Position numbers and translations under genes: made by a program
Notes under the pieces: generated by a model
Told to the model about the DNA's origin: nothing
What the model saw: only the letters and a program-made list of their open reading frames with translations
Databases searched by the model: none
Shown: one piece after another, positions 1 through 64,000 of the stretch
How the letters are laid out: each line of letters starts with the position of its first letter
Numbering within the stretch: position 1 is the stretch's first letter
NCBI GenBank assembly: GCA_963826115.1
Contig: CAWGVS010000012.1
Coordinates: 736,001 to 800,000 of the forward strand
Origin: an uncultured Candidatus Rokubacteria bacterium
Lineage (GTDB): Bacteria > Methylomirabilota > Methylomirabilia > Rokubacteriales > DASRDR01
Reading direction: 5' to 3'
DNA: 64,000 nucleotides

Positions 1-633
1 GGTTACGGCGGCGCCGCCGAGCTGGCCGCCCCCGTCCAGCCGGATCTCCTCGCGGGCCCCCCGCCCGAGCCGGCGCTCCCGCGGCCGGTGGCGGTCCCGC
101 GCCCGGGCGAACGCATCCCGGCGCCCGCGCCGCGCGCCGCCGCCCCGCCGGTCCGCGAGGCGCCGATGCCCGGCCGCCCGGTCGGCGGCCCCGCGACGCC
201 GGGTCCGAGCGCGCCGCCGGCCCCGCGCTCCGTGCCGCGGAACGCCGCCGAGGCGTGGGCGGCCATCGTCGCCGAGGTGATCCGCGTCCGGCCGACGCTC
301 GGGCACCTCCTGTCGGAAGGGGTGGTGGTCGACGAGGCGGAGGGCCGGCTCACCGTCGCGGTGCCGAACGGCAGCGCGTTCGTCAGCGATCAGCTGAAGA
401 AGGCGGAGAACCGGGAGCTCGTGCTCGAGACGGCGCGGCGCGTCCAGCCCGGGCTCCGCGACGTGGCGTTCACCGCCGGCGTGCCGGCGGCGAGCGTGCC
501 CGGCGGGACGCATCCGGTGGTCCAGGCCGCGATGGAGTTGTTCGAGGGAGACATCACCCAGGTCCGACCCGCTCCCGGCGCGCGCCCCATCGCGGCCGCC
601 GAGCCGGCGGGCGGCGGCGGGGAGGCCCCATGA
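1..633 (+). CDS. dnaX: DNA polymerase III gamma/tau, C-terminal part (5'-truncated by window)
   Basis: Frame open from base 1; Pro/Ala-rich linker, then a domain ending HPVVQAAMELFEGDITQV; synteny with ybaB-recR; stop overlaps ybaB ATG (ATGA). Confidence 0.8.
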   Translation, partial: GYGGAAELAAPVQPDLLAGPPPEPALPRPVAVPRPGERIPAPAPRAAAPPVREAPMPGRPVGGPATPGPSAPPAPRSVPRNAAEAWAAIVAEVIRVRPTLGHLLSEGVVVDEAEGRLTVAVPNGSAFVSDQLKKAENRELVLETARRVQPGLRDVAFTAGVPAASVPGGTHPVVQAAMELFEGDITQVRPAPGARPIAAAEPAGGGGEAP

Positions 634-947
634 AGGGATTCGGGAATCTCGTCAAGGAAGCCCAGAAGCTCCAGGCGCAGCTCGAGGCGCTGAAGGAAGA
701 GGTGGGAAAGAAGAAGGTCGAGGCCTCGGCCGGCGGCGGGATGGTGGTGGTCGAGGCCAATGGTAACCAGGAGCTGGTGTCGATCCGGATCGACCGCGAG
801 GTGGTGACGCCCGACGATCCGCAGATGCTGGAGGACCTCGTCCTGGCGGCGGCCAACGAGGCGCTCCGCAAGGCCCGCGAGCTGGTCGCGGGCGAGATGG
901 CGAAGGTCACGGGGGGGCTGGGCGGCAAGCTGCCCGGGCTCATGTAG
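630..947 (+). CDS. ybaB: YbaB/EbfC nucleoid-associated protein
   Basis: [15 protein letters not shown]...[12 protein letters not shown]...[12 protein letters not shown]; ATG 630 after GGAGG. Confidence 0.95.
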
Positions 948-954
948 AGGGCGC

Positions 955-1554
955 GTGGCCGCGCACCCGCCCGCCGTCGCCCGGTTGATCGAATCGCTCC
1001 AGCGCCTGCCGGGCATCGGCCCGAAGACGGCCCAGCGCCTCGCCTTCCACCTGCTGAAACAGTCGACCGCCACCGTTCAGGATCTCGCCGACGCGCTCGT
1101 CGACGTCAAGGCGAGCGTCGTCCACTGCTCGCGCTGCTTCAACGTGACGGACCGCGACCCGTGCGGCATCTGCGACGACCCGGCTCGCGACGAGGCGGTG
1201 CTGTGCGTCGTCGAGGAGCCGAACGACCTGGTCGCGATGGAGCGGACCGGCGAGTTCCGGGGGCGCTACCACGTGCTCCTGGGGGCCCTGTCCCCGCTCG
1301 ACGGGATCGGGCCGGATGAGCTCAAGGTGCGGGAGCTCCTGGCCCGGGTCGAGGCGAATCACGTGCGCGAGGTGATCCTGGCGACGAACCCGAACGTCGA
1401 GGGAGACGCCACCGCGCTCTACCTCGCGAAGCTCCTCCGGCCCCTCGGGCTCCGGATCACGCGCATCGCGCGCGGGCTCCCCGTCGGCGGCGACCTCGAG
1501 TACGCGGACGAGGTGACGCTCTCGCGAGCGCTCGAGGGCCGCCGCGAGATGTGA
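955..1554 (+). CDS. recR: Recombination protein RecR
   Basis: [13 protein letters not shown] HhH motif, C4 zinc finger CSRC...CGIC, Toprim [14 protein letters not shown]. Confidence 0.98.
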
Positions 1555-1566
1555 CGGCGGCGGCCG

Positions 1567-1923
1567 CTAGCCGCCGGTGAAGAAGCGCTTGATGGACCGG
1601 CCCGCGGACTTCATGCCCTCCCAGACGGACACCCCGAAGCCCTTCGCGCTCTGGCCGACCTTCTCGGCCGCGGGCTTGGTTTCCTTCCCGGCCTCCGCCG
1701 CCCGGTGGCCCACTTCCTTGGCGCCTTCGGAGACCGTCTTGCCGATGCCTTTGGCGGTCTCCTCGACGCCCTTCCCGATCTTCTTCGCCCCCTCGACCAC
1801 CTCACCCGTGCCCTTGGACGGCTGGGCGGCGGCCGCGCCGGGGAGTCCGGCGAGGAGGAGCGCGGCGAGGGCGACGCCGAGCGCGCGGCGGCAGGGGGAG
1901 AAGGAATGCGGTCGTCCCGGCAT
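1567..1923 (-). CDS. Secreted protein with 11-mer amphipathic repeats
   Basis: Signal peptide ending AAA; repeats VVEGAKKIGKG/VEETAKGIGKT/VSEGAKEVGHR. ATG 1923 has a GGAGG SD; the ATG at 1956 overlaps an extended -10 (TGCTACGAT). Confidence 0.7.
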   Translation of the reverse strand: MPGRPHSFSPCRRALGVALAALLLAGLPGAAAAQPSKGTGEVVEGAKKIGKGVEETAKGIGKTVSEGAKEVGHRAAEAGKETKPAAEKVGQSAKGFGVSVWEGMKSAGRSIKRFFTGG

Positions 1924-2015
1924 GTGGGCACCTCCGGTGATGGCCGTCTTTCTCATCGTAGCACCCAGGGCCGGCGCGCCCGGCGACTGACTCCGCGCGG
2001 GCGCGAGGGTCCGAG

Positions 2016-2306
2016 ATGGGGCGCATGCTGGTCGAGTGGGCCGAGACGCTCCTGTTCCTCCTGGCCGGGGGCGTCCTGATCGGCGCGGTGGCCCACCTCC
2101 TCGGCTGGCTCCTCGCCCGGCGGCGGACCGCGGAGCTCGTGTGGCGGGCCTGGAACGTGCTCGGCGCCCTGCTCCTCGGGATCGGGATCCTCGGCATGGG
2201 GTACGCGTGGGTGGAGCTCGGCCTCCAGTCCGGCTGGGGGAGCCTCCTCCTCGGCCTGGGGCTCCTCCTCGCCTCCGCCGGGCTCTGGATGCTCGTCCCG
2301 GTCTAA
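2016..2306 (+). CDS. Small 3-TM membrane protein
   Basis: Three hydrophobic segments, GC3-rich codons, GAGGG SD. Confidence 0.7.
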   Translation: MGRMLVEWAETLLFLLAGGVLIGAVAHLLGWLLARRRTAELVWRAWNVLGALLLGIGILGMGYAWVELGLQSGWGSLLLGLGLLLASAGLWMLVPV

Positions 2307-2344
2307 GCCGCGGGCGCGAGGTTCCGCCGCTCGCGCGGCTGGGT

Positions 2345-2350
2345 TACAAT
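2345..2350 (+). promoter_or_regulatory. -10 element of tRNA-Asn
   Basis: TACAAT 10 nt upstream of the tRNA 5' end. Confidence 0.55.
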
Positions 2351-2360
2351 GCGCGGGCAT

Positions 2361-2697
2361 TCCCCGGTAGCTCAATTGGTAGAGCACGCGGCTGTCGAGT
2401 CGGCAGCGTCCCGGCCGAAAGGCGGGATGGAAAAGCGGGTGAATTCAGGGAACCCTACGTCCGCGAGGATAGGGGAACCCTGAGCGAAGCCCTCGGGCGG
2501 ACGCCGCCCGGGGGACCGTGCAGAGACTAGACCGCAAGGTCGTACTCCGGGGCCCGGGTCGCGGGCGCCGGGGGAAGCGCCCGCCCCCTACGGACGCCCG
2601 ACGGGCGTCTACGGGGATGAGATAGTCCAAGCCCCGCGGAAACGCGGGGGCCCTTGTAACCGCGGGGTTGCAGGTTCGAGACCTGCCCGGGGAGCCA
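2361..2697 (+). tRNA. trnN: tRNA-Asn(GUU), intron-containing (exons 2361-2395 and 2657-2697)
   Basis: Joined exons give a 76-nt cloverleaf: acceptor TCCCCGG/CCGGGGA, anticodon arm CGCGG-CTGT^TAA-CCGCG, T arm GCAGG-TTCGAGA-CCTGC, discriminator G, CCA. Confidence 0.95.
2396..2656 (+). ncRNA. Group I intron (261 nt, no ORF)
   Basis: P1 GCTGT^CG/CGGCAGC with U.G at the splice site; P AATTCAGGGAA 2442-2452; Q AACCCTGAGC 2476-2485; R GTGCAGAGACTAG 2518-2530; S GATAGTCC 2621-2628; P3 GCGGGT/GCCCGC; P9 with GAAA loop; terminal G 2656. Confidence 0.93.
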
Positions 2698-2767
2698 ATC
2701 GCCCGAGGGCCGTCGGCGGTGACGCCGGCGGCCTTCGTGCGTCCGGGGGGGCCGGAGCGGCCGACCG

Positions 2768-3334
2768 TCAGCGCGCGGGCGCGCCGCCGATCAGCGCGGG
2801 CGCCGTGGTGACCGTCGCGAGGAACCCGTTCAGGCTCCCGAGGTGTGTCCGGTGCACCTGGTCGTGCGGCACCACGACCCCGTCGGGTCCCTTGACCGAC
2901 ATCGCGGCCATGGCATCCGAGGCCATGAGGACCTTGAAGCCCCGATGGGCGGCCTCGCGCGCGGTGGTGTCGCAGCACATCTGCGTCATGAACCCCGAGA
3001 CGATCACCTGCTCGATCCCGTGCCGGCGGAGGTGCGCCTCGAGGTCGGTGTTGGTGAACGACCCGGGCAGGTGCTTGGTGACGACGGGCTCGCCCGCGGC
3101 GGGCCGGGCGGCCGGATGGATCTCGAGGGCCGGACTGCCGGGCGCGAACGTGGTGGGATTCGGGCGCCGGCTCTCGTGCACGACGTGGACGACCGGGACG
3201 CCCGCGCCGCGCGCCCACGTGAGGAGATCGGCGATGCGCTCGACGGCGGCGGGGCCGCCGGGGAGGACGACCTTCCCAATCGGCGCGAAGTACTCCTGCT
3301 GAGCGTCAATAACGAGAAGCGCCGTCCTGTCCAT
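2768..3334 (-). CDS. Isochorismatase-family cysteine hydrolase
   Basis: ALLVIDAQQEY, VVTKH..GSFTNTDL, GFMTQMCCDTTAR (Asp-Lys-Cys triad). Confidence 0.92.
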   Translation of the reverse strand: MDRTALLVIDAQQEYFAPIGKVVLPGGPAAVERIADLLTWARGAGVPVVHVVHESRRPNPTTFAPGSPALEIHPAARPAAGEPVVTKHLPGSFTNTDLEAHLRRHGIEQVIVSGFMTQMCCDTTAREAAHRGFKVLMASDAMAAMSVKGPDGVVVPHDQVHRTHLGSLNGFLATVTTAPALIGGAPAR

Positions 3335-3504
3335 CGGGGGGCCTCGCTTTCCGGCGGCGGGCGCCGCGCGGGCGCATGCTACCATGCCGCCTCGGTGGAC
3401 CACTCGCTCGGGACCAGCGGCTTCGGCGGCGTCTCGGGCGTGGTCTCTCTCGCCGCGGCGCCGGCGGCGGTCCCCGCATCGCGCCCGAACGGACGGCGCC
3501 CCGC

Positions 3505-3873
3505 GTGAGCCTCGACCACGCGCGCCAGGAGCCCGGGGGCCGCACGAGTCGCGGCGCCCACGGGCACGGCCATGGTCACGGCCACCACCACGGCGAGGGG
3601 CGCCCGCACCGCGGCCGCCGTGGGTTCATGACCGGCGTGCTCCTGATGGCCGGCAGCTTCCTCGTCTACCCCGCCTATCCGTTCCTGGTCCTCTGGCCGG
3701 TCGGCGAGCGCACGCGCGTGGAGATCACGCTGGTGGCGGCGGCCGTGTCGTGGGCGGTGTTCGGCGCCGGGCTGTACCTCGCGGGCCGGCGCGGATGGGT
3801 GTGGCTGAGGCGGCGGTGGAAGGGGCGTCATCACCACCACGTCGCGCCGCCGCCCCCCGCCGCGCCCCCGTGA
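3505..3873 (+). CDS. His-rich small membrane protein (transporter-suffix-domain-like)
   Basis: HGHGHGHGHHH tract, two TM helices, basic C-terminus with HHHH; GTG start inferred. Confidence 0.6.
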   Translation: MSLDHARQEPGGRTSRGAHGHGHGHGHHHGEGRPHRGRRGFMTGVLLMAGSFLVYPAYPFLVLWPVGERTRVEITLVAAAVSWAVFGAGLYLAGRRGWVWLRRRWKGRHHHHVAPPPPAAPP

Positions 3874-3898
3874 TAGACTCCCCGCCGGACGGCCCACC

Positions 3899-5476
3899 AT
3901 GCTCGATCTCCTGATCGCGGGCGGCCTCGTCGTCGACGGCTCCGGCAACCCCGGCTACCACGGCGCGGTCGGCATCGAGGGTGAGCGGGTCCGGCTCTTC
4001 CGGGGCGCGCTCGACGGCATCCAGGCCCACCGGACGCTCGACGCGACGGGGCGCGTCGTCTGCCCCGGCTTCATCGACATGCACGCGCACTCCGGCCTCG
4101 TGATCCTGGCCGAGCCGCGCCACGAGCCGAAGGTCCGCCAGGGCGTGACCACCGAGGTCATCGGCATCGACGGGTGCTCCTACGCGCCGTTCCACTCGCA
4201 CGCCGACCTCGAGCAGTTCGTCGAGATCAACGCCGGCCTGGACGGCTGCCCGCCGCTCCCGGGGCGCTGGGCGACGGTCGAGCAATACCTCGACCTCTTC
4301 ACGAACCGGGTGGCGGTCAACATCGTCTACCTCGTGGGGAACTCGCCGCTCCGGGTCTGCGCGGTCGGCTGGGACGACCGCCCCGCGCGGCCGGCCGAGC
4401 TCCAGAACCAGCGCGCCCTCCTCCGGACGGCCATGGAGGAAGGCGCCTGGGGGATGTCGACCGGGCTCGACTACCCGCCGGGCAGCTACGCGGACACCGA
4501 CGAGCTCGTCTCGCTGTCGGAGGAGGCGACCCGGCTGGGCGGGATCTACCACACGCACGTGCGCTACAGCCTCGGCGACCGCTTCCTCGACCCCTTCCGT
4601 GAGGCGCTCGAGATCGGCCGGCGGGCCCAGATCCCGGCGCACATCACGCACTTCTACCAGCGGACGACCGCGCCCGGCGGCGCGACCGAGATGCTCGGCC
4701 TGGTGGAGGACGCGCGCGAGTCGGGGCTCGACGTGACCTTCGACGGCTATCCGTACGCGTACAGCTCGACGCGGCTCAACATCGTGATCCCGCAGTGGGC
4801 GTTCGACGGCGGCCTGCCCGCACTCCGCCGCAACCTCGCCGACCCCGCGGCGCGGGCGCGGATGAAGAACGAGATGGGCCCCCGCGCGGCCTCGTGGCAC
4901 GAGATGTGGGTGACCCATTTCAAGCGGCCGGAGCACCACCGCTTCGAGGGCCGCTCGGTCGCCGAGGTCGCCGAGCTGATGGGGCTCGACGTCGTCGACG
5001 CGATCTGCGAGCTGCTCCTGCTGGAGGACCAGCAGGTCTCGTACGTCTCGGCCGGCGCGAACATGGCGACGATGCCGAAGTTCGTGAGCCATCCCCTCTA
5101 CATGGTCGGGAGCGACGCGGTCCTGATCGGGGACTACCCGAGCCCGCGGACCTACGGCGCTTTCCCGGTGATCCTGGGGCAGTTCGTCCGCGACGAGGGC
5201 TGGCTTGGGCTGCCCGAGGCCATCCGGAAGATGACGTCGTTCCCCGCCCAGCGCCTCGGCCTCCCCGACCGCGGGCTCCTTCGCGACGGGTTCAAGGCCG
5301 ACGTCGTGGTCTTCGACGCGGAGACCGTGAAGGCGCCGGCCACCCGGCGGGAGCCGAAGCAGTTTGCGATCGGCATCGAGCACGTGATCGTCAACGGCCG
5401 GGTCGTCGTGGACCGGGGCCACCACACCGGCGCCCTCGCCGGACGGGCCCTCCGGCGCGGGCGCCCCTCCACCTAG
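3899..5476 (+). CDS. N-acyl-D-amino-acid deacylase family amidohydrolase
   Basis: PGFIDMHAHS, GMSTGLDYPPG, HTHVR, MVGSDA, KMTSFPAQRLGL. Confidence 0.92.
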   Translation: MLDLLIAGGLVVDGSGNPGYHGAVGIEGERVRLFRGALDGIQAHRTLDATGRVVCPGFIDMHAHSGLVILAEPRHEPKVRQGVTTEVIGIDGCSYAPFHSHADLEQFVEINAGLDGCPPLPGRWATVEQYLDLFTNRVAVNIVYLVGNSPLRVCAVGWDDRPARPAELQNQRALLRTAMEEGAWGMSTGLDYPPGSYADTDELVSLSEEATRLGGIYHTHVRYSLGDRFLDPFREALEIGRRAQIPAHITHFYQRTTAPGGATEMLGLVEDARESGLDVTFDGYPYAYSSTRLNIVIPQWAFDGGLPALRRNLADPAARARMKNEMGPRAASWHEMWVTHFKRPEHHRFEGRSVAEVAELMGLDVVDAICELLLLEDQQVSYVSAGANMATMPKFVSHPLYMVGSDAVLIGDYPSPRTYGAFPVILGQFVRDEGWLGLPEAIRKMTSFPAQRLGLPDRGLLRDGFKADVVVFDAETVKAPATRREPKQFAIGIEHVIVNGRVVVDRGHHTGALAGRALRRGRPST

Positions 5477-5486
5477 GATCGTCGCC

Positions 5487-6626
5487 GTGAACTTCGACCT
5501 CACCGAGCCTCAGCGCCAGATTCGCGACCTGTGCCGCGACTTCGTCGAGCGCGAGATCCGGCCGCGCGCGGCGGAGATCGACCGCTCGGACGAGTTCCCG
5601 TGGGACCTCTACAAGCGCATGGCGGAGCTCGACCTCCTCGGCATGACCGTGCCCCCGGAATACGGAGGCTCGGGCGCCGACACCGTGAGCTGGTGCATCG
5701 CCCAGGAGGAGCTCGCGCGCGGGTCCGCGGTGGTCTCGGACGCGCAGCTCCTCTGCAAGCTCATGTGCGACATGCTGCTCGCCAACGCCGCGGACGCGCA
5801 GAAGCGCCGCTACCTCCCCGCGATGGTGCGCGGCGAGAAGATCTGCTGCATCGCGCAGACCGAGCCCGGCGCGGGCTCCGACGTCGCGGGGGTGCAGACC
5901 ACCGCCCGGCCGAGCCCGGACGGCGGCTGGGTGCTGAACGGCACCAAGCGCTTCATCACCGAGGCGCTCCTCTGCGACCTGGCCGTGGTCGTCGCGACGA
6001 CCGACCGGACCAAGGGACGGGAGGCGATCGCACTCTTCCTGGTGGAGATGGGCGTGCCAGGCTTCTCGCGGGGCGGCAAGGAGCACCTCCTCGGGATGCG
6101 CGGGCTCGCGACCGGCGAGCTCGTCTTCGACGAGTGCCGGGTGCCGGCGGACGCCCTCATGGTCCCGCCGGGCGCGGGCTTCCGCCGCGCGATGATCTCG
6201 CTCGACAGCGGGCGGATCGGGATCGGCGCCCAGGCGGTGGGCATCGCGCAGGCCGCCATGGAGGCGGCGATCCGCTACGCGAAGGAGCGCTCGGCCTTCG
6301 GCCAGCCGATCGCCGGCTTCCAGGCCATCCAGTTCATGCTGGCCGACATGTCGGCGGCGATCGAGGGCGCGCGGCTCCTCCTGCGCCGGGCCGCCTTCCT
6401 CAAGGACCAGGGGCGGCCCATCATCCGCGAGGCCGCGGAGGCGAAGCTGGTCGCCGCCGACATGGCCCAGCGGGTCGTGACCGACGCCCTCCAGATTCAC
6501 GGGGCCGCCGGCTTCTCGACCGAGTTCCCGCTCGAGCGGCTCTACCGGGACGTCCGCGTCTACCAGATCTGGGAGGGCACGAGCCAGATCCAGCGGGTCG
6601 TGATCAGCCGCCAGCTCTTGAAGTAA
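5487..6626 (+). CDS. Acyl-CoA dehydrogenase
   Basis: TEPGAGSD, NGTKRFIT, FGQPIAGFQAIQ, IWEGTSQIQR. Confidence 0.95.
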   Translation: MNFDLTEPQRQIRDLCRDFVEREIRPRAAEIDRSDEFPWDLYKRMAELDLLGMTVPPEYGGSGADTVSWCIAQEELARGSAVVSDAQLLCKLMCDMLLANAADAQKRRYLPAMVRGEKICCIAQTEPGAGSDVAGVQTTARPSPDGGWVLNGTKRFITEALLCDLAVVVATTDRTKGREAIALFLVEMGVPGFSRGGKEHLLGMRGLATGELVFDECRVPADALMVPPGAGFRRAMISLDSGRIGIGAQAVGIAQAAMEAAIRYAKERSAFGQPIAGFQAIQFMLADMSAAIEGARLLLRRAAFLKDQGRPIIREAAEAKLVAADMAQRVVTDALQIHGAAGFSTEFPLERLYRDVRVYQIWEGTSQIQRVVISRQLLK

Positions 6627-6726
6627 CGGCGGGGTCAGACCTCGCCGTCCGGACACCGCGGGGGCATCGCGGCGAATTGTTTCGAACGCGAAGCCGGACC
6701 CCACCACCCAAAGCGAGGATGGTCCA

Positions 6727-7509
6727 GTGAGCACTCTGACGCCCACGAAGAACCTGCTCGATCTCTCCGGCCGCGTCGCCGTCGTGACCGGCGGCACCAA
6801 GGGCATCGGGGAGGCGATCGTTCGCCACCTCGCCGCCGCCGGTGCTCGCGTCACCGCCGTGAGCCGCTCGGCGCCCGGAGCCGCCTCGGGGTCGCCCCGG
6901 GACGGCGAGGTCGTCACGCTTGCCGCCGACGTCGCCCGGAAGGCCGACGTCGACCGCGTGGTCGAGACGGTCGTCGCCCGCCACGGGACCGTGGACATCC
7001 TGGTCAATTGCGCGGGCACCGCGAAGCGCGCGCCGGCCCTCGACCAGGCCGAGGCGGACTGGGAGTACATGATCGAGTTGAACTTGAAGGGCACGGCGTG
7101 GGCGTGCCGGGCGGTGGCGCCCATCATGCGCCGGGCCGGCCGCGGGCGGATCGTCAACATCACGTCGATCGGCGCGGAGTTCGGGCTCGTCAACCGCGCC
7201 GCCTACTGCGCGACGAAGGGCGCGGTCGCCCAGCTGACGCGCTGCCTCGCGCTCGAGTGGGGCCCCTACGGAATCACCGTGAACGCGGTCGGCCCCGGGG
7301 TCACGGTGACGCCGCTGGTGCGGCCGTTCCTCGACGCCAATCCCGGCAAGGAAGACCTGATGAACCGGAAGATTCCGCTCGGCCGCCTCGGGAAGCCCGA
7401 GGACATGGCGGGGGCCGTCGCGTTCCTGGCGTCGGACCTCGCCGCCTACATCACCGGCCAGACCATCTACGTCGACGGCGGGTGGGGCGTTGGCGACCGC
7501 GACTGGTGA
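6727..7509 (+). CDS. SDR oxidoreductase
   Basis: TGGTKGIG, NCAG, YCATK, GQTIYVDGG. Confidence 0.95.
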   Translation: MSTLTPTKNLLDLSGRVAVVTGGTKGIGEAIVRHLAAAGARVTAVSRSAPGAASGSPRDGEVVTLAADVARKADVDRVVETVVARHGTVDILVNCAGTAKRAPALDQAEADWEYMIELNLKGTAWACRAVAPIMRRAGRGRIVNITSIGAEFGLVNRAAYCATKGAVAQLTRCLALEWGPYGITVNAVGPGVTVTPLVRPFLDANPGKEDLMNRKIPLGRLGKPEDMAGAVAFLASDLAAYITGQTIYVDGGWGVGDRDW

Positions 7510-7945
7510 GGCGGCCGCCCGCGACTGGGGGCCCGCGCTCCGGGCGATCCCCCTGGGTCACACGGAGTCGGTCCGGAAGACGATCGGCGAGACCGACGTG
7601 TACCTCTTCGCCGGCATCACCGGCGACTTCTCGGGGGTGCACGTCGACGAGGAGTTCGCGAAGGGGACGCGCTTCGGCGGGCGCATCGCTCACGGCGCCC
7701 TCCTGGTGGGCTTCGTCTCCACGGTGATGGCCCGGATGACGGCCCTTCTCCCGCCCCCCGGCGGCGTCTCCACCCGCTACGAGGTGAAGTTCGTCGGGCC
7801 GGTCCGGATCGGCGACACCGTGACCACGGCGCTCACGCTCGCCGAGACGCGGCCCGAGCGGCGCGAGCTCGTCTTCCGCGCGCGCGCGTCGAACCAGCGC
7901 GGCGAGACCGTCCTCGAGGGGCAGACCGTCATGAAGCTCATCTAG
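7490..7945 (+). CDS. MaoC/PhaJ-like hot-dog dehydratase
   Basis: FAGITGDFSGVHVDEEFA...GRIAHG; start uncertain. Confidence 0.88.
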   Translation: MATATGEAAARDWGPALRAIPLGHTESVRKTIGETDVYLFAGITGDFSGVHVDEEFAKGTRFGGRIAHGALLVGFVSTVMARMTALLPPPGGVSTRYEVKFVGPVRIGDTVTTALTLAETRPERRELVFRARASNQRGETVLEGQTVMKLI

Positions 7946-7987
7946 CGCGCGGAGCGCCCGCGGCGGGCCGGCCGCGGCGGGGCCGCG

Positions 7988-7996
7988 TGCTATACT
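7988..7996 (+). promoter_or_regulatory. Extended -10 promoter of glcDEF
   Basis: TGCTATACT upstream of the GAGGAGG SD and ATG 8033. Confidence 0.6.
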
Positions 7997-8032
7997 CCGG
8001 GCACCGAGCCAGCTCCTCGCGAGGAGGTGTCC

Positions 8033-9505
8033 ATGTCGTCACGCCCCCGCCCCGACCGGGCGCGGCTGCGCGCGGCGTTCCAGGCGATCGTCGGCCCGGA
8101 CGGCGTGCTGACGGAGCCGGACGAGCTGCTCGTCTACGAGTCGGACGGGCTCACCATCTTCCGCGCCACCGCCGACGCGGTGGTCTTCCCGCGGTCCACC
8201 GCCGAGGTCGCCGCCTGCGTCCGGCTGGCCAACGCGGAAGGCCTCCCGTTCGTCGCGCGCGGCGCCGGGACCGGCCTCGCCGGCGGGTGCCTGCCGGCGG
8301 AGGGCGGCGTCGTCATCGCCGTCACTCGCATGGCGCGGATTCTCGAGGTCGACTACGAGAACCAGCTCGCCGTCGTCGAGCCGGGGCTGGTGAACCTCCA
8401 CCTCTCCCAGGCGCTCGCGCCGCGCGGGTTCTACTACGCCCCCGACCCCTCGAGCCAGCTCGCCTGCACGATCGGCGGCAACGTCGCGAACAACTCCGGC
8501 GGCCCGCACACGCTGAAGTACGGGGTCACGACGAACCACGTGCTCGGCGTCGAGGTGGTCCTGCCCGACGGTGAGGTCGTGTGGCTCGGGGGCAAGGTGC
8601 GCGACCCCCAGGGCTACGACCTGGTCGGCCTCTTCGTGGGCTCGGAGGGGACCTTCGGCATCGTCACCAAGGTCGTGGTGCGGATCGTGCGCCGGCCGCC
8701 CGCCGTCCGCACGCTCCTCGCGGTGTTCGACCAGCTCGACCAGGCGTCGCAGACCGTAGCGGCCATCACGGCGCGCGGGCTCACGCCCGCCGCGATCGAG
8801 ATGATCGACCAGCTCACCATCCAGGCCGTCGAGGACGCGTTCGGCGCCGGGTACCCGCGCGACGCGGCGGCGGCACTGCTCATCGAGCTCGACGGGCTCG
8901 AGGTCGGGCTCGACGAGGAGGCCGAGCAGGTGGTCGCGGCCTGCCGCGAGACCGGCGCCCGCGAGATCCGGCGCGCCGCGAACGAGGCGGAGCGGCAGCT
9001 CCTGTGGAAGGGGCGGAAGCACGCGTTCGGCGCCTACGGGCGCGTGGCCCCCGCGTACATGGTGATGGACGGCGTGATCCCGCGGACGCGCCTCCCCGAG
9101 ATCCTGCGCCGCATCGAGCGGATCGTGACGACCCACGATCTCCGGGTCGGCAACGTCTTCCACGCCGGCGACGGGAACCTCCACCCGAACATCCTCTACG
9201 ATCCCCGGCGGCCGGGCGAGGAGGCGCGCGTCCTGACCGCAGGCGCCGAGATCATGCGCGCCTGCGTGGACGTGGGCGGCACGATCTCGGGCGAGCACGG
9301 CATCGGGCTCGAGAAGCGCGACTTCATGCCGTGGATCTTCTCCGAGGCCGACCTCGCCACGATGGCCGCGGTGAAGGGGGTGTTCAATCCCACGGGCCGG
9401 TGCAACCCCGGCAAGATCTTTCCGACCAAGAAGTCGTGCGCGCCGGGCGAGATCGCCTACCAGCCGCATCCGCTCGAGGCCAGCGGGCTGATCCAGCGCC
9501 TCTGA
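8033..9505 (+). CDS. glcD: Glycolate oxidase subunit GlcD
   Basis: RGAGTGLAGG, PDPSSQLACTIGGN, HAGDGNLHP, GEHGIG. Confidence 0.92.
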   Translation: MSSRPRPDRARLRAAFQAIVGPDGVLTEPDELLVYESDGLTIFRATADAVVFPRSTAEVAACVRLANAEGLPFVARGAGTGLAGGCLPAEGGVVIAVTRMARILEVDYENQLAVVEPGLVNLHLSQALAPRGFYYAPDPSSQLACTIGGNVANNSGGPHTLKYGVTTNHVLGVEVVLPDGEVVWLGGKVRDPQGYDLVGLFVGSEGTFGIVTKVVVRIVRRPPAVRTLLAVFDQLDQASQTVAAITARGLTPAAIEMIDQLTIQAVEDAFGAGYPRDAAAALLIELDGLEVGLDEEAEQVVAACRETGAREIRRAANEAERQLLWKGRKHAFGAYGRVAPAYMVMDGVIPRTRLPEILRRIERIVTTHDLRVGNVFHAGDGNLHPNILYDPRRPGEEARVLTAGAEIMRACVDVGGTISGEHGIGLEKRDFMPWIFSEADLATMAAVKGVFNPTGRCNPGKIFPTKKSCAPGEIAYQPHPLEASGLIQRL

Positions 9506-9529
9506 GGCGCGCGCGGCGCGCCGCCCGGC

Positions 9530-10873
9530 ATGACCACCGCCCTGCTCCAGACCCTCGCCGAGATCGTCGGGCCGGCGCACTGTCTCGCCGGCGCCGACCG
9601 GGCCCCCTACGTCGTGGACGGGCGGACGCCCTGTGGCGTCGTCCTCCCGGGCTCGGCCGACGAGGTGGCGCGCGCCGTGCGGGCCGCCGGGGCCGCCGGG
9701 GTGCCGGTGCTCCCGTGGGGCGGCGGGACCCAGATGTCGCGGGGCGCCCCGCCGCAGGACGGGGCGCTCGTCGTCAGTCTCCGGCGGATGAGCCGCGTCG
9801 TCGAGCACGAGCCGGGCGACCTCACGGCGACGGCGGAGGCCGGGATCACGTTCGATGCGCTCGAGCGCGCGCTCGGCGCGCGCGGCCAGTGGCTGCCGCT
9901 CGATCCGCCCGCGCCGGCGGAGGCGACGCTCGGCGGCGCGCTCGCCGCCAACAGCGCGGGCCCGCGCCGGCAGGGGTACGGCACCGCGCGTGACCTCGTG
10001 ATCGGCATCCGCGTGGTGGCGGCCGACGGCCAGGTCGTGCGCGCCGGCGGGAAGGTCGTGAAGAACGTGGCCGGGTACGACCTCGCGAAGCTCTACATCG
10101 GCTCCCACGGGACGCTCGGGATCATCGTGGACGCGACCGTGAAGCTCCGGCCCCGGCCGGAGACGGAGGGCGCCTGCTGGGCCGTGTTCCCGTCGCTCGA
10201 CCTCGCGGCGGCTGGCGCGACGCTCCTCGCCGGCTCCGAGCTCGGCCCGGTGGCGCTCGCGCTCTTGGACGCGGGGGCCGCGCGCGCCGCCGCGCCGGCC
10301 ATCGGCCTCGCGGCGGGCGGTGGGCCCGCCGTCCTGGCCGCGTACGATGGGCTCGGGCGCACGGTCGCGTGGCAGGCGGAGGAGACGACCCGGCGGCTCC
10401 GCGCCGCCGGCGCCCGGGCGGTCGAGGTCCTCGACGCTCCCGCCACCACGCGCGCGCTCGAGGTGGTGCGTGAGGCGCGCCATCTCCTCGCGAATCCGAT
10501 GGCGGTCGCGACGGCGGGCCTCCTGCCGGCGGACCTCGGCGCGTACATCGACGGCGCGCTGGCGACGGCGCGCGCCGCGGGGTTCGAGGCCGCCGCCGTC
10601 GCGCAGGCCGGCCACGGGCTGGTCACGCTCCTCCTCGCCCCGGCCGGCGCGGCGCGGCCGGGCGCGGTGGCGGCGGGCGTGCTCGCGGCGTGGCGGGACG
10701 CGGCGCGCGCCCGAGCCGGGCACCTCACGATCGAGTGGGCGCCGCTCGGCGTGCGCGAGGCGTGCCCGGTGTGGGACCCGCCCGGGCCGAGCGTCGCGCT
10801 CATGCGCGGGCTGAAGGCGAAGCTCGATCCCGCGGGCGTGCTGAACCCCGGGCGCTTCGTGGCGGGCATCTGA
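9530..10873 (+). CDS. glcE: Glycolate oxidase FAD subunit GlcE
   Basis: GGKVVKNVAGYDL, LKAKLDPAGVLNPGR; lies between glcD and glcF. Confidence 0.9.
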   Translation: MTTALLQTLAEIVGPAHCLAGADRAPYVVDGRTPCGVVLPGSADEVARAVRAAGAAGVPVLPWGGGTQMSRGAPPQDGALVVSLRRMSRVVEHEPGDLTATAEAGITFDALERALGARGQWLPLDPPAPAEATLGGALAANSAGPRRQGYGTARDLVIGIRVVAADGQVVRAGGKVVKNVAGYDLAKLYIGSHGTLGIIVDATVKLRPRPETEGACWAVFPSLDLAAAGATLLAGSELGPVALALLDAGAARAAAPAIGLAAGGGPAVLAAYDGLGRTVAWQAEETTRRLRAAGARAVEVLDAPATTRALEVVREARHLLANPMAVATAGLLPADLGAYIDGALATARAAGFEAAAVAQAGHGLVTLLLAPAGAARPGAVAAGVLAAWRDAARARAGHLTIEWAPLGVREACPVWDPPGPSVALMRGLKAKLDPAGVLNPGRFVAGI

Positions 10874-12213
10874 TGGCCGGGGGCGCGACCGTCACGCCGG
10901 CGCCCGGCGGCGCGCCGCCGGGAGTCCTCGCGGAGCTCGAGTACGGCCAGCTCCTCCAGTGCGTCCACTGCGGGCTGTGCCTCCCGAGCTGTCCGACGTA
11001 CGCGGAGCTCGGCCAGGAGCCCGACTCGCCGCGCGGCCGCATCTACCTCATCAAGGCGCTGGCCGACGGCCGGATCGGGCTCTCCGACGCCGCGGCCGCC
11101 CACCTGTCGCTCTGTCTCGGCTGCCGCGCCTGCGAGACCGCGTGCCCCTCGGGCGTTCAGTACGGCCACCTGATCGAGGCCGGGCGCGCCGAGCTCGAGA
11201 CACGACGCCCGGGCTCTCCCCTGCGTCGCCTCGTTCGCCGCGTTGCGTTCGGGACCCTCCTGCCCCGTCCCGCGCTCCTGCGCCTGGTCGCGGGCGCGCT
11301 CCGCGTCTACCAGCGGAGCGGGCTCCAGCGCCTGGTGCGAGCGAGCGGGGTCCTGCGCCTGTTCCCGGCGACGGTCGGAGCCTCGGAGGCTCTGCTCCCG
11401 CCGCTCCCGCCGGCCGGGGCGGGCGGTGCGCTTCCCGAGGTGACGACGGCCCGCGGCGCGCGGAAGGGATGCGTCGCGCTCCTCCACGGCTGCGTGCAGG
11501 ACGCGGTGTTCCGCCCGCACAACGAGGCGACGATCCGGTGCCTCACGCGCCAGGGCCTGGAGGTCCGGGTGCCGCGCGCCCAGGGCTGCTGCGGCGCGCT
11601 CCACGCCCACGCGGGCGAACCCGAGATGGCGCGCGCGCTCGCCCGCGCGACGATCGCCGCCTTCGAGGCGTCGGAGCTCGAGGCCGTCGTCGTCAACGCG
11701 GCCGGGTGCGGGGCGCACATGAAGGCGTACGGGCACCTCCTCCGCCACGACCCCGCGTGGACCGCGCGGGCGGCGGCCTTCGCGAAGAAGGTCGCCGACG
11801 TCACGGAGGTGCTCGCGCGGGTCCCGCTCGCGACGCCGCTCGGGCCGCTACCGCTCCGGGCGACGTACCACGACCCGTGCCACCTGGTCCACGGGCAGAA
11901 GGTCCGGAACGAGCCCCGCGCGCTTCTCCGCGCGGTGCCCGGGCTCGAGCTGGCCGAGCTCGGCGAGGCCGAGATGTGCTGCGGCTCGGCCGGGATCTAC
12001 AACCTCACCGAGCCCCAGATGGCGCAGCGGCTCCTCGACCGCAAGATGGCGCACGTCGAGGCGACGGGCGCCGAGACCGTGGTGACGGCGAACCCGGGGT
12101 GCATCCTCCAGCTCGCGGCGGGCCTCCGCGCCCGGGGCCGGAACGTGGAGGTGCTCCACGTCGTGGAGGTGCTGGACCGCGCGTACCAGGCCGCGGAGCG
12201 CCGGGCGCCGTGA
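10873..12213 (+). CDS. glcF: Glycolate oxidase Fe-S subunit GlcF
   Basis: CVHCGLCLPSCP, CLGCRACETACP, two CCG domains. Confidence 0.92.
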   Translation: MAGGATVTPAPGGAPPGVLAELEYGQLLQCVHCGLCLPSCPTYAELGQEPDSPRGRIYLIKALADGRIGLSDAAAAHLSLCLGCRACETACPSGVQYGHLIEAGRAELETRRPGSPLRRLVRRVAFGTLLPRPALLRLVAGALRVYQRSGLQRLVRASGVLRLFPATVGASEALLPPLPPAGAGGALPEVTTARGARKGCVALLHGCVQDAVFRPHNEATIRCLTRQGLEVRVPRAQGCCGALHAHAGEPEMARALARATIAAFEASELEAVVVNAAGCGAHMKAYGHLLRHDPAWTARAAAFAKKVADVTEVLARVPLATPLGPLPLRATYHDPCHLVHGQKVRNEPRALLRAVPGLELAELGEAEMCCGSAGIYNLTEPQMAQRLLDRKMAHVEATGAETVVTANPGCILQLAAGLRARGRNVEVLHVVEVLDRAYQAAERRAP

Positions 12214-12740
12214 CGGACCCGGCCGCGCCGGGCCGCTCGCCCGTCGAGGAGCACAAGGCCCACGCGCCCGCGCGGGTGCGGTGCGTCGTGTGCACGGTCT
12301 CCGACTCGAAGACGCCGGAGACCGATACCAGCGGGCGGCTCATCCGCGAGCTCCTCGTGGCCGCCGGGCACGAGGTGGTCGGCCACCACCTGGTCAAGGA
12401 CGAGCCGAGTCAGGTCCACGCGGTGATCCATCAGGCGTGCGCCCATCCCTCCGTCCAGGTCCTCATCTTCACGGGCGGCACGGGCATCGCGCCGCGAGAC
12501 CAGACGTTCGAGGCGATCGACGCGCTCCTCGAGAAGCGGCTCCCGGGCTTCGGAGAGCTCTTCCGGTGGCTCTCCTACCAGGAGATCGGGTCGGCGGCGA
12601 TGCTGTCCCGGGCCCAGGCGGGCATCCGGGCCGGGCGCACGATCTTCTCCCTGCCCGGCTCGCCGGCGGCGTGCCGACTCGCCGTCGAACGCCTGATCCT
12701 CCCCGAGCTCTCGCACATCGCGGGGCTCCTCGGCCGCTGA
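12210..12740 (+). CDS. moaB: Molybdopterin adenylyltransferase MoaB/MogA
   Basis: TVSDSKTPETDTSG, TGGTGIAPRDQT, LPGFGELFR, LPGSP. Confidence 0.92.
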   Translation: MTDPAAPGRSPVEEHKAHAPARVRCVVCTVSDSKTPETDTSGRLIRELLVAAGHEVVGHHLVKDEPSQVHAVIHQACAHPSVQVLIFTGGTGIAPRDQTFEAIDALLEKRLPGFGELFRWLSYQEIGSAAMLSRAQAGIRAGRTIFSLPGSPAACRLAVERLILPELSHIAGLLGR

Positions 12741-12795
12741 TCTCGGATAGAGTGGGAGCGCACGGCCCGCGGGGCGGGGCGGCGAGGAGGACAAC

Positions 12796-13884
12796 ATGAG
12801 GGCAGCTCGGTGGGGAATCCTCGGCGTCGTCCTGACGGTCACGATGGCGGGGCCCGCCGGGGCGCAGCCGACGCCGCTCGGGTCGGACCCACTCTGGCGC
12901 GATGGGCCGGGCGTGACGCCGGAACCGGAGCTCCTCCGCCTCAACGCCGCGCTCACGCGGCTCGCCGACCAGCTGCGGCCAGCCCTGGTGCAGATCCGCG
13001 TCCAGCGGCCGATGGAGGAGCCGGAGTCCGAGGACGCCCCGCGGCGCGCGCTCGGATCGGGCTTCGTCATCCACCCGAGCGGGTACGTCGTCACGAACGC
13101 CCACGTCGTCGAGCGCTCGGCGACGGTGCAGGTGCGGCTCGCGTCGGGCAAGCGGCTCGCGGGCACGGTGATCGGGCGGGACCGCCGGGTCGATTTGGCG
13201 CTCGTCAAGGTGGAGGTCGTGGAGGCGCTGCCGGTCCTGCCCCTCGGCGATTCCGAGCGCCTCGCGGTGGGCGAGCTCGTCCTGGCCCTCGGGCACCCCT
13301 TCGGGCTCGAGCAGACCGTCTCGCTCGGCATCGTGAGCCGGAAGGGCGCGCCCCTCCAGGCCGCGGCGCCCGGCTTCGACTTCATCCAGACCGACGCGGC
13401 GGTGAATCCCGGGAACTCCGGCGGCCCGCTGGTCGACATGGGCGGGCGGGTCGTGGGCGTGAACACGATGGCCGCCCGCAACGGCTCCATCGGCTTCGCG
13501 ATTCCGATCAACCTCATCAAGACGCTCCTCCCCCAGCTCCTCGCCAAGGGCGCGGTGGAGTGGGGGTGGATCGGCGTCCGGATCGACGAGATCACCGAGG
13601 AGAACGTCCGCGACTACGGGCTCGACACGCCGCGCGGCGTCGGCATCGAGGGCGTGCTCCCGGGCCAGCCGGCGGCCCAGGCGGGCATCCGCGCGAAGGA
13701 CGTCATCCTCCAGGTCGACGGGCAGCCCATCGGGAGCCCGCGCGAGCTCCAGCGCGTCATCGCGACCGCGCCCGTGGGGACGCCCGTCCGCGTCTCGCTC
13801 TGGCGAGACGGTCAGGCGCAGGAGCTGACGGTGACGGTGGGTCGCTCTCCGGAGGAAGACGCGCCGCCGCGCGTGCCGCGCTGA
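12796..13884 (+). CDS. HtrA/DegP-family serine protease with PDZ domain
   Basis: Signal peptide, TNAHVV, DLALVK, TDAAVNPGNSGG, C-terminal PDZ. Confidence 0.95.
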   Translation: MRAARWGILGVVLTVTMAGPAGAQPTPLGSDPLWRDGPGVTPEPELLRLNAALTRLADQLRPALVQIRVQRPMEEPESEDAPRRALGSGFVIHPSGYVVTNAHVVERSATVQVRLASGKRLAGTVIGRDRRVDLALVKVEVVEALPVLPLGDSERLAVGELVLALGHPFGLEQTVSLGIVSRKGAPLQAAAPGFDFIQTDAAVNPGNSGGPLVDMGGRVVGVNTMAARNGSIGFAIPINLIKTLLPQLLAKGAVEWGWIGVRIDEITEENVRDYGLDTPRGVGIEGVLPGQPAAQAGIRAKDVILQVDGQPIGSPRELQRVIATAPVGTPVRVSLWRDGQAQELTVTVGRSPEEDAPPRVPR

Positions 13885-13900
13885 CGGGGGCGACCGGGCG

Positions 13901-15085
13901 TCAGCGCCCGGTCGGTTCCGGCGCGGCGCAGGCCTCGTCGCCCGCGGCGTGGATCGAGAGGTCGCGGATCGTGGGGGCCTCGCCGCAGAGCGGGCACTTC
14001 GGATCCTTCCGGAGCCGCACCTCGCGGAAGCGCATCCCCAGCGCGTCGTAGGTCAGGAGCCGCCCGATCAGGAGCTCCCCCTTGCCGAGGATGAGCTTCA
14101 CCGTCTCGGTCGCCTGCACCACCCCGATGAGTCCCGGGAGCACGCCCAGGACGCCGGCCTCGTTTCAGGACGGGACGAGGCCCGCGGGGGGCGGGACCGG
14201 GTACAGGCAGCGGTAGCAGGGCCCGCGCTCGGGGGCGAGGACGGTGACCATGCCCTCGAACTGGAAGATCGAGCCGTGGACGTTCGGCTTCCCGGCGAGG
14301 TAGCACGCGTCGTTGACGAGGTACCGCGTGGCAAAGTTGTCGGACCCGTCGACGATGACGTCGTAGTCCTTGATGATCCGCTCGATGTTGTCGACCGTGA
14401 TCCGCTCGGCGTACGGGACCACCGTCACGTCCGGGTTCAGCGCGGTGATCGTGTCGCGCGCGGATTCGACCTTCGGCCGCCCGACGTCCGACGTCCGGTG
14501 GAGCACCTGGCGCTGGAGGTTCGAGAGGTCCACCACGTCGTCGTCGACGACGCCGAGCGTGCCGACGCCGGCCGCCGCGAGGTAGAGCGCCGTCGGCGAG
14601 CCAAGGCCCCCCGCGCCGATCAGCAGCACCTTCGCGCGGAGCAGCGCCTTCTGCCCGGGCTCCCCCACCTGCGTCAGCATGAAGTGGCGGCTGTAGCGCT
14701 CCATCTGGTCCGCGGTGAGGGGCTGGTCCTTGACCAGGGGGAGCTTCAGATCCTTCCACCGCCGGATGCCCCCCGCCATCGAGGTCACGTTCGTGTACCC
14801 GAGGTCGTGGAGGACCTTGCCCGCGAGGAGGGAGCGGAGCCCGGAGAGGCAGTAGAGCGTGAGCGGCGTCTCCGGATCGGGGAACGCCTCCGGGACCTTG
14901 AACTCGAGGAACCCGCGGCTGATCGGCACGGCCCCCGCGACGGCGCCCTCCCGGTACTCGTCGGGGTCCCGCACGTCGATGAGGTTGACGGCCTCGCCGC
15001 GGGCGATGCGGCCCTGCACGTCCTCGACGGTGACCTCGGGGACGGCGCGCTTGGCGTCGGCGACCAGATCGCGATAGGTCTTCAT
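13901..15085 (-). CDS. moeB: Rhodanese-MoeB/ThiF fusion with in-frame UGA (putative selenocysteine, codon 307)
   Basis: Rhodanese LYCLSGLRS; GAGGLGSP, SNLQRQ, CYRC, C-terminal CPLC; GLVPS-[TGA 14165-14167]-NEAGVLGVLPG continues in frame to the stop at 13901. Confidence 0.85.
14131..14152 (-). promoter_or_regulatory. Putative bacterial SECIS hairpin
   Basis: GTCCTGGG-CGTGCT-CCCGGGAC: 8-bp stem, G-containing loop, starting 12 nt after the UGA. Confidence 0.6.
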
Positions 15086-15162
15086 GGCTCGGTGGCTCCT
15101 CGGGTGCCGGCGATGCCAGATGCAGGCTCCCTTGCGGCCCGCTCGGTCGTGGAGATTACCAC

Positions 15163-15189
15163 ATATCCCGATCGGGTCACGGGGGATAT
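15163..15189. promoter_or_regulatory. Palindromic operator upstream of moeB (Rrf2-type candidate)
   Basis: ATATCCC-N13-GGGATAT next to a minus-strand extended -10 TGGTAATCT. Confidence 0.45.
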
Positions 15190-15271
15190 TTCCTCCTTGA
15201 GCGCCCCGGATGGCCGGCGCTACACTGAAGGGCCGGGCTAGAGTGCAAAATTGGATAATGTTGGCTGCTAG

Positions 15272-16369
15272 ATGCGGATCGCGATCGACGCGCGCCTGTG
15301 GGCGGAGCCCCGGAGCGGAATCGGCCGGTACACCCGGGCGCTGACCGACCATCTCCTCCGACTGGCCCCGGAGGAGACGTGGGTGCTCTACGTCGACCGG
15401 CCCCCGGGGCCGACCGGCCCCGGGGTAGAAGTGCGATGTCTGCCCTGGCCCCAGCGTCTCCTCTGGTCGCTTTGGCACGCTCCCCGCGACCTCCGCCGGC
15501 ATCCCGTCGATGTCTTCCACGGCGTGACGGGGTTCGAGCTGCCGGGTCGCGGGCCGTGGGCACTCGTCACGACCGTCCACGACCTCGTGCCGTTCCGCTT
15601 CCCCCACCTGGTGCCCGCGCGGCACCGCTGGGCGGTGCGGGCCCTCCTCGGGCCGGCGCTCCGTCGGGCCCGGCGCGTCATCGCCGTCTCGGAGGCCACG
15701 CGCGCCGAGCTCCTGGCGCGCTACCGGCTGCCGCCGGCGCGGGTCGTCGTGGTGCCCGAGGCGGCGGCGACCCACTTCGCGCCGCCTGCCCCCGACGCGC
15801 TCGCGAGGGCACGCGCGCGCTACGGGCTCGCGCGCCCGTACGTCCTCTTCGTCGGCCTTCTCGAGCCGAAGAAGAACCTCGAGGCCCTGCTCGCGGCGGT
15901 CGCCCGGCTCCGCCGGGACGGCGCGTGGGGCGACACGGAGCTCGTCGTCGTGGGCGCGCCCGGGTGGGGGCCGGCGCCGGCGGCGCGGGCCCACGCGCTC
16001 GGGCTCGACGGCGCGGTGCGCTTCGTGGGGCCGGCCCCGGACGCGGATCTCCCGGCGCTCTACGGCGGCGCCCTCGCCTTCGCGTTCCCGTCGCTCTGGG
16101 AGGGCTTCGGGCTGCCGGTGCTCGAGGCGATGGCGGCCGGCGCGCCGGTCGTCGCCTCGAACCGGGGCGCCCTCCCGGAGGTCACGGGGGGCGCGGCGCT
16201 CCTCGTCGAGCCCGCGCCCGATCCGCTCGCGGAGGGGCTCGCCCGGATCCTCGCCGACGCGGACCTCCGGGCGCGCCTCCGCGAGGCGGGGCTCCGGCGC
16301 GCCGCGGCGTTCTCCTGGGAGCGCACGGCGCGCGAGACGCTGGCGGTGTACCGCGGGGCGGCGGCGTGA
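15272..16369 (+). CDS. GT4 glycosyltransferase
   Basis: SGIGRY, TVHDL, EPKKN, FPSLWEGFGLPVLEAMAAG. Confidence 0.95.
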   Translation: MRIAIDARLWAEPRSGIGRYTRALTDHLLRLAPEETWVLYVDRPPGPTGPGVEVRCLPWPQRLLWSLWHAPRDLRRHPVDVFHGVTGFELPGRGPWALVTTVHDLVPFRFPHLVPARHRWAVRALLGPALRRARRVIAVSEATRAELLARYRLPPARVVVVPEAAATHFAPPAPDALARARARYGLARPYVLFVGLLEPKKNLEALLAAVARLRRDGAWGDTELVVVGAPGWGPAPAARAHALGLDGAVRFVGPAPDADLPALYGGALAFAFPSLWEGFGLPVLEAMAAGAPVVASNRGALPEVTGGAALLVEPAPDPLAEGLARILADADLRARLREAGLRRAAAFSWERTARETLAVYRGAAA

Positions 16370-17820
16370 GCGTCGCGGGCGGGAGCGCGGAGCGGATCGC
16401 GCGCAACGCGGCCCTCAAGGTGCTGGTCCACGCGACGCGGCTCGGCTCGCTCGTCCTGGTCATCGTCACCGCGCGCGTGATCGGGCCCGCGGAGTTCGGC
16501 AAGTTCACGTTCGCGTACGCGCTGGCCACCATCCTCGGGGTGGCGATCGACTTCGGCATCACGGCCGTGCTCACCCGGTCGGTGGCCCGGGACCCCGGGG
16601 CGACCGCGGAGCGATGGGGCACGGCCGCGACGCTGAAGCTCGCGCTGACGGGAATCTTGGCGCCGCTCTACCTCGCGGCGCCGCTCGTCCTCCACCGGCC
16701 GTGGGACACGACCGCGGCGGTGTGGGGCCTCGGGCTGGCCATCGTGCTCCAGGGGCTCCTCGAGAACGCGGTCTCCGTCTTCACGGCCGTCCAGCGGATC
16801 GAGCACGAGCTCCGCGCGCGTCTGATCGAGAAGGTCGTGCTCGTGACGGCGGGGTTCGTCGCGCTCGGGCTGGGCGCGGGGCTCCTCGGCGTCGTGTTCG
16901 CGTTCGTCCTGGCGGCCGCGGTCTCGCTCGCGTTCGCCACGTGGCGCATCCACCGGCAGGTCGCGCCGCTCGGGCGCTGGTGGCGCCCCGCGGGCGCCCG
17001 CACGCTGGCGCGCGAGCTCGCCCCGATCGCCCAGGCGCAGTTCCTCGTCTACTGCACCGCGCGCCTGACGCCCGTGGCCGTGGCGCTCCTCGCCGGAGAC
17101 GACGCGGCCGGGCACTTCGGCGCGGCGTTCCGCGTCTACGACGTGGTCTGGGTGGTGCTCGCCAGCCTCGAGGGGGCCATCTACCCGGAGCTCGCCCGGA
17201 CACCGCCCGGGCACCCCCGCTTCCGCGCGCTCATGACGCAGGCGTGCGAGGCCCTCCTCCTCGTCGTGCTGCCGATCGCCCTCGGGCTTGCCGCGGGCGC
17301 GTGGTGGCTGACGCCGCGGATTTACGGGCCGGGGTGGGGGCCGACGGCGCCCGTGCTGGCGGTGCTGGGCACGGCGGTCGGCGCCGCGATGCTGACGCAT
17401 CTCCTCGGGCTCGTGCTCCTGGCGCTCGACCGGCCGCGCCGGCTGCGCGGGATCGCCGCGCTCACGTTCGTCACGGGCCTGGCGGTGATCCCCACGGGCG
17501 TCCTGATGGGCGGCGCGCTCGGCGGGGCCGTGGCGGTGCTCGTCGTGGAGGGCGTGAGCCTCGTGGCGAGCCTGGTGAGCGTCCGGCAGGTGGCCGGCGC
17601 GCCGCTCGGCCGGGGCGCCGTCAAGGGGCTCGCGGCCGCCGCGGCCGCCGCCGGCGTGGCGACGCTCCTGCCCGCGGGGGTGGGCCGACTCGTGGGCGCG
17701 CTCCTCGCGTACGCGGTGGCCCTCGTCGTGCTCCGGCCGGTGCCGGGCGCCGTCTGTCTCCGCCTCGTGCGCGGGGCGCTCGGCCGCGCGGGCCCGCCCG
17801 CGGCGACCGGGGCGGGCTGA
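16366..17820 (+). CDS. Wzx-type flippase
   Basis: Many TM helices; ARVIGPAEFGKF, DFGITAVLTRSVARD. Confidence 0.85.
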   Translation: MSVAGGSAERIARNAALKVLVHATRLGSLVLVIVTARVIGPAEFGKFTFAYALATILGVAIDFGITAVLTRSVARDPGATAERWGTAATLKLALTGILAPLYLAAPLVLHRPWDTTAAVWGLGLAIVLQGLLENAVSVFTAVQRIEHELRARLIEKVVLVTAGFVALGLGAGLLGVVFAFVLAAAVSLAFATWRIHRQVAPLGRWWRPAGARTLARELAPIAQAQFLVYCTARLTPVAVALLAGDDAAGHFGAAFRVYDVVWVVLASLEGAIYPELARTPPGHPRFRALMTQACEALLLVVLPIALGLAAGAWWLTPRIYGPGWGPTAPVLAVLGTAVGAAMLTHLLGLVLLALDRPRRLRGIAALTFVTGLAVIPTGVLMGGALGGAVAVLVVEGVSLVASLVSVRQVAGAPLGRGAVKGLAAAAAAAGVATLLPAGVGRLVGALLAYAVALVVLRPVPGAVCLRLVRGALGRAGPPAATGAG

Positions 17821-18971
17821 TGCACGTCGTCCTGGACGCCCGCTACATCGCGCGGCGCCAGTCGGGCGTCGGGTCGTACGCCCAGCGGCTCATCACCGGG
17901 CTCGCCACGATCGACCACGAGAACCGGTACACGTGCCTCGTGGCGGCCGACGGGCCGGGGCTGCCGGTCCGGCAGGCGAACGTCGCGGCGTCGCCGACGC
18001 GCGTGTCGTTCGAGGACCACCTCCGGGGCGACCTCTGGCTCCTCGGGTACCTCCCGTTCCGGCTGCGGGCCCTCGGGACCGACGTCTACCACGGCCCCGC
18101 GGTGTTCCTCCCGCACGTGAAGCTCGGCTTCCGCACCGTCGTGACCATCCACGACCTCGTGTCCTTCCTGTTCCCCGAGACCGTTCCACGCAAGTACAGC
18201 CTCTACATGCGTCTGATGACCCGCCTGGCCGCGCGGTCGGCGGACCGGATCATCGCGGTGTCCCAGGCGACGAAGGCCGATCTCGTCCAGACCCTCCGGG
18301 TGCCGCCGGCGAAGATCGTGGTCATCCACGAGGCGGTCGGCCCCGAGTTCGCGCGGGCCCAGACGCCCGAGGCCATCGAGGCGGTCGTCCGCCGCTACGG
18401 GCTCCGCCATCCGTACTGCCTGTTCGTCGGGAACCTCGAGCCGCGCAAGAACCTGCCGGGGCTGATCGAGGCGTTCGCCACGGTGCGGCGGCGGCTCAGC
18501 GCGACGGGGCCGGAGCCGCAGCTGGTCCTGGTCGGCACGCGGGCCTGGCTCCACGGCGGCATCTTCCGCGCCGTCGAGACGCACGGCCTCGCCGCCGCCG
18601 TCGCGTTCACCGACTACGTGCCGCTCGCCGACCTGCCGGCGCTCTACGCGGGCGCGACGTGTTTCGTCTTCCCGTCCCTCTACGAGGGCTTCGGGCTGCC
18701 GGTGCTCGAGGCGATGGCGGCGGGCGCCCCCGTGGTCGCGGCGCGCGCGGGATCGATCCCCGAGGTCGCGGGGGACGCGGCCCTCCTCGTCGACGCGCGC
18801 GCCCCCGGCGAGCTCGCGGGCGCGATCGAGGCGGTGCTCACCGACCCGGCGCTCCGGGACCGGCTGGTCGCGCGCGGGCGCGCGCGGGCGGCCACGTTCG
18901 AGTGGAACACGGTGGCCCGCCAGACGCTCGCCGTCTACGACGCCGTGTACGCGCGGGAGGGCGCGCGATGA
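17820..18971 (+). CDS. GT4 glycosyltransferase
   Basis: SGVGSY, TIHDL, EPRKN, SLYEGFGLPVLEAM. Confidence 0.95.
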   Translation: MHVVLDARYIARRQSGVGSYAQRLITGLATIDHENRYTCLVAADGPGLPVRQANVAASPTRVSFEDHLRGDLWLLGYLPFRLRALGTDVYHGPAVFLPHVKLGFRTVVTIHDLVSFLFPETVPRKYSLYMRLMTRLAARSADRIIAVSQATKADLVQTLRVPPAKIVVIHEAVGPEFARAQTPEAIEAVVRRYGLRHPYCLFVGNLEPRKNLPGLIEAFATVRRRLSATGPEPQLVLVGTRAWLHGGIFRAVETHGLAAAVAFTDYVPLADLPALYAGATCFVFPSLYEGFGLPVLEAMAAGAPVVAARAGSIPEVAGDAALLVDARAPGELAGAIEAVLTDPALRDRLVARGRARAATFEWNTVARQTLAVYDAVYAREGAR

Positions 18972-20086
18972 AGGTCGCGCTCGACGCTCGGAAGATCGAC
19001 GATTTCGGCATCGGGACGTACATCCAGGGGCTGCTCGACGCGCTGCCGGCGGTCGGCCAGCCCGAGGCCCTCGTCGCGTACCTCCCGCCGGACCGCCCGC
19101 CGCCGCCCGCGGCCCGGGCCGGCTGGGGGGCGCGGGCCGCGTGGCAGCCAGTGGGCGCCCGCGCGTACTCCGTCCGCGAGCTCTGGCAGCTCGCGCTCGC
19201 CGCGCGCCGGGACCGCGTCGACCTCTACCACGCGCCGCACTACGTCTGCCCCCCGTGGCTTCCGTGCCCGGCGGTCGTGACGGTGCACGACCTGATCCAC
19301 CTGCGCTTCCCGGTGCGCCACCGGCATCCGCTCGCCCCCCTCTACGCGCGCGTGATGCTGCGGCTGACGGTCCGCCGCGCGCGCCGGCTCGTCACCGTCT
19401 CGGAGTCGACGCGCCGGGACCTCGTCGAGCGGCTCGGCGCGCGGCCCGAGCGGATCCGCGTGATCCCGAACGGCGTCGGCGCGCCCTTCGGGCCGGCGCC
19501 GGCCGACGGCGCCGCGACGGGGGCGCCGACGCTCGGCGAGCTCGGGGTGACGCGCCCCTACTTCCTCTTCGCGGGCAATCCCCTGCCCCACAAGAACCTG
19601 CCCCGGCTGCTCGAGGCGTTCGCGGGGCTCCCGCCGATGCTGGGGGGGCTCGTCCTCGTCGGGATCCCGCCCGCCGCGCGCGCCCACGTCGAGCGTCTCT
19701 GCGCGGCCCCCGGCCTCGGCGGCCGGGTGCGGATCCTGGCGCCCGTGCCGGCGCCCGCCCTGGCGCGCCTCTACCAGAGCGCCACCGTCGTGGTGGTCCC
19801 GTCGCTCTGGGAAGGGTTCGGCTTGGCCGCTCTCGAGGCGATGGCCTGCGGCGCGCCCGTGATCGCGGGGAACCGCGGCGGGCTGCCCGAAGTCGTGGGG
19901 GACGCGGGCTGTTTGGTCGACCCCACCGACGTTGACGCGCTGCGTGAGGCTATGTATACTCTGGCCGGCCGAGAACCTCTCCGCGCCGCGCTCCGAGCTC
20001 GTGGACTGGCCCGCGCGCGCGCATTCTCGTGGCGGCATGTCGCCGAGGCCACGGTCGCCGTCTACCGCGAGGCGCTGGAGGCCTGA
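18968..20086 (+). CDS. GT4 glycosyltransferase
   Basis: FGIGTY, TVHDLIHL, PHKN, SLWEGFGLAALEAMACG. Confidence 0.95.
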   Translation: MKVALDARKIDDFGIGTYIQGLLDALPAVGQPEALVAYLPPDRPPPPAARAGWGARAAWQPVGARAYSVRELWQLALAARRDRVDLYHAPHYVCPPWLPCPAVVTVHDLIHLRFPVRHRHPLAPLYARVMLRLTVRRARRLVTVSESTRRDLVERLGARPERIRVIPNGVGAPFGPAPADGAATGAPTLGELGVTRPYFLFAGNPLPHKNLPRLLEAFAGLPPMLGGLVLVGIPPAARAHVERLCAAPGLGGRVRILAPVPAPALARLYQSATVVVVPSLWEGFGLAALEAMACGAPVIAGNRGGLPEVVGDAGCLVDPTDVDALREAMYTLAGREPLRAALRARGLARARAFSWRHVAEATVAVYREALEA

Positions 20087-20102
20087 GGAACGTGGGTGAC
20101 TG

Positions 20103-21215
20103 ATGCGGGTCGCGCTGGTCCATGACTGGCTGACCGGCATGCGGGGGGGCGAGCGAGTTCTGGAGCGCCTCCTCGACCTCTTCCCCGCGGCAGACATCTT
20201 CACGCTCGTCCACGTGCGCGGGAGCGTCACGCCCGCCATCGAGGCGCGCCCCATCCGAACGTCCTTCGTTCAGCGCCTGCCCGGGGCACCCTGGCGGTTT
20301 CGCCAGTACCTGCCCCTGTTTCCGCTCGCCGTCCGGCGGTTCGACCTCCGCGGCTACGACCTCGTGCTGGCGACCAGCCACTGCGTCGCGGTCGGCGCGC
20401 GGCCGCCGGCCGGCGCGGCGCACGTGGTCTACTGCTTCACGCCAATGCGCTACGCGTGGACGTTCGAGGGCGCCTACGTCGGCCGCGTGCCGCCGCTCGC
20501 GCGGGGCGCGCTCCGCGCCGCGCTCGCGGGGCTCCGGCGGTGGGACCGCGCGGCGGGCCAGCGGGCCGGGCACATCGGGTGCATCTCCCGCCACGTGGCC
20601 GCGCGCATCCGGCGGGTGTGGGGCCGCGAGGCGCGGGTCGTCTACCCGCCGGTGCGGACCGACTTCTTCCGGCCGCTCGACGCCGGCCCGCCCGGCGACG
20701 CATATCTCTGCGTCTCCGCGCTCACGCCCTACAAGCGGATCGACGTGGCGGTCGACGCGTGCACGCGGCTCGGCCGGCGGCTCGACGTCATCGGCACGGG
20801 CCCGGAGCTCCCGCGGCTCCGCCGGCGCGCGGGGCCGACGGTGCGCTTCCTCGGCTGGCAGCCCGACGCGGCCGTGCGGGAGGCGGTCGCCCGCTGCCGC
20901 GCGTTCCTGTTCCCCGGCGAGGAGGAGTTCGGGATCGCGCCGCTCGAGGCGACGGCCGCCGGCCGGCCCGTCATTGCCTACGCGCGGGGCGCCTTGACCG
21001 AGACGGTCGTCGACGGCGTGACCGGGCTCTTCTTCCGCGAGCAGACCGCGGGCGCGCTGGAGGACGTCATCGAGCGCGCCGAGGTCACGGGCTGGAGCTC
21101 CGAGAAGATCCGGGCGCACGCGCTCCGCTTCGGCGAGGACGCCTTCCGGGCCGAGATGACCGCGTTCGTGGACGCGGCCCTCGGGGCGGGCCGGGAGGCG
21201 CGCGCCGCGTGCTGA
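20103..21215 (+). CDS. GT4 glycosyltransferase
   Basis: VHDWLTGMRGGERVL, YCFTPMRY, PYKRID, EEEFGIAPLEA. Confidence 0.95.
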   Translation: MRVALVHDWLTGMRGGERVLERLLDLFPAADIFTLVHVRGSVTPAIEARPIRTSFVQRLPGAPWRFRQYLPLFPLAVRRFDLRGYDLVLATSHCVAVGARPPAGAAHVVYCFTPMRYAWTFEGAYVGRVPPLARGALRAALAGLRRWDRAAGQRAGHIGCISRHVAARIRRVWGREARVVYPPVRTDFFRPLDAGPPGDAYLCVSALTPYKRIDVAVDACTRLGRRLDVIGTGPELPRLRRRAGPTVRFLGWQPDAAVREAVARCRAFLFPGEEEFGIAPLEATAAGRPVIAYARGALTETVVDGVTGLFFREQTAGALEDVIERAEVTGWSSEKIRAHALRFGEDAFRAEMTAFVDAALGAGREARAAC

Positions 21216-22609
21216 AGGAGCGGCGCCTCTGGCTGGTCATGGCCCTCGCCGCCGGCGACGCGCTCGCCGGCGCCGTCGCGCTGATCGCGGCCTACTTCGT
21301 CCGCTTCCGGGCCGACATGATCCCGGCGCCCCTCGGCATCCCGCCGATGGAGCCCTACGTCGCGCTCCTCACGCTTCTGCTCCCGCTCCACGCGCTCTCG
21401 CTCCGCGTGGTGGGCCTCTACGAGTACCGGCACGAGCGCACCAAGGCCGACGAGGCCTTCGTCGTGCTCCAGGGCGTCACGCTCGCGACGCTCCTCCTCG
21501 TGGCGGGGACGTTCTTCTTCCGGAACTTTTCCTACTCGCGCGGGTTCATCGTGGTGTTCTGGGCGTTCGACGTCGTCGCGGTCTTCGGCGCCCGCCTCGC
21601 CATCCGCGACGTGGTGCGGGCCATGCGGCGCCACGGGCGGTTCGTCCGCCGCGCCCTCGTGGTCGGCGCCGGGGACCTCGGCCAGGAGGTCGTGCGCCGG
21701 CTCCGCGGGCACCCGGAGTTCGGCGTGCGCGTGGTCGGCTACCTGGACGACCGAATCCCGGTGGGCGAGCGCATCGAGGGCAAGGAGGTCCTCGGCGGCT
21801 GCGAGGCGGTCACGCGCGTCCTCGCCGACTACCGCGTGGACCAGCTCTTCCTGGCGCTCCCGCTGGAGGCGCACCACGAGGTGCTGAAGGTCCTGAACGC
21901 GATCGAGGGCGAGCTGGTCGACGTCAAGATGGTGCCCGACGTCCTCCAGTTCGTGACGCTCCGCGCGGCGGTGGAGGAGCTCGAGGGCCTGCCGGTGATC
22001 AGCCTCGCGCAGTCCCCCATCACCGGCTGGGCGCGGGTCCTGAAGCGGGTCACCGACCTCGCGCTCGCGACTGTGGGCCTGATCGTGCTCGCCCCCGTGC
22101 TCGGGCTGATCGCGCTCCTGATCCGGCTCGGCTCACCGGGCGCCGTGCTCTACAAGCAGGAGCGCACGGGACTCGACGGGCGCTCGTTCGACATCCTGAA
22201 GTTCCGCACGATGCCCGAGGGCACCGAGGAGGACACCGGCCCGGTGTGGGCGCGCCGCGGCGACCGCCGGCCGACCCGCCTCGGCCGGACGCTCCGGCGC
22301 TTCTCGCTGGACGAGCTGCCCCAGCTCTGGAACGTGCTCACCGGCGACATGAGCCTCGTCGGCCCCCGGCCGGAGCGCCCGTTCTTCGTCCACCAGTTCA
22401 AGACGCGGATCCCGCAGTACATGCTGCGGCACAAGGTCAAGGCCGGGCTCACCGGCTGGGCGCAGGTGAACGGGCTCCGGGGGGACACCTCGCTCGAGAA
22501 GCGCATCGAGTACGACCTCTACTACATCCAGAACTGGTCCCTGGCGCTCGACGTCAAGATCATGATCCTGACGTTCTACCGGGCGTGGCAGCACCGCCAC
22601 CTCGGATAG
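21209..22609 (+). CDS. Undecaprenyl-phosphate sugar phosphotransferase (WcaJ-like)
   Basis: N-terminal TMs, KFRTM, SLDELPQLWNVLTGDMSLVGPRPERP, GLTGWAQV, DLYYIQNWS. Confidence 0.95.
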   Translation: MLKERRLWLVMALAAGDALAGAVALIAAYFVRFRADMIPAPLGIPPMEPYVALLTLLLPLHALSLRVVGLYEYRHERTKADEAFVVLQGVTLATLLLVAGTFFFRNFSYSRGFIVVFWAFDVVAVFGARLAIRDVVRAMRRHGRFVRRALVVGAGDLGQEVVRRLRGHPEFGVRVVGYLDDRIPVGERIEGKEVLGGCEAVTRVLADYRVDQLFLALPLEAHHEVLKVLNAIEGELVDVKMVPDVLQFVTLRAAVEELEGLPVISLAQSPITGWARVLKRVTDLALATVGLIVLAPVLGLIALLIRLGSPGAVLYKQERTGLDGRSFDILKFRTMPEGTEEDTGPVWARRGDRRPTRLGRTLRRFSLDELPQLWNVLTGDMSLVGPRPERPFFVHQFKTRIPQYMLRHKVKAGLTGWAQVNGLRGDTSLEKRIEYDLYYIQNWSLALDVKIMILTFYRAWQHRHLG

Positions 22610-22626
22610 GCGCGAGGCGAACCAGG

Positions 22627-23688
22627 ATGCGCGGGCTGATCCTTTCGGGCGGGCGCGGGACGCGGCTCCGGCCGATCACCTATACGTCGGCCAAGCAGCT
22701 GGTGCCGGTCGCGAACAAGCCCATCCTGTTCTTCGGGCTCGAGGCGCTCGCCGCGTCCGGTCTCACCGAGATCGGGATCGTCGTGGGCGACACCCACCAG
22801 GAGATCCGCGACGCCGTCGGCGACGGGAGCCGGTGGGGCGTGCGGGTGACCTACATCCCCCAGACCGCCCCGCTCGGGCTGGCCCACGCGGTCCTGACCG
22901 CCGAGCCCTTCCTGCGGGGCCAGCCCTTCGTGATGTACCTCGGCGACAACCTGATCCGCGAGCCGCTCGCGCCGCTCGTCGCGCGCTTCCGGGCCGAGCG
23001 GCCCGCCGCCCAGATCCTGCTCGCCAAGGTGCCGAACCCCCAGGACTTCGGCGTCGCGGTCCTCGAGGCCGGCCGGGTCGTCCGCCTCGTCGAGAAGCCG
23101 CCCACGCCCCCGTCGGACCTCGCCCTCGTCGGCGTCTACATGTTCGACGACCACGTCTTCGACGCGGCCCGGGCGATCCGGCCGTCGGCGCGTGGCGAGC
23201 TCGAGATCACCGACGCCATCCAGTACCTCATCGACAGCGGCCGCGCGGTGCACCCGCACGTCATCGAAGGCTGGTGGAAGGACACCGGGAAGCTCGAGGA
23301 CCTCCTCGAGGCGAACCGCATCGTGCTCGACGCGCTCGACCCGCGCGTCGACGGCACCGTGGAGGCGTCGGAGGTCAGCGGGCGGGTGGTGGTCGAGGCG
23401 GGGGCCCGCATCGTGCGGAGCGTGGTGCGCGGCCCCGCGATCATCGGCCGGGGCGCGGTGATCGAGGACGCCTACGTGGGGCCCTTCACGGCGGTGGGCG
23501 ACGGCGTGACCATCCGCGGCAGCGAGGTCGAGCACTCGATCATCCTCGAGGGCTCCTCGATCACGGACGTGGGGGCGCGCGTCGAGTCGAGCCTGCTCGG
23601 CCGGGGCGTCCGTGTGTATCGCGGGGACACGAAGCCCCGCGCCTACAACCTGATGCTCGGAGACCGGAGCCAGGTCGGGCTCGTGTAG
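22627..23688 (+). CDS. Glucose-1-phosphate thymidylyltransferase, long form
   Basis: GGRGTRLRPIT..AKQLVPV, PSARGELEITD, WKDTG, hexapeptide-repeat tail. Confidence 0.92.
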   Translation: MRGLILSGGRGTRLRPITYTSAKQLVPVANKPILFFGLEALAASGLTEIGIVVGDTHQEIRDAVGDGSRWGVRVTYIPQTAPLGLAHAVLTAEPFLRGQPFVMYLGDNLIREPLAPLVARFRAERPAAQILLAKVPNPQDFGVAVLEAGRVVRLVEKPPTPPSDLALVGVYMFDDHVFDAARAIRPSARGELEITDAIQYLIDSGRAVHPHVIEGWWKDTGKLEDLLEANRIVLDALDPRVDGTVEASEVSGRVVVEAGARIVRSVVRGPAIIGRGAVIEDAYVGPFTAVGDGVTIRGSEVEHSIILEGSSITDVGARVESSLLGRGVRVYRGDTKPRAYNLMLGDRSQVGLV

Positions 23689-23693
23689 GGCAC

Positions 23694-25073
23694 ATGACGG
23701 GCGCCGAGACGTACCGCGGCAAGGGCCTCCTCGTCGATCCGATCCACGGGTATCTCCTCTACACCCGGGCCGACGGGCTCGTCGCCGGCGAGGCCACCGA
23801 GCAGGACCTGATCGACGCGCCCTGGGTGCAGCGCCTCCGGCGGATCCCGCAGCTCCAGTCGGCGCGCTGGGTGTTCCCGACGGCCGAGCACAGCCGCTTC
23901 CCCCACGCGCTCGGCGCGATGCACGTCGCCGGGCGGTTCGCGCAGCAGCTCTGGCCGTCCCTCCGGGCCGTGTTCCCCGACGCCCCGTCGGCGCCGCTCG
24001 TGGAGGAGCTCCTCCGCGTGGCCGGGCTGCTCCACGACGTGGGCCACGGCCCGTTCGGGCACTTCTTCGACGACAACTTCCTGGCCGACATCGACCTCAC
24101 CCATGAGCTCGTCGGCCAGCGGATCATCCGGGAGGAGCTCGGGGACACGATCCGCGGGCTCCGGCGCAGCCCTCACGGCGTCTTCGCCGAGGGCGAGTCG
24201 ATCGAGCCGGAGTGGATCTGCTATCTCATGGGGAAGGGCTACACCCAGCCGGCTCCGGGGGACCCGCGGTGGCTCGCGTTCCTGAAGCCGATCCTGTCCG
24301 GCATCTACACGGCGGACAACCTCGACTACGTCCTCCGGGACGCCCACATGTGCGGCGTCGCGGTGGGGGCGGACCTCGACCGCATCATCTACTACAGCTT
24401 CTTCACGCCCGAGGGCCTGACGCTCGACCGGAGCGGGACCCAGGCCCTCATCATGTTCCTGACCGCCCGCTTCTACATGTACACGAACGTGTACTACCAC
24501 CGGACGACGCGCGCGATCGACCTCCACCTGAAGGAGATCTTCCGACCCACGATGCGGATCGTCTTCCCGTGGGACCTCCGGAAGGACCTCCAGCCCTACC
24601 TCCACCTCACGGAGTGGACGCTCCTCGAGGACGTGGGCCGCTGGCACGAGTCGGACGACGCGGAGCGCCGGGCCCTCGGCCGCGAGTGGCGACACGTCCT
24701 CGACCGGCGGATCCGGTGGCGCATGGTGCACGAGGAAGTCCTCGACGACGCCGAGATCCCGAGCTGGGCGGGCATGCGGCCGGAGTCCGTCGCCAGAGAG
24801 GTGCGGGCCGAGCTCCCGGCCGAGCTCCGGGACCTCGAGTTCCAGGTGGATCTCGCCTTCCAGGACCCGCGCCCGGAGAATCCGCTGGCGATGGGCGACC
24901 GGCAGATCTACGTCTACGACGGGGTCACGGGCCGCGTGTCGGCCGAGGCGCTCCAGGCCCTCTTCAAGTACCTCCCCGGCAAGGTCGCGCAGTGCCGGAT
25001 CTTCGCGCGGGACCACCGCCACGACGTCGCGCTCACCGAGGCGTTCCGGCGAGTGCTCCACCAGGGAGGCTGA
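23694..25073 (+). CDS. HD-domain phosphohydrolase (SAMHD1/dNTPase-like)
   Basis: DPIHG, QRLRRIPQL, HSRFPHALG, LLHDVGHGPFGH, DNLDYVLRD, VYYHRT. Confidence 0.9.
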   Translation: MTGAETYRGKGLLVDPIHGYLLYTRADGLVAGEATEQDLIDAPWVQRLRRIPQLQSARWVFPTAEHSRFPHALGAMHVAGRFAQQLWPSLRAVFPDAPSAPLVEELLRVAGLLHDVGHGPFGHFFDDNFLADIDLTHELVGQRIIREELGDTIRGLRRSPHGVFAEGESIEPEWICYLMGKGYTQPAPGDPRWLAFLKPILSGIYTADNLDYVLRDAHMCGVAVGADLDRIIYYSFFTPEGLTLDRSGTQALIMFLTARFYMYTNVYYHRTTRAIDLHLKEIFRPTMRIVFPWDLRKDLQPYLHLTEWTLLEDVGRWHESDDAERRALGREWRHVLDRRIRWRMVHEEVLDDAEIPSWAGMRPESVAREVRAELPAELRDLEFQVDLAFQDPRPENPLAMGDRQIYVYDGVTGRVSAEALQALFKYLPGKVAQCRIFARDHRHDVALTEAFRRVLHQGG

Positions 25074-25077
25074 TCCA

Positions 25078-25572
25078 GTGGACCTCCTCGAGATCAAGGG
25101 GCGGATCGCGGTGGCCCTGGTGGAGTCGATCTTCCGCCGGGCGGGGTTCACCCTCGCCCCGCCGGTGGCCGTCGAGACGTCGCCGCGCCTCGGGCGCGAG
25201 GACCTCATCCCCGACTTCCAGGCGACGCCGCCGGCCGGCGAGGACGGCGCCACGGCGGGCCCGTGCGTCGTCGAGGTGCGCTACCGGCCCCAGGTGGGCC
25301 AGTACATCCTGATCGAGGGCCAGCGTGGCCCGCACTCCCTGTTCGCGGTCGCCAAGCGGCACTGGCCGAGCCTCGTGTTCGTCTTCGTGACCGATCACCC
25401 CGAGGCGGGGCGCTCGTGCTTCCAGGTCGTCGACATCGCGCCGTGGGCGATGGGCGCCGCGGTCTCGGCGCAGGACCTCCATGCCCACGGCGAGCTCCGG
25501 ATCTTCCGGCAGAACGTCGAGGAGCACGAGGCCCTGCTGCGACGGATGTTCGCCCTGCTGACCGGCGGCTGA
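25078..25572 (+). CDS. Hypothetical protein, PD-(D/E)xK nuclease-like fold
   Basis: KGRIAVALVESIFRRAGF...IPDF...VVEVRYR pattern. Confidence 0.55.
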   Translation: MDLLEIKGRIAVALVESIFRRAGFTLAPPVAVETSPRLGREDLIPDFQATPPAGEDGATAGPCVVEVRYRPQVGQYILIEGQRGPHSLFAVAKRHWPSLVFVFVTDHPEAGRSCFQVVDIAPWAMGAAVSAQDLHAHGELRIFRQNVEEHEALLRRMFALLTGG

Positions 25573-25604
25573 GCCGGCGCCCGCCCGACCGGAGGAGAGA
25601 ACGG

Positions 25605-26774
25605 ATGGAGAAGTTCCGCGGCGTGGACTACTACGGCGTCGACGCCCTGCTCTCGGACGAGGAGCGGATGGTGCGCGACGCGGTTCGGGACTGGGTCGAG
25701 GCGGAGTTCCTGCCGCTCGTGACCGAGCACCACCGGGCCGGCACCTTCCCGATGGCGGTCGTCCCCCAGCTGGGCGAGCTCGGCATCTTCGGCGCGAGCC
25801 TCAAGGGGTACGGCTGCGCGGGCCTGTCGAACGTGGCCTACGGGCTCATCATGCAGGAGCTCGAGCGCGGCGACTCGGGCCTCCGGTCCTTCGCCTCGGT
25901 GCAGAGCGGGCTCGTCATGTATCCGATCCACCGCTTCGGCTCCGACGCGCAGAAGGACCGGTGGCTGCCGGCGCTCCAGCGCGGCGCCGCGATCGGGTGC
26001 TTCGGGCTCACCGAGCCCGACCACGGGTCCGACCCGGGCGGGATGAGCACCCGGGCCGTCCGGCAGGGCGACCACTACGTGCTGAACGGCACCAAGCTCT
26101 GGATCACGAACGGCTCGGTGGCCGACGTCGCGGTGGTGTGGGCCAAGGACGAGGCCGGCGAGATCGGCGGCTACCTGGTCGAGCGGGGGACGCCGGGCTT
26201 CGGGGCCCTCGACATCCACGGCAAGTTCTCGATGCGGGCCTCGATCACCTCGGAGCTCGCCTTCCAGGACTGCCGCATCCCGCTGGCGAACCGCCTGCCG
26301 GGCGCCAAGGGGCTGAAGGGCCCGCTGGCGTGCCTCTCCCAGGCCCGCTACGGGATCGCCTGGGGCGCCGTCGGGGCGGCCCAGGCCTGCTACGACTGGG
26401 CCCTCCAGTACGCGCAGACGCGCGTCCAGTTCGGGAAGCCCATCGCGGGCTTCCAGCTCGTCCAGCGGAAGCTCGTGTGGATGATCACGGAGATCACGAA
26501 GGCCCAGCTCCTGTGCCTCCAGCTCGGGCGCCTCAAGGACGGCCCGGGCGTCCGCCCCCAGCAGATCTCGATGGCCAAGATGAACAACGTGGCCATGGCC
26601 CTCGAGACGGCGCGGATGGCGCGCGACATCCTCGGCGCCGCCGGGATCGTCGACGAGCACCCGATCATCCGGCACCTCCTGAACCTCGAGACCGTGATCA
26701 CCTACGAGGGGACGAACGACATCCACACCCTGATCATCGGGCGCGACATCACCGGGCTGGACGCCTTCGCCTGA
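25605..26774 (+). CDS. gcdH: Glutaryl-CoA dehydrogenase-like acyl-CoA dehydrogenase
   Basis: ELERGDSGLRS, GCFGLTEPDHGSDP, SMRASITSEL, TYEGTNDIHTLI. Confidence 0.88.
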   Translation: MEKFRGVDYYGVDALLSDEERMVRDAVRDWVEAEFLPLVTEHHRAGTFPMAVVPQLGELGIFGASLKGYGCAGLSNVAYGLIMQELERGDSGLRSFASVQSGLVMYPIHRFGSDAQKDRWLPALQRGAAIGCFGLTEPDHGSDPGGMSTRAVRQGDHYVLNGTKLWITNGSVADVAVVWAKDEAGEIGGYLVERGTPGFGALDIHGKFSMRASITSELAFQDCRIPLANRLPGAKGLKGPLACLSQARYGIAWGAVGAAQACYDWALQYAQTRVQFGKPIAGFQLVQRKLVWMITEITKAQLLCLQLGRLKDGPGVRPQQISMAKMNNVAMALETARMARDILGAAGIVDEHPIIRHLLNLETVITYEGTNDIHTLIIGRDITGLDAFA

Positions 26775-26782
26775 CGGCGGGC

Positions 26783-27661
26783 ATGGGCGACGACGCGGCG
26801 TTCCGGGCGGGGGAGGCCATCCTTCTGATCGACCTCCGGCGCGGGAAGCGCCACCTGGTGACGCTCCGCGCCGGCCAGGCCTTCCACTCCGACCGCGGGT
26901 TCATTCCGCACGAGACGCTCGTCGGCGCGCCCGAGGGCGTGGTGGCGGTCACCACGCGCGGGGCCCGGTACCTGGCGCTCCGCCCGACCCTGGCCGAGTA
27001 CGTGCTCGAGATGCCGCGGGGCGCCCAGATCATCTACCCGAAGGACCTCGCGACGATCGCCCTCTTCGCGGACGCGGGCCCCGGCCAGACGATCGTCGAG
27101 GCCGGCATCGGCTCGGGGGCCCTCACGCTCGTCCTGCTCCGGCTCGTCGGCCCGACGGGCCGCGTGGTCGCCTACGAGGTGCGGGAGGAGTTCGCGCGGC
27201 GCGCCCAGCGCAACATCGAGGTGCGCGTCGGCGCCGGCGTGCCCCTGACGGTCCGTCTCCAGGACATCTACCAGGGGATCGAGGAGCGCGAGGTGGACCG
27301 CGTCCTCCTGGACCTGCCCGAGCCCTGGCGGATGGTGGAGCCCGCGGCCCAGGCCCTCCGCGCGGGCGGCATCTTCTGCGCGTACGTGCCCACGATCCCC
27401 CAGTCCCAGCGGGTCCACGAAGCCCTCGCCGCCCACCCGGCCTTCGCGCTGGCCGAGACGTTCGAGACGCTCCTCCGCCCGTGGAACATCGCCGGCCTGT
27501 CCGTCCGGCCGGCCCACCGCATGGTCGCGCACACCGGCTTTCTCACCCTGGCCCGCCGCGTCCAGCCGGCCGCCGGCGGCAGCCCGGGGTCCGCGCCGCC
27601 CGACGTGTCCCCCGAGGACGCCGAGCCGGCGGCCGACGACCCAGGCCCGGAGGTGGCGTGA
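26783..27661 (+). CDS. trmI: tRNA (adenine-58-N1)-methyltransferase
   Basis: MPRGAQIIYPKD, EAGIGSGALT, LDLPEPW, RPAHRMVAHTGFL. Confidence 0.93.
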   Translation: MGDDAAFRAGEAILLIDLRRGKRHLVTLRAGQAFHSDRGFIPHETLVGAPEGVVAVTTRGARYLALRPTLAEYVLEMPRGAQIIYPKDLATIALFADAGPGQTIVEAGIGSGALTLVLLRLVGPTGRVVAYEVREEFARRAQRNIEVRVGAGVPLTVRLQDIYQGIEEREVDRVLLDLPEPWRMVEPAAQALRAGGIFCAYVPTIPQSQRVHEALAAHPAFALAETFETLLRPWNIAGLSVRPAHRMVAHTGFLTLARRVQPAAGGSPGSAPPDVSPEDAEPAADDPGPEVA

Positions 27662-29019
27662 TGCTGGAGGGCTTCTTCAGGCTGAAGGAGCACGGCACCA
27701 CCGTCGGCACCGAGGTGGTGGCGGGCCTCACGACGTTCATGGTGATGGCCTACATCATCTTCGTGAACCCGGCGATCCTGTCCTTCGCCGGGATTCCCGC
27801 GCTCCAGCCCCAGGGCGTTCCGTTCGCGCCAACCCTCGCGGCCACGTGCCTGGTGGCGGCCCTGTCGACCGCCGCGATGGGCCTGGTCACGAACTATCCC
27901 CTGGCCGTGGCGTCGGGGATGGGGCTCAACGCCGTCGTCGCCTTCCAGCTGATCGCGGCGCAGAAGCTCCCGTGGCAGGCGGCCATGGGCGTGATCTTCC
28001 TCGAGGGCTGCGTGATCACGCTGCTGGTCCTGGCCGGCGTGCGGGAGGCGGTGCTGAACGCGATCCCGCTCGCGCTGAAGCGGGCGATCTCGGTCGGGAT
28101 CGGCCTCTTCATCCTCTTCATCGGGCTGAACAACGGGGGCCTCGTCCGGCCCGGCCAGGGCATCCCGGTCACCCTGGGCGCCCTCACGACCCCGCGGGTC
28201 CTGGTGGCGATCGCGGGCCTGCTCCTGACGCTCTTCTTCCTGGCACGGGGCGTCCGCGCGGCGCTCCTCCTCGGGATCCTGGGCACGACGATTCTCGCGA
28301 TCCTGGTCAACACGCTCCACGGCGGGAGCGTGTGGACGATGCCCGGCGTCGCGGTGATGCCGGGGACGGTCGTGGCCTGGCCGGACTTCTCGACGCTCGG
28401 CGCCGGGATCAACTTCGAGGTCTTCGTCCGGCTGGGCGTCCTGGCCGCGGTCCTCGCGATCTTCTCGATCATGCTGTCGGACTTCTTCGACACGATCGGC
28501 ACCGTGGTGGGCATCGGGGCGGAGGCGCGCTGGCTCGACAAGGAGGGGCGGCTGCCGCGCATGAACCGGGTGCTCATGGTCGACTCGCTCGCCGCCGCCC
28601 TCGGCGGCGCGGCCAGCGCGTCGTCGGCGACGACCTACATCGAGTCGGCGGCGGGGGTGGCGGCCGGCGGCCGGACCGGGCTCACCTCGGTCGTCGTCGC
28701 GATCTGCTTCGCGCTCGCCCTCTTCGTCGCGCCGCTCGCGGGCGTCGTGCCGCCGGAGGCGACGGCCCCGGCGCTCATCATCGTGGGCTACCTCATGTGC
28801 GCGATCGTCCGCGAGATCCCGTTCACGGACCTGGAGGAGGGCTTCCCGGCGCTCCTCACCATGACGCTCATGCCGTTCTCGTACTCGATCACCAACGGGA
28901 TCGGGGCCGGGTTCGTGAGCTACGTGGTCATCAAGCTGGTGCGGGGCCGGGCCGGCGCCGTCCACCCGCTGCTCTACGCGGCGGCGGCCGCGTTCGTTCT
29001 GTACTTCGCGCTGCACTGA
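27661..29019 (+). CDS. NCS2 (AzgA/PbuG) purine permease
   Basis: EVVAGLTTF, GMGLNA, DFFDTIGT, YIESAAGVAAGGRTGLT. Confidence 0.93.
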   Translation: MLEGFFRLKEHGTTVGTEVVAGLTTFMVMAYIIFVNPAILSFAGIPALQPQGVPFAPTLAATCLVAALSTAAMGLVTNYPLAVASGMGLNAVVAFQLIAAQKLPWQAAMGVIFLEGCVITLLVLAGVREAVLNAIPLALKRAISVGIGLFILFIGLNNGGLVRPGQGIPVTLGALTTPRVLVAIAGLLLTLFFLARGVRAALLLGILGTTILAILVNTLHGGSVWTMPGVAVMPGTVVAWPDFSTLGAGINFEVFVRLGVLAAVLAIFSIMLSDFFDTIGTVVGIGAEARWLDKEGRLPRMNRVLMVDSLAAALGGAASASSATTYIESAAGVAAGGRTGLTSVVVAICFALALFVAPLAGVVPPEATAPALIIVGYLMCAIVREIPFTDLEEGFPALLTMTLMPFSYSITNGIGAGFVSYVVIKLVRGRAGAVHPLLYAAAAAFVLYFALH

Positions 29020-29063
29020 GCCGCGGGGGTCGGGCTGGGGCCGTGTGTTAGGCTAATCCCCCT

Positions 29064-30974
29064 ATGGCCATGATGACCTGGATGCGGCGCGTCTCGCCGT
29101 ATCTGCTCGCCGCGGTGCTCCTCGCGTTCATCGTCAGCCTCGCCTACTTCGGCACCCAGAGTGGCTCGGGGGGCAAGGGCGGCGGCGGGGCCGCCGTGGT
29201 GACGGTCAACGGGGACGTCGTCTCGGCCGTGACGTTCGACCGCGCCTACCGGGCGGCGGTGGAGCAGACCCGGCAGATGGCCGGCGACCGCTGGACGGAG
29301 GAGCTGCCCCGGATGCTCCGCCTCCGCGAGCAGGTGGTCGAGCGCCTGGTCGAGGAGCGTCTCGTCGCCCAGGGGGCGGGCCGCGAGGGCGTCGTCGTCT
29401 CCGACGCCGAGCTCGCCGAGCAGATCGTCCGCATCGGCGCCTTCCAGGAGGGCGGACGCTTCTCCCGCGACCGCTACGTGCGCCTCCTCGCGATGACGCA
29501 GCCGCCGATGACGCCAGGGGACTTCGAGACGGACTTTCGGGCGGAGCTGGTTCGCCAGCGCCTGCAGGCCCTCATCACGGGCGGCGCGACCGTCTCCCCG
29601 GCCGAGGTCCAGCAGGCCTGGGAGGCCGAGCGGAGCCGGGTGAAGGTCGGCTACCTCCTGATCGCCACCGGGACGGGCGACGGGCTCCAGGTGACCGACG
29701 CGGAGCTCGAGGCCTACCACAAGGCCCACCCCGCGGAGTTCACGCAGCCCGAGCGCCGGCGCGTGCTCGCGGCGGTCCTGCCGACCGCGAGCGTGCCGGC
29801 CCCCGCCGTCTCCGACGCCGACATCGAGGCGGCCTTCAAGGCCCGCCGGAGCCAGTTCGAGCAGCCGGCGCGGACGAAGGTCTCGCACGTTCTGATCAAG
29901 GTGCCGGCCGTCGGCGGGAGCGCGGCCGAGGACCAGGCGCGGGCCCGCGCGGAGACGGCGCTCACCCGGATCCGCGGCGGCGCCGACTTCGCCGCGGTGG
30001 CCAAGGAGATGTCGGAGGATCCCTCCACGGCGGGCCGGGGCGGCGACCTCGGGCTGATCGCCCAGGGTGAGCTCGTGCCCGAGGTCGACAAGCTGATCCA
30101 GAGCCTGAAGGCGGGCGAGGTGGGCGGTCCCATCCGGAGCCCGTTCGGCTACCACGTCGTCAAGGTGTTCGAGGTCGTGCCGGGCTCGCGGAAGGAGCTG
30201 AAGGAAGTCGCGCCCACCCTCCGCGCCACGCTGGCCGCCGAGGGGCAGATCAAGGCCCACCGGGACCGGGCGCAGGAGGCCCAGCGGGCGCTCCTGGTCG
30301 CGAGCGACTTCGCGGCGGAGGCCAAGAAGCTCGGCCTCACCGTGCGCGAGGCGGGGCCGCTGCGCCGGGGCGACGCGGTGGAGGGCGTCGGGCGCGTCGC
30401 CGAGGCGAGCGACGCCATCTTCGCGCTGCCGCCCGACGGGGTGAGCAGCCCCGTGCGCGTGCCCGAGGGGTACGCCATCTTCCGGCTCCTCCAGATCGAG
30501 CCCGCGCGCCCGCTGCCGCTTGCCGAGGCGCGCGCCGACGTGACCCGCGCCGTGCGCCGCCAGAAGGCGGTCGAGGAGGCGAAGGGCCGCGCCTCGACGC
30601 TCGCGGAGGCGGTGCGGAAGGGCGAGGACCCGCGCGCGCTCGCGCGGCAGGGCACCGCGACCTACGCGGACGTGGGGCCGTTCTCGCGGGCCGAGCCGCT
30701 GGGCGACCGCGCGCTCGGCCAGGTCGTGGGCCCGGCCGCGCTCGGGCTCCCCGAGGGCGGCGTCGGCGGGCCGATCGAGGGCCCCGGCGGCTTCTACGTC
30801 GTGAAGCTCCTCGGGCGCGAGCGTCCCGATCCGGCGGCCTTCGAGGCGGCGCGGCCGCAGGTCGAGGCCCGCCTCCTCCGCGAGAAGCGCGCGCGCCTCT
30901 GGCAGGCGTGGCTCGCCGCCGCGCGCGCGGGCGCGAAGGTCGAGATCAACCGCGAGATCCTGGGCGAGGCCTAG
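29064..30974 (+). CDS. PpiD/SurA-type periplasmic chaperone
   Basis: N-terminal TM, SurA_N region, parvulin SHVLI...FAAVAKEMSED..GGDLG..SPFGYHV; TAGGCT closely precedes the ATG (likely leaderless). Confidence 0.9.
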   Translation: MAMMTWMRRVSPYLLAAVLLAFIVSLAYFGTQSGSGGKGGGGAAVVTVNGDVVSAVTFDRAYRAAVEQTRQMAGDRWTEELPRMLRLREQVVERLVEERLVAQGAGREGVVVSDAELAEQIVRIGAFQEGGRFSRDRYVRLLAMTQPPMTPGDFETDFRAELVRQRLQALITGGATVSPAEVQQAWEAERSRVKVGYLLIATGTGDGLQVTDAELEAYHKAHPAEFTQPERRRVLAAVLPTASVPAPAVSDADIEAAFKARRSQFEQPARTKVSHVLIKVPAVGGSAAEDQARARAETALTRIRGGADFAAVAKEMSEDPSTAGRGGDLGLIAQGELVPEVDKLIQSLKAGEVGGPIRSPFGYHVVKVFEVVPGSRKELKEVAPTLRATLAAEGQIKAHRDRAQEAQRALLVASDFAAEAKKLGLTVREAGPLRRGDAVEGVGRVAEASDAIFALPPDGVSSPVRVPEGYAIFRLLQIEPARPLPLAEARADVTRAVRRQKAVEEAKGRASTLAEAVRKGEDPRALARQGTATYADVGPFSRAEPLGDRALGQVVGPAALGLPEGGVGGPIEGPGGFYVVKLLGRERPDPAAFEAARPQVEARLLREKRARLWQAWLAAARAGAKVEINREILGEA

Positions 30975-30992
30975 GGCGAGGCCCGCCGGGCG

Positions 30993-31400
30993 ATGCGGCT
31001 CCGCCGCGCCCACGCCGACTTCCTCGCGCTCCAGCGCGTTGCCCAGGTGGCGACCGTCGACCGACGGGGCGTCCCCCACGTCGTGCCCGTGTGCCTCGTG
31101 GTGGACGGCGGGCGGCTCTACTTCGCGTCCGGGAAGTCCGGTCGGAAGATCGCGAACCTCCAGGCGAACCCGAACGTCGCCGTGAGCGCCGACGAGTACA
31201 CCGAGTCGTGGGGCCGGCTCCGGGGCGTGGTCGTCACGGGCGCCGCGCGGGTCCACGCCCGGAACGCGACGTTCCGCCGGATCCGCCGCCGGCTCTACGC
31301 GAAGTACCCGCAGTACCCCGCCGAGGCGGCGATCGGCGACCGGGACTCGGTCGTGATCGAGGTCACGCCCCGGCGCGTCTACGCCTGGGGCTTCGACTAG
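30993..31400 (+). CDS. Pyridoxamine 5'-phosphate oxidase-family protein
   Basis: VATVD..GVPHVVPV, KIANLQANPNVAV. Confidence 0.85.
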   Translation: MRLRRAHADFLALQRVAQVATVDRRGVPHVVPVCLVVDGGRLYFASGKSGRKIANLQANPNVAVSADEYTESWGRLRGVVVTGAARVHARNATFRRIRRRLYAKYPQYPAEAAIGDRDSVVIEVTPRRVYAWGFD

Positions 31401-31428
31401 CCGATCGCGCGCGGGGCCGCGCCGGCCC

Positions 31429-32034
31429 TCACTGCTGGTAGCCGTACAGGCGCCAGACGCCCTGCTCGCGCCGCGCGACCTCGAGCTCGCGCTCCCAGAC
31501 GAAGAGGCGGAGCCACTGGCCCACCACCGCGAGCTGCCCCGTCACCTCGCCCGTCGTCCAGACCCACGCGTGCGCGCCGACGAGGCGCACCTCGTCGAGC
31601 TGGACGCGCGCCCGCACCTGCTGGTGGACCTGGAGGAGCGTGACGAGCTGCGTGCGGATCGAACGCTTCCCGAAGGGGCCCGTCCAGTACTCCTCGGAGA
31701 TCTGGGCGAGGACGCCCTCGGCGTCCCGGGCCTCGAAGCGCGCGACGGCCTGCGCGAGGGCGGCGCGAATCTCTTCGACGACCGCGCGCGGGGCCGGCGC
31801 GCCGGGGCGCGGCTCCGGCGCCGGGGTGGCCGGGGCCGCCGGCGCCGCGGGCCCCGCCTTCGCGGGCGGCGGGCGCGAGGGGGCGGGTGGGCCGGGCGCG
31901 GCAGGCCGCGAGGGTGGCGGAGGGACCGTCTGGGCCCGGGCCGGCCACGCGCGGCCGAGCGGGAGCGCGAGCCCGGCGAGCGCCAGGAGGGCCCGGCGCC
32001 GGCCCGGATCCGGAGCGGTGCCCCCGGGGCTCAT
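31429..32034 (-). CDS. Exported NTF2-like protein with Tat-like signal
   Basis: RRRALLALAG signal, Pro-rich linker, SnoaL/NTF2-like domain; ATGA-coupled to the RND permease. Confidence 0.6.
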   Translation of the reverse strand: MSPGGTAPDPGRRRALLALAGLALPLGRAWPARAQTVPPPPSRPAAPGPPAPSRPPPAKAGPAAPAAPATPAPEPRPGAPAPRAVVEEIRAALAQAVARFEARDAEGVLAQISEEYWTGPFGKRSIRTQLVTLLQVHQQVRARVQLDEVRLVGAHAWVWTTGEVTGQLAVVGQWLRLFVWERELEVARREQGVWRLYGYQQ

Positions 32035-35000
32035 GCCTGCCGCCGGCCGTCCAGCCCGGCCTCGAGCCCGGGCTCGAGCGCGGGGCGCCGCCGCGAGGCC
32101 GGCCGCCACGCGAGGAGGCGCCCGGGCGAGCCGCGGAGGTCGTCGAAGAAGGAGTAAACGACGGGCGTGATCACGAGCGTCACGATGAGGCAGAGCGCCT
32201 GCCCGCCGACGACGGCGATGGCGAGCGCCGCCCGCGACGCCGACCCGTCGCCGCGCCCGAGGGCCACCGGCAGCATGCCGAACACGATCGCGAGCGTCGT
32301 CATGAGGATCGGGCGGAGGCGGGCGCGGTCGGCCTCGAGCTGGGCCTCGAAGCGCGCGAGCCCGCGGCTCCGGAGGACGTTCGTGTAGTCCACCTGGAGG
32401 ATCGCGTTCTTCTTCACGACCCCGATCAGCAGGAACATCCCCATGATCGCGTAGATGTTGAGCGTCATCCCGGCGAGGACCAGCGCCAGGAGCCCGAACG
32501 GGATCGCGAGGAACATCGAGACCATGATCGTGATCGGGTGGACGAAGCTCTCGAACTGCGCGGCCAGCGCCATGTAGATGAAGGCGAGCGCGAGCAGGAA
32601 GGCCATGAGGAAGTTCCGGAACGCCTCCGCCATGAGCTTGGCCTGGCCGAGCTGGACGGCCTGGTAGCCGGGCGGCATGCCGAGCTCGCCCACGATCCGG
32701 AGCGCCTGCGACATCGCTTCGCCGAGCGGCTTCTCGTAGAGGTTCGACACCACCGTGATCTGGCGCTCCTGGGCGTAGCGGTCGATCTGGGCCGGGCTCA
32801 TCCCGGGTTGAAGGCGCGCGAGGTTGCCGAGCCGGACGAGCTGCCCGGACGCCGTGGGCACGGTGACGTCGGCGAGCGCGCTCGCGTCCCGGCGGAAGGA
32901 CTCGGCCAGCCGGAGCCGGACGTCGTACTGCTCGCCCTCCTCCCGGTAGAAGCCCACCTTCTCGCCCCCGACCAGGACGCGGAGCGTGGACGCCACGTCC
33001 GCCATCCGGACGCCGAGGTCCGCGGCCCGCTGGCGGTCCACGATCGCCTGGAGCTCCGGGCTCCGCTGGGCCTGCGCGGTGTCCACGTCGACGAAGCCCG
33101 GGATCGCGGCCAGGCGCTGGACGAGCGTCCCGGCGTAGCCCGTCAGCCGCTCGAGATCGGGGCCGCGGAGGATCAGGTTGAACGGCGTCTGGCGGAAGCC
33201 GCCGCCCGAGACCAGGCTCACCTGCTGGACGCTGGCGCGTAGCGCCGGGTAGGCGCGGAGGCGCTGCCGGACCTCCTGCATGATGTCGAACTGGCTGCGT
33301 CGCCGCACCGACAGGTGCTGGAGCCCGATGTAGATCGACACGTCGGTGACGTTGGACTGGACGCCGCTGCGGACCCCGATGTTCGTGAAGACGTGCTCGA
33401 CCTCGGGGATCGCCCGGAGCCCGGCCTCGATCCGCCCCGCGATGGCGCTGGACTGGGCGAGGGCCGACCCCGGGGGCATCTCGACCACCACCTCGAACTC
33501 CGACATGTCGTCGGCCACGATGAAGTCCGGCTTGAGCCCGCGCGCCAGGAAGAGCGTGACGCCGATCAGGAGCGCCGTGGCGGCGACGGTGGCGAGCCGG
33601 TGCCGGAGGGTCACGCGGAGGAGGGCCTCGTAGGCCGCCTCGATCCGCGCGTACACCCCCCGGCGGGCGGGATGGGCCCCGGGCGCTCCGGCGCGGTGAG
33701 GCCGGAGCACGCGGGCGGCGAGGGTCGGGACCAGCGTGAAGGCGACGAGGAGCGAGACCACGATCGCGAAGCTGACCGTGAGCCCGAAGCTCCGCCAGAA
33801 GCGGCCGACCAGGCCGCCCATGAACGCCACCGGGAAGAAGATCGCGATCAGGGAGATCGTGGTGGCGACGACCGCGAGCACGATCTCCTTCGCGCCGGTG
33901 ACCGCCGCCTCCCAGGGCGACTTCTTCTCCTCGTCCATGTGCCGGAAGATGTTCTCCAGCACGATGATCGCGTCGTCGATCACGATGCCGGTCGACACCG
34001 AGAGCCCGAGCATCGTGACGTTGTTCAGCGTGAAGCCGGCCCAGCGCATGACGAAGAAGGTGGCGATGATCGACGTCGGGATCGAGAGGGCGGCGATCAT
34101 CGCGGGCCGCCAGTTCCGCCAGCCGAGGAAGACCCACACGATCAGGCTCGCCAGGAGGGCCCCGAGGACGAGGTGGTGCTGCACCTCGCCGAGGGCGCGC
34201 TTGATGAAGCGCGACTGGTCCCGCACGACGTCGATGGTCACGTCGGCGGGGAGCGTCCGCTGGATCTCGGCCAGGCGTGCCTTGACCCGGTCCACGACCG
34301 CCACGGTATTGGTGCCCGACTGCTTCCGGACGAGCAGGGAGACGGCGGTGTTGCCGTCGAGGCGCGACAGGGTCCGCGGCTCCTCCTCGGCGTCCAGCAC
34401 CCGCGCGACGTCCCGGATCCGGACCGGCCCCCGCGGGCTCTCGGCGACGACGATCGTCTCGAAGTCGGCGACGTCGGTGACGCGGCCGAGCGTGCGCAGG
34501 CCCTCCTCGCGGCCCTCGCCGGTGAGCCGGCCGCCGGGGACCTCGACGTTCTGCCGGAGGAGGGCGGTCTGGACCTGCTGGATCGAGAGCCCGTAGGCGG
34601 CGAGCCGGTTGGGGTCCACCGCGATCTGGATCTCGCGCTTCCGCTGGCCCACCAGCGTGACGGCGCCGATGTCCTTTACGCCCTCGAGCGCCCGCTTGAT
34701 CCGCTTGTCGGCCAGCTCCGTGATCTCGCGCGGCGACCGGCGGCCGGAGACGACGAGGGCCAGGACCGGCGCCGCGTCGAAGTCGAACTTCTCCACGACC
34801 GGCGTCTCGGTGCCCTGCGGGAGCTGGGACAGGATCGTGGCGACCTTCTCCCGCACGTCCTGGGCGGCCGACTCGATGTCGCGGTCGAGGATGAAGGAGA
34901 CGAAGACCTGGCTCTGCCCCTCGATGGTGGTCGAGCGCAGCTCGTCGATCCCGCTGATCGTGTTGACGACCTCCTCGATCCGCTTGGTCACCTGGCTCTC

Positions 35001-35177
35001 CACCTCCTCGGGGCTGGCCCCGGGGAGGCGGGTGGTGACGGTGACCGTCGGGATGTCGACCTTCGGGAAGATGTCGAGGCCGAGATCCCGGTAGGAGGCG
35101 AGCCCCAGCACCACGAGGGCGACCACCAGCATCGTCGCGAAGACGGGCCGCCGGACGCAGAGATCGACGAGCGCCAC
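32031..35177 (-). CDS. RND efflux permease (AcrB/D/F family)
   Basis: [43 protein letters not shown]. Confidence 0.95.
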
Positions 35178-35181
35178 GGGC

Positions 35182-36558
35182 CTACGGCTTGGGCGCGGCG
35201 CCCGGGGCCGCCCCCGTCGGGGGCGCGGCCGTCACCGGCGCGCCGTCGTAGAGCTGCGCGAGCCCGGAGGTCGCGACCGTCTCGCCGGGCTTCACGCCTT
35301 CCAGGATCTCGACCCAGCCGGTCTCGCGGAGCCCGGCCTTCACGAGGCGCTCCTGAGCCCGGCCCTCGGCGACGACGAAGACCTTGCTGATCCCGACGAC
35401 GTAGAGGAGCGCCTCCGCGGGGACGAACGGCACTCGCGCGTCGCGGCGGATCAGGACGGTGCCGCGCGCGAAGAACCCGGGCCGGAGGAGCCCCTGACCG
35501 TTCGGCACGCGCGCCTCGAGGGCGAGGGTCCGCGTCGGCACGTCCACCACCGGCGCGACGCGGGTGACCTGCCCCGCGAACGTGCGGGCGCCGAAGGCCT
35601 CGACCGCGAGGCGCACCTCCTGTCCGGCCCGGATCTCGGGGGCGGCGCGCTCGGCCACGGTGCCGGCGTACTTCAGCGGATCGGTCGCGACCACCGTGAA
35701 GAGCGGGGTGTTGTCCTTCACGAACTCCCCGACCCCGACGTGGCGCTTGGCCACGACCCCGGTGAGGGGCGCCGCCACCACGGTGTCGGTCAGGCGCTTC
35801 CGCCCGAGCTCGATGGCGGCCTCCCGCTGGCGGACGAGCGCCTCCGCGGCCTTGACGGCGCCCAGATCCGCGGCGAGCTGGGCGTCGGCGCCCCGGAGCT
35901 GGTCGCCGTGCTGGGCGAGCGCGGTCTCGGCCATCTGGACGAGGGCGTCCGCCGCCTGGGAGAGGGCGCGCGCCTGGTCGACGTCGCGCGTCGCGATGAG
36001 GTCCTTGGCGCGGAGCTCCTGGGTCCGCTCGAGCTCGCGCCGCTTCCACTCCGCGTCGGCGCGGGTGCGCTCGAGGTCGGCCGCCAGCGCGCGGCGGTTC
36101 TCGCGGGTGCGCTCGAGGTTGGCGCGGCTCGCGTCCGCAGTGGCGTGCGCCCGCGCGAGGCTCTCGCGCGCGCCGGCGAGGTCCGCGGCGAGCTGGTCGA
36201 TCGTCAGATCCGCCTCGCGGCGGTCCAGGTCCGCGAGCGGCTGCCCCTCGCGCACCGCATCGCCGAGGTCGACGTGCAGCCGCACGATCGTGGCCGAGAC
36301 CTGCGAGCGGGCGACGGCCTCCTCCCAGGCGAGGAGACTCCCGACGGTGTCGACGGTGCGCTGGACGGTCCGGCCCTCGACGGCCGCGGTCGTGACGCGG
36401 AGGGGCGCGGGCTCGGGGGCCGCGCCGCCCTTCGCCGGGCCGGGCGCGCGCGGCTGTGCGCCGGCGATGCCGCCGAGCGCGCCGACGCCGAGCAACAGCA
36501 CGGCGGCCAGGCGCACGCAGGGGGCGGAGGCGCGGGCGAGCGGGGGTTTGGGCGCCAC
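35182..36558 (-). CDS. RND periplasmic adaptor (MFP)
   Basis: Lipoyl halves flanking a long coiled coil; LRPGFFARG. Confidence 0.9.
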
Positions 36559-36571
36559 GGAGCGTGGCGCT

Positions 36572-36597
36572 CATTGTACCAGGGGGGTAGTACAATG
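36572..36597. promoter_or_regulatory. Back-to-back -10 elements (divergent promoter palindrome)
   Basis: CATTGTAC-N10-GTACAATG gives TACAAT on each strand between the MFP gene and greA. Confidence 0.5.
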
Positions 36598-36654
36598 GCC
36601 GCTCGGACGGCGCTTCGGGCGCCGTCGACCACCAAGGCGCGAGGGCACCCACCC

Positions 36655-37143
36655 ATGATCCAGCGCACGCCGATGACCCGCGAAGGGCACGCCCGTCTCC
36701 AGCAGGAGCTCGACCAGCTGAAGCGCGTCGAGCGGCCGGGCATCATCAAGGCCATCGCCGAGGCGCGCGCGCACGGGGACCTCTCGGAGAACGCCGAGTA
36801 CCACGCGGCCAAGGAGCGGCAGGGCTTCATCGAGGGCCGGATCCGCGAGCTCGAGTCCAAGCTCGGAGCCGCCGAGGTGATCGAGCCGCCGAAGGACGGC
36901 ACGCGGATCACCTTCGGGTCCACGGTCCGGCTCCGCGCGCCCGACGGCAAGGAGGTCCGCTACCAGATCGTCGGCTCCGACGAGACCGATCCCGCCATCG
37001 GGCGGATCTCGATCCTGTCCCCCATCGCGCGGACCTTGATCGGGAAGGAAGTCGGCGACGAGGTCAAGGTCCAGGCGCCCGGTGGGGCCCGCGAGCTCGA
37101 GATCGTGGCGGCGAACTTCCCCTGGGCGGGGCCGGCGGGCTAG
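36655..37143 (+). CDS. greA: Transcription elongation factor GreA
   Basis: [32 protein letters not shown]. Confidence 0.97.
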
Positions 37144-37185
37144 CTCGCGCGCGATCCGGGCCGCGCGCGCCGCGGCCGCGGGCCG

Positions 37186-38313
37186 TCAGGCCCGGAGGGC
37201 GTCGCGGAGCTCGCGGGCGAGGGTCTCGACGGTCCCCCGCGTGCCGCCCGCCAGCTTCTGCCGCCACTCCCCCTCGGTCAGGAAGCGGCGGTCGCCGAGC
37301 CGCTCGGCCCAGGGCCGGAGCGCCTCCCGGATGGCGCGGAGCTCGTACGCGTCACCCCGGACCTCGCGGGCCTTCGCCATCACGTCCGGCACGACCCGGA
37401 TGAACGCACGGAGCGCGGTGCCGGTCTTGATGGAGTACTTCCGGCCGGCCCACGCGTGCGGGAAGGTCTGGGAGAGCGCCTTCACGTAGTTCAGGAAGAA
37501 CCGCCGGCCCGCGTCGCGCAGCTCCTTCGCCCGGCCGCGGCCGCCCATCTTCTCGACGCTCTCGACGAGGTCGACGATCTCCTCGGCGAGCGGCGCCTGG
37601 GCGACCCGCCCGCGCCCGATCCCGAGCATCTTGATCTCGCCCTGGAGGGGCGAGGTCTCGTCCTCGTTGAGCGCGCGGATGATGTCGTGGGCGAGCGCCT
37701 GGGTCTCGTCGGGGTAGAGCTTCCGCCCGGCCAGGCTCACGAGGTGCGACGGGTTCAACCGCGTGTGCTTGGCGTTGATCGTGACGAACAGCTCCACGAT
37801 CTGCTGGGCATCGAGGGTGTCGAACAGGACCGCGGGCACGTCGAGGCCCCGGAGGTCCCCCTCGGCCGCGAGTGCGTGGAGGGCGAGCAGCCGGTGCTGG
37901 CCGTCCAGCACCCGGAGGACGCCCGCCTCCTCCGGGATCTCGAGGAACCCGAGGTCGGGGTGGTGGGGCACGGCCCGGAACCCGAGCCGCTTGTCGGAGG
38001 TGATGATCACGGCCCCGGGGATGGCGGGGAGCTTGCCGGCCTCCCGGCAGTCGCGGAAGTACGCGACCAGCTCCTCGATCTTGCGGCGGATGACCGGGCG
38101 CTGGTAGGCGTCCGAGGTCTCGCCGATCCGGCTCTCGAGGATCTCCCAGTTCACCCGCGTCCGGGCGACGCGCTTCTTGGACTTGTCGGCGGGGAGGCCC
38201 CCGTAGCCGAGGACCTCGAACTTGACGAGCTGGTCGATCTCGCGGGCCGAGAACGAGGCCTGGTAGAATTCGACGCCGTACTGCTTGATGCGGTGCGCGG
38301 CGACGCTGATCAT
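37186..38313 (-). CDS. DGQHR-domain protein (DndB/ParB-like)
   Basis: YQRP, IPGAVII, VLDGQHRLLAL, FVTIN. Confidence 0.9.
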   Translation of the reverse strand: MISVAAHRIKQYGVEFYQASFSAREIDQLVKFEVLGYGGLPADKSKKRVARTRVNWEILESRIGETSDAYQRPVIRRKIEELVAYFRDCREAGKLPAIPGAVIITSDKRLGFRAVPHHPDLGFLEIPEEAGVLRVLDGQHRLLALHALAAEGDLRGLDVPAVLFDTLDAQQIVELFVTINAKHTRLNPSHLVSLAGRKLYPDETQALAHDIIRALNEDETSPLQGEIKMLGIGRGRVAQAPLAEEIVDLVESVEKMGGRGRAKELRDAGRRFFLNYVKALSQTFPHAWAGRKYSIKTGTALRAFIRVVPDVMAKAREVRGDAYELRAIREALRPWAERLGDRRFLTEGEWRQKLAGGTRGTVETLARELRDALRA

Positions 38314-38324
38314 CGACGAGCCCG

Positions 38325-38353
38325 ACTCTAGCTGGCCGGTCCCCGGGTGTCAA
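38325..38353 (-). promoter_or_regulatory. sigma70-type promoter of the DGQHR gene
   Basis: TTGACA-17-TAGAGT, 11 nt upstream of the ATG; no SD. Confidence 0.7.
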
Positions 38354-38400
38354 CGCCGGGCCGCCCCGCGGGTCCCGAGCGCGCGAGCGAATGAGGAGCC

Positions 38401-38694
38401 ATGGCAACGGTCCGGATCACGTACTGGCGCGACATCCCGATGCTGGTGACCGCGCGGGACGACGGCGGCGAGGTGAGCGTGCCGCTCAGCCCCGGGTTCC
38501 AGGACCTCGTGGACCGGGTGGCGATGCAGGAAGGCCTCGCGGGCGAGGACCAGTACCTCGCGGAGTGGCACGTGGGACCCCCCGAGGAGGCCCCCGGCGC
38601 GGCGGGCCCGGTCGCCCGGGCCCGGGCCGGCGAGCTCGAGGCCGGCTTCGACGCGCTGCGGGACCGCTATCTCCGGGCCCCGCGACGGGAGTGA
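38401..38694 (+). CDS. 'Virulence factor'-family small protein
   Basis: ITYWRDIP...FQDLVDRVAM..G...DQYLAEW. Confidence 0.75.
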   Translation: MATVRITYWRDIPMLVTARDDGGEVSVPLSPGFQDLVDRVAMQEGLAGEDQYLAEWHVGPPEEAPGAAGPVARARAGELEAGFDALRDRYLRAPRRE

Positions 38695-38811
38695 CGCGGG
38701 CCCGACCAAGGCCGCCGGGAGTGATAGGATGACACGCGGCTCCGGGACCGGGCGCCCAGGGCGTCCCCCGCGAGCGCTATCCGCCAGGATCCCCTCAGGA
38801 AGGAGACACTC

Positions 38812-39327
38812 ATGTCCGGACGGACGGTGAAGATGCGCGGCAACCCCTTGCCCGTGGCGGGCCCGGAGCTCCACGCCGGCGACCGCGCCCCCGATTTCAA
38901 GCTCCACCAGCGAGGCCCCGACGGCCTGCGGGACGTCACGCTCCACGACTTCTCCGGCAAGACGCTGATCCTGAGCGTGGTGCCCTCGCTCGACACGCCG
39001 GTGTGCGAGGCGCAGACCAAGCGCTTCAACGACGAGGCCGCGAAGCTCCCGGCGACCGTGGCGGTCCTCACGGTCAGCATGGACTTACCCTTCGCCCAGG
39101 CGCGCTTCTGCGGCGCCAACGGCGTGAACCTCGTCCAGACCGCCTCCGACCACCGCGACGCCGGATTCGGCCGCGCCTACGGCACCCTGATCGAGCCGCT
39201 GCGGCTCGAGGCGCGGGCGCTCTTCGTGGTCGGGAAGGACGGGCATCTCAAGCACGTCCAGTACGTGCCCGAGGTGACCGAGCACCCGAACTACGACGCC
39301 GCCCTCACCGCCGCGCGGCACGGCTAG
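38812..39327 (+). CDS. tpx: Thiol peroxidase
   Basis: VVPSLDTPVC, SMDLPFAQARFC, HPNYDAAL. Confidence 0.96.
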   Translation: MSGRTVKMRGNPLPVAGPELHAGDRAPDFKLHQRGPDGLRDVTLHDFSGKTLILSVVPSLDTPVCEAQTKRFNDEAAKLPATVAVLTVSMDLPFAQARFCGANGVNLVQTASDHRDAGFGRAYGTLIEPLRLEARALFVVGKDGHLKHVQYVPEVTEHPNYDAALTAARHG

Positions 39328-39430
39328 CCGCCCGCCCTCCGGGCCGCGCCCGCGACCCGCGCGGGGGCGCGGCCCGGAGGCCGTTCCCCGTCCCCGGGCC
39401 TCGCCCGGGGCCACGGCCCGACCACCCCGC

Positions 39431-39904
39431 GTGCCGCCCGCGTCGACGTTGATCGGCGTGGTGTCGGATACCCACGGGCTCCTCCGGCTCGAGGCCGTCC
39501 GGCGCCTCCGCGGCGTCGACCGGATCGTCCACGCGGGCGACGTCGGGACGCCCGCCGTGCTGAGGGCGCTCCGCGCCCTGGCCCCGGTCACCGCCGTGCG
39601 CGGGAACAACGATCATGGCGCCTGGGCCCGCCGGCTTCCCGAGACGGTGACCCTGGCGGTCGGCCGCGTCCGCCTCCACGTCCTCCACGACGCGACGGCG
39701 CTCGGCCTCGACCCGGGGGCGGCGGCGATCCGGGTCGTCATCGCCGGCCACTCCCACCGCCCCTCGCTGGTCGAGCGGGGCGGCGTGCTGTTCCTCAACC
39801 CCGGCAGCATCGGCCCGCGCCGGTTCACGCTCCCCGTGACCCTGGCGCTCCTCCGGGTCCGCGGCGCCGGCGTCCGCGCCCGGATCGTCCACCTCGCGGT
39901 CTGA
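39431..39904 (+). CDS. YfcE-family metallophosphoesterase
   Basis: SDTHG, HAGD, GNND, GHSH, NPGS. Confidence 0.92.
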   Translation: MPPASTLIGVVSDTHGLLRLEAVRRLRGVDRIVHAGDVGTPAVLRALRALAPVTAVRGNNDHGAWARRLPETVTLAVGRVRLHVLHDATALGLDPGAAAIRVVIAGHSHRPSLVERGGVLFLNPGSIGPRRFTLPVTLALLRVRGAGVRARIVHLAV

Positions 39905-39960
39905 GCGGCCGGTCGTGCTACGGTCTCTCGCAGGATGCGGGCCCGGCCGCGGAGGCGCGC

Positions 39961-40404
39961 GTGAGCGAGACGTGGCGACGGTGGGGGCTCTACCTCGCCG
40001 GGGCCTGGAACATCATCGGCGGGGTCACGGCCCTCGCCGATCCGGCCCGCCACTTCGCCCAGCTCTACGGCACCGCCCTGTCCCTCGGCGACCCCCTCCA
40101 GGCGTTCTTCTACCGCGCGACCTGGATCAACGTGATCGCGTGGGGTGTGGGCTACGCGCTCGCCGCGCGCCATCGGGCCGGGCGCGCGCCCGTCCTCATC
40201 GCGGGGGCCGCGGGGAAGGTCGCCTACGCGGCGGCGTGCGTCGGGCTCTACGTCTACGGGATCGGGGGGGCCGCGCTCCTCGTCTCGGGCGCCCTCGACC
40301 TGCTCTTCGCGGCGTTCTTTGCCGCGGTCCTGTGGGGCCCGCGTCCGACGCCACCCGGCGACGGGCCGGGCGCGTTCCTCGAGCTCCGGACCGGAGGCGG
40401 ATGA
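39961..40404 (+). CDS. Hypothetical membrane protein
   Basis: About four hydrophobic helices, GGAGG SD, coding-like codon use. Confidence 0.7.
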   Translation: MSETWRRWGLYLAGAWNIIGGVTALADPARHFAQLYGTALSLGDPLQAFFYRATWINVIAWGVGYALAARHRAGRAPVLIAGAAGKVAYAAACVGLYVYGIGGAALLVSGALDLLFAAFFAAVLWGPRPTPPGDGPGAFLELRTGGG

Positions 40405-40426
40405 GGCGGGAGGCCGGCGGCCGCTA

Positions 40427-41740
40427 GTGGGCTATCGCGCGGTGCGGGGCGTCATCCGGCTTCTGCTCTGGCTCTTCTACCGCCGGATCGACGTGGTCGG
40501 CGCCGACCGCATCCCCGCCGCGGGCCCGCTCCTCGTCACCGCGAACCACCACAACTCGATCGTGGACGCCATGCTGGTCATCGCCACGATGCCGCGCCCG
40601 GTGACCCCGCTCGCCAAGGCGCCGCTCTTCCGCCACCCCTTCATCGGCCCGTTCCTGTGGCTGGTCGGGGCCGTGCCGGTGCACCGGCGCGCGGAGAGCG
40701 GCGACGATCCTCGGCGGAACGAGGCGATGTTCGCCGCGGTCGTCGCGGCGCTGCGGGGCGGCGCGGCGATCCTCATCTTTCCCGAGGGCGTGTCGCAGCC
40801 GCGCCCGACGCTCCTGCCTCTGAAGACGGGCGCCGCGCGCATCCTCCTTCAGGCGGAGGCGGTCCCGCCGCCGCCCGGGACGGTCCTTCTGCCCGTCGGC
40901 CTCGTCTTCGACCGGCCCGGCACGTTCCGCGAGGCGTCCGCGATCGTCGCGATCGGCCGGTCCGTGCCGACGGACGACTGCGTGGCGGGGTACGCGGCCG
41001 CGCCCGAGGAGGCCGCCCGCCAGCTTACCGCGCGCCTGGCGGACGCCCTCCGCGGGGAGCTGGTCGAGGCGGAAGACCAGCAGACGCTCGAGCTCCTCGG
41101 CGTCCTCGAGGGCGTGGTGCACCGGGCGGCGGGCCTGCCCCCGCCGGCCGAGCCCGCGGCGTCCCTCGCCTGGCGGCGCCGGACGATGGAGGCCGCGCGC
41201 GCGCTGGCGGCGCGCGCGCCCGAGCGGGTCACGGAGCTCCGGGAGCGGCTCGAGCGCTACCGGCGCCGGCTCGAGGAGACCGGGCTCACCGACGCGGAGC
41301 TCGGCAGCCCCTACACGCTGGGTGCGGTCCTCCGCTGGGCGGTCCGGAACGCCGTGCGGCTCGCCGTCAGCCTGCCGCTGGCGCTCCTTGGGATCGCGGC
41401 GCACGCGCTGCCGTACTGGCTCACGGACGTGGCCGCCCGGCGGCTCGGCACCACCGAGGAAGAGGCGGCGACCGACAAGATGGCGGTGGGCCTCGTGCTC
41501 TATCCCGTGTGCTGGGCGGTGGAGGCCTGGATTCCGTGGCGCCTCGCCGGCGGCGTCGGGGTCGTCCTGTGGGTGCTCCTCCTGGTGCCCTCGGGACTGG
41601 TCGCCCTCGCCTGGCGCGATCGGCTCGCCCGGGTCGCGCGACAGATCCGCGCGTTCCTCGGGTGGGCCGCCGACCGGCGGCTCCACCGGGATCTCCTGGC
41701 CGAGCGCGAAGCGCTCGCCCGGGAAGTGGCCGCGCTGTGA
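40427..41740 (+). CDS. PlsC-family acyltransferase with C-terminal TM region
   Basis: NHHNSIVD (HX4D), IFPEG, LKTGAARI; start uncertain. Confidence 0.88.
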   Translation: MGYRAVRGVIRLLLWLFYRRIDVVGADRIPAAGPLLVTANHHNSIVDAMLVIATMPRPVTPLAKAPLFRHPFIGPFLWLVGAVPVHRRAESGDDPRRNEAMFAAVVAALRGGAAILIFPEGVSQPRPTLLPLKTGAARILLQAEAVPPPPGTVLLPVGLVFDRPGTFREASAIVAIGRSVPTDDCVAGYAAAPEEAARQLTARLADALRGELVEAEDQQTLELLGVLEGVVHRAAGLPPPAEPAASLAWRRRTMEAARALAARAPERVTELRERLERYRRRLEETGLTDAELGSPYTLGAVLRWAVRNAVRLAVSLPLALLGIAAHALPYWLTDVAARRLGTTEEEAATDKMAVGLVLYPVCWAVEAWIPWRLAGGVGVVLWVLLLVPSGLVALAWRDRLARVARQIRAFLGWAADRRLHRDLLAEREALAREVAAL

Positions 41741-43011
41741 CGACGTCCTGGCGGGAGTCGCCCCGGGTGGTGCTCGGGACCCTCACGGGGCTGAACGGCC
41801 TCAACTACGTGGACCGTTACGTGGGGGCGGCGACGCTCCCGCTCATCCTCGCCGCGTTCTCGCTCTCGGACGCCGCGGGTGGGTTCCTCCAGTCCGTGTT
41901 CATCGTCACGTATGCGCTCGTGTGCCCGATCATCGGGTGGCTCGGCGACCGCGGAAACCGGACGCGGCTCGCGGCCGCGGGGGTCTTCGTGTGGAGCGCC
42001 GCCACCGTCGCCTCGGGCCTCGCCCCCACGTACGCGGCGCTCCTCCTGGCGCGGGCGGTGGTGGGCGTGGGCGAGGCGAGCTACGCCGTGGTCACGCCGT
42101 CCCTCCTGTCGGACTGCTACCCGGCGGACCGGCGCGCGCGCGTCCTCGGGATCTTCTACGCCGCGATCCCCGTCGGCACGGCGCTCGGCTACATCCTCGG
42201 CGGGCTCGTCGGCGAGCGGGCCGGCTGGCGCCACGCCTTCTTCATCGCGGGCGCGCCGGGGCTCCTCCTCGCCTTCGTGCTGCTCGGGCTCCGCGAGCCG
42301 GTCCGCGGCGCCCACGACGCGCCGGGCGCGGCGCCGGCCACCGCGCCCGGCCTCAGGGCGTCGCTCCAGGCGCTCCTCGTGCGGCGGAGCTACGTCTACA
42401 ACACGGCGGCGCAGGTGATCTACACCTTCGCGATGGGCGGGCTCGCGACCTGGATCCCGACGTACTTCGTCCGCGCGCGGGGGATCCCGCTCGCGACGGC
42501 GGCCTCGACCTTCGGGCTCCTCCTGGTGGTCGCGGGCTTCCTCGGGACGCTCCTCGGCGGTCGGCTCGGCGACGCCGTCGCGCGCCGCCGACCCGGCGGT
42601 CACTTCCTCGTCTCCGGCGTGACCCTCGTGGCCTCGATCGCGTTCACGGTGCCCGCGGTCCTGGCGCCGTCGCCTGTCGTGTTCTGGCCGGCGATGTTTC
42701 TCACGCTCCTCATGCTCTTCGTGAACATCGGGCCGCTCAACGCGGCGATGGCGAACGTCCTGCCCGCGGACCTCCGGGCGCGCGGGTTCGCGGCGACCAC
42801 GATGGTGATGCATCTCCTCGGCGACGCCGCGTCCCCGTGGCTCATCGGCGTCGCGTCGGACGCGATCGGGCTCACGCTCCCCGTGCTGGTGACGGGCACG
42901 ATGCTCGCCCTCGCGGGGGTCGTCCTCCTCGCCGGGCGCCGGGCGCTCGAGCAGGACCTGGCGGCGCTGGGCGCGCCGCCCGTGGCGGCGGGGCGGAGCC
43001 CCCTACACTAG
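41737..43011 (+). CDS. MFS transporter (spinster-like)
   Basis: LNYVDRY, GWLGDRGNR, GVGEASY, HLLGDAASP. Confidence 0.92.
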   Translation: MTTSWRESPRVVLGTLTGLNGLNYVDRYVGAATLPLILAAFSLSDAAGGFLQSVFIVTYALVCPIIGWLGDRGNRTRLAAAGVFVWSAATVASGLAPTYAALLLARAVVGVGEASYAVVTPSLLSDCYPADRRARVLGIFYAAIPVGTALGYILGGLVGERAGWRHAFFIAGAPGLLLAFVLLGLREPVRGAHDAPGAAPATAPGLRASLQALLVRRSYVYNTAAQVIYTFAMGGLATWIPTYFVRARGIPLATAASTFGLLLVVAGFLGTLLGGRLGDAVARRRPGGHFLVSGVTLVASIAFTVPAVLAPSPVVFWPAMFLTLLMLFVNIGPLNAAMANVLPADLRARGFAATTMVMHLLGDAASPWLIGVASDAIGLTLPVLVTGTMLALAGVVLLAGRRALEQDLAALGAPPVAAGRSPLH

Positions 43012-43124
43012 CCCGGGCCCGTCGGCGGGGTGGCGGGGACCGCCGGCGCCCCGAAGTACCGCGTCACCGCCGCGTGCACCGGGATCGTGATCCCGCGGAG
43101 GGTGCGTCGCTTCGAGATCTTGGC
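43008..43124 (-). pseudogene. 3' remnant resembling a TAXI-family TRAP solute receptor
   Basis: AKISKRRTLRGITIPVHAAVTRYF...* resembles the TAXI C-terminus; its stop overlaps the convergent MFS stop. Confidence 0.4.
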
Positions 43125-43188
43125 GCACGGCCCGGACGCGCCCGCACAGGCGCGCCCCGCCGGGGCCTCGCCCGCCGCACGGGCCTCG

Positions 43189-44584
43189 CTACTGCGCCCA
43201 GCCGCCCCCGAGCGCTCGGTAGAGCTGGACGACGTTCAAGAGCTCGTCCCGCTGGGCCCGCGAGAGGTCCAGCTCCGCGGAGAAGAGCTGCCGCTCGTTG
43301 TCCAGGACCTCGAGGTAGTTGGTCACGCCCCCGTCGTAGCGGAGGTTCGAGAGCTTCGTGGCGTTCCGCAGCACCTGGACGAGGGTCTCCTGCTCCCGCC
43401 GGGCATCCTGCCGCTTGCGATACCCGACCAGGGAGTCGGACACCTCGCGGAGCGCCTGCTGGACGGTCTGCTGATAGCGAAGGACAGCTTCCTGGGCGCG
43501 CGCCTCCGCGGAGTCGACGCCGGCCCGGACGCGGCCCATGTTGAAGATCGGGACCGAGAGCGTGGGACCGATCCCGAAGAAGCCCATGGGGCCGAAGGAC
43601 ACGCTGTTCTGGACGCCTCCCGCCACGCCGATCGAGCCGAGGAGGAAGATACGCGGGAAGTAGTCGGACTTGGCCACCCCGATCCGCGCGTTGGCCGCGA
43701 CCAGCTGCTGCTCGGCGAGGCGGATGTCGGGCCGCCGCTCCAGCAGGGCGGCCGGCAGGCCGGCGGGAACGGTGGGCCGGCGGATCTGCCCTTCCAGCCC
43801 TCGGCCGCGCAAGATCGATCCGGGGTTCCGGCCGATGAGCACGCTGATGAGGTTCTCCGTCTGCTCGATCTGCCGCTCGAAGTCCGGGATCTCCCGCAAG
43901 GCCCCCGAGAGCAGCGTCTCGGCCTGGTACACGTCCATCAGCGACACCACGCCGCCTTCCTCGCGGAGCTGGACGAGCCGCAGCGAGTCCTGGCGGAGCC
44001 CGACGGTCCGGCGGGCGATTTCCAGGCTGAGGTCCAGGGTGCGCAGCTGGAAGTACGCGATGGCCACGCTGGAGACCAGGTTGCTCAGGACCACGTGGCG
44101 GCCTTCCTCGGAGGCGAGCAGGTCGGCGCGGGCGGCCTCGGTGGCTCGGCGCCACCGGCCCCAGAAGTCGAGCTCGAAGGAGAGATTGACACCGCCCTGC
44201 GCGAGGAACGAGTTCTCGAGCGTGAACAGCGGCGGTCGGTCACCGAAGGTGGTCGCGAAGGGGGCCTCGGCCGTACCCTCGACGGTGGGGAACTGGTTCG
44301 ACCGCGTGATGACCACCTGGGCCTGGGCGTCGAGGATGCGCGCCACGGCGAGCCGGAGGTCGTAGTTCTCGGCCAGCGCGGTCCGGATCAGCGTCTGGAG
44401 GACCTCGTCCTCGAAGAGCGTCCACCAGGCGACGTCGGCGAGCGACCCCGGCTCGGCCGGGCGCGGTGGGATCGAGCCCGCGGTAGAAGGACGGCAGCGG
44501 CACATCCGGCCGGCGATAGTCGGGCCCCATCGTGCACGCGGCGAGGACGATCGGGATCAGCGCCAGCAGGAGACCGCGTCTCAC
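43189..44584 (-). pseudogene. RND outer-membrane factor (OprM/NodT lipoprotein) with a +1 frameshift near 44460
   Basis: Lipoprotein start VRRGLLLALIPIVLAACTMGPDYRRP (GTG 44584) is in a different frame from the body WWTLFED...RRPDI...LYRALGGGW. Confidence 0.8.
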
Positions 44585-47500
44585 GGGTGCTCCCCCCGGA
44601 ACGCCGCCTCCGCTGGCTCGGGCACGGGTTCCTTGCCGGGATCCTTCGCCCGCTTGTGGCGCCGCCCCAGCTGCTCCACGAAGGCGAAGTTGCCCGGAAT
44701 GATGAACACGCCGAGGAACGTGGCGACCAGCATGCCCCAGAAGACCGCCGTGCCCATGACGTTCTGGGCGCCCGCGCCGGCCCCGCTCGCCCGCATGAGC
44801 GGGACCACGCCCAGGATGAAGGCGAAGGCGGTCATCAGGATGGGCCGGAAGCGCAGCCGGGCGGCCTCGAGCGCCGCCTCCTGCGCCGGCTTGCCCTCCT
44901 CGTGCCTCACCTTCGCCACCTCGACGATGAGGATCGCGTTCTTGGCCGCGAGACCGATGAGCATGATGAGCCCGACCTGGACGTACACGTTGTTGTCGAA
45001 GCCCGCGAGCCAGACGCCGAAGAAGGCGCCGAGCGCAACCAGCGGCGAGCCGAGGAGCACGGCCCACGGCAGGCGCCAGCTCTCGTACATCGCGGCCAGC
45101 AGGAGGAACACGAAGAGGATCGCCATGACGAAGGTCGGGCCCGCGGGCGGCGCCACCTTCTCCTGGTAGGAGAGCTTCGAGTAGGCGAAGCCCATCTCCT
45201 TCGGCATCGTCTTTCCGAACACGTCCTCGAGGGTGGCCAGCGCCTGGCCGGAGGTGAAGCCAGGGCCGGGCACGCCGCTGATCTCCACCGAGCGGAACAG
45301 ATTGAAGCGGGTGGTGATCTCCGTGCTCGGCACTTCCCGGATCGTTAGCAGGGTCGAGAGCGGGATCATGGTGTTCGTGGTGTTGCTGCGCACGTAGATC
45401 TGTCCGATGTCGTCGGGCTTGCGGCGATAGTCGGCGTCCGCCTGGACGTAGACGCGGAACAGGCGCCCGAACCGGTTGAAGTCGTTCACGTAGGCACCGC
45501 CCAGCACGGCGGACATGGACTGGAACACGTCGTTGACGGGGATGCCGAGGGTGCGTGCCTTCTCCCGGTCGAGCTCCACCTTCACCTGGGGATAGTTCGG
45601 ATCGAAGGAGGTGAACAGGTTGGCGAGCTGCGGACGCTGGCGCGCCTCGGTCAGGAAGGCGCGCGACTGGACGCCGAGGTCGTCGACGCTCAAGGTGCCG
45701 CTCCGGTCCTGGAGCAGGAAGTTGAAGCCGGCCGAGGCGCCGAAGCCGGCGATCGTGGGGATGTTGAAGGGGAAGATGACCGCCTCCGGGATCGCCGCGA
45801 ACTGCGGGGCGAGGTGTCTGATGATCCCCTTCACGTGCAAGGCCTCGCCGTGGCGCTCCTCCCAGTCCTTGAGCCGGATCAGGATGGTCCCGAAGTTCGG
45901 CTGGTAGGTATTCGTCACGAGCCCGAACCCGCCGATCGTCGTATAGGCGTCGACGCCCTCCGTCTTCCCGACGATCTGCTCGACCCGGGTCAGGATGGCG
46001 GCCGTCCGCTCGAGGGACGCGCCGGGCGGGAGCGTCACGTTGACACCGAGGAGCCCCTGATCCTCATCGGGGATGAACCCGGCGGGAAGTCTCTTGCCGA
46101 AGAATCCGGCGCCCACGACCACGACCCCGATGAGCAGGATCGTCAGCACGGCGCGCCGGACGAGCAGCCGGGTCACCCCGATGTAGCCGTTGGTCGCCCG
46201 GTCGAATACCCAGTTGAACCCCCGGAAGAACATCCCGAGCGGCCCCCGCCCGGGCCCGTGGCCCGGCTTCAGGAGCAGCACGGAAAGGGCGGGCGAGAGG
46301 GACAGGGCGCTGAAGGCCGAGAGCAGCACGGAGATGGCGATGGTCAGCGCGAACTGCTGGTACATCCGGCCGGTGAGGCCCCCGAGGAACGCGACAGGCA
46401 CGAACACGGCCGAGAGGATGAGGGCAATCCCCACGACCGGGCCCGACACCTCCTTCATGGCCTGGATCGTCGCCGCTCGCGGGTCGAGCCCGCGCTCCAT
46501 GTGATGGATCACGGCCTCCACCACGACGATGGCGTCGTCCACGACGATGCCGATGGCCAGCACGAGCCCGAACATCGAGAGCGTGTTGACCGAGAAGCCG
46601 AGCATCGGGAAGAAGATGAAGGTGCCGATGATCGAGACGGGCACGGTCAGGAGCGGGATGATCGTCGCCCGCACGTTCTGGAGGAAGATGAACACCACGA
46701 GCGTGACCAGGATCAGCGCCTCGATGAAGGTGTGCACGATCGATTCGATCGAGGCCTCGACGGCCGGCGTCGTGTCGTAGACGATCTTGTAGTCCATGTC
46801 GGGCGGGAAGAGCGTCTTGGCCCGCGCCATGGTTTCGTAGATCTGCTTCGCCGCCTCGAGCTGATTCGCCCCCGGGAGGAGGTAAACGGCCATCGCTCCG
46901 GCCGGCTTGCCGTCCAGCCGGCCGAACGAGTTGTAGTCCTGGGAGCCGAGCTCCGCCCGGCCCACGTCCTTGATCCGGACCTGGGCGGCGGTGGCGGTGC
47001 CCCGGATGATGATGTTCTCGAACTCCTCCGTGGTGATCAGGCGGCCCGGCGCGGCCACGGTGTAGGTGAACTGCTGGTCCTTGGGGGAGGGCGCGCCGCC
47101 GACCCGCCCGGCGGGCGCCTGGAGGTTCTGCTCCTTGATCGCCGAGATCACGTCGGCCGGCGTCAGCCCGAGCTTGGCCAGCTTGTTGGGCTCGAGCCAG
47201 ACGCGCATGCCGTAGTCGGTGCCGCCGAAGAGATCGACCTGGGCGATCCCGGGGATGCGGAGGATCTGGTCCCGCAGGTTGATACCGGCGTAGTTGATCA
47301 GGAAGTTCGCGTCGTAGCTCAGCCCCGGCGAGTAGACCGAGATGACCATCAAGATGCTGGGGCTCTGCTTCTTGACGGTGACCCCCTGCTGGATCACCTC
47401 CTGCGGGAGCCGCGCCTGGGCCACCGTGACCCGGTTCTGCGTGAGGACGTTGGCGGTGTCCTGGTCGACGCCGACCTCGAAGCTGACGTCGAGCAGCATG

Positions 47501-47760
47501 CGGCCGTCGCTCGTGTTCGACGACTGCATGTAGATCATCTTGTCGACGCCGTTGACCTCCTGCTCGATCGGGGTGGCGACCGACTGCTCCACCGCGACCG
47601 CCGAGGCGCCCGGGTAGGTCGCCGTGACGCGGATGGACGGCGGGGCCAGGAAGGGGTACTGCTCGAAGGCGAGCTTGAGGAGCGAGGAGGTCCCCAGCAA
47701 CACGGTCAGGATCGCGATGACGATCGCGACGATCGGACGGCCGATGAAGAACTGCGCCAT
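44581..47760 (-). CDS. HAE1-family RND efflux permease
   Basis: FFIGRPIVA, GIVVDDAIVVVE, KNAILIVE, RFRPILMTAFAF. Confidence 0.96.
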   Translation of the reverse strand: MAQFFIGRPIVAIVIAILTVLLGTSSLLKLAFEQYPFLAPPSIRVTATYPGASAVAVEQSVATPIEQEVNGVDKMIYMQSSNTSDGRMLLDVSFEVGVDQDTANVLTQNRVTVAQARLPQEVIQQGVTVKKQSPSILMVISVYSPGLSYDANFLINYAGINLRDQILRIPGIAQVDLFGGTDYGMRVWLEPNKLAKLGLTPADVISAIKEQNLQAPAGRVGGAPSPKDQQFTYTVAAPGRLITTEEFENIIIRGTATAAQVRIKDVGRAELGSQDYNSFGRLDGKPAGAMAVYLLPGANQLEAAKQIYETMARAKTLFPPDMDYKIVYDTTPAVEASIESIVHTFIEALILVTLVVFIFLQNVRATIIPLLTVPVSIIGTFIFFPMLGFSVNTLSMFGLVLAIGIVVDDAIVVVEAVIHHMERGLDPRAATIQAMKEVSGPVVGIALILSAVFVPVAFLGGLTGRMYQQFALTIAISVLLSAFSALSLSPALSVLLLKPGHGPGRGPLGMFFRGFNWVFDRATNGYIGVTRLLVRRAVLTILLIGVVVVGAGFFGKRLPAGFIPDEDQGLLGVNVTLPPGASLERTAAILTRVEQIVGKTEGVDAYTTIGGFGLVTNTYQPNFGTILIRLKDWEERHGEALHVKGIIRHLAPQFAAIPEAVIFPFNIPTIAGFGASAGFNFLLQDRSGTLSVDDLGVQSRAFLTEARQRPQLANLFTSFDPNYPQVKVELDREKARTLGIPVNDVFQSMSAVLGGAYVNDFNRFGRLFRVYVQADADYRRKPDDIGQIYVRSNTTNTMIPLSTLLTIREVPSTEITTRFNLFRSVEISGVPGPGFTSGQALATLEDVFGKTMPKEMGFAYSKLSYQEKVAPPAGPTFVMAILFVFLLLAAMYESWRLPWAVLLGSPLVALGAFFGVWLAGFDNNVYVQVGLIMLIGLAAKNAILIVEVAKVRHEEGKPAQEAALEAARLRFRPILMTAFAFILGVVPLMRASGAGAGAQNVMGTAVFWGMLVATFLGVFIIPGNFAFVEQLGRRHKRAKDPGKEPVPEPAEAAFRGEHP

Positions 47761-47765
47761 CGGGC

Positions 47766-49253
47766 CTAGCCGCCGCCCGGTGACTTGGCCGCGGGCGCCT
47801 TCGGCGGTGCGGTCGGCGGCGCGGCGTCGCTAGCGGCGGGCGCTGCCGCCGGAGCCGGCCCCGCCGGCGGCGCGCCGGCGGCGGGTGGCGCCCCGGCCGG
47901 CGGGGCCATCTCGGGCTTCACCTGCATCCCGGGCCGGACTTTCTGGAGGCCCTCGACGATCACGCGCTCCCCGCCCTCCAGCCCGCGCGTCACGATGATG
48001 AGGTCCCCGATGCGCTCGTTCAGGGTCACGCTCCGGAGCGCGACCTTGTCGCCCTGGTCGACCACCAGAACGGACTTCTGCCCCTGGGTCTCCGTGATGG
48101 CGCGCTGGGGGACGAGGACGGCGTTCTGGCGCTCCTCGACGACGGCGCGCACTCGTCCGAACTGCCCCGGCCGCAGGAGCTTCTCGGGATTGGGGAACAG
48201 CGCCTCGAAGACGATCGTGCCGGTCTTGGGGTCGACGGTCCGGTCGAGCGTGGTCACCCGACCCTTGTGCGGGTGGAGCGTGCCGTCGGCCAGGACCAGC
48301 TCGAGCTGCACGGGCTCGCCGGCGGCCGAGCGGCCCGCGGCGCGCCGGGCGAACCGGAGGTAGTCCGCCTCGCTCACGGTCGTGGTGGCCTTGATCGGAT
48401 CGACGGTGGACATCGTGGCCAGCAGCGTCGGCTCACCCCGGCCGACGAGGTTGCCCTCGTCCACGTCGAGCCGCCCGATGATCCCGCTCACCGGGGCGCG
48501 GATGGTCGTGTAGGCGAGATCGAGCTCGGCCTGCGTGACGGCGGCGCGCGCCGACTCGACAGCGGCCTGCGCCTGCTGTATCCCGATCCGCTGGGAGAGC
48601 TTGGTGTCCTTGAGGGCGGCTTCCGACGCGACCACGCCCGCGCTGGCCACCTGCTCCGCCGCGAGGGCGTTGTCGAGGTCGACCTGCGGCACGGCCTTCG
48701 CCTGGGCGAGGGGCTTCAGCCGGGCGACGTCGAGCTTGGCCTTCGCGAGAGCGGCCTTGTGCTGCTCGAGTTGGGCGGCAGCCCGTTCGACCTCGACTGA
48801 CTCCTGCGCCTTGGCGAGTTCGGCCTGCGCCTTGCCGAGCTGGGCGCGCGCGCTCTGGAGCGTCGCCTCGTACTGCGTCTTCTGGATCTCGAAGAGGATC
48901 TGGCCCTCCTTGACCTCGGCGCCCTCCTTGAAGCGCACGTGCTCGAGCACGCCCTGGATGCGCGCGCGGAGCTCGACCGTCTGGACGGCGTCGGTCTGCG
49001 CCACGAACTCCGCCACGATCGGGACCGTCTTCTTGACGACCTCCGCCACGACGACCGCCGGGGGCGGCGGGGCCGGGGGCGCGGCCTCCTTCGCCTTCGT
49101 GCGGTCGCAGGTGGTGAGCGCGGGGAGGAGCGCGCCGAGGGCCAGGAGGCCCATGAAGACCACCGAGCCGTTACGGCGCGGGGGCTTGGGGCGGATCCGG
49201 CGCTTCCAGCGGGGTGGGGCTGTCGCAGTCTTCCGCACGCGTCGCTCTATCAT
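47766..49253 (-). CDS. RND periplasmic adaptor (MexA/AcrA-like)
   Basis: VELRARIQG, YTTIRAPVSG, NPEKLLRPGQFGR; alternative start at 49154. Confidence 0.9.
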   Translation of the reverse strand: MIERRVRKTATAPPRWKRRIRPKPPRRNGSVVFMGLLALGALLPALTTCDRTKAKEAAPPAPPPPAVVVAEVVKKTVPIVAEFVAQTDAVQTVELRARIQGVLEHVRFKEGAEVKEGQILFEIQKTQYEATLQSARAQLGKAQAELAKAQESVEVERAAAQLEQHKAALAKAKLDVARLKPLAQAKAVPQVDLDNALAAEQVASAGVVASEAALKDTKLSQRIGIQQAQAAVESARAAVTQAELDLAYTTIRAPVSGIIGRLDVDEGNLVGRGEPTLLATMSTVDPIKATTTVSEADYLRFARRAAGRSAAGEPVQLELVLADGTLHPHKGRVTTLDRTVDPKTGTIVFEALFPNPEKLLRPGQFGRVRAVVEERQNAVLVPQRAITETQGQKSVLVVDQGDKVALRSVTLNERIGDLIIVTRGLEGGERVIVEGLQKVRPGMQVKPEMAPPAGAPPAAGAPPAGPAPAAAPAASDAAPPTAPPKAPAAKSPGGG

Positions 49254-49680
49254 GTCGCGCTCCCGGGGGTGATCTCGCGCACCCTTGGAGTCGGTGTCAG
49301 CAGTCGTTCGCGGGCCTGGTGCCGGCGTCCGCACCGGCCCCCGCACGCAGTGCCGGCGGGGATCATCCCGGCAAGATGCATTCCATGGGCACCATATCCT
49401 GAAACCACCCGCCAATAAAGGGCACCCGGCCCGCCGCCGCCGGCGGGGGACCGGGCCGCTGCCGCCGCGGACGGCGGAGGGCCGTCGCATCCGGCGGCCG
49501 GGCGCGGGTGCTTCGTGGCATGCGGGCCCTGGGGGCCCGGGTTAGACTGCGCCCCGATGATGGCAGCCGGCGTGCGTCTGTCCGGGCGAGTGGCCGTGGG
49601 TCGAATGGCCCCGGGGCGGACCGCGGGACAATTTGTCGCCCCGCGCGCGAGGCGCGGCGCCCGTTGAGCGCGGCACCGAG

Positions 49681-50910
49681 GTGAGCGTCGGGCGGATCGC
49701 CGTGCTCGGCGCCGGCCTGACGGGCGCCGCGACCGCCCTCGAGCTCGCCCGGCAGGGCCGGGACGTCGACCTCTACGACGAGACCCCCCAGCCCGTCAGC
49801 CGGGCGAGCCAGAGCAACGAGGGGAAGATCCACCTGGGGCTCGTCTACGCCCACGATCCGTCGGCACGCTCCGCCCAGACGATGATCACGGGCGCCGTGC
49901 ACTTCCTCTGGTGCCTTCGCCGCTGGGTCGACCTCCCCCCGGACGACCTGCCGGTCTCGACGCCCTTCTACTACGCCGTGCACCAGGGGTCGATGGTCGA
50001 CGTCGAGACGCTCGAGGCCCACTATCACCGGTGCGCGCGGCTGTTCGCCGACGCATCCGCGGCAACGGGGCTCGCGTATCTCGGCGCGGACCGCGCGCTC
50101 CTCGCGGAGCGGTGCTCGCCTGGCGAGACGGCGCGGATCGTCTCCCGCGACCACTGCGTGGCCGCGTTCCGGACCTCCGAGCGGGCCGTCGATCCGCGGG
50201 CCATCGCGCAGCGGGTTCGGGAGGCGCTCGCCGCGTCGTCGCGCGTCCGGTTCCACGGCTCGACGGAGATCTGCGGGATCGCCTGGACCGACGACCGCCG
50301 CCTCCGCGTGGCGTGCCGCCACGAGGGCCACGACCGCGCCGAGACGTACGACCACGTGGTCAACGCGCTCTGGCAGGGGCGGCTCGCGATCGACGCGAGC
50401 CTCGGCCTCGCGCCCGCCCGGGAGTGGCTCTACCGGTACAAGATCGGCGGCTGGCTGCCGGGCGCTGCGGCGGCCGGCGCGGTGCCGTCCCTGACCTTCG
50501 TGCTCGGGCCGTTCGGGGACATCGTCGACTTCGGCGCGCGCGGGGTCTATTTCTCCTGGTATCCGACGGGCATGGTCGGCTCGTCCCGCGCGCTCCGGCC
50601 GCCGGACTGGGAGGCGTCGCTCGGGCTCGCGGACCGGCGCGCCATCCTCCGGCGGAGCTACGAGGCGGTCGCGGCGCGCTGCCCGGCGCTCCGCGCCCGC
50701 GGCTTCGCCGAGGCCCGTGTGGACCCCGTGGGCGGCGTCATCTTCGCCTGGGGCGCGACCGACATCCACGCGCCCGACAGCCGCCTCCACACGCGGCACG
50801 AGATCGGGATCCACTCGGTCGAGAGCTACCACTCGGTGAACACGGGCAAGTACACGATGGCCCCCTACCTCGGCTACAAGACCGCTGAGCGCATCCTCGG
50901 GCGCGCCTGA
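49681..50910 (+). CDS. FAD-dependent oxidoreductase (DAO-like)
   Basis: IAVLGAGLTG, ASQSNEGKIHLG, GKYTMAP. Confidence 0.82.
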   Translation: MSVGRIAVLGAGLTGAATALELARQGRDVDLYDETPQPVSRASQSNEGKIHLGLVYAHDPSARSAQTMITGAVHFLWCLRRWVDLPPDDLPVSTPFYYAVHQGSMVDVETLEAHYHRCARLFADASAATGLAYLGADRALLAERCSPGETARIVSRDHCVAAFRTSERAVDPRAIAQRVREALAASSRVRFHGSTEICGIAWTDDRRLRVACRHEGHDRAETYDHVVNALWQGRLAIDASLGLAPAREWLYRYKIGGWLPGAAAAGAVPSLTFVLGPFGDIVDFGARGVYFSWYPTGMVGSSRALRPPDWEASLGLADRRAILRRSYEAVAARCPALRARGFAEARVDPVGGVIFAWGATDIHAPDSRLHTRHEIGIHSVESYHSVNTGKYTMAPYLGYKTAERILGRA

Positions 50911-51079
50911 GAGCCGCCGAGGGGCGCACGCCGCGCGCGGTGGCCCCTGAGCCGAGTCCGCCGCGGATCGATTCGCGCCGACTTCTCGACCCCGGCATGC
51001 TAACGTGCCGCACGGACGGCCAGAGGCTCTGGAGCGGAGCGCGCGAACGACTGACACCCATGCGAGAAAGAAGGGGCCG

Positions 51080-51631
51080 ATGATGCGTCGCAGGGCGGTG
51101 ACATGGACACTCGCGATGACCTTCATCGCATTCGGCGTGACCACCCCCGCGCTGGGCCAGGCCTCGAAGGTCCAGGGAACCGTCACGGTGGGCAAGACCA
51201 AGGTGACCATCGCGAGCGCGATGGCGGTCGGCTACAAGGCGCCGAACGGGCAGCTGATCTCAGTCCTGCTGTCGGACAAGCCCGCCAACGCGAAGGAGTT
51301 CGCGACCGACACCCGCATCGGCCCCGGCGAGAGCTACGTGGCGGGCATCTTCGAAGGGGCCTGGAAGAGCCAGCACGGCGGCAAGCGATTCTCGGGGTTC
51401 ACGTTCACGATCGGGCCCAAGGGCACCTTGGTGACCGACGAGTTCCTCGTCGGCGGTCAGAACAACGCGTTCTCGATCGGGACCGATGAGTTCGTCCTCG
51501 AGCTCAAGTCGACCGCGCCGCGCCTCGTCGGCTCGATCAAGACGAAGAAGCCGGCCGTTGACATCGGGGGCGGGCGCACGGCCGGCCTGGATGCGACGTT
51601 CGACGTCGCGGTCGGAGCGCCGGGCAAGTAG
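51080..51631 (+). CDS. Secreted hypothetical protein
   Basis: Signal peptide (..PALG), beta-rich mature part, GC3-rich codons. Confidence 0.75.
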   Translation: MMRRRAVTWTLAMTFIAFGVTTPALGQASKVQGTVTVGKTKVTIASAMAVGYKAPNGQLISVLLSDKPANAKEFATDTRIGPGESYVAGIFEGAWKSQHGGKRFSGFTFTIGPKGTLVTDEFLVGGQNNAFSIGTDEFVLELKSTAPRLVGSIKTKKPAVDIGGGRTAGLDATFDVAVGAPGK

Positions 51632-51890
51632 CGGGCCGGGACTAGGCGCCCGGGGCGCAGAGCGCCTTCGCGACCCCACCGGAGCTGACCGGCAACGACG
51701 GCGGGGTCGCTCGGGCGGCCGAGCAACATGTGGCGCCGGGAGGCCGGACCGCGCAGCCCCGCCCACCGGACTCGGAAGCTGCTGCTCCCGGTGGGCCTGC
51801 CGCGACTCCCTGACTACCTCGAGCTGCCACCCCGGGTCGGAGTCGAGAGCGTGAAGCAACCCGACACTTGGGGTCTCGGGCGGTTCCCGT

Positions 51891-52472
51891 TCACCGCTTT
51901 CCGTAGTCCGTGAAAACGTAGTCCCGCGCCTTCACGATCGTGTGGCACCCGAGCCCGCACTTGGCGTCGTTCCCCTGCGGCGGCTCGTCGGCCGTGGTGA
52001 AGGGCGTGAACGTATCGGACGCGGCGACATACTTGAAGGCCGCCCATCCCCATCCGCCGCTGTCCGCGAACCGCTTGCTATCCTTCACCATGAAATCGAC
52101 GTCGTGCAGGGTTCCCGGCACCATCGTGGTGGGGAACGTCTCGTGCTTCTTCGGGTTCCAGTGGATCTTCGCCATCTTGGAGCCGTCGGGGAACGGCTTG
52201 CCGTTGCCGGGAATGCCGGACTGGTACGCCTTGATCATCACGGGATTGGCGAGGATCACGGACATCAGCTTCTCGTTCTGACTGATGGCGACCGTCTGCC
52301 AGCCTTCGTATCCCCTGAACTCGGAGAACGCGAGCCCATTCGGCACTCGCACGGTGTACTTGGCCTGACCGGCGTCCTGCGCGGAAATGGCCCGGCCGCC
52401 CAGGACGGCCAGCACTGCAACAGCTAGCGAGGCCACAACGATCACGCCCGCCGGGATCCGTCTGCTCTTCAT
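51891..52472 (-). CDS. Cytochrome P460-family protein
   Basis: Signal peptide, PFPDGSKMAK, FMVKDSKRF..SGGWGW, C-terminal CGLGCH and DYVFT. Confidence 0.88.
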   Translation of the reverse strand: MKSRRIPAGVIVVASLAVAVLAVLGGRAISAQDAGQAKYTVRVPNGLAFSEFRGYEGWQTVAISQNEKLMSVILANPVMIKAYQSGIPGNGKPFPDGSKMAKIHWNPKKHETFPTTMVPGTLHDVDFMVKDSKRFADSGGWGWAAFKYVAASDTFTPFTTADEPPQGNDAKCGLGCHTIVKARDYVFTDYGKR

Positions 52473-52910
52473 CGCCACTCCCCCTCGTTGCCTGCTGGTT
52501 GCCGGCTACCGCAAGGATCTGAACGATCGGACTGCGAAGTGCCGGCTCTTGTCGCCCTCCGGGAAGTTGATCAGGTTGCGAGAGGCGGGTCAACCTGGCC
52601 GGCCCCCGATGCTGGGGAAGCTGGCCGGGCCGCTCAGGATCAGCGTGTGCGATTTCTTTCCGATGGGGAGCGCGAAGCGCCGACCGCCCACGAAGCGGAG
52701 GTGACCCGTGGCCAAGTGAGGGGAAACGCGACCGAGCCGGAGCACCCGGAAACCGCGGACCTCTATTCGGCATTGCAGCGGGAGCGTGGGCGATTCGGTC
52801 GACGTGGTGCCGCGCCATGGTTCCCGCTGCGGCCGCGGCGCGGGCCGGGGGTGACGGGGGCGGGCGCCGGGACCGAGAAAGGTGCCTGGTGAGTCCTGCG
52901 CTCGCGCGGG

Positions 52911-53450
52911 CTAGTTGGAGATGATCGCCTCGACTCGCCGGTTCTTCGCCCGGCCGGCCGGGTCGTCCGACCCGTCTGGCTTCCGGTTCGGCACGACGGG
53001 CCGCGTCCCGCCGAACCCTTCGACCGAGATCCGATCGGGCTGCATCCCTTGCTTGGCGAGCTCCTTGGCGACCGCGTCCGCCCGGTTCTTCGACAGCGTG
53101 AGGTTATATGCGGGCGCGCCGACGTTGTCGGTGTGGCCCTCGAGCTTGATCTTGCGATTCGCGGCGCGGGGCTGGTTCAGGACCTTGGCCATCTGATCGA
53201 GCACCTGCTGCGCCGGCGCGTCGAGGTCGGCCCGGTCGAAGGCGAAGAACGTGTTCGGCATGGTGATGACGAGGCCGCGCGGGGTCTCCGTGATCTCGGG
53301 GCCGTCGATGCCGACGCCGGCCCCGCGGGTGACGCCCTGCCGGCGCAGCTCCCCGGCGAGCTCCTGGTTCGTGAAGGGCTTGGCCGCCGACGTGGCGCAG
53401 CCCGCGCCCAGGAGGATGACGCCCACCATGATCCAGCCGATCGGTCTCAT
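52911..53450 (-). CDS. OmpA-family lipoprotein
   Basis: Lipobox LGAGC; FAFDRADL, EGHTDNVG..YNLTLSKNRA, NRRVE. Confidence 0.92.
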   Translation of the reverse strand: MRPIGWIMVGVILLGAGCATSAAKPFTNQELAGELRRQGVTRGAGVGIDGPEITETPRGLVITMPNTFFAFDRADLDAPAQQVLDQMAKVLNQPRAANRKIKLEGHTDNVGAPAYNLTLSKNRADAVAKELAKQGMQPDRISVEGFGGTRPVVPNRKPDGSDDPAGRAKNRRVEAIISN

Positions 53451-53814
53451 ATGTCCCAGCCCTCCTCGCGGAGTCCAGCTCCATGCGCGGACGTGGCTCG
53501 CGGCGCCGTTCGGGTCGACGCCGGCCCGATCATAGGCGGGGGGGCGGCTGGGGCGCAACTTTTGTCGTCGCGCGGGCCCGCGCGGAGCGGCCTCGTGACG
53601 CCCCGGCTCGTCCTGGCCACGGCGGCTCCGGCAAGGTCCGCGCGTTCGCGCGCCTCCGGGCCGGCCTCGGGTACACGGTCCAGTCGATGGCCGACGCACT
53701 TCATCGGCACGCTCGTGGCGCACGCTCGTCGACTCGCCGCGGACTGTGCCCGTTCTGTGCTCCTTCTCGCCGGGAACGGCACCACCACGGGTTGCCGGGT
53801 TGCCGGCCGGCGGA

Positions 53815-53975
53815 CTCCCCAGTGTGAAGCACGGCCAGCTTCTTCACGCCCTCCACGAGGTCGGACCGCGCCACGATCGCGTGGCGCCGGTACACGCTCT
53901 CGGTCTTGTGCCCGGTGAGCTTCACCGCGGCCGACCGCGGGATCCGGTCCGCTCCAGGTTCGGGACCGACGCGGG
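53815..53975 (-). pseudogene. Tyrosine integrase C-terminal remnant
   Basis: NLERTG/[frameshift]/PRSAAVKLTGHKTESVYRRHAIV..DL.EGVKKL; the catalytic Tyr position reads His. Confidence 0.75.
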
Positions 53976-54036
53976 GCACCCCATTCCAGGCTGTCGACTG
54001 CCCCCGGAGCCCCTGCCCGGGCCGGGGGCCACTGGA

Positions 54037-55677
54037 CTAGCCGAACGGCAGCGCGGCCGCGCCGTTTTCCCGGCGGTCCCGTCCGAGCCGGTGAAGGTGC
54101 AGGATCTTGCCCGAGGACAGCGCCAGCGGCGGCGCCCGCTCGATGCCCAGGAATCCCGGGGTGCGCCACTGGTGTGCCATCACGCGCCCGGCCTCGGTGC
54201 CGCTACCGATGGCCGTGAGGAAAGCGTCGATGACCGCACCCGGCTCGACCGGGCCGACCGCGGGATCCACCCGGAGCTGCAGCCGGGCCCGACCATCGGC
54301 GTCCTCGTCCTCGATGAGCTGGTAGTGGACCGGGCCCCCGCCGAAGCGCGAGGGGAGGACCTCTTCCAGCACGCGGACCACGGCCGTGTCCTGGAACGTC
54401 ATGCCCCCCGCGGTGAGCTTGTCGTAGCCCCTGATGGACTCGACGTGGGTCGGCCAGCCCAGATCGTCCAGCGGGCAGCCACACGCCCGGCGCACGAGGT
54501 CGCCCCGGTCGCCGAGCGCCACGTTCAGGAGCGTCAGCGGAGCGGTCGGGCGAAGGGTGGTGAGGAGCAGGGCGTTGGGCGGCATCCCGTTGCGGGGTCC
54601 CTCCGGTCCGGCCTGGATCAGCGCGTGGAGATCGTGCAGGAGGTGCACGTCGTCGGGCGCCGCCGGCGACAGGCATCCGTGACCGATGGCGTCGGCCTCG
54701 GCGGTCCCGTAGATCGGGAAGGCCTGGCCCCCGGCCCGCCGCACGGCAGCCAGGCGCGCCGCCGTCACGGGCTCGCCGCCCACGGTGAACTGCGCTCCGC
54801 GGAGGTCCAGACCGGCGGCAAGGGCCGCGCCGCACAGAACGGCGGCGGAGCTGGTGAAGGTGAGCACGTGCGGGGTGGCGCCCGCTGCGAGGACGTCGCG
54901 GATCCAGCGGACGATTGGCCAGGGATCGGCGAGCGGCACGTGCTGCGGGGTGGGCAGCCGGCGCCCGGCCAGCCAGCCGCCCGCGCGAAGCACGCGGGCG
55001 CTCCAGCGGTACCGTGGATGCAGCCGCCCGTCGGCCATGTCGACCTGCGTGAACCAGCGCTCCGGCCCGTGGCCGAAAGCGGCGTACTCCAGCAGCCGGG
55101 CGATCGCCACGCCGCCGGGCACGTGCCAGCTCGCCTTGCGCCAGCTCGCGCCGCCGCGGGCCTCCATCGCCAGGCGCAGGTCCACGGCACAGTCCCGGAG
55201 GTACGCGAGATCGACCGGCACGATGGTTTCCACGCTGCGGCTGGCGCTGGTCTGGATGGTGAAGTGGCCCGCGGGGCCCGCGGCGCGAAGGTCGCCTGGT
55301 CGGAGGGCCACCACGCGGCCGCCCCGGACCAGCGGCGTCCGGCCCTTGAACTCGTCCGCGGAGAGGTAGACCCCGTGGCGAGCCAGCACGCGGAGCGTGG
55401 ACTCGACGCCCTCCCGCTGGACGAGCGCCGTGAGGTCGCCTTCGTCGCAGCCCGCCAGGTCGAGGAGCCGCCGATAGGGGCCCGGGGGCCGGGCACGGAG
55501 GAGCCGCCGGAGCAGCGCGAGGAGCGCGTCCTCGCGCCGCTCTAGGCGGTAACGGAGCGTAGCGTGCGCTTCCTCGGTCGAGACCGGGCGGCGGAGGTAC
55601 GCGGGCAGATCCCGGAGAAAGCGGACGCCGGACCGGAGATCCTCCCGCGACACCGCAGCGGCCAGGCGCGTCCACAT
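54037..55677 (-). CDS. Phenylacetate-CoA ligase/CapK-like protein
   Basis: VGGEP, YGTAE, LGDRG..CGCP, RFGGGPVHYQLIE, SGKILHLH; P-loop reads TSASRS. Confidence 0.7.
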   Translation of the reverse strand: MWTRLAAAVSREDLRSGVRFLRDLPAYLRRPVSTEEAHATLRYRLERREDALLALLRRLLRARPPGPYRRLLDLAGCDEGDLTALVQREGVESTLRVLARHGVYLSADEFKGRTPLVRGGRVVALRPGDLRAAGPAGHFTIQTSASRSVETIVPVDLAYLRDCAVDLRLAMEARGGASWRKASWHVPGGVAIARLLEYAAFGHGPERWFTQVDMADGRLHPRYRWSARVLRAGGWLAGRRLPTPQHVPLADPWPIVRWIRDVLAAGATPHVLTFTSSAAVLCGAALAAGLDLRGAQFTVGGEPVTAARLAAVRRAGGQAFPIYGTAEADAIGHGCLSPAAPDDVHLLHDLHALIQAGPEGPRNGMPPNALLLTTLRPTAPLTLLNVALGDRGDLVRRACGCPLDDLGWPTHVESIRGYDKLTAGGMTFQDTAVVRVLEEVLPSRFGGGPVHYQLIEDEDADGRARLQLRVDPAVGPVEPGAVIDAFLTAIGSGTEAGRVMAHQWRTPGFLGIERAPPLALSSGKILHLHRLGRDRRENGAAALPFG

Positions 55678-55829
55678 GAGCGGGGCTCCGGGTCGAGTCT
55701 ACTGTGTCGCCGGCGCATCCCCTCCGCTCCGGTCCGCCACGCCGGAGGTGCCGACGGTCGGGACCGGCGCGGCGCGAACGGTCGTCGGCCCGGAACCCTG
55801 GCGGCCCGGCGGGCCCGCTCGTCGCGGGC

Positions 55830-55975
55830 ATCGTGGCGAACTGGTGGCGGGGCTTCCCGGTCATCGGTGTGTCGTGCCTGGCCCCAATGCAGGCGATCCC
55901 CGGCGAGTTCTACGAAGCCGCCGCCGTCGACGGCGCCAGTCACTTCCGCCGGTTCTCGCACATCAGGCTGCCCGG
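55830..55975 (+). pseudogene. Carbohydrate ABC permease fragment (EAA loop)
   Basis: IVANWWRGFP...QAIPGEFYEAAAVDGASHFRRFSHIRLP without the rest of the gene. Confidence 0.7.
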
Positions 55976-55990
55976 CCGTCGCCACGTAGT

Positions 55991-56078
55991 TGGTGCCGGG
56001 AGGGGGAATCGAACCCCCACGGGCTTGCGCCCACCAGATTTTGAGTCTGGCGCGTCTGCCTAGTTCCGCCATCCCGGC
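55991..56078 (-). tRNA. trnL: tRNA-Leu(CAA)
   Basis: 88-nt cloverleaf GCCGGGA...CCAGA-CTCAAAA-TCTGG, long variable arm, ACCA end. Confidence 0.97.
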
Positions 56079-56089
56079 AAGTGCTCCCG

Positions 56090-56118
56090 AGTCTAGGGGT
56101 GGCCTCCCGGGGGGTCAA
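56090..56118 (-). promoter_or_regulatory. tRNA-Leu promoter
   Basis: TTGACC-17-TAGACT. Confidence 0.7.
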
Positions 56119-56189
56119 GAATTGGGCGACGGCGGACTGGTCGCCGGCGCGGAACCCCGCGTGGAAGCGGCCCGTTCGGGCCCCGCGCC

Positions 56190-56219
56190 TTGACAAGGGC
56201 GCGACGCGCACGGTACCGT
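56190..56219 (+). promoter_or_regulatory. tRNA-Ala promoter
   Basis: TTGACA-18-TACCGT. Confidence 0.55.
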
Positions 56220-56230
56220 CCATGGTCTAC

Positions 56231-56306
56231 GGGGCTGTAGCTCAGCTGGGAGAGCACGAGGCTGGCAGTCTCGGGGTCAGGGGTTCGATCCCCCTCAGCT
56301 CCACCA
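56231..56306 (+). tRNA. trnA: tRNA-Ala(GGC)
   Basis: 76 nt GGGGCTG...CGAGG-CTGGCAG-TCTCG...CAGCTCC-ACCA; G3.U70 pair. Confidence 0.97.
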
Positions 56307-56350
56307 TTCGAATCCGCGGGGTTGGGCACCGGTCCCACCCCGCGGATTCT
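56262..56350 (+). repeat. att direct repeat, left copy
   Basis: Runs from the anticodon loop CTGGCAG through CCA and the downstream hairpin; matches 58782-58869. Confidence 0.92.
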
Positions 56351-56356
56351 CTGTTT
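56310..56356 (+). terminator. Intrinsic terminator after tRNA-Ala
   Basis: GAATCCGCGGGG...CCCCGCGGATTC stem followed by TCTGTTT. Confidence 0.7.
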
Positions 56357-56379
56357 CGGGGTTCTGATTGCGCGGGGGT

Positions 56380-56730
56380 TGCGGATGGTTGCGCCATCCG
56401 TATGGCTTCGACGGCGTCGAGCCCGTCGACGGCGGCCTTGCTCGCCCCCGGGACGAGCTTCCCGTAGATGTCGACGGTCACCTTGATCGAGTGGTGGCCC
56501 GTCTGCTCCTTCATCTAGGCGAGGGACTCCCCGTTCTGGATGACCCGCGCGGCGAAGGTGTGCCGGAGGTCATGGAAGCGGATGCGCCGGAGACCCGCCT
56601 TGGTGAGCAGGCGGTGGAAGACGTGGCGCTCGAAGCCGGACTTCCAGATCGGCCCGCCATCCTGGTTGCAGAAGACCCACTCCGGGACCTGGCGCCAGCC
56701 CCTGGCGAGGGCCTCCTTCTCCCGCGCCAT
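56380..56730 (-). pseudogene. Tyrosine integrase remnant with internal TAG
   Basis: RIRFHDLRHTFA...GESLA*(56515-56517)MKEQTGHHSIKVTVDIYG; N-terminal part missing. Confidence 0.9.
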
Positions 56731-56756
56731 ATGCCTCGCCGGGCCGAGGACCCTCA

Positions 56757-56785
56757 TTGACTATGTGAGTACGTGGTCATATACT
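56757..56785 (+). promoter_or_regulatory. Island promoter with overlapping imperfect palindrome (ArsR operator candidate)
   Basis: TTGACT-17-TATACT; TGACTATGT-GAGT-ACGTGGTCA; AGGAGG SD follows. Confidence 0.7.
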
Positions 56786-56803
56786 ATCGGTAGGAGGATT
56801 TCA

Positions 56804-58114
56804 ATGATGACGACCGCGACCGGCACGAGGTTCCTCGTCCTGGACACGTTCCGCGCTGAGCGGGATGGCTGCCTGGCCTACCTCGTCGTGGACGAGGCGA
56901 GCCGCACCGCTCTGGCGATTGACCCGCGCCTGGATCAGGTCGACGAGATCCTCGGGACCCTGGCGACCCGCGAGGTCCGCCTGACCCATGTGCTCGATAC
57001 CCACACGCATGCCGACCACCTCTCGGGGGTGCGCCGCCTCGCCCAGCGGACCGGCGCCACCGTGCTCGCGCACACGGCCTCGAAGCTCAAGCAGCCGGCG
57101 CGGCGCATCACTGGCGGCGCGACCTTCGAGCTCGGCACGACGACGGTGACCATCTTGGACGCCCCGGGCCACACGCCCGACTCCCTCGCCATCCTCGTGG
57201 ACGGCCACCTGTTCACGGGCGACGCCCTCTTCGCCGGCGGCGCCGGCCGGACCGACTTCATGGGCGGGAGCGCCTCGGATCTCTTCGATACGCTTCGGGG
57301 CTTCGAGGCCCTCCCGGACGACACGGTGGTCCACCCCGGCCACGACTACGTCGGCCGTCCGGTGACCACGATCGGCGACGAGAAGACCGGGAATCCCCTC
57401 CTGCGCGAGCACGACCGCGGGGCCTTCGTGGCTCGCCTCTCCGGCAGGGCGGTGCCGCCGGCCAACATGGCCGCGATCCTCCGGCACAACCTCGGCGAGG
57501 TTGAGACGCCCACCATCGCGCCCCGGGAGCTGCACGCGCTTCGCGCGCAGACGTCGGAGCCGTCTGGGCCAGTGGTCCTCGACGTGCGAAGCGCGCTGGA
57601 GTTCGAGGGCGAACGGATCGAGGGCGCGCGTCTCCTTCCGCTGGATGAACTCGAAGGCCGACTCGACGAGATACCGGAGCAGGCCGAGGTCATCGTGGTG
57701 TGCCGCACGGGCGTGCGCGCGACGATCGCGGCCGAGGTGTTGGCTCGGGCGGGGCGCCGACCGCGCGTGCTCGAGGGGGGCATGATGGCCTGGCGTCGGG
57801 CCCGGCTCCCCGTGCGTGAGGGCCCGAAGCGCCTTCCCGTCGATCGCCAGGTGCAGCTGATCGCCGGGGGCATGGTACTCACCGGCCTCGCCCTCGGGAC
57901 GCTCGTCAATCCCTGGTTCCTGGGCATCTCGGCGTTCTTCGGTGCTGGGCTGACGTTCGCCGGGGCGACCGGTACCTGCGGCCTGGCGCTCCTCCTGCTG
58001 AGGATGCCGTGGAATCGGCCGCGGCCGGTCCCATCCGCCGGACCCGCGGCGGTCTGCGCCACGGGTGGCGGGACGACCGCCCCCTGTGCGGCGCCGACCG
58101 ATCCAAGGATCTGA
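56804..58114 (+). CDS. MBL-fold persulfide dioxygenase-rhodanese-DUF2892 fusion
   Basis: DTHTHADHLSG, PGHTPDS, FTGDALF, HPGHDY; rhodanese VVCRTGVRA; YgaP-like RQVQLIAG...GTCGLA...MPWN. Confidence 0.88.
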   Translation: MMTTATGTRFLVLDTFRAERDGCLAYLVVDEASRTALAIDPRLDQVDEILGTLATREVRLTHVLDTHTHADHLSGVRRLAQRTGATVLAHTASKLKQPARRITGGATFELGTTTVTILDAPGHTPDSLAILVDGHLFTGDALFAGGAGRTDFMGGSASDLFDTLRGFEALPDDTVVHPGHDYVGRPVTTIGDEKTGNPLLREHDRGAFVARLSGRAVPPANMAAILRHNLGEVETPTIAPRELHALRAQTSEPSGPVVLDVRSALEFEGERIEGARLLPLDELEGRLDEIPEQAEVIVVCRTGVRATIAAEVLARAGRRPRVLEGGMMAWRRARLPVREGPKRLPVDRQVQLIAGGMVLTGLALGTLVNPWFLGISAFFGAGLTFAGATGTCGLALLLLRMPWNRPRPVPSAGPAAVCATGGGTTAPCAAPTDPRI

Positions 58115-58116
58115 CC

Positions 58117-58458
58117 GTGCCCCGGAAGTCTGCCAAGGCGACGCTCTCGCGTGAGGCGCTCGAGATCCTCGCGCGGCGTTTTCGAGCGCTCGGCGACGCG
58201 ACACGTCTGGCGTTGCTCCAGGCCCTGTTCCGCCAGGAGCGCACGGTCCAGGAGCTGTGCGCGCTGGCCGATACGACCCAAGCCAATGCGAGCAAGCACT
58301 TGGCGCTGCTCTTCGAGCAGGGCCTCGTGGCGCGCCGGCGGGACGGCCTGTTCACTCGCTACCGGATCGCGGACCCCACGCTCGAGCAGCTCTGTCGTCT
58401 CGTGTGCGGATCGCTGGCCGAGCGACACGAGGTCATGCGCACGCACCTCGCGTCCTAG
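58117..58458 (+). CDS. ArsR/SmtB-family regulator
   Basis: FRALGDATRL, QANASKHL, GLVARRRDG, C-terminal LCRLVC. Confidence 0.92.
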   Translation: MPRKSAKATLSREALEILARRFRALGDATRLALLQALFRQERTVQELCALADTTQANASKHLALLFEQGLVARRRDGLFTRYRIADPTLEQLCRLVCGSLAERHEVMRTHLAS

Positions 58459-58781
58459 CGCCATGGCCGCCCGCTCAAGGCTGAAACACGGCGCGAGGCC
58501 TGATGGATAGCTCCTCGTGCGCTTCTTGCGCTCGTTTCGTGCCGATCCTAGGCCGCATGGGCAATGCCGCGAACCGGGACGGTCAGCGCCCGGGCCGCCA
58601 CCGGGCGTGTTGGGGGAACCGAAGGCCGGTAGTGCTGCGCCGGTCCACCACGCACGGAGGGGTTACGGTGGCGCGACGCCGCCCTTCCGGTTGCGGCGGG
58701 GTTGCGGGGCCTGCCACCCCTTCCTACGGTTTGCCGAGGGGCGCGTCTTAGCCTGCGTGGACTTCAAAGCTGGGGGTGGGC

Positions 58782-58869
58782 CTGGCAGTCTCGGGTCAGG
58801 GGTTCGATCCCCCTCAGCTCCACCATTCGAATCCGCGGGGTTGGGCACCGGTCCCACCCCGCGGATTCT
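58782..58869 (+). repeat. att direct repeat, right copy (tRNA-Ala 3' half plus terminator)
   Basis: Matches 56262-56350 except one missing G (TCGGGTCAG vs TCGGGGTCAG). Confidence 0.92.
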
Positions 58870-58913
58870 GCGTTTCGAGGGCCGCCCGCCCCGGTCCGCG
58901 GGCGGGGTGGCGC

Positions 58914-60143
58914 CTACGCGCGGCCCCGCACGAGGGCGAGCAGCCGGTCGAGCACGCGCTCCCCGTCGGCGCGGAGGCCGTTGTGCTCGTACTCGTCCGT
59001 GATCCACGGACGGAGTCCCCGGATGAGGCGCGCGGTTTCCATGGCGTACTCACGCTCCACGTACACGTCGTTGACGTAGATCGTCGCCGCGACGGGGACC
59101 TCGTTGGCGCGGAGCCGATCCGCGTCGTAGAGCCGGGGCCACGGGTGCTCGGCGAGGAGCTCGGCCGCGGCCCGGTGCGGCCGGAGCCGCCCGTACTCCT
59201 CCCACATCCACGGGAAGACCTGCTCGGCGGTGAAGAATCCCTCCGCGTCCACCTCGGCGGGCAGCGTGCGGGCCGACGACCAGCGGGTCGGGAAGCCGTC
59301 GGCGTAGCTCGACTCGTGGAGCGTGGCGTAGATGGGGTTCCGGCCCCAGCGCACGCCGGCCTCGGCGTCGTAGAGGAACGCCGGCGAGCCGAAGGGGAGC
59401 TCGATCACGTGGTGGAGGAGCTCCCAGCCCGCGCTGTCGCCGAGCCACATCCCCAGCTGGCGGAACCGGCGCGGCGTGAGCCGCTCGCCCGACGGGAGGC
59501 GCACGTCTTCCGCCGCGAGCCGCGCCAGGATCTCGCGGACGCGGGCGCGGTCGCCCGGATAGCGCGCGAAGTACGCGTGGTTCTTCTCGACGAGCCGGCC
59601 CGCCGTCGCGCCGTACACGTCGTCGGGCGGGCGCCCCACCGGCGAGAGCCCTCCCGTGATGAGCGCCTCGGCGAGCCCCTCGGGCGCGATCGAGAGGTAG
59701 GTCATCGTGGTGAAGCCGCCGAAGCTCTGGCCGAGGACGCTCCAGCGCGGGACGCCGAGCTCCCGCCGGATGTGCTCCGCGTCGCGGACGATGGCGTCGG
59801 CCCGGAAGTGCGTGAGGTACCGGGCCTGCTCCTCCGCGGTCCGGCCGGGAAGCTCGGGCCCGACCGGCGTGGAGCGCCCCGTGCCGCGCTGGTCGAGGAG
59901 CAGGACCCGGTAGTCCTGGAGGGCCCGCTTCATCCAGCCGGACGGCGGGCTCGTCGGGCGCGTGGCCTCGATGCCCGGGCCGCCCTGGAGGAAGACGAGG
60001 TACGGCCGGGCGGCGCCGTCCGGCGCGGCGACCTCGCGCGTGAACACGGTGATCCGCGGCCCGTCCGGGCGGGCGTGGTCGAGCGGGATCGCGTGCTCGC
60101 GCTCCGTCAGGAGGGCGCCAGGGACGCGGTAGGTGACGCTCAT
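58914..60143 (-). CDS. Proline iminopeptidase-like alpha/beta hydrolase
   Basis: FLQGGPG, DQRGTGRS, GQSFGG, YEHNGLR. Confidence 0.92.
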   Translation of the reverse strand: MSVTYRVPGALLTEREHAIPLDHARPDGPRITVFTREVAAPDGAARPYLVFLQGGPGIEATRPTSPPSGWMKRALQDYRVLLLDQRGTGRSTPVGPELPGRTAEEQARYLTHFRADAIVRDAEHIRRELGVPRWSVLGQSFGGFTTMTYLSIAPEGLAEALITGGLSPVGRPPDDVYGATAGRLVEKNHAYFARYPGDRARVREILARLAAEDVRLPSGERLTPRRFRQLGMWLGDSAGWELLHHVIELPFGSPAFLYDAEAGVRWGRNPIYATLHESSYADGFPTRWSSARTLPAEVDAEGFFTAEQVFPWMWEEYGRLRPHRAAAELLAEHPWPRLYDADRLRANEVPVAATIYVNDVYVEREYAMETARLIRGLRPWITDEYEHNGLRADGERVLDRLLALVRGRA

Positions 60144-60409
60144 CGGGTCGACTCCTCGCGTGAGTGCGGTGTGACGATGGAAGCCGGGCCGGCACGTCGG
60201 CCGGCCCGCGCCCCGGCGGCGCGGTCTCGGACGATCTCCTCGCTCATCGGCCCAGCTTAGCCGATCGGTGACGCCGCGCCGCGGCCGGCGCCCATTGACG
60301 GCGGCGGGCGGCGATGGTCTGCTCCCTGCCGGGCCGGCCGGCGGCGGCCCGGGCGCGGGCGCTCATCTCGGCGGCCCACGCCCGACCCCTCGCGCGAGGA
60401 GAGATCGGC

Positions 60410-60847
60410 ATGACCCGCACCCTCGGCTGGCTCCTCATCGGCGGCGGCGTGTTCGCCGTGCTCTTTCCCCTCGTCTCGTGGATGCGCGCGCGCGCGAGCC
60501 GCAGCTGGCCCGGCGTCAGCGGGCGTATCATCGAGTCCACCCTGGACGTGGAGCCCCGGGCCGGCAAGAGCGACAGCTACATGCCGCGCATCCGGTACGA
60601 GTACGCGGTGAAGGGTGAGACCTACGAGAGCAGCCAGCTGAACTTCTGGGGCTCGATGGGAGGCAGCCGGGCGGTTGCCGAGCGGACGACGGCGCGCTAC
60701 CCCGCGGGCGCCACGGTGACCGTCTACTACAACCCCGAGAGCCCGTCCGAGGCCGTCCTCGATCGGGCCTTCTCGCCCCTCGTCCTGGTCCTGCCTCCGA
60801 TCGGCGTCGTGCTGGCCGGGTTCGGTTACACCCTGCTCCAGCGATAA
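60410..60847 (+). CDS. DUF3592-like membrane protein
   Basis: TM, SRSWP..SG.I..S, YEYAV.G, G..VTVYYNPESPSEAVL, TM. Confidence 0.85.
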   Translation: MTRTLGWLLIGGGVFAVLFPLVSWMRARASRSWPGVSGRIIESTLDVEPRAGKSDSYMPRIRYEYAVKGETYESSQLNFWGSMGGSRAVAERTTARYPAGATVTVYYNPESPSEAVLDRAFSPLVLVLPPIGVVLAGFGYTLLQR

Positions 60848-60923
60848 CGTCGGCCCCGCCGGGGTGGGGCCGCGCGCCGCCGTTCGGTCCCCAGCCGGAG
60901 CCCGCCCTCGCGCCCCGGCGCGC

Positions 60924-60952
60924 TTGACCCCCTCCGGCCCTTTCGCTAGGCT
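60924..60952 (+). promoter_or_regulatory. sigma70-type promoter of the PqqD-kinase-GT operon
   Basis: TTGACC-17-TAGGCT, ending 44 nt before ATG 60997. Confidence 0.65.
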
Positions 60953-60996
60953 CGGGCCGGTTCGACGAGCGCGCGCGTCGCCCACGGGAGCCGCCC

Positions 60997-61437
60997 ATGC
61001 CGCGATACACGATCAAGAGCCCGCAGGTCATTCACGAGACCGTCGACGCCGAGGCCGTGATCGTGAACCTCGAGACCGGCAACTACTACATGCTGAAGGA
61101 GACCGGCGAGCGCATCTGGGCGGCCCTCGCGCGCGGCGCGTCGGTCCGCAACATCGTCGACGAGCTGGGCGGGGCCGCGGACGGCACCGACGGTGTGCTG
61201 GAGGCCACGGTATCGGCCTTCCTCGGCGAGCTCCTCGAAGAGGGGCTGATCGTACCCGCGCCCGAGGCGGCGGACGCGCCGCGCGCCGCGGGCGCGCCAG
61301 CGGGGGCGGGCCGGGGCACCCCGGTTCCGCCGCCCGTCCTCCAGAAGTTCCAGGACATGAAGGAGCTCATCCTCCTGGACCCCGTGCACGAGGTCCACGA
61401 GGACCTCGGCTGGCCTCATCCGAGGCCCGCGGGCTGA
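60997..61437 (+). CDS. PqqD/RRE-domain protein with a C-terminal peptide extension
   Basis: VIHETVDAEAVIVNLETGNYYML..TG.RIW..L...FLGELLEEGLI; A/G/P linker; tail PPVLQKFQDMKELILLDPVHEVHEDLGWPH. Confidence 0.85.
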   Translation: MPRYTIKSPQVIHETVDAEAVIVNLETGNYYMLKETGERIWAALARGASVRNIVDELGGAADGTDGVLEATVSAFLGELLEEGLIVPAPEAADAPRAAGAPAGAGRGTPVPPPVLQKFQDMKELILLDPVHEVHEDLGWPHPRPAG

Positions 61438-61441
61438 CCGC

Positions 61442-62512
61442 GTGAGCGCGGCGCCCCCCCTGGCCGGCGCCGCCGCGCGCGCGTGCGCGGTCGAGATGGA
61501 GGCGGCCTTCGAGGCCGCCGCGATCGCGGCGGGCGGGGTGGTCCTGCGCCACTACCTGATCGCCGGCCTGTCGGTGACGCTCCGCTTCGCGGGGCCCGCG
61601 CTGGTCGACCGGCTCACGGCGGCGCTCGAGCATCACCCGCGCGGGCGGCCCGGCGCGCCCGGGCTCACGGTCTCGCTCTGGGACACGGCGTCCACCGGCG
61701 TGCCGCCGCCGCGATTTCCCGCCGACGCCATCGACGGCGGGACGAGCGCCGCCGCGCGGTCGGGGGCGGCGCCCACCGTGCGGCTCAAGTACCGGGCGGA
61801 GCAGCGGAGCCTCTCCGTCCTCGACCGGGCCACCGACCGCGCGGTCTTCGGCGCCGCCGCCGCCGCCGGCCTCCCCTACTGGGAGACCGGCACGCCGCTG
61901 CGCGTGATCCTCCACTGGTGGATGGCCGACCACGGCCGGCAGCTCGTGCACGCGGCGGCGGTCGGCACCGCGGACCGGGGGCTCCTGCTGGTGGGCCGGG
62001 CCGGGTCGGGCAAGTCGTCCACCGCGCTCGCCTGTCTCGGCTCCCGGCTCCGCTACGCGGGCGACGACTACTGTCTCGTGAGCGTCGATCCCGACCCGCG
62101 CGCGCACAGCCTCTACGGCTCGGCCAAGCTTCACGCGGACCAGGCGCGGCGGTTCCCGGGGCTCGCGCCGGCGCTCGTCAACGCCGACCGGCTCGAGACG
62201 GAGAAGGCCCTCTACATGGTGCGTCGAGCCTTTCCGGACCACCTCCAGCCGAGCGTCCGGGTGAGCGCCCTCGTGTTGCCCGTCCTCGCCGCGGACGGCC
62301 GCACATGGCTCGAGCCCGCGTCGGCCGGCGCGGCCCTCCTGGCCGTCGCGCCGAGCACGATCCTCCAGCTTCCCGGCGCCGGGCGCGCGGCGTTCGACAC
62401 GATGTCGGGGCTCGTGCGGCAGGTGCCGTGCTACCGCCTCCATCTCGGCGGCGACCTCGCGGTCCTGCCGCGGCTGCTAGAGGGCGTCCTGGCCGAGCCG
62501 GACGCCGCCTGA
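61442..62512 (+). CDS. HPr-kinase-like P-loop kinase
   Basis: LVHAAAVG, GRAGSGKSS Walker A, YAGDDY. Confidence 0.85.
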   Translation: MSAAPPLAGAAARACAVEMEAAFEAAAIAAGGVVLRHYLIAGLSVTLRFAGPALVDRLTAALEHHPRGRPGAPGLTVSLWDTASTGVPPPRFPADAIDGGTSAAARSGAAPTVRLKYRAEQRSLSVLDRATDRAVFGAAAAAGLPYWETGTPLRVILHWWMADHGRQLVHAAAVGTADRGLLLVGRAGSGKSSTALACLGSRLRYAGDDYCLVSVDPDPRAHSLYGSAKLHADQARRFPGLAPALVNADRLETEKALYMVRRAFPDHLQPSVRVSALVLPVLAADGRTWLEPASAGAALLAVAPSTILQLPGAGRAAFDTMSGLVRQVPCYRLHLGGDLAVLPRLLEGVLAEPDAA

Positions 62513-62515
62513 CCG

Positions 62516-63943
62516 ATGCCCCCCGCGCGGGTCAGCGTGATCATCCCCGTCTTCAACGCCGCGCGTTTCCTCGTCGAGGCGCTCGACAGCATCTGGGTCC
62601 AGCGCTACCCGGCGCTGGAGGTCCTCGTCGTCGACGACGGATCCACCGACGGGAGCGCCGCCCTCGTCTCGGCGCACCTCGCGCGGCAGCCCGCGCTGCG
62701 CTTCCTCAGGCTTCCCGGGAACGCCGGGCCCGCCGCGGCCCGCAACGTGGGGCTCGCGATGGCCCGGGGCGACCTCCTCACCTTTCTCGACGCCGACGAC
62801 CGGATGGCGCCGGAGCGGCTCGCGTTCCAGGCGGCCTACCTCGGGGCGCACGGCGACGTCGACGTGGTCGTGGGAACCGAGGCGATCGAGCTTGCGCCGG
62901 GCGTCCGGCCGCCCGTGTGGCTCGGGCTCCGCCGCGGGGCGCGGCCCCGCTACTACCAGATGTCGATGATGGCGCGCCGCGCCGCCTTCGAGCGGGTCGG
63001 GCCGTTCGACGAGTCGTTCCGCATGGGCTCGGACCACGAGTGGATGTGCCGGGCGGCGACCGCCGGCGTCCGGACGGCGCTCGTCGACCGCGTCCTCCTG
63101 GTGCGCCGGCTCCACGGCGGGAACCTCACGTACCGGATCGACGAGATGCGCCAGGCGATGGAGCGCGTGCTCCTGAAGTCGGCGCGCGACCGGATCCGGG
63201 GACGCGCGTCCCACGGGAGCCGGGCGGTTGTCTCGGTCGTCGTGCCGTTCCACGCCGCGGCCCGCTATCTCGGCGAGGCCGTGGCGAGCGTTCTCGCGCA
63301 GACCTACCGGCGCTGGGAGATCCTGCTCGTGGACGACGCGTCGGCCGACGGCAGCGCGGCCGTCGCGGCGGGGCTTGCCCGGACACACCCGGAAGTCCGT
63401 CTCCTGCGCCTTCCGGAGAACCGGGGCCCTGCGGCCGCCCGCAACCATGGCCTCGCGGCCGCGCGGGGCGAGCTGATCACCTTCCTCGACGCGGACGACG
63501 CGATGCTGCCCGACCGCCTGGCCACGCAGGTCGGGTATCTTGCGGCGCACGCGGACACGGACCTCGTCCTGGGCGCCGAGGAGCTGACGGTCGAGCCGGA
63601 CGCCCCGGCGGCGACCCGGCCCCGTCAGGCGGCCCGCGGGCCGGGCCCGCGGTATCACGTCATGTCGATGATGGTGCGGCGCGACGCGCTCCGGCGGGTG
63701 GGCGGGTTCGACCCGTCCTACCGCGTGGCGGAGGACCTCGACTGGCTGTTTCGCGCCGCGGCGGCCGGTCTCGTCGTCGGGATGCTCGACCGCGTCCTGA
63801 CGCGTCACCGGTGGCACCAGGCCAACCTCTCGTACCGGATTCCGGAGATCGAGGCGGGGATCCTCCGGTCCCTGCGGCAACGGCTCCGCGAGCGGCAGGC
63901 GGATGGGCTCCCCGCTGGTCAGCGTCGTCATCCCGTTCGCTAA
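62516..63943 (+). CDS. Tandem double-domain GT2 glycosyltransferase
   Basis: Two repeats of VSV(I/V)(I/V)P, VDD.S.D, GPAAARN, FLDADD, (SD/ED)xxW. Confidence 0.92.
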   Translation: MPPARVSVIIPVFNAARFLVEALDSIWVQRYPALEVLVVDDGSTDGSAALVSAHLARQPALRFLRLPGNAGPAAARNVGLAMARGDLLTFLDADDRMAPERLAFQAAYLGAHGDVDVVVGTEAIELAPGVRPPVWLGLRRGARPRYYQMSMMARRAAFERVGPFDESFRMGSDHEWMCRAATAGVRTALVDRVLLVRRLHGGNLTYRIDEMRQAMERVLLKSARDRIRGRASHGSRAVVSVVVPFHAAARYLGEAVASVLAQTYRRWEILLVDDASADGSAAVAAGLARTHPEVRLLRLPENRGPAAARNHGLAAARGELITFLDADDAMLPDRLATQVGYLAAHADTDLVLGAEELTVEPDAPAATRPRQAARGPGPRYHVMSMMVRRDALRRVGGFDPSYRVAEDLDWLFRAAAAGLVVGMLDRVLTRHRWHQANLSYRIPEIEAGILRSLRQRLRERQADGLPAGQRRHPVR

Positions 63944-64000
63944 CCACGAGCGGCACCTGGACGCCGCCGCGCGCGGCGTCCTCGGGCAGACGTACGCGCC
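63903..64000 (+). CDS. GT2 glycosyltransferase, N-terminus (runs off window)
   Basis: MGSPLVSVVIPFANHERHLDAAARGVLGQTY; overlaps the preceding ORF by 41 nt. Confidence 0.75.
   Translation, partial: MGSPLVSVVIPFANHERHLDAAARGVLGQTYA

What the first reader, a model, noticed from the sequence alone, without database searches (positions are those of the whole stretch)
2361..2697. tRNA-Asn(GUU) split inside its anticodon by an ORF-less group I intron
Seen: removing 2396-2656 gives a perfect 76-nt tRNA-Asn with the break at GU^U (35/36). The insert has P1 with a U.G pair at the 5' splice site, P/Q/R/S core motifs, P3 and P7 pairings, GNRA-capped hairpins and a terminal G. Established: classic bacterial tRNA group I introns sit at 33/34, 34/35 or 36/37 of tRNA-fMet, Leu, Ile or Arg. 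I recall 35/36 Asn/Asp introns being reported from Patescibacteria (verify); a copy in this very GC-rich host may be new. Standard tRNA finders may miss it, and Asn decoding may depend on splicing.
Basis: partly seen in the sequence, partly recalled or inferred. Interest (0 to 1): 0.85.

Follow-up and report, generated by a model that had tools for sequence, protein, structure and literature searches.

The report
Self-splicing intron in sole tRNA-Asn gene
The only asparagine tRNA gene of this GC-rich soil bacterium is cut in two inside its anticodon by a self-splicing RNA intron, a well-known kind of element that sits here in a tRNA and at a position I could not find described, and whose relatives turn out to be spread over many bacterial phyla.

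Summary
Confirmed. Window 2361-2697 is a tRNA-Asn(GUU) gene split between anticodon bases 35 and 36 by a 261-nt ORF-less group I intron (2396-2656). Removing it gives a 76-nt tRNA-Asn. Rfam's group I model matches end to end (35.3 bits, E 1.9e-7), but below its cut-off of 50. On 31 related introns the fold is 92% paired, 40 of 81 pairs change on both sides, and the splice-site U.G is invariant. It is the only tRNA-Asn gene ARAGORN finds in this 99%-complete genome. Default tRNA finders miss it.

The host is a Methylomirabilota (Rokubacteria) genome, judged from titles of near-identical records. The intron is in 18 of 20 genomes of its family, and the other two lack the gene altogether. It is sporadic in the sister family, where intronless genes sit at the same recR-linked locus. 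The same intron at the same site occurs in at least 28 public assemblies from nine or more phylum-level groups and in three viral contigs. Ten of the 28 carry an HNH endonuclease ORF in the P1 loop.

Ten literature searches found no tRNA-Asn group I intron. Splicing itself is not shown. I rate it a new variant of a known kind, of moderate interest.

The parts
2344..2349 (+). TACAAT, a -10-like hexamer 11 nt upstream of the tRNA 5' end (inferred promoter element)
   Evidence: Read. Relatives carry TACAAT or TAAAAT at the same distance. The consensus scan found no full sigma-70 promoter.
2361..2395 (+). Exon 1 of tRNA-Asn(GUU): tRNA positions 1-35, ending C32 U33 G34 U35
2396..2656 (+). Group I intron, 261 nt, no ORF
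   Evidence: RF00028 match 2385-2649; covariation; MFE z -5.94
2391..2407 (+). P1: exon G31-U35 plus intron C1 (2391-2396) pair with the internal guide GGCAGC (2402-2407). U35(2395).G(2403) is the wobble at the 5' splice site. The loop is only 5 nt, so there is no room for an ORF.
   Evidence: U.G in 31 of 31 sequences. The pair between intron base 1 and the guide is AU 14, CG 11, GC 2, GU 2, unpaired 2. RNAalifold finds a 7-bp P1.
2409..2427 (+). P2 hairpin with GAAA loop L2 (2417-2420)
   Evidence: The two distal pairs change on both sides in 17-18 of 31 sequences.
2435..2441 (+). P3 5' strand, pairs with 2578-2584
   Evidence: First pair UA 15, GC 13, CG 3; 99.5% of cells paired
2446..2482 (+). 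P4 (2446-2450 with 2478-2482) enclosing P5 (2453-2475, GCGA loop); the P and Q core motifs
   Evidence: P4 is invariant or G-C/G-U. The distal P5 pairs covary.
2484..2519 (+). P6 (3 bp) and P6a hairpin
   Evidence: 100% of cells paired; 5 of 8 pairs change on both sides
2523..2529 (+). P7 5' strand with bulged A 2524 (R motif GUGCAGAGACUAG), pairs with 2623-2628; inferred guanosine-binding site
   Evidence: 6 pairs, 100% paired, never vary in 31 sequences. The function is inferred.
2530..2574 (+). Extra domain between P7 and P3': P7.1-like hairpin 2530-2541 (GCAA loop), GUA linker 2542-2544, P7.2-like hairpin 2545-2574
   Evidence: The same two-hairpin fold is predicted in 16 of 31 introns, with GACC/GGUC changing to GAGC/GCUC in P7.1 and unrelated sequences in P7.2. 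It is also in the single-sequence MFE.
2578..2584 (+). P3 3' strand
2585..2616 (+). P8 hairpin with a symmetric UAC/UAC internal loop (possible tetraloop receptor, by eye)
   Evidence: The 4 basal pairs are 100% paired and 2 change on both sides.
2617..2628 (+). J8/7 and P7 3' strand (S motif GAGAUAGUCC)
   Evidence: Invariant block in A1 and A2
2629..2655 (+). P9.0 (2629-2631 with 2653-2655) enclosing P9 hairpin 2632-2651 with GAAA loop L9 (2639-2642)
   Evidence: RNAalifold found P9.0 unprompted. Its pairs are AU 25/GC 6; AU 24/CG 5/GC 2; and GC 24/CG 2/UG 1/UA 1 with 3 unpaired. P9 is 96% paired with 6 of 7 pairs covarying.
2656..2656 (+). Terminal guanosine (omega-G), last intron base
   Evidence: G in 31 of 31 sequences (invariant G296)
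2657..2697 (+). Exon 2: tRNA positions 36-76 (U36 A37 A38 ... discriminator G, CCA)
2708..2739 (+). 11-bp GC-rich hairpin (GUGA loop) followed by UUCGUG; possible terminator of the monocistronic tRNA gene
   Evidence: Read. Relatives have a hairpin at the same place, some followed by a T run. The terminator scan did not call it.

Best explanation
This is a functional, ORF-less, self-splicing group I intron inside the anticodon of the organism's only tRNA-Asn(GUU) gene.

Inferred mechanism, following the standard group I pathway:
1. The pre-tRNA is made from its own short transcription unit.
2. The anticodon-loop bases C32-U35, with G31, pair with the intron's internal guide GGCAGC to form P1, placing the U35.G wobble at the 5' splice site.
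3. A free guanosine nucleotide bound at P7 attacks after U35 (2395|2396).
4. P9.0 then brings the terminal G2656 into the same site, and the 3'-OH of U35 attacks after G2656. This joins U35 to U36 and completes the anticodon GUU.
5. The rest of the tRNA (acceptor and anticodon stems) holds the exons together. No convincing P10 is visible.

The element is a selfish intron made harmless by splicing. This copy has no endonuclease gene, and its family appears to inherit it vertically. HNH-endonuclease-bearing relatives at the same site show how the lineage spreads to intronless tRNA-Asn genes.

Shown here: gene structure, fold with covariation, sole-copy status, distribution. Inferred: catalysis, order of steps, homing.
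For: - Exons: when joined they give a canonical 76-nt tRNA-Asn(gtt).
- Model match: RF00028 matches end to end at E 1.9e-7 and is the only group I match in the genome.
- Fold: on 31 ORF-less tRNA-Asn introns my structure is 92.4% paired, against 80.2% in shuffles and 36-46% when slid. 40 of 81 pairs change on both sides, and 0 of 500 shuffles reach any measure. RNAalifold recovers P1-P6a, P8, P9 and P9.0 on its own.
- Splice sites: the U.G is in 31 of 31 sequences and the terminal G in 31 of 31.
- Sole copy: ARAGORN finds 0 other tRNA-Asn among 65 calls in a 99.09%-complete genome, with all other 19 amino acids and SeC covered. BLAST of the 337 nt finds one place in the genome.
- Conservation: the full-length element is in 13 of 14 other genomes of the genus and 5 of 6 other genera of the family.
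- Same locus: the gene sits next to recR with and without the intron.
- Mobility of relatives: homologous HNH ORFs lie in L1 of 10 of 28 tRNA-Asn introns from other phyla and in G210 of this phylum.
Against: - The Rfam score (35.3) is below the curated cut-off (50). In the tool's control, 8 of 14 well-known genomes also give sub-threshold hits at E <= 1.
- No spliced junction of this organism was seen. Four soil RNA libraries gave contigs over both exon-intron junctions and the intron but no 2395>2657 joint. Reads that continue from 2395 into TAACC... differ in the anticodon stem and belong to other organisms.
- P4 and P7 never vary, so they say nothing for or against the structure.
- No P10 pairing, consensus promoter or terminator was found.
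- Self-splicing without a protein helper is assumed, not tested.
Confidence: 0.88

Rival explanations
1. The intron is a decaying, splicing-dead relic, and this gene is a pseudogene. Asn codons are read by a tRNA encoded in an unassembled part of the genome.
For: The genome is in 12 contigs with 5.34% contamination, so a missing small gene cannot be excluded. No spliced read was seen. The Rfam score is below the cut-off.
Against: All core helices are kept by compensatory changes across the family and across phyla. The exons stay a perfect cloverleaf in 18 genomes of the family. No second tRNA-Asn was detected in G000. No uninterrupted copy matched in the 18 family genomes searched with the 337 nt; the only second match, G002:C188, is itself intron-bearing.
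Confidence: 0.03
2. The intron splices but depends on a host protein, or has been co-opted as a control point that ties tRNA-Asn supply to the guanosine-nucleotide pool or to RNA-folding conditions.
For: It is fixed in the sole tRNA-Asn gene of a whole family. It carries a conserved extra domain between P7 and P3'. Unspliced sequence is present in RNA libraries (DNA carry-over not excluded). That some group I introns need protein helpers is established knowledge (reviewed in PMC3984707, passages seen).
Against: Nothing in the sequence points to a sensor or a protein site. Fixation of an ORF-less intron is what vertical inheritance after loss of the endonuclease gene predicts. Intronless genes work in sister lineages.
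Confidence: 0.07
3. The window's copy is a recent horizontal arrival that is still mobile, not an old vertically inherited resident.
For: The lineage as a whole crosses phyla. The nearest non-Methylomirabilota relatives of this intron type are in records titled Elusimicrobia, Eubacteriales and Aminicenantales (97/99* clade of 16). Related introns occur in viral contigs.
Against: There is no endonuclease ORF and no remnant, since L1 is 5 nt. The introns of the genus form one starred clade (7 rows, 100/99*) nested among those of the other family genera. The intron is present in every family genome in which the gene was found (18 of 18).
Confidence: 0.02

Closest known systems
Pre-tRNA-Ile(CAU) group I intron of Azoarcus sp. 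BH72 (subgroup IC3; crystal structures cited in PMC3984707, passage seen)
   Same: Both are small ORF-less group I introns in the anticodon loop of a bacterial tRNA gene. P1 is built from anticodon-loop bases, and L2 and L9 are GAAA loops. In my scan, introns in tRNA(CAU) genes at 36/37 of Gammaproteobacteria and an Azonexus MAG share this intron's core motifs (40 of 80 loci).
   Different: Host gene and site differ: Asn GUU at 35/36 against Ile CAU at 36/37. The guide sequence therefore reads CUGU rather than UCAU. This intron is 261 nt and has two extra hairpins between P7 and P3'. That the Azoarcus intron is about 205 nt and lacks them is recalled, not tested here.
Cyanobacterial and plastid tRNA-Leu(UAA) intron (Anabaena type)
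   Same: Both are anticodon-loop group I introns that are vertically inherited in a lineage and ORF-less. In both, the tRNA body is expected to hold the exons; this rests on the title of Zaug et al. 1993, seen only in the reference list of PMC3984707.
   Different: Host tRNA, site and lineage differ. No extra P7-P3' domain in the Leu intron (recalled).
Synechocystis PCC 6803 tRNA-fMet intron encoding an endonuclease specific for the tRNA-fMet anticodon region (Bonocora and Shub 2001; title seen in the reference list of PMC3984707)
   Same: It is a tRNA anticodon-loop intron lineage in which some members carry a homing endonuclease gene and others do not, with a sporadic distribution.
   Different: The endonuclease of the tRNA-Asn lineage is an HNH or HNH_2 protein of about 105-125 aa placed in L1, with its 3' end reading through P2-P4. 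That the fMet enzyme is of another fold is recalled. The window's copy has no ORF.
Phage group I introns in protein-coding genes with P7.1/P7.2 (subgroup IA2, such as T4 td and Twort; recalled)
   Same: A peripheral domain sits between P7 and P3'. Most of the 83 viral contigs found by the pattern carry the shared core motifs GAAUUCAGGG.A.CCU ... CCUGAGC in introns without a tRNA around them (69 of the 80 loci read had no tRNA call). The 8 of these I read in full looked to lie in protein-coding sequence and had a stem-plus-inner-hairpin domain there.
   Different: Host genes are proteins, not tRNAs. The subgroup of the present intron could not be assigned because Rfam holds a single model for all group I introns.

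Membership tests
Group I intron (Rfam RF00028) | P1 helix between the 5' exon end and an internal guide, with a U.G wobble at the 5' splice site | tested here: met
   U.G in 31 of 31 sequences; the neighbouring pair covaries as AU 14, CG 11, GC 2, GU 2
Group I intron (Rfam RF00028) | Conserved core P3-P4-P5-P6 and P3-P7-P8-P9 with the P3/P7 pseudoknot | tested here: met
   92.4% of cells paired; 40 of 81 pairs change on both sides; 0 of 500 shuffles as high; slid controls 36-46%. RNAalifold agrees for all nested helices. P4 and P7 pair everywhere but never vary.
Group I intron (Rfam RF00028) | Terminal guanosine at the 3' splice site, positioned by P9.0 | tested here: met
   G in 31 of 31 sequences; three P9.0 pairs with compensatory changes
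Group I intron (Rfam RF00028) | Covariance-model score at or above the curated gathering score | tested here: not met
   35.3 bits against 50. The match is full length (1-253), with E 1.9e-7 locally and 6e-7 genome-wide. The model treats the 46-nt P7.1/P7.2 domain as an insertion.
Group I intron (Rfam RF00028) | Guanosine-dependent self-splicing | not testable with these tools
   RNA-library contigs cover the unspliced junctions, and no joint of this organism was seen
Bacterial tRNA anticodon-loop introns as described (subgroup IC3) | Inserted in the anticodon loop of a bacterial tRNA gene, with P1 made from loop bases | tested here: met
Bacterial tRNA anticodon-loop introns as described (subgroup IC3) | Host gene and site among those in print (Leu-UAA, fMet, Ile-CAU, Arg-CCU; cyanobacteria, alpha- and beta-proteobacteria) | tested here: not met
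   The host is Asn-GUU at 35/36 in Methylomirabilota. The reviews I read in passages list none (PMC3984707 has 0 'Asn'; PMC4033280; the tRNAscan-SE 2.0 paper names fMet and Ile2 only).
Bacterial tRNA anticodon-loop introns as described (subgroup IC3) | Compact fold with no helices between P7 and P3' (definition recalled) | tested here: not met
   Two hairpins at 2530-2574. A domain is present there in all 31 aligned introns, in three forms. It is absent from one viral tRNA-Asn intron of 197 nt, L210.
Bacterial tRNA anticodon-loop introns as described (subgroup IC3) | GAAA loops L2 and L9 docking into receptors in P8 and P5 | tested here: inconclusive
   L9 GAAA is invariant (G279 A280 A281 A282). 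L2 is a GNRA loop in most sequences. The receptor-like internal loops in P5 and P8 were judged by eye only.
Mobile group I intron with a homing endonuclease gene | Endonuclease ORF inside the intron | tested here: not met
   The window's L1 is 5 nt and holds no ORF. Relatives do carry one: G210 has a 124-aa HNH ORF, and so do 10 of 28 tRNA-Asn introns of other phyla, 2 of them truncated.

The most novel reading that the evidence does not exclude
The window holds one member of a large, so far undescribed lineage of mobile group I introns that targets the shared CUGU anticodon loop at 35/36. The hosts are tRNA-Asn(GUU) and, in viral contigs, tRNA-Asp(GUC). The lineage has its own family of small HNH homing endonucleases inserted in the P1 loop and has crossed at least nine bacterial phylum-level groups, possibly with phages as carriers. 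In one Methylomirabilota family it lost the endonuclease and became fixed in the only tRNA-Asn gene, so all Asn decoding there depends on a ribozyme.
Probability: 0.5. Interest if true: 0.6.

Novelty: new variant of a known kind. Interest (0 to 1): 0.5.

Why it matters
- Annotation. Pipelines that rely on default tRNA finders will report these genomes as lacking tRNA-Asn. Here ARAGORN and the Rfam tRNA model both miss it. This could distort completeness or codon-usage inferences for Methylomirabilota and for the other lineages that carry the intron.
- Intron biology. The few tRNA genes and bacterial lineages listed for such introns in the reviews I read would gain a fifth host tRNA and a new site. 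The HNH endonuclease family would be only the second kind of tRNA-intron endonuclease I know of; that comparison is recalled.
- Old question. The lineage offers intron-plus, intron-minus, ORF-plus and ORF-remnant alleles at one orthologous locus. This is good natural material for asking whether tRNA introns are ancient residents or mobile invaders.
- Practical use. The GC-rich 261-nt version, with covariation-supported helices, could serve as a stable small ribozyme.

Tried and rejected
- RNA evidence for splicing. Of 22 runs listed, 6 are RNA, all with small shares of the query words. I laid four soil metatranscriptome runs kept as contigs. Contigs cover exon 1-intron (X16, 2353-2419, 1 difference), the intron (X17, 2521-2638, 1 difference) and intron-exon 2 (X17, 2609-2680, 2 differences). 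No joint 2395>2657 of this organism appeared. Loose ends at 2395 that continue TAACC... differ from this gene's stem. The two listed joints are other tRNAs. Contigs cannot show levels, and DNA carry-over is not excluded, so this is inconclusive.
- Consensus promoter and terminator scan of 2150-2900: 0 and 0.
- The search of earlier findings was not open.
- I built no covariance model of my own, because the full intron exceeds the size the tool text says it will calibrate in time. I therefore have no census beyond BLAST and one pattern.
The pattern is not specific to tRNA introns.
- Rows dropped from the phylum scan. Eight f2 genomes (G059, G167, G171, G185, G189, G190, G226, G235) and the f7 genome G083 matched only 22-46 nt of GC-rich sequence within query bases 82-193 and were not counted as introns. 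G101 was not counted either (see noticed in passing). G207 and G231 are counted from their match to the core but were not read.
- One search used guessed coordinates for four sequences and added nothing; one search replaced it.
- The PDB sequence search with an HNH ORF gave only weak hits. The best was a group II intron maturase, E 0.028. NCBIfam gave none.
- I rejected ARAGORN's own intron mode as a guide to identity. It placed the break wrongly and called several of these genes Thr(tgt), Asp(gtc), Gln(ctg) or Arg(ccg). Sliding the break under the rule 'exon ends in U, intron ends in G' gave Asn(GUU) or CAU.
Supplementary File S5 of the tRNAscan-SE 2.0 paper lists genomes with missing tRNAs and might bear on novelty.
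Full report
**What is there**

Window 2361-2697 reads as a tRNA gene in two pieces.
- Exon 1 is 2361-2395, 35 nt, ending ...GGCUGU.
- The insert is 2396-2656, 261 nt, beginning with C and ending with G.
- Exon 2 is 2657-2697, 41 nt, beginning UAACC and ending with an encoded CCA.

A script that removed the insert gave ARAGORN a canonical 76-nt tRNA-Asn(gtt). By standard tRNA numbering the break falls between U35 and U36, inside the anticodon GUU. Default tools do not see the gene. ARAGORN on the window reports only a tRNA-Leu and a tRNA-Ala elsewhere. Rfam at gathering thresholds reports only those two.

**Is the insert a group I intron?**

- With permissive thresholds on 2300-2760, Rfam's Intron_gpI model (RF00028) matches 2385-2649 over its whole length (1-253). 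The score is 35.3 bits and the E-value 1.9e-7. This is below the curated cut-off of 50.
- It is the only group I match in the whole genome, at E 6e-7.
- Sub-threshold hits of this model are common, so I did not rest on it. In the tool's control, 8 of 14 well-known genomes give a hit at E <= 1.
- The 337-nt precursor folds to -194.9 kcal/mol, against -162.7 +/- 5.4 for 100 shuffles (z -5.94). That single-sequence fold already contains P1, P2, P3, P4, P5, P6/P6a, two hairpins after P7, and P8.

**Relatives and the exact insertion point**

- The window lies in a 6.24-Mb, 12-contig genome that is 99.09% complete, 5.34% contaminated and 70.5-72.8% G+C.
- BLAST of the 337 nt against 60 relatives found the whole element in 13 of 14 other genomes of the genus and in 5 of 6 other genera of the family, at 76-93% identity.
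- The two family genomes without a hit (G012, 91% complete; G019, 99%) have no group I match and no tRNA-Asn 3' exon either. In them the gene is simply not found; they are not empty sites.
- In every copy exon 1 ends ...GGCTGT, the intron ends in G and exon 2 starts TAACC.
- Seven genomes of the sister family have the same tRNA-Asn gene uninterrupted, reading CTGT|TAAC. One of the seven, L030, is from the unpublished genome G038.
- recR lies directly upstream of the gene in both intron-bearing and intronless genomes. These are therefore alleles of one locus.
- In the window the order is ybaB (255-947), recR (955-1554), about 800 nt without a Pfam match, the tRNA gene, an isochorismatase-family gene on the minus strand (2768-3403) and an amidohydrolase (3899-5476).

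**Structure and covariation**

I aligned 31 ORF-less tRNA-Asn introns: 15 from this phylum and 16 from other phyla (alignment A2). I then counted pairs for a structure derived from the window's sequence.

| Measure | Result |
|---|---|
| Cells forming a standard pair | 92.4% of 2489 |
| Same, column shuffles | 80.2% |
| Same, 3' partners slid | 36-46% |
| Pairs with a change on both sides | 40 of 81 |
| Shuffles reaching any of the five measures | 0 of 500 |

Details per helix:
- The splice-site U.G is present in 31 of 31 sequences.
- The next P1 pair, between intron base 1 and the guide, is AU 14, CG 11, GC 2, GU 2 and unpaired 2.
- The first P3 pair is UA 15, GC 13, CG 3.
- P6, P6a, P8, P9 and the outer part of P5 all covary.
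- P4 and P7 pair everywhere but never vary, so they are uninformative.
- The tRNA stems behave as expected and serve as a positive control within the same count.
- RNAalifold, which did not know my structure, returned the same nested helices. It added P9.0, three pairs that link the bases after P7 (2629-2631) to the three bases before the terminal G (2653-2655). Their pair types are AU 25/GC 6; AU 24/CG 5/GC 2; and GC 24/CG 2/UG 1/UA 1 with 3 unpaired.
- The last intron base is G in all 31 sequences.

One caveat the tool itself gives: the sequences are related, and the structure was derived from one of them. The slid and shuffled controls therefore overstate somewhat.

**An extra domain**

All 31 introns carry additional structure between the 5' strand of P7 and the 3' strand of P3.
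- Sixteen have the window's form: the 11 type-A Methylomirabilota rows plus records titled Eubacteriales (three), Aminicenantales and Elusimicrobia. It consists of a 4-bp hairpin with a tetraloop, a GUA(C) linker, and a second hairpin whose sequence is free but whose pairing is kept. The first hairpin changes from GACC/GGUC to GAGC/GCUC.
- Thirteen have a single stem around a conserved loop (UGAGGA..CC..CCAAUAA).
- Two have a third form.

A domain at this place is what I recall as P7.1/P7.2 of subgroup IA introns. I recall the described tRNA introns (IC3) as lacking it. One 197-nt viral tRNA-Asn intron (L210) does lack it. Rfam has a single model for all group I introns, so I could not assign a subgroup.

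**Sole tRNA-Asn gene**

ARAGORN on the whole genome made 65 calls covering 19 amino acids plus SeC and a tmRNA, and none for Asn. The 337-nt query hits one place in the genome. In relatives the same search finds isolated 35-nt exons at E about 1e-5. Within the limits of a 12-contig assembly, Asn decoding therefore depends on removal of this intron.

**Who the host is and how far the intron reaches**

- A scan of one genome per species (185,579 species) used a pattern of two core motifs.
- Two records titled Candidatus Methylomirabilia/Methylomirabilota carry near-identical copies (L074, L105). That is my basis for naming the phylum.
- ARAGORN called a tRNA around the match in 69 of the 80 loci. 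I re-placed each break under the rule 'exon ends in U, intron ends in G'.
- 28 loci are tRNA-Asn(GUU) split at CUGU|UAA.
- 40 loci are tRNA(CAU) split at CUCAU|AA (36/37), in Gammaproteobacteria and an Azonexus MAG. This is the gene and site of the classical Azoarcus intron.
- One locus (L089) is unclear. The remaining 11 loci had no call; in several the match lies close to the locus end.
- The record titles of the 28 Asn loci name Eubacteriales, Heliobacteriaceae, Pyrinomonadaceae, Blastocatellaceae, Acidobacteriota, Aminicenantales, Elusimicrobia, Binatia, Nitrospira and Nitrospirales, Pirellulales, PVC group, Ignavibacteriota, delta-proteobacteria and Methylomirabilota.
- Several sit on contigs of 0.24-3.0 Mb, which makes mis-binning an unlikely explanation for all of them.
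- These names are record titles of MAGs, and the counts are a truncated sample.

**Distribution within the phylum**

- Of 251 genomes in 13 families, the intron is in 18 of 20 genomes of the window's family.
- It is in 11 of 159 genomes of the sister family f2. I read nine of these; two are counted from core matches only.
- It is in 1 of 1 genome of family f5.
- The rows I dropped are listed under Tried and rejected.

**Mobility**

- In G210 (L063) the P1 loop holds an ORF. It is preceded by AAGGAGG and starts at a GTG 8 nt downstream.
- The ORF encodes 124 aa with ...CxxCGY...EFHH...CANCHREVH. Its 3' end reads through P2-P4, so the RNA motif GGUGAAUUCAGGGAA is read as GEFRE.
- G025's contig ends inside the same ORF, and G045 keeps a remnant of about 30 nt.
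- Ten of the 28 tRNA-Asn introns from other phyla are 541-578 nt long and carry a homologous ORF in the same place. Eight look whole (105-173 aa) and two are truncated.
- Of the four ORFs scanned against Pfam, two matched HNH_2 (PF13391, E 2e-6 and 3.7e-5) and HNH. A third matched only HNH, below its cut-off. The fourth matched nothing.
- NCBIfam has no model, and no close solved structure exists.

**Intron tree**

The tree has 39 rows and 251 columns, with tRNA(CAU) introns as outgroup.
- The window's type in Methylomirabilota forms one clade (11 rows, 100/99*). The genus is a starred sub-clade nested among the other family genera.
- That clade lies inside a starred clade of 16 (97/99*) together with the Elusimicrobia, Eubacteriales and Aminicenantales introns.
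- The other Methylomirabilota introns (G024, G209, G234) lie outside it, with Nitrospira, Binatia and a delta-proteobacterial intron.
- So at least two intron lineages occupy this site within the phylum, and both lineages cross phyla.
- Two outgroup rows were cut wrongly at their 3' end by my script. The tree is of a short RNA, and 10 of its 36 inner branches are unresolved.

**Viral contigs**

The same pattern hit 83 IMG/VR contigs. In 69 of the 80 loci read, no tRNA surrounds the match; the 8 of these I read in full looked to lie in protein-coding sequence. The pattern is therefore not specific to tRNA introns.
- Three contigs hold tRNA-Asn with the intron at 35/36 (L210, L226, L242). L242 also has the HNH ORF tail.
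- Two contigs hold a tRNA-Asp(GUC) split at GU|C (L198, L253).
- At least four contigs hold the CAU type.

**Expression**

See Tried and rejected. RNA-library contigs cover the unspliced junctions, and no spliced joint of this organism was seen. This is inconclusive.

**Literature**

- Ten full-text searches found no paper that describes a group I intron in a bacterial tRNA-Asn gene.
- I read passages only, not whole papers.
- The 2014 review of bacterial group I introns (PMC3984707) has no occurrence of 'Asn'.
- Fujishima and Kanai 2014 (PMC4033280) list such tRNA introns only for cyanobacteria and alpha- and beta-proteobacteria.
- The tRNAscan-SE 2.0 paper reports tRNAs missed because of group I introns only for fMet and Ile2.
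- tRNADB-CE 2008 reports intron-bearing tRNA-Leu(TAA) genes in Burkholderia.
- Mohanta et al. 2017 (PMC5733544)-49-nt inserts in cyanobacterial tRNA-Arg, Gly and Lys 'group I introns', which is not this.
- The library lacks most subscription journals and all supplements, so 'not found' is not 'not published'.

**Verdict**

The element is an ordinary kind of thing, a tRNA anticodon-loop group I intron. Its host tRNA, insertion site, extra domain and associated HNH endonuclease family are ones I could not find described. It is widespread rather than peculiar to this genome. What remains unshown is catalysis.

Noticed in passing
L198 and L253 (viral contigs IMGVR_UViG_3300010429_001696 and IMGVR_UViG_3300025715_000487): A tRNA-Asp(GUC) gene split at GU|C (35/36) by a 228-nt-class group I intron with the same guide GGCAGC. 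The CUGU loop shared by Asn, Asp, His and Tyr tRNAs may define the target range of this intron lineage.
   Followed up: partly
L063:1190-1564 (G210); also L079, L080, L086, L108, L113, L135, L139, L143: A conserved family of HNH proteins, mostly 105-125 aa (one is 173 aa), is encoded in the P1 loop of tRNA-Asn introns of several phyla. The ORF's last codons are read from the ribozyme's P2-P4 (GGUGAAUUCAGGGAA = GEFRE). There is no NCBIfam model and no close PDB relative.
   Followed up: partly
L064-L143: 40 loci, such as L094 Rhodanobacter fulvus Jip2, L112 Dyella mobilis, L078 Lysobacter daejeonensis, L123 Azonexus sp.: tRNA(CAU) genes (Ile2-like acceptor ...GGGCCCACCA) of many Gammaproteobacteria, including cultured RefSeq strains, carry a 228-291-nt group I intron at 36/37. 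It shares the core motifs and a domain between P7 and P3'. ARAGORN's intron mode mislabels them Gln(ctg) or Arg(ccg).
   Followed up: partly
G002:C188 (L032:252-584, minus strand): A second, 68%-identical intron-bearing tRNA-Asn gene sits on a 4.4-kb contig of a same-genus genome. Its intron groups with one from a delta-proteobacterial MAG (99/100*). It is either a mis-binned contig or a second gene.
   Followed up: partly
G101:C127 (L042 = L105, JAKEHP010000137.1, 1200 nt): A 1.2-kb contig in a genome of another order (9% contamination) carries a copy 91% identical to the window's element, including the genus-specific upstream sequence. It is probably a mis-binned contig of the window's genus, and I did not count it as presence in that order.
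   Followed up: no
Whole genome G000: ARAGORN also lists a tRNA-Pyl(cta), a tRNA-SeC(tca) and three tRNA-??? calls with odd anticodon loops. None lies in the finding, and none was checked.
   Followed up: no
window 1555-2360: About 800 nt lie between recR and the tRNA gene, where sister-family genomes have under 70 nt. No Pfam family matched the two ORFs tested (1577-1990 +, 1802-2197 -). A short ORF ending at the TAA of 2304-2306 is conserved in L042.
   Followed up: no

What the first reader, a model, noticed from the sequence alone, without database searches (positions are those of the whole stretch)
13901..15085. Probable selenoprotein: rhodanese-MoeB with UGA at the conserved Cys
Seen: the ORF track splits this gene, but the parts are in frame, PPPAGLVPS-[UGA]-NEAGVLGVLPG, and the downstream part supplies the second Zn-binding CxxC (CPLC). 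An 8-bp hairpin with a G-containing loop starts 12 nt after the UGA. Established: MoeB/MoeZ/Uba4 homologs have S-C-x-E-A-G-V here, so the stop falls exactly on the Cys. Inference: Sec307 in a sulfur-carrier activating enzyme, not a pseudogene. I recall Sec-MoeB being predicted from metagenomes but not characterised (verify).
Basis: partly seen in the sequence, partly recalled or inferred. Interest (0 to 1): 0.75.

Follow-up and report, generated by a model that had tools for sequence, protein, structure and literature searches.

The report
Selenocysteine in a rhodanese-MoeB sulfur-carrier activating enzyme
This is an intact gene for a sulfur-carrier-activating enzyme that puts the rare amino acid selenocysteine at its catalytic cysteine position; the selenoprotein family was predicted from metagenomes in 2005 but has never been studied at the bench.

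Summary
Window 15085..13901 (- strand) is one 394-codon gene: an N-terminal rhodanese domain plus a MoeB/ThiF E1-like adenylyltransferase. It has an in-frame TGA at codon 307 (14167..14165).

Evidence that the TGA means selenocysteine:
- The genome holds selA, selB, tRNA-Sec and a TGA-containing selD.
- Of the 150 best matches listed from 251 genomes of the phylum, 144 carry an in-frame TGA and 6 carry none. The 6 were fetched and have TGC.
- All 47 distinct TGA-bearing places fetched have the TGA in the same column.
- The hairpin 12 nt after the UGA is frozen at synonymous sites in Sec forms and broken in Cys forms that encode the same peptide.
- Public gene callers truncate the protein at residue 306.

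Residue 307 aligns with E. coli MoeB Cys187 and with the thioester-forming Cys of Uba4.

A DNA-pattern scan found the same TGA in 80 of 80 fetched MoeB genes from about ten phyla. At least 78 of them are fused to a rhodanese domain.

Sec-MoeB was already listed as a predicted selenoprotein family in 2005, 2008, 2022 and 2026, so this is a new member of a known, uncharacterised kind. Four related genomes carry a second TGA at the rhodanese active-site Cys.

The parts
13901..15085 (-). Whole coding sequence: 394 codons plus stop. Rhodanese + MoeB/ThiF adenylyltransferase with Sec307.
   Evidence: Pfam Rhodanese 19-112 and ThiF 131-365. NCBIfam NF006444 MoeB equivalog, 535.5 bits against a cut-off of 449.
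14750..15031 (-). Rhodanese domain (residues 19-112).
   Evidence: PF00581, E 4.3e-14.
14849..14851 (-). TGC codon of Cys79, the rhodanese active-site loop Cys (LYCLSGLRS).
   Evidence: Read. This column is TGA in four related genomes.
14600..14617 (-). GAGGLG nucleotide-binding motif (residues 157-162).
   Evidence: Read from the translation. Lies inside the ThiF match.
13991..14695 (-). ThiF/MoeB E1-like adenylation domain (residues 131-365). It spans the TGA.
   Evidence: PF00899, E 2.9e-87, profile positions 1-237 of 238 in a single stretch across codon 307.
14207..14218 (-). First CxxC (Cys290, Cys293).
   Evidence: Aligned with PCYRC of E. coli MoeB.
14165..14167 (-). In-frame TGA, codon 307, read as selenocysteine. 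Aligns with E. coli MoeB Cys187 and the Uba4 thioester Cys.
14131..14152 (-). SECIS-like hairpin: 8-bp stem GUCCUGGG/CCCGGGAC with a 6-nt loop CGUGCU, starting 12 nt after the UGA.
   Evidence: Synonymous sites of codons 312-316 are invariant in 40 of 40 Sec forms. The stem is broken in 6 of 6 Cys forms.
13985..13996 (-). Second CxxC (Cys364, Cys367), downstream of the TGA.
   Evidence: Aligned with GCEVCG of E. coli MoeB.
13901..13903 (-). True stop codon (TGA).
   Evidence: In 29 orthologs the terminal stop drifts (9 TGA, 15 TAG, 5 TAA), whereas codon 307 is TGA in 30 of 30.

Best explanation
Window 15085..13901 (- strand) encodes one full-length selenoprotein of 394 residues.

How the UGA is read: UGA-307 is most likely decoded as selenocysteine by the genome's own SelA/SelB/tRNA-Sec/SelD system. 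The 8-bp hairpin that starts 12 nt after the UGA, inside the coding sequence, would act as the bacterial SECIS element.

What the protein is: a two-domain activating enzyme for sulfur-carrier proteins. It has an N-terminal rhodanese domain with active-site Cys79, which would carry a persulfide. It also has a MoeB/ThiF E1-like domain, which would adenylate the C-terminal glycine of a ThiS/MoaD-type carrier.

Where the Sec sits: at the E1 'catalytic cysteine'. This is E. coli MoeB Cys187 and Uba4 Cys202 (C. thermophilum) / Cys225 (yeast).

Inferred mechanism, by analogy with Uba4:
1. The carrier-adenylate is attacked by the selenolate of Sec307, giving an acyl-selenoester.
2. The persulfide on rhodanese Cys79 attacks that intermediate.
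3. The carrier leaves as a thiocarboxylate.

What is shown: the gene, the conserved TGA, Cys/Sec alternation, the hairpin under RNA-level selection, the Sec machinery, and the alignment of residue 307 with the E1 Cys.

What is inferred: actual Se incorporation, the selenoester step, and which carrier is served. Candidates are MoaD and ThiS, which have no E1 gene beside them in this genome.
For: Intact family member when read through:
- The Pfam ThiF match runs in one stretch across codon 307.
- NCBIfam NF006444 scores above its cut-off.

Sec machinery in the same genome:
- selA at C8:83378-84475.
- selB at C8:81424-83304.
- tRNA-Sec at C8:85942-86039.
- selD with 1 in-frame TGA.

Conservation of the TGA:
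- 53 of 53 rhodanese-MoeB matches in 61 related genomes carry a TGA.
- Of 150 matches listed from 251 genomes of the phylum, 141 have 1 TGA, 3 have 2 and 6 have none. 90 further matches were not listed.
- The TGA is in the same column in 30 of 30, 8 of 8 and 5 of 5 fetched loci. The 6 'none' forms have TGC.
- The real stop codon drifts (9 TGA, 15 TAG, 5 TAA), while codon 307 is TGA in 30 of 30.

SECIS hairpin:
- The stem has 6-8 pairs in all 42 distinct Sec-form places of the order. It is broken at the loop-closing pair in 6 of 6 Cys forms that encode the identical GVLGVLPG.
- Codons 312-316 show zero synonymous variation in 40 of 40 Sec forms. Elsewhere only 11 of 121 invariant-residue codons do.
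- Across phyla, 98 of 105 distinct Sec-form sequences have a run of 6 or more pairs at this place. None of 14 Cys-form controls does.

Catalytic position:
- The alignment to 1jw9 and 6yub puts residue 307 on the conserved Cys.
- That Cys is the only physiological thioester site of Uba4 and is needed for thiocarboxylation (PMC11662940, abstract and passages; PMC6007339, abstract).

Link to rhodanese: 80 of 80 fetched pattern hits from about ten phyla are MoeB homologs with this TGA. 68 have an N-terminal rhodanese and 12 have a C-terminal extension. The extension was confirmed as rhodanese in 6 of 6 tested; 2 run off their contig.

Possible targets:
- The genome has only two E1-like genes. The short one sits in its own PALP-ThiS-ThiF cluster.
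- thiS (in thiE-thiG-thiS-thiO) and moaD-moaE have no E1 gene within the 1.5 kb of flank examined on each side.
- An ortholog from another order has thiI 95 nt upstream.
Against: - No experiment shows selenium in this or any MoeB protein.
- Classical covariation does not support the hairpin. On 105 sequences, 0 pairs change on both sides, and the observed score equals every one of 500 shuffles. The hairpin overlaps the highly conserved peptide GVLGVLPG, so the case rests on synonymous sites and on the Sec/Cys contrast.
- No Rfam family matched.
- Only six Cys-form orthologs were available as DNA, and they represent few lineages.
- E. coli MoeB Cys187 is, as I recall and did not check here, dispensable in vitro. 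A thioester or selenoester step is therefore not a given for bacterial enzymes.
- The rhodanese domain is N-terminal here, not C-terminal as in Uba4.
- No sulfur-carrier gene lies beside the gene in the window.
- The read evidence is weak. Contigs only were laid. One contig from an RNA library bridges the codon but belongs to a relative (25 differing letters), and RNA libraries can hold DNA.
Confidence: 0.88

Rival explanations
1. Same selenoprotein, different chemistry. Sec307 does not form an acyl-selenoester. Instead it acts as the resolving or redox residue. It attacks the acyl-disulfide or the rhodanese persulfide to give a Se-S bond, comparable to the ThiF Cys184-ThiS acyl-disulfide, and this releases the thiocarboxylate or recycles Cys79.
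For: - Residue 307 is also the equivalent of the conserved ThiF/MoeB loop Cys.
- The Uba4 papers leave open which nucleophile cleaves the acyl-disulfide: 'a yet unidentified' nucleophile (PMC11662940, Figure 7 legend passage).
- Sec forms are all rhodanese-fused.
- Four genomes also place Sec at the rhodanese Cys, which fits a Se-S or Se-Se exchange pair.
Against: - In Uba4 the aligned Cys is shown to be the thioester site.
- Nothing here separates the two chemistries.
Confidence: 0.3
2. The TGA is a real stop. The cell makes only a 306-residue rhodanese plus partial ThiF fragment, or the gene is a pseudogene. The downstream 87 codons are not translated.
For: - Public gene callers predict exactly this. 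72 of the 120 best database hits are shorter than 380 residues, and 71 of them end in ...GLVPS.
- No protein-level data exist.
Against: - The downstream frame stays open and conserved, including the second CxxC, in every ortholog fetched.
- The ThiF profile needs it: positions 1-237 of 238 match across the TGA.
- Codon 307 is always TGA while the real stops drift among three codons.
- Cys forms alternate with it.
- Synonymous sites of the hairpin are frozen.
Confidence: 0.03
3. UGA-307 is read through without selenium. It is read as Cys or Trp by a near-cognate tRNA, or the organism reassigns UGA.
For: Reading U as C gives a normal family member. Some bacteria can place Cys at UGA when selenium is scarce (recalled).
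Against: - UGA also ends this gene and 9 of 29 orthologs, so it is not reassigned.
- A full Sec apparatus with a tRNA-Sec (anticodon tca) is present.
- A hairpin is maintained at SECIS distance only in TGA forms.
- Cys-form genomes G174, G175 and G224 still keep selA. This shows the codon choice is gene-specific.
Confidence: 0.04

Closest known systems
Sec-containing 'molybdopterin biosynthesis MoeB protein' selenoprotein family (Zhang, Fomenko and Gladyshev 2005, PMC1088965; GOS 2008, PMC2398784; reviews PMC9312934 and PMC13188914)
   Same: A MoeB/ThiF (COG0476, PF00899) homolog with one in-frame UGA paired with Cys in homologs, and a stem-loop after the UGA. It has been predicted only and never characterised. 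The record titles include marine lineages such as SAR324 and Verrucomicrobia, in line with the marine origin of the published members.
   Different: The passages I read give no Sec position, no domain architecture and no taxon. I could not confirm that the published members carry Sec at the same residue or have a rhodanese domain. Figures are not held and supplements were not opened. The 2026 review lists one Sec per protein, whereas four relatives here have two.
NCBIfam NF006444 (PRK08762) rhodanese-MoeB, Cys forms
   Same: Same architecture, and a full-length match (model positions 3-374 of 387, 535.5 bits, above the cut-off). There are 48 full-length database proteins at 63-83% identity. 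45 were seen to have Cys at the site, and the other 3 were not inspected there.
   Different: The window's gene has TGA where those have TGC or TGT, and it carries the hairpin that they lack.
Uba4 / MOCS3 (eukaryotes) and MoeZ-type enzymes: E1-like domain with a C-terminal rhodanese
   Same: An E1-like adenylation domain fused to a rhodanese. Residue 307 aligns with the Uba4 thioester Cys, and a rhodanese Cys carries the persulfide. Twelve of the 80 Sec forms found in other phyla have the C-terminal extension of this architecture, confirmed as rhodanese in 6 of 6 tested.
   Different: In the window the rhodanese is N-terminal. The residue is Sec, not Cys. The carrier is unknown. About 46% identity to Uba4 by eye over the aligned adenylation domain only.
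E. coli MoeB (1JW9) and ThiF (1ZUD)
   Same: Best solved relatives: E 1.4e-58 and 4.1e-55. They share the GxGxxG motif, both CxxC pairs and the loop Cys.
   Different: Those enzymes have no rhodanese domain and use Cys. The role of that Cys differs between them (recalled: dispensable in MoeB, acyl-disulfide in ThiF).

Membership tests
Bacterial selenoprotein gene (SelB-dependent UGA recoding) | In-frame UGA aligned with Cys in homologs, with an open and conserved frame on both sides | tested here: met
   TGA is in the same column in 47 of 47 distinct fetched TGA-bearing places of the phylum. TGC is found in 6 of 6 stop-free forms.
Bacterial selenoprotein gene (SelB-dependent UGA recoding) | Stem-loop (SECIS) immediately downstream of the UGA with a small apical loop containing G | tested here: met
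   8-bp stem 12 nt after the UGA, loop CGUGCU. Frozen synonymous sites. Present in 98 of 105 Sec forms and 0 of 14 Cys controls. There is no compensatory covariation and no curated RNA model. The published bSECIS consensus criteria are recalled and were not run.
Bacterial selenoprotein gene (SelB-dependent UGA recoding) | selA, selB, selC (tRNA-Sec) and selD in the same genome | tested here: met
Bacterial selenoprotein gene (SelB-dependent UGA recoding) | Selenium shown in the protein | not testable with these tools
   Needs 75Se labelling or mass spectrometry.
MoeB/ThiF E1-like adenylyltransferase (PF00899; NF006444) | Profile score above the curated cut-off over the full domain | tested here: met
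   PF00899 scores 292.2 bits (cut-off 28.1), profile positions 1-237 of 238. NF006444 scores 535.5 bits (cut-off 449).
MoeB/ThiF E1-like adenylyltransferase (PF00899; NF006444) | GxGxxG nucleotide loop and two CxxC pairs | tested here: met
   GAGGLG at residues 157-162. Cys290/293 and Cys364/367 align with E. coli MoeB.
MoeB/ThiF E1-like adenylyltransferase (PF00899; NF006444) | Adenylates MoaD specifically (molybdopterin synthase pathway) | not testable with these tools
   No carrier gene lies beside the gene. moaD-moaE and thiS lie elsewhere without an E1 gene within the 1.5 kb of flank examined on each side. A MoCF_biosynth gene lies two genes away. An ortholog has thiI next to it.
Published Sec-MoeB family (2005/2008) | Sec at the same residue as the published members | not testable with these tools
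   The text passages give no position. Figures are not held. The example accession could not be fetched.
Rhodanese sulfurtransferase domain (PF00581) | Profile match and an active-site Cys loop | tested here: met
   PF00581 scores 53.2 bits (cut-off 22.2). Cys79 lies in LYCLSGLRS, and this column is Cys or Sec in all orthologs examined.
Uba4/MOCS3/MoeZ architecture | Rhodanese domain C-terminal to the E1 domain | tested here: not met
   The rhodanese is N-terminal, at residues 19-112. The gene may work like Uba4 but is not a member of that architecture.

The most novel reading that the evidence does not exclude
Sec307 is a true catalytic nucleophile that forms an acyl-selenoester with the sulfur-carrier protein. 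This would be a natural 'seleno-E1'.

In every Sec form whose ends could be seen (78 of the 80 fetched; 2 run off their contig), across about ten phyla, a rhodanese domain is present or indicated. It was shown by BLAST for the 68 N-terminal forms and by Pfam for 6 of the C-terminal ones, and is inferred from extension length in 4. This would mean that rhodanese-fused bacterial MoeB/ThiF enzymes use a covalent E1~carrier intermediate as Uba4 and the ubiquitin E1s do. The double-Sec relatives (Sec79 + Sec307) would then run a Se-to-Se relay, and might even hand over selenium rather than sulfur.
Probability: 0.4. Interest if true: 0.6.

Novelty: new member of a known kind. Interest (0 to 1): 0.4.

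Why it matters
- Annotation. The gene is truncated at residue 306 in most public gene calls (71 of the 120 best database hits end at ...GLVPS). Metabolic reconstructions of these uncultured soil bacteria may therefore score MoeB as broken. By named near-relatives they are Rokubacteria/Methylomirabilota.
- Mechanism. Selenocysteine is costly to insert. It sits at the E1 loop Cys across about ten phyla, in genes that also encode a rhodanese domain wherever both ends could be seen. This argues that the residue does chemistry in the fused enzymes. It bears on an old question: do bacterial MoeB/ThiF-type enzymes use a covalent intermediate, as their eukaryotic descendants Uba4 and the ubiquitin E1s do? 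Natural Sec/Cys pairs at 66-83% identity are ready-made material for that comparison.
- What is not new. Selenium use in MoeB was predicted in 2005.

Tried and rejected
- Rfam scan of 13800-15200 at E up to 10: no SECIS family, only five chance-level hits.
- Formal covariation on 105 sequences for the 8-bp register: no pair changes on both sides, and 500 of 500 shuffles score as high. Sliding the 3' partner by +1 gives 77.3% of cells paired, with 2 pairs changed on both sides. This reflects a second register used by some lineages, not proof of structure.
- Loss of Sec machinery as the cause of Cys forms: rejected. G174, G175 and G224 keep SelA. G198 (78% complete) showed only a sub-threshold hit.
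- Synteny as a clue to the carrier. HtrA and GT4 neighbours are kept only within the family f1. In f2 the neighbours are sugar-nucleotide genes. No ThiS/MoaD gene is adjacent. In one search my 'MoaB-like' query (12281-12799) was in the wrong frame. Its hits show only DNA conservation and are not used.
- A ThiS-family hit next to tRNA-Sec (C8:86097-86258) was not confirmed by Pfam on the open frames I passed through a GC3 filter. Dropped.
- Read laying: contigs only. No difference was listed at 14165-14167, but 97 differences were not shown. Parts without cover are no finding. Habitat labels of runs with small shares were not used.
- Earlier findings of this scan were not open to the session.
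- Literature searches. 'selenocysteine + adenylyltransferase + MoeB + catalytic cysteine' returned 0 papers. 'Rokubacteria + selenocysteine' returned 3 papers (listing seen only), none about this gene by title.
- Not done: structure prediction, complex prediction and the atlas search. The tools give no coordinates with which to measure the distance between Cys79 and Sec307.
Full report
**1. What is in the sequence**

On the - strand an ATG at 15085 opens a frame that runs to a stop at 13903..13901. The only interruption is a TGA at 14167..14165, which is codon 307.

The mechanical ORF list splits the gene into 14165..15994 (ending ...PPPAGLVPS) and 13901..14143, both in the same frame.

Read through, the 394-residue product has these features:
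- A Pfam Rhodanese domain at residues 19-112.
- A ThiF domain at residues 131-365. It matches profile positions 1-237 of 238 in one stretch across codon 307.
- A score of 535.5 bits on NCBIfam NF006444, an 'equivalog' model named MoeB, against a cut-off of 449.
- A GAGGLG loop at residues 157-162.
- A first CxxC (Cys290/293) before the TGA and a second (Cys364/367) after it.
- A hairpin that starts 12 nt after the UGA: GUCCUGGG, loop CGUGCU, CCCGGGAC, at 14152..14131.

**2. Is the TGA a sense codon?**

*Sec machinery.* The window's genome (6.24 Mb, 12 contigs) carries the full set:
- selA at C8:83378-84475.
- selB at C8:81424-83304.
- tRNA-Sec with anticodon tca at C8:85942-86039.
- selD, whose own match contains one in-frame TGA.

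*Conservation of the TGA.*
- In 61 related genomes, all 53 matches that include the rhodanese-MoeB form carry an in-frame TGA. 51 are full length, 2 are cut by contig ends, and identity is 66-100%.
- In all 251 genomes held for the phylum, the 150 best matches listed split into 141 with one TGA, 3 with two and 6 with none. A further 90 weaker matches were not listed.
- I fetched and translated the loci. TGA is at codon 307 in 30 of 30 and in 8 of 8 further loci. It is at the aligned codon in 5 of 5 orthologs from two other families of the class, at 60-63% identity.
- The six stop-free forms all have TGC there.
- The true terminator drifts among TGA (9), TAG (15) and TAA (5), with one ortholog running off its contig. 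Codon 307 never changes.
- Loci L043 (G055) and L067 (G104) come from genomes flagged as unpublished. Dropping them lowers each count by one and changes nothing.

*Lineages without the fused gene.* Five genomes sampled from five other families of the class (f7, f8, f9, f12, f13) showed only a short MoeB with no rhodanese and no stop at the site.

*Not a loss of the machinery.* Cys-form genomes G174, G175 and G224 still encode SelA.

*Direction of change.* I built a quick maximum-likelihood tree of 99 rows:
- 45 of the rows are loci and 54 are Cys rows.
- 48 of the Cys rows are database proteins.
- Three partial or duplicate rows (L064, L065, L066) were left out.

I rooted the tree on the two other families. 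The result:
- Cys forms fall in at least 3 groups by strongly supported branches and 7 by parsimony, nested among Sec forms. This fits repeated Sec-to-Cys replacement.
- The root is an assumption.
- Three database rows were labelled Cys without my inspecting the site.

**3. The hairpin**

Its stem is made of the codons for the highly conserved peptide GVLGVLPG, so nucleotide conservation alone proves little. Four tests bear on it.

- *Synonymous variation within Sec forms.* In the 40 Sec-form orthologs of the order, codons 312-316 (GTC CTG GGC GTG CTC) show no synonymous variation at all. Among the other 121 codons whose residue is invariant in the same sequences, only 11 are frozen. Mean codon entropy is 0.42 inside 308-319 and 0.81 outside.
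- *Sec forms against Cys forms.* The six Cys-form orthologs encode the same eight residues with other codons (GTG, CTC, CTG, CCG/CCC). This breaks the loop-closing pair in 6 of 6. All 42 distinct Sec-form places keep 6-8 pairs.
- *Other lineages.* Orthologs from the two other families use a different stem sequence with a 7-nt loop at the same place. Over 105 distinct Sec-form sequences from many phyla, 98 have an unbroken run of at least 6 pairs in one of the two registers, 3 have 5 and 4 have 2. Of 14 Cys-form controls (6 orthologs and 8 short paralogs), none reaches 6 and two reach 5.
- *Covariation.* The classical test is negative. No pair changes on both sides, and shuffles equal the observed score 500 times out of 500. 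Rfam has no matching family.

I therefore call this a SECIS element on three grounds: its position, RNA-level purifying selection, and the Sec/Cys contrast. Covariation does not support it.

**4. Sequencing error and expression**

More than 140 independent assemblies share the TGA, which rules out a sequencing error.

Laying contigs of four public runs on 13801-15200 listed no other letter at 14165-14167. DNA contigs of run X1 bridge the codon (records 2 and 3). So does one contig from a metatranscriptome library (X16, record 17). That contig has 25 differing letters, so it belongs to a relative. In addition, 97 differences were not displayed, and an RNA library can hold DNA. This is compatible with transcription but does not prove it.

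**5. Which residue is it?**

The phmmer alignment to solved structures places residue 307 on the Cys of 'TCVEAGV' in E. coli MoeB, which is Cys187 by my count along the alignment. It also falls on the Cys of 'SCGEAG' in Chaetomium Uba4.

For Uba4, that residue (Cys202 in Chaetomium, Cys225 in yeast) forms a thioester with the adenylated carrier Urm1. [quoted passage not shown] Together with the rhodanese Cys397 it is required for thiocarboxylate formation (PMC11662940, abstract and passages; PMC6007339, abstract).

The window's enzyme has both partners in one chain: Cys79 in the rhodanese loop LYCLSGLRS, and Sec307.

**6. How widespread is it?**

All 80 loci that were fetched with flanks are MoeB homologs (45-93% identity to the window's protein) with the TGA in frame at this site.

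By record titles they include Rokubacteria/Methylomirabilota, Poribacteria, Latescibacterota, Actinomycetota, Verrucomicrobia, SAR324, Nitrospinota, Entotheonella, Syntrophaceae/Thermodesulfobacteriota, Planctomycetota and Chloroflexi.

Architectures among the 80:
- 68 have the N-terminal rhodanese.
- 12 have a C-terminal extension instead. Pfam confirmed a C-terminal rhodanese in 6 of 6 tested and an N-terminal one in 4 of 4 tested. Two of the 12 run off their contig.

So wherever the ends can be seen, a Sec at the E1 site comes with a fused rhodanese. The caveat is that the pattern required a particular motif and may miss other forms. Many of these distant genes use the very same stem, GUCCUGGG...CCCAGG.

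The nearest named relative of the window's gene, at 92.5% identity, is titled as an uncultured Rokubacteria MAG.

**7. Which carrier does it serve?**

No ThiS/MoaD gene lies in the window near the gene. The neighbours are:
- An HtrA-like protease, convergent with it.
- A MoCF_biosynth (MogA/MoaB-like) gene just before the protease.
- A divergent glycosyltransferase cluster.

Genome-wide there are only two E1-like genes. The short one follows a PLP enzyme and a ThiS-family gene.

The other carriers have no E1 gene within the 1.5 kb of flank examined on each side:
- thiS inside thiE-thiG-thiS-thiO.
- moaD-moaE.
- A PLP-enzyme/ThiS pair.
- A ThiS-like gene by a molybdopterin-binding oxidoreductase.

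In an ortholog from another family, thiI without a rhodanese domain ends 95 nt upstream on the same strand.

My inference is that this is a shared activator for MoaD and/or ThiS. The name 'MoeB' is the family's label, not a tested specificity.

**8. Comparison with what is known**

- The 2005 Sargasso Sea study introduced 'Molybdopterin biosynthesis MoeB protein' as a new selenoprotein family, with 11 sequences (PMC1088965, passages).
- The 2008 GOS study counted 19 sequences (PMC2398784, passage).
- Reviews of 2022 and 2026 tabulate the family with one Sec per protein and an example accession (PMC9312934; PMC13188914).
- The Olavius symbiont study lists it among families not detected there (PMC1976440).
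- None of the passages gives the Sec position, the domain architecture or any biochemistry. Figures are not held and I opened no supplements.
- A full-text search for selenocysteine, adenylyltransferase, MoeB and 'catalytic cysteine' together found nothing. Three papers mention Rokubacteria with selenocysteine, none on this gene by title.

The window's gene is thus a new member of a known, predicted-only family.
- The identity of the site as the E1 thioester Cys.
- Its near-fixation in one order.
- Its tie to rhodanese fusion.
- The shared hairpin.
- The double-Sec relatives.

**9. Public annotation**

Of the 120 best hits among 5.8 billion predicted proteins, 72 are shorter than 380 residues and 71 of these end in ...GLVPS, which means they were cut at the TGA. 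The other 48 are full length. 45 of those have Cys at the site, and 3 were not inspected.

**10. Verdict**

- Confidence that this is a genuine selenoprotein gene: about 0.9.
- The selenoester mechanism is an inference, at about 0.4-0.5. It competes with a resolving or redox role for Sec307.
- Interest is moderate. The reading is correct and mechanistically suggestive, but the kind has been in the literature since 2005.

Noticed in passing
Related loci L040/L066 (G058), L062 (G207), L063 (G244), L064 (G025); the aligned window codon is 14851..14849: Four genomes from four genera of the same order have a second in-frame TGA at the rhodanese active-site Cys (LYUQTGLRS), as well as the TGA at 307. 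This makes them double-Sec rhodanese-MoeB genes. All four share a candidate hairpin, CCGGUC/GGUCCU/GGCCGG, 11 nt after that UGA. The three full-length ones form one clade (SH-aLRT 94). The 2026 review lists MoeB with one Sec only.
   Followed up: partly
G000:C5:561687-562604 (locus L011): The genome's selD match contains one in-frame TGA, so selenophosphate synthetase is itself probably a selenoprotein here. The short MoeB paralog and its ThiS-family partner lie about 10 kb away (C5:571643-572701).
   Followed up: no
window 13890-13919: A perfect palindrome, ACCGGGCG-CTGA-CGCCCGGT, has the gene's real stop codon in its loop. It lies between the convergent HtrA-like gene (which ends at 13884) and this gene, and looks like a shared bidirectional terminator. 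It gave a sub-threshold CRISPR-DR29 hit in Rfam (22.1 bits against a gathering score of 39).
   Followed up: no
window 8027-12740: Two FAD-linked oxidase genes and an Fe-S/CCG-domain gene (a GlcD/E/F-like set) are followed by a MoCF_biosynth (MogA/MoaB-like) domain at about 12288-12716. An HtrA-like protease follows at 12796-13884.
   Followed up: no
window 15272-23688: A polysaccharide cluster runs divergent from the MoeB gene. It holds four GT4 glycosyltransferases, a Polysacc_synt flippase, a Bac_transf priming transferase and a sugar nucleotidyltransferase. Sugar-nucleotide genes also flank the ortholog in the sister family f2.
   Followed up: partly
L068 (G100) 158-1405: In an ortholog from another family of the class, a thiI gene (THUMP + PP-loop, with no rhodanese domain seen) ends 95 nt upstream of the Sec rhodanese-MoeB on the same strand. 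This hints at a role in thiamin or 4-thiouridine synthesis.
   Followed up: partly
L140, L154, L161 (SAR324 and a proteobacterial MAG); L099 and other Poribacteria; L131 (Actinomycetota): Very distant Sec-MoeB genes, including the C-terminal-rhodanese architecture, use the identical stem-loop sequence GUCCUGGGCGUGCUCCCAGG. Either this SECIS is very old, or the Sec form has moved between phyla.
   Followed up: no
G200 and G152: Two assemblies hold both a TGA form and a TGC form of the gene on different contigs. These could be true paralogs or mixed strains within a metagenome bin.
   Followed up: no

What the first reader, a model, noticed from the sequence alone, without database searches (positions are those of the whole stretch)
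60924..64000. Candidate new RiPP-like system: RRE fused to its own peptide, an HPrK-like kinase and tandem GT2s
Seen: a promoter directly precedes a PqqD/RRE gene, leaving no room for a separate precursor. The RRE is followed by an A/G/P linker and the tail VPPPVLQKFQDMKELILLDPVHEVHEDLGWPHPRPAG, then a tightly coupled P-loop kinase and at least three GT2 domains. Established: RREs bind leader motifs (YxxPxL in lasso peptides), and HPrK-like kinases tailor paeninodin-type lasso peptides. Inference: VPPPVL is a cis leader-like motif, so the protein is a self-presenting substrate or scaffold for phosphorylation and glycosylation. No cyclase, peptidase or radical SAM gene is visible, but the operon runs off the window.
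Basis: partly seen in the sequence, partly recalled or inferred. Interest (0 to 1): 0.8.

Follow-up and report, generated by a model that had tools for sequence, protein, structure and literature searches.

The report
RRE protein carrying its own leader-like peptide
A small peptide-binding protein that carries its own bound peptide as a tail, followed by a kinase and several sugar-adding enzymes, belongs to a widespread and unstudied bacterial gene cassette related to recently described phosphorylated peptide systems.

Summary
Window 60997-64000 encodes a PqqD/RRE protein with an A/G/P linker and the quoted tail, then an HPrK/PEPCK-type P-loop kinase 4 nt later, a two-domain GT2, and the start of a third GT2.

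The tail is not a local oddity. It is the best conserved part of the protein: 11 residues are invariant in 81 of 81 sequences, and the linker is variable. The tail profile hits 2958 representative proteins. It lies in at least 572 confirmed genomic places across many phyla.

The tail begins with [F/Y]xxPxL, the motif that lasso B1 and LPP RREs bind. AlphaFold2 docks that segment on the protein's own RRE. A complex prediction clamps the kinase onto the RRE plus tail (0.82, best control 0.08).

Related loci add a PF14907 nucleotidyltransferase, more GT2s and sometimes an MsbA-like exporter. None shows a cyclase, leader peptidase or separate precursor.

The closest known system is the Bacillota LPP family (Popov 2026). 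This looks like a new variant with the precursor-like peptide fused to its RRE.

One problem: residue 119 is Ser/Thr in 84-92% of relatives but Gln here. The window's tail has no Ser, Thr or Tyr, so phosphorylation of this copy is unsupported.

The parts
60924..60952 (+). Candidate promoter: TTGACC (60924-60929), 17-nt spacer, TAGGCT (60947-60952)
   Evidence: Read from the sequence. The generic sigma-70 scan did not call it (0 sites), so it is unverified.
60986..60990 (+). Shine-Dalgarno-like GGGAG, 6 nt before the ATG
   Evidence: Read from the sequence.
60997..61437 (+). Gene for the RRE-plus-tail protein (146 aa)
   Evidence: ORF. PqqD E 1e-13. 55 of 58 homologues cover at least 88% of its length.
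60997..61257 (+). RRE domain, residues 1-87 (three strands, then three helices)
   Evidence: AlphaFold2 pLDDT 74-95 for these blocks; strands 11-16, 19-24, 29-34; helices 35-45, 50-56, 65-81. Foldseek: TbiB1 with leader, 5v1u/5v1v, E 4e-5. Profile against PDB: TbiB1 E 6.6e-18.
61258..61323 (+). Variable A/G/P-rich linker, residues 88-109
   Evidence: Mean column identity 0.23 in 81 sequences, with length variation. AlphaFold2 pLDDT 53-58.
61324..61422 (+). Conserved tail, residues 110-142: [F/Y]xxPxL, then K-[Y/F]-x-D-M, L-L-D-P-x-H-x-V, G-W-P
   Evidence: Mean column identity 0.76. D120, M121, L126, L127, D128, P129, H131, V133, G138, W139 and P140 are invariant in 81 of 81. Residues 111-120 have pLDDT about 90 with a strand at 115-118. 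Residues 118, 120-121 and 136-142 lie in the predicted kinase interface.
61442..62512 (+). HPrK/PEPCK-fold P-loop kinase (356 aa); P-loop G185-S192 at nt 61994-62017
   Evidence: Profile against PDB: HPrK/P 1jb1, E 3.4e-5. AlphaFold2 pLDDT 93. Foldseek: ATP-dependent PEPCK E 2e-11 and HPrK/P E 5e-7.
62516..63943 (+). Tandem two-domain GT2 glycosyltransferase (475 aa)
   Evidence: Glycos_transf_2 E 5e-68 in two stretches.
63903..64000 (+). Start of a third GT2 gene. It overlaps the previous gene by 41 nt and is cut by the window end

Best explanation
The window holds the first four genes of a widespread, uncharacterised cassette. The core of the cassette is:
- a lasso-B1-type RRE fused through a disordered linker to an invariant peptide of about 33 residues;
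- an HPrK/PEPCK-fold kinase;
- several small GT2 glycosyltransferases;
- in relatives, a PF14907 nucleotidyltransferase and sometimes an MsbA-like exporter.

Proposed mechanism:
1. The [F/Y]xxPxL start of the tail binds the protein's own RRE as an added beta-strand, as lasso and LPP leaders bind their RREs in trans.
2. A helix of the kinase (residues 295-309) packs on this extended sheet. The rest of the tail (D-M, G-W-P) lies against the kinase N-domain and P-loop.
3. The protein is thus a self-recognising precursor or scaffold. In most family members the Ser/Thr in K-[Y/F]-[T/S]-D-M would be phosphorylated. The PF14907 enzyme and the GT2s would then decorate it, by analogy with LPP Ser3, paeninodin and pseudomycoidin.

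Basis of each step: steps 1 and 2 are predictions backed by conservation. Step 3 is inference.

In the window's own clade that residue is Gln. This copy is therefore either modified elsewhere or by other chemistry, or it acts as a non-phosphorylatable scaffold.

My odds: about 0.85 that the protein is an RRE with a cis-bound tail that partners the kinase inside this cassette. About 0.5 that the tail itself is what the enzymes modify.
For: Conservation:
- The tail is the most conserved part of the protein: mean column identity 0.76, against 0.54 for the RRE and 0.23 for the linker, with 11 residues invariant in 81 of 81. The same pattern appears in 35 of the 58 homologues that I aligned.
- Invariant or near-invariant RRE residues (G28, Y30, Y31, W41, L79, L84) lie on strand 3 and helices 1 and 3.

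Spread:
572 were confirmed and 80 kept. Their record titles name at least a dozen phyla.
- The tail-only profile hits 2958 representatives at E <= 1e-3 and 1459 at E <= 1e-10.

Fusion:
- The tail motif occurs once per cassette and always behind an RRE, in 80 loci plus the window. L019 has two cassettes.

Structure predictions:
- AlphaFold2 gives pLDDT about 90 and a strand at 115-118 for residues 111-120.
- The best structural and sequence matches are lasso B1 proteins solved with their leaders.
- Complex prediction: score 0.82, best of 3 controls 0.08. That mark was reached by 116 of 157 solved complexes and 2 of 215 mismatched pairs. The counts hold only roughly, because my own alignments were used. 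The runs agree in at least 68% of contacts, and the partner's pLDDT is at least 74.
- The predicted interface joins kinase 294-309 and 314-326 to RRE residues 9-32. It joins tail residues 118, 120-121 and 136-142 to kinase 82-140 and P-loop residues 186-187.

Gene context in the 80 loci:
- Kinase in 72 of 80. All 8 without it have at most about 2.6 kb of DNA held after the RRE gene.
- Kinase directly downstream on the same strand in 49.
- GT2 in 68 of 80 by tblastn, or 61 loci with 154 ORFs by clustering.
- PF14907 in 57 of 80 and an ABC exporter in 20 of 80.
- Kinase-GT2 fusions in L021 and L051.

Position 119 is Ser/Thr in 84% of 81 sequences and in 137 of 149 top representatives.

[quoted passage not shown] Their leader reads YxxPxVL. 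The kinase polyphosphorylates Ser3, and a peptidase helix packs on the RRE-leader sheet. Passages of PMC8498205 describe paeninodin and pseudomycoidin.
Against: - The window's tail (110-146) contains no Ser, Thr or Tyr. Residue 119 is Gln throughout the window's clade (P0001-P0011, down to 58% identity).
- Among the 80 loci, 12 lack Ser/Thr at 119 (D or E in 6; also Q, N, V, R) yet keep the kinase. A hydroxyl there is therefore not essential to the family.
- An invariant 'core' is unlike typical RiPP cores, which vary. It fits a docking motif equally well.
- No peptidase that could release a product is conserved.
- The exporter is present in only 20 of 80 loci.
- All structural evidence is predicted. 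I could not inspect coordinates, so pairing of strand 115-118 with RRE strand 3 is inferred from secondary structure, pLDDT and the interface list.
- The PF14907 gene and the exporter are not visible in the window itself, because the operon runs off its end.
Confidence: 0.55

Rival explanations
1. Adaptor or pseudosubstrate. The tail is not modified. It is a docking and autoinhibitory element that occupies the RRE groove and recruits or regulates the kinase, and perhaps the other enzymes. The true substrate is a peptide encoded elsewhere, or a sugar or lipid.
For: - The tail is invariant in the way binding motifs are. The residues conserved in all 81 sequences include no hydroxyl residue.
- The window's clade has Gln at 119 and no Ser, Thr or Tyr in the tail.
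- The kinase is retained in the loci that lack Ser/Thr at 119.
- The predicted complex is a stable clamp with a large interface of 78-79 confident contacts.
Against: - No conserved small ORF exists in the loci. Of 11,434 ORFs of 18-90 aa, the 15 largest clusters all look like out-of-frame or antisense shadows of the large genes.
- No second copy of the motif is found.
- Ser/Thr at 119 in 84-92% of members, flanked by kinase-contacting residues, needs an explanation.
- In the LPP and paeninodin systems the homologous kinases act on the RRE-bound peptide itself (PMC13381572; PMC8498205).
Confidence: 0.28
2. Glycan pathway. The cassette makes an exopolysaccharide or other glycoconjugate. The kinase and the PF14907 enzyme act on sugars or carriers, and the RRE protein is a regulatory or assembly subunit. 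Peptide chemistry plays no part.
For: - Every other recurrent neighbour is glycan-related: NAD epimerase/dehydratase (16 loci), GT4 (12, 8 and 4 loci in three clusters), Wzx-like Polysacc_synt_3 (6), GlcNAc 2-epimerase (5) and polysaccharide deacetylase (4). GT9, GT10 and sulfotransferase also occur.
- The kinase as a whole folds like PEP carboxykinase, a small-molecule enzyme.
Against: - No priming phosphoglycosyltransferase or Wzy-type polymerase recurs.
- An RRE with a cis-bound leader-type motif and a predicted tight kinase complex has no known role in polysaccharide synthesis.
- LPP clusters are also embedded in glycosyltransferase-rich loci and still modify a peptide (PMC13381572, sections 6 and 7).
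Confidence: 0.12
3. Ordinary lasso or LPP cluster. A conventional precursor plus a cyclase and B2 peptidase, or an SpI-like peptidase, lies just beyond the window end, and the tail is incidental.
For: - The operon is cut at 64000.
- The RRE is closest to lasso B1 proteins.
Against: - 0 of 143 ORFs from 10 fully scanned loci match Asn_synthase, a transglutaminase-type peptidase or a signal peptidase.
- 0 of 26 further ORFs from 8 loci do so.
- None of the 13 representatives that I scanned, taken from the ORF clusters found in 4 or more of the 80 loci, is a peptidase or a cyclase.
- L055 has the window's gene order and continues with a PF14907 gene.
Confidence: 0.03

Closest known systems
Linear polyphosphorylated peptide (LPP) clusters of Bacillota (Popov et al., Nat Commun 2026, PMC13381572; sections 6, 7, 11 and 12 read)
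   Same: - RRE, HprK-like kinase, uncharacterised NTP transferase and MsbA-like exporter, in glycosyltransferase-rich loci and without a lasso cyclase.
- An RRE-binding motif of the form YxxPx(V)L.
- A partner-enzyme helix packing on the sheet formed by the RRE and the bound peptide.
   Different: - LPP has a separate precursor of 35-200 aa (YxxPxVLxHQxIxFETxxS, with a variable C-terminus) and an SpI-like leader peptidase. Here the peptide is fused to the RRE and invariant, and no peptidase is conserved.
- The paper describes LPP as restricted to Bacillota. This family is found in Actinomycetota, Chloroflexota, Nitrospirota, Acidobacteriota, Cyanobacteria and other phyla.
- By profile score the RRE is nearer to TbiB1 (E 6.6e-18) than to PDB entry 9x8z_B ('PqqD family protein', E 2.6e-6). 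I assume, without having checked, that 9x8z_B is the LPP RRE.
Paeninodin- and pseudomycoidin-type lasso tailoring (HPr-kinase homologue, with or without a nucleotidyltransferase; passages of review PMC8498205)
   Same: A kinase of the same superfamily phosphorylates a Ser of an RRE-recognised peptide. A nucleotidyltransferase then adds hexose to the phosphate. An ABC exporter is present.
   Different: There is no precursor gene A, B2 peptidase or cyclase C here. The acceptor in those systems is a C-terminal Ser, and the tail here has no conserved C-terminal Ser.
Lasso B1 proteins solved with their leaders (TbiB1 5v1u/5v1v, TfuB1 6jx3)
   Same: Best structural and sequence matches of the RRE domain. 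The ligand motif YxxPxL resembles [F/Y]xxPxL.
   Different: Those bind the leader in trans and hand it to a protease. Here the ligand is covalently tethered.
Borosins, in which the precursor core is fused to its own methyltransferase (recalled; only a search listing seen)
   Same: The substrate peptide is encoded in cis at the C-terminus of a protein of its own pathway.
   Different: In borosins the fusion partner is the catalytic enzyme. Here it is the recognition domain.
NCBIfam 'HPr-rel-A system' (TIGR04352 kinase A and TIGR04353 PqqD chaperone)
   Same: A pairing of a PqqD-family chaperone with an HprK-related kinase.
   Different: Both window proteins score far below the family cut-offs: 40 against 200 bits, and 20.9 against 35 bits. 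They are not members.

Membership tests
PqqD / RiPP recognition element (PF05402) | Pfam score above the gathering cut-off | tested here: met
   51.8 bits against 23.4, residues 19-85.
PqqD / RiPP recognition element (PF05402) | Winged-helix fold: three strands followed by three helices | tested here: met
   AlphaFold2 strands 11-16, 19-24, 29-34 and helices 35-45, 50-56, 65-81. Foldseek to TbiB1, TM-score 0.83-0.86 normalised to the target.
Lasso peptide cluster | Lasso cyclase (Asn-synthase-like) and B2 transglutaminase-type leader peptidase | tested here: not met
   None among 143 ORFs of 10 related loci, 26 further ORFs of 8 loci, or the 13 scanned representatives of recurrent ORF clusters. 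The window itself ends too early to test.
Lasso peptide cluster | Separate short precursor with a YxxPxL leader | tested here: not met
   No ORF in the 149-nt upstream gap. No conserved small ORF in the 80 loci. No free-standing copy of the motif. A hypervariable peptide could still escape these searches.
LPP family (PMC13381572) | SpI-like (SipW-type) leader peptidase | tested here: not met
   No signal-peptidase family hit.
LPP family (PMC13381572) | Discrete RRE plus HprK-like kinase | tested here: met
   The kinase is in 72 of 80 related loci. The RRE is not discrete, because it carries the tail.
LPP family (PMC13381572) | NTP transferase and MsbA-like exporter | tested here: inconclusive
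   PF14907 in 57 of 80 and an ABC exporter in 20 of 80 related loci. Neither is visible in the window, which ends at the third GT2.
LPP family (PMC13381572) | Separate precursor with YxxPxVLxHQxIxFETxxS and a phosphorylated Ser | tested here: not met
   The only motif-bearing sequence is the fused tail, [F/Y]xxPxLxK[Y/F][T/S]DM.... Phosphorylation cannot be tested with these tools.
HPr kinase/phosphorylase proper (TIGR00679) | Score above the family cut-off | tested here: not met
   16.8 bits against 240. Pfam Hpr_kinase_C gives 18.3 against 33.3.
HPrK / PEPCK-like P-loop kinase superfamily | Walker-A P-loop within an HPrK/PEPCK-type fold | tested here: met
   GRAGSGKS at residues 185-192. Profile match to HPrK/P 1jb1, E 3.4e-5, over 166-221. 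Foldseek PEPCK E 2e-11 and HPrK/P E 5e-7.
NCBIfam HPr-rel-A system | TIGR04352 and TIGR04353 above their cut-offs | tested here: not met
   40 against 200 bits, and 20.9 against 35 bits.
GT2 glycosyltransferases (PF00535) | Pfam score above the cut-off | tested here: met
   228.7 bits in two domains. A third N-terminus is at 63903.

The most novel reading that the evidence does not exclude
A new class of RiPP-like, protein-primed glycoconjugate.
- The whole RRE domain acts as a cis 'leader' for an invariant C-terminal peptide.
- That peptide is phosphorylated by the clamped kinase.
- It is then phosphoglycosylated by the PF14907 enzyme.
- It is extended into an oligosaccharide by two to six GT2s, and in some lineages exported.

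The system would be conserved in hundreds of species across a dozen or more phyla. The invariant peptide would imply one common, cofactor-like or structural function and not a variable antibiotic.
Probability: 0.3. Interest if true: 0.85.

Novelty: new variant of a known kind. Interest (0 to 1): 0.72.

Why it matters
RREs are thought of as readers of separate leader peptides. It is conserved from cyanobacteria to actinobacteria and is always next to an HPrK-type kinase, a PF14907 enzyme and glycosyltransferases.

- It gives a defined, tethered substrate candidate for two poorly understood enzyme families. The authors of the LPP paper could not find the product of the NTP transferase.
- It extends the kinase, nucleotidyltransferase and exporter module far beyond Bacillota.
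- It offers cultured, harmless hosts for experiments, such as Oscillatoria sp. PCC 10802 and Chamaesiphon polymorphus.
- The Gln119 clade is a natural control for the role of the putative phospho-site.

Tried and rejected
- Promoter: the generic sigma-70 and terminator scan found no promoter, so the promoter claim stays unverified.
- Small conserved precursor ORFs: the 15 largest clusters among 11,434 ORFs of 18-90 aa all look like shadows of large genes. Upstream gaps of 8 low-GC loci, read by eye, show nothing shared.
- Free-standing copies of the tail in the loci: none.
- Split forms:
  - Of the 150 best representatives of the tail profile, 97 have a full RRE, 20 have an N-truncated RRE and 33 give no RRE hit.
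  - Many of those 33 visibly keep the last RRE helix, so I read them as truncated gene calls. A few of 46-70 aa remain ambiguous.
  - In the window's clade the 'shorter' search gave 2 hits. P0211 shares a longest-contig length of 305,414 nt with the fragment P0053, and together they look like one frameshifted gene. P0210 is undecided.
- Longer fused forms: none found, which the tool itself rates as weak evidence.
- Literature:
  - Four tail motifs as text strings gave 0 papers.
  - 'HPr-rel-A', 'HprK-related kinase', TIGR04352 and TIGR04353 gave 0 papers.
  - PF14907, NTP_transf_5, HprK and lasso gave nothing on this family.
  - 'Fused to the RRE' gave no paper with that phrase.
- ESM Atlas: the nearest clusters are named only 'hypothetical protein' or 'PqqD family protein'.
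- Correction: an earlier count gave the kinase count as 68 of 80. That figure is the GT2 count. The kinase count is 72 of 80.
- Not checked: the metagenome and viral contig collections (closed), the window's own contig beyond position 64000, and the supplements of PMC13381572. Its domain co-occurrence table and RRE tree could show whether the authors saw this family.


Full report
**What is in the window.**
- On the + strand, a 146-aa ORF (60997..61437) is followed 4 nt later by a 356-aa ORF (61442..62512).
- Three nt after that comes a 475-aa ORF (62516..63943).
- A further ORF starts at ATG 63903 and runs off the window.
- The first protein matches PqqD (PF05402) over residues 19-85, E 1e-13.
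- The second matches HPr-kinase models only weakly: Hpr_kinase_C E 0.0018, and TIGR04352 at 40 bits against a cut-off of 200.
- The third has two GT2 domains.
- The 32 residues from 63903 align with the starts of both GT2 domains.
- GC content is about 75% throughout 54-64 kb, so the cassette is not compositionally foreign.
- The hexamers TTGACC, 17 nt, TAGGCT and a GGGAG before the ATG are present. The generic promoter scan called nothing.
- The 149-nt upstream gap holds no independent ORF of 20 aa or more.

**The tail is the point.**
- A word-indexed search found 58 homologues. 55 of them cover at least 88% of the query, and most are 140-170 aa.
- I aligned 35 of these 58, leaving out near-duplicates, two fragments and one chimera. 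The A/G/P linker varies in length and sequence, while the tail is nearly fixed.
- With the window and 80 genomic loci (81 sequences), mean column identity is 0.54 for the RRE, 0.23 for the linker and 0.76 for residues 110-142.
- D120, M121, L126, L127, D128, P129, H131, V133, G138, W139 and P140 are identical in all 81. F110 is present in 86%, P113 in 96%, L115 in 91% and K117 in 89%.
- The consensus is [F/Y]-x-x-P-x-L-x-K-[Y/F]-[T/S]-D-M-Q-[D/E]-L-[L/I]-L-L-D-P-[I/V]-H-E-V-D-x-x-G-W-P.

**How widespread it is.**
572 were confirmed by tblastn and the best 80 were kept.
- Their record titles name Actinomycetota, Chloroflexota, Nitrospirota, Acidobacteriota, Verrucomicrobiota, Cyanobacteria (including Oscillatoria sp. 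PCC 10802 and Chamaesiphon polymorphus), Desulfobacterota-type lineages, Binatia, Planctomycetota, Methylomirabilota, Spirochaetia and a Xanthobacteraceae genome.
- A 33-position profile of the tail alone hits 2958 proteins at E <= 1e-3 and 1459 at E <= 1e-10. The library holds 1.84 billion representatives.
- None of the 80 loci is the window's own genome; the best identity is 48%.

**The tail is always fused.**
- The tail profile was run against every stop-to-stop frame of the 80 loci and the window (30,428 segments). It gives one significant hit per cassette, always behind an RRE. L019 has two whole cassettes.
- Of the 150 best representatives, 97 have a full RRE, 20 have an N-truncated RRE and 33 give no RRE hit.
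- Many of those 33 still begin with the last RRE helix (ELxxEGLIV). I therefore read them as truncated gene calls. A handful of 46-70 aa are undecidable.
- In the window's clade, the short hit P0211 and the fragment P0053 report the same longest-contig length (305,414 nt). They look like the two halves of one frameshifted gene.
- No longer fused form was found, which is weak evidence.

**Gene context.**
- By tblastn, the kinase is present in 72 of 80 loci. The 8 without it all have at most about 2.6 kb of DNA held after the RRE gene.
- In 49 loci the kinase starts within 400 nt downstream on the same strand.
- GT2 hits occur in 68 of 80 loci.
- Clustering of all ORFs of 110 aa or more gives GT2 in 61 loci with 154 copies, the kinase in 70 and PF14907 in 54 plus 6.
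- By tblastn, PF14907 is in 57 of 80 loci and an ABC_membrane plus ABC_tran exporter in 20 of 80.
- Pfam scans covered 143 ORFs from 10 lower-GC loci. They also covered 26 of the 126 ORFs listed for 9 high-GC loci; the 26 come from 8 of these and were the ones not already identified. A further 13 representatives of recurrent ORF clusters were scanned.
- Together these scans show only glycan-related companions: GT4, GT9, GT10, NAD epimerases/dehydratases, GlcNAc 2-epimerase, sulfotransferase, methyl- and acyltransferases, a Wzx-like flippase (6 loci), a polysaccharide deacetylase, and radical SAM/SPASM proteins in a few loci.
- None matches an Asn-synthase-type lasso cyclase, a transglutaminase-type B2 peptidase or a signal peptidase.
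- Kinase-GT2 fusions exist in L021 and L051.
- L055 shares the window's order: RRE-tail, kinase, fused GT2s, then PF14907. The window's operon therefore probably continues with a PF14907 gene. This is an inference.
- No conserved small ORF was found.

**Structure predictions.**
- AlphaFold2 with alignment A1 gives a confident RRE fold. The linker is poorly defined (pLDDT 53-58). Residues 111-120 reach pLDDT about 90 with a beta-strand at 115-118. Residues 121-146 are of low confidence in the monomer.
- Foldseek and a sequence profile both put lasso B1 proteins solved with their leaders on top (TbiB1 5v1u/5v1v, TfuB1 6jx3).
- The kinase model is very confident (pLDDT 93). Over both domains it resembles ATP-dependent PEP carboxykinase (E 2e-11). 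Its P-loop domain resembles HPrK/P (E 5e-7).
- A complex prediction of the kinase (A2) with the RRE-tail protein (A3) scored 0.82, 0.81 and 0.83 in three runs. The best of 3 controls scored 0.08.
  - That mark was reached by 116 of 157 solved complexes and 2 of 215 mismatched pairs. The counts hold only roughly, because my own alignments were used.
  - The runs agree in at least 68% of contacts, and the partner's pLDDT is at least 74.
  - Kinase helix 294-309 and residues 314-326 touch RRE residues 9-32, which is one face of the sheet, and F118.
  - Tail residues 120-121 and 136-142 touch kinase 82-140 and P-loop residues 186-187.
  - This supports binding but does not show it.
  - I know of no solved complex of an RRE with such a kinase, so a pass from memory seems unlikely. 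This point rests on recall.
- I could not inspect coordinates. Pairing of the tail strand with RRE strand 3 is therefore inferred.

**Comparison with what is known.**
- The closest published system is the LPP family (Popov et al. 2026, PMC13381572; sections 6, 7, 11 and 12 read).
  - A separate precursor begins YxxPxVLxHQxIxFETxxS. The kinase puts up to four phosphates on core Ser3.
  - The peptidase's N-terminal helix packs on the RRE-leader sheet.
  - The NTP transferase was inactive in their host, and the final product is unknown.
- Passages of a review (PMC8498205) describe the paeninodin kinase, which acts on a C-terminal Ser. They also describe the pseudomycoidin kinase and nucleotidyltransferase, which attach hexose to the phosphate.
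- The present family shares the module of RRE, kinase, nucleotidyltransferase, exporter and glycosyltransferases, and the leader motif. It differs in four ways:
  - the peptide is fused to the RRE;
  - the peptide is invariant and not variable;
  - no leader peptidase is conserved;
  - the range covers many phyla.
- RRE survey papers mention PF05402 proteins longer than 110 aa without other domains as unexplored, but do not describe this family (passages of PMC12710340).
- My text searches found no description of it.

**The main difficulty.**
- Position 119, in K-[Y/F]-x-D-M, sits between two kinase-contacting residues. It is Ser/Thr in 84% of the 81 sequences and in 137 of 149 top representatives. 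That makes it the obvious candidate acceptor.
- In the window and its closest relatives (P0001-P0011) it is Gln. The window's tail has no Ser, Thr or Tyr at all.
- Twelve of the 80 loci also lack Ser/Thr there (Asp or Glu in six) and still keep the kinase.
- The window's kinase keeps every family-invariant residue: H64, P152, H170, G188, G190, K191, K255 and P329.
- So either phosphorylation at 119 is not the essential step, or it occurs on another residue type, or the tail is a docking or pseudosubstrate element.
- I favour the self-presented substrate or scaffold reading for the family at about even odds. I hold the adaptor reading at about 0.28.

**Verdict.** The system is a new, very widespread variant of the LPP/paeninodin-type phospho-glyco module.

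Noticed in passing
window 56231-58880: An 88-nt direct repeat (56274-56361 and 58793-58880, 97% identical) copies the 3' part of tRNA-Ala(GGC) and the sequence after it. The repeat brackets about 2.5 kb. That stretch holds a truncated, frame-broken tyrosine-integrase remnant (56518-56757, Phage_integrase E 2e-10, profile positions 90-145 only), a metallo-beta-lactamase/rhodanese/YgaP-type fusion (56807-58111) and an ArsR-type regulator (58009-58455). It looks like a decayed integrated islet.
   Followed up: partly
L019 1961-4831 (- strand) and 10001-12159 (+ strand): One Acidimicrobiia genome carries two complete cassettes (RRE-tail, kinase, GT2) in opposite orientation within 10 kb.
   Followed up: no
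L021 13704-15512; L051 14391-16277: The kinase is fused to a GT2 domain in one polypeptide of 602 and 628 aa. This ties the kinase physically to glycosylation.
   Followed up: no
L021, L040 and L080, C-terminal ends of the RRE-tail proteins: Three Nitrospirota-type members have a longer C-terminus with a second W-P element about 10 residues after the invariant G-W-P: GWPN..KKDWPTRNPD, GWPN..KKGWPTRNPD and GWPN..NKGWPTRDPD.
   Followed up: no
L021 18687-19547; L037 16316-17395; L051 7260-8264; L035 6436-7014: Radical SAM or SPASM proteins sit inside or beside a minority of cassettes. They hint at extra peptide chemistry in some lineages.
   Followed up: no
proteins P0053 and P0211 (both report a longest contig of 305,414 nt): In the window's clade, one copy of the RRE-tail gene appears split into an 84-aa and a 76-aa gene call by a frameshift. 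It is either a pseudogene or a sequencing error.
   Followed up: partly
window 60314-60847 and 58914-60143: The genes just upstream are a DUF3592 membrane protein (+ strand) and an alpha/beta hydrolase (- strand). Neither recurs next to the cassette in other genomes, so the cassette starts at the RRE gene.
   Followed up: yes
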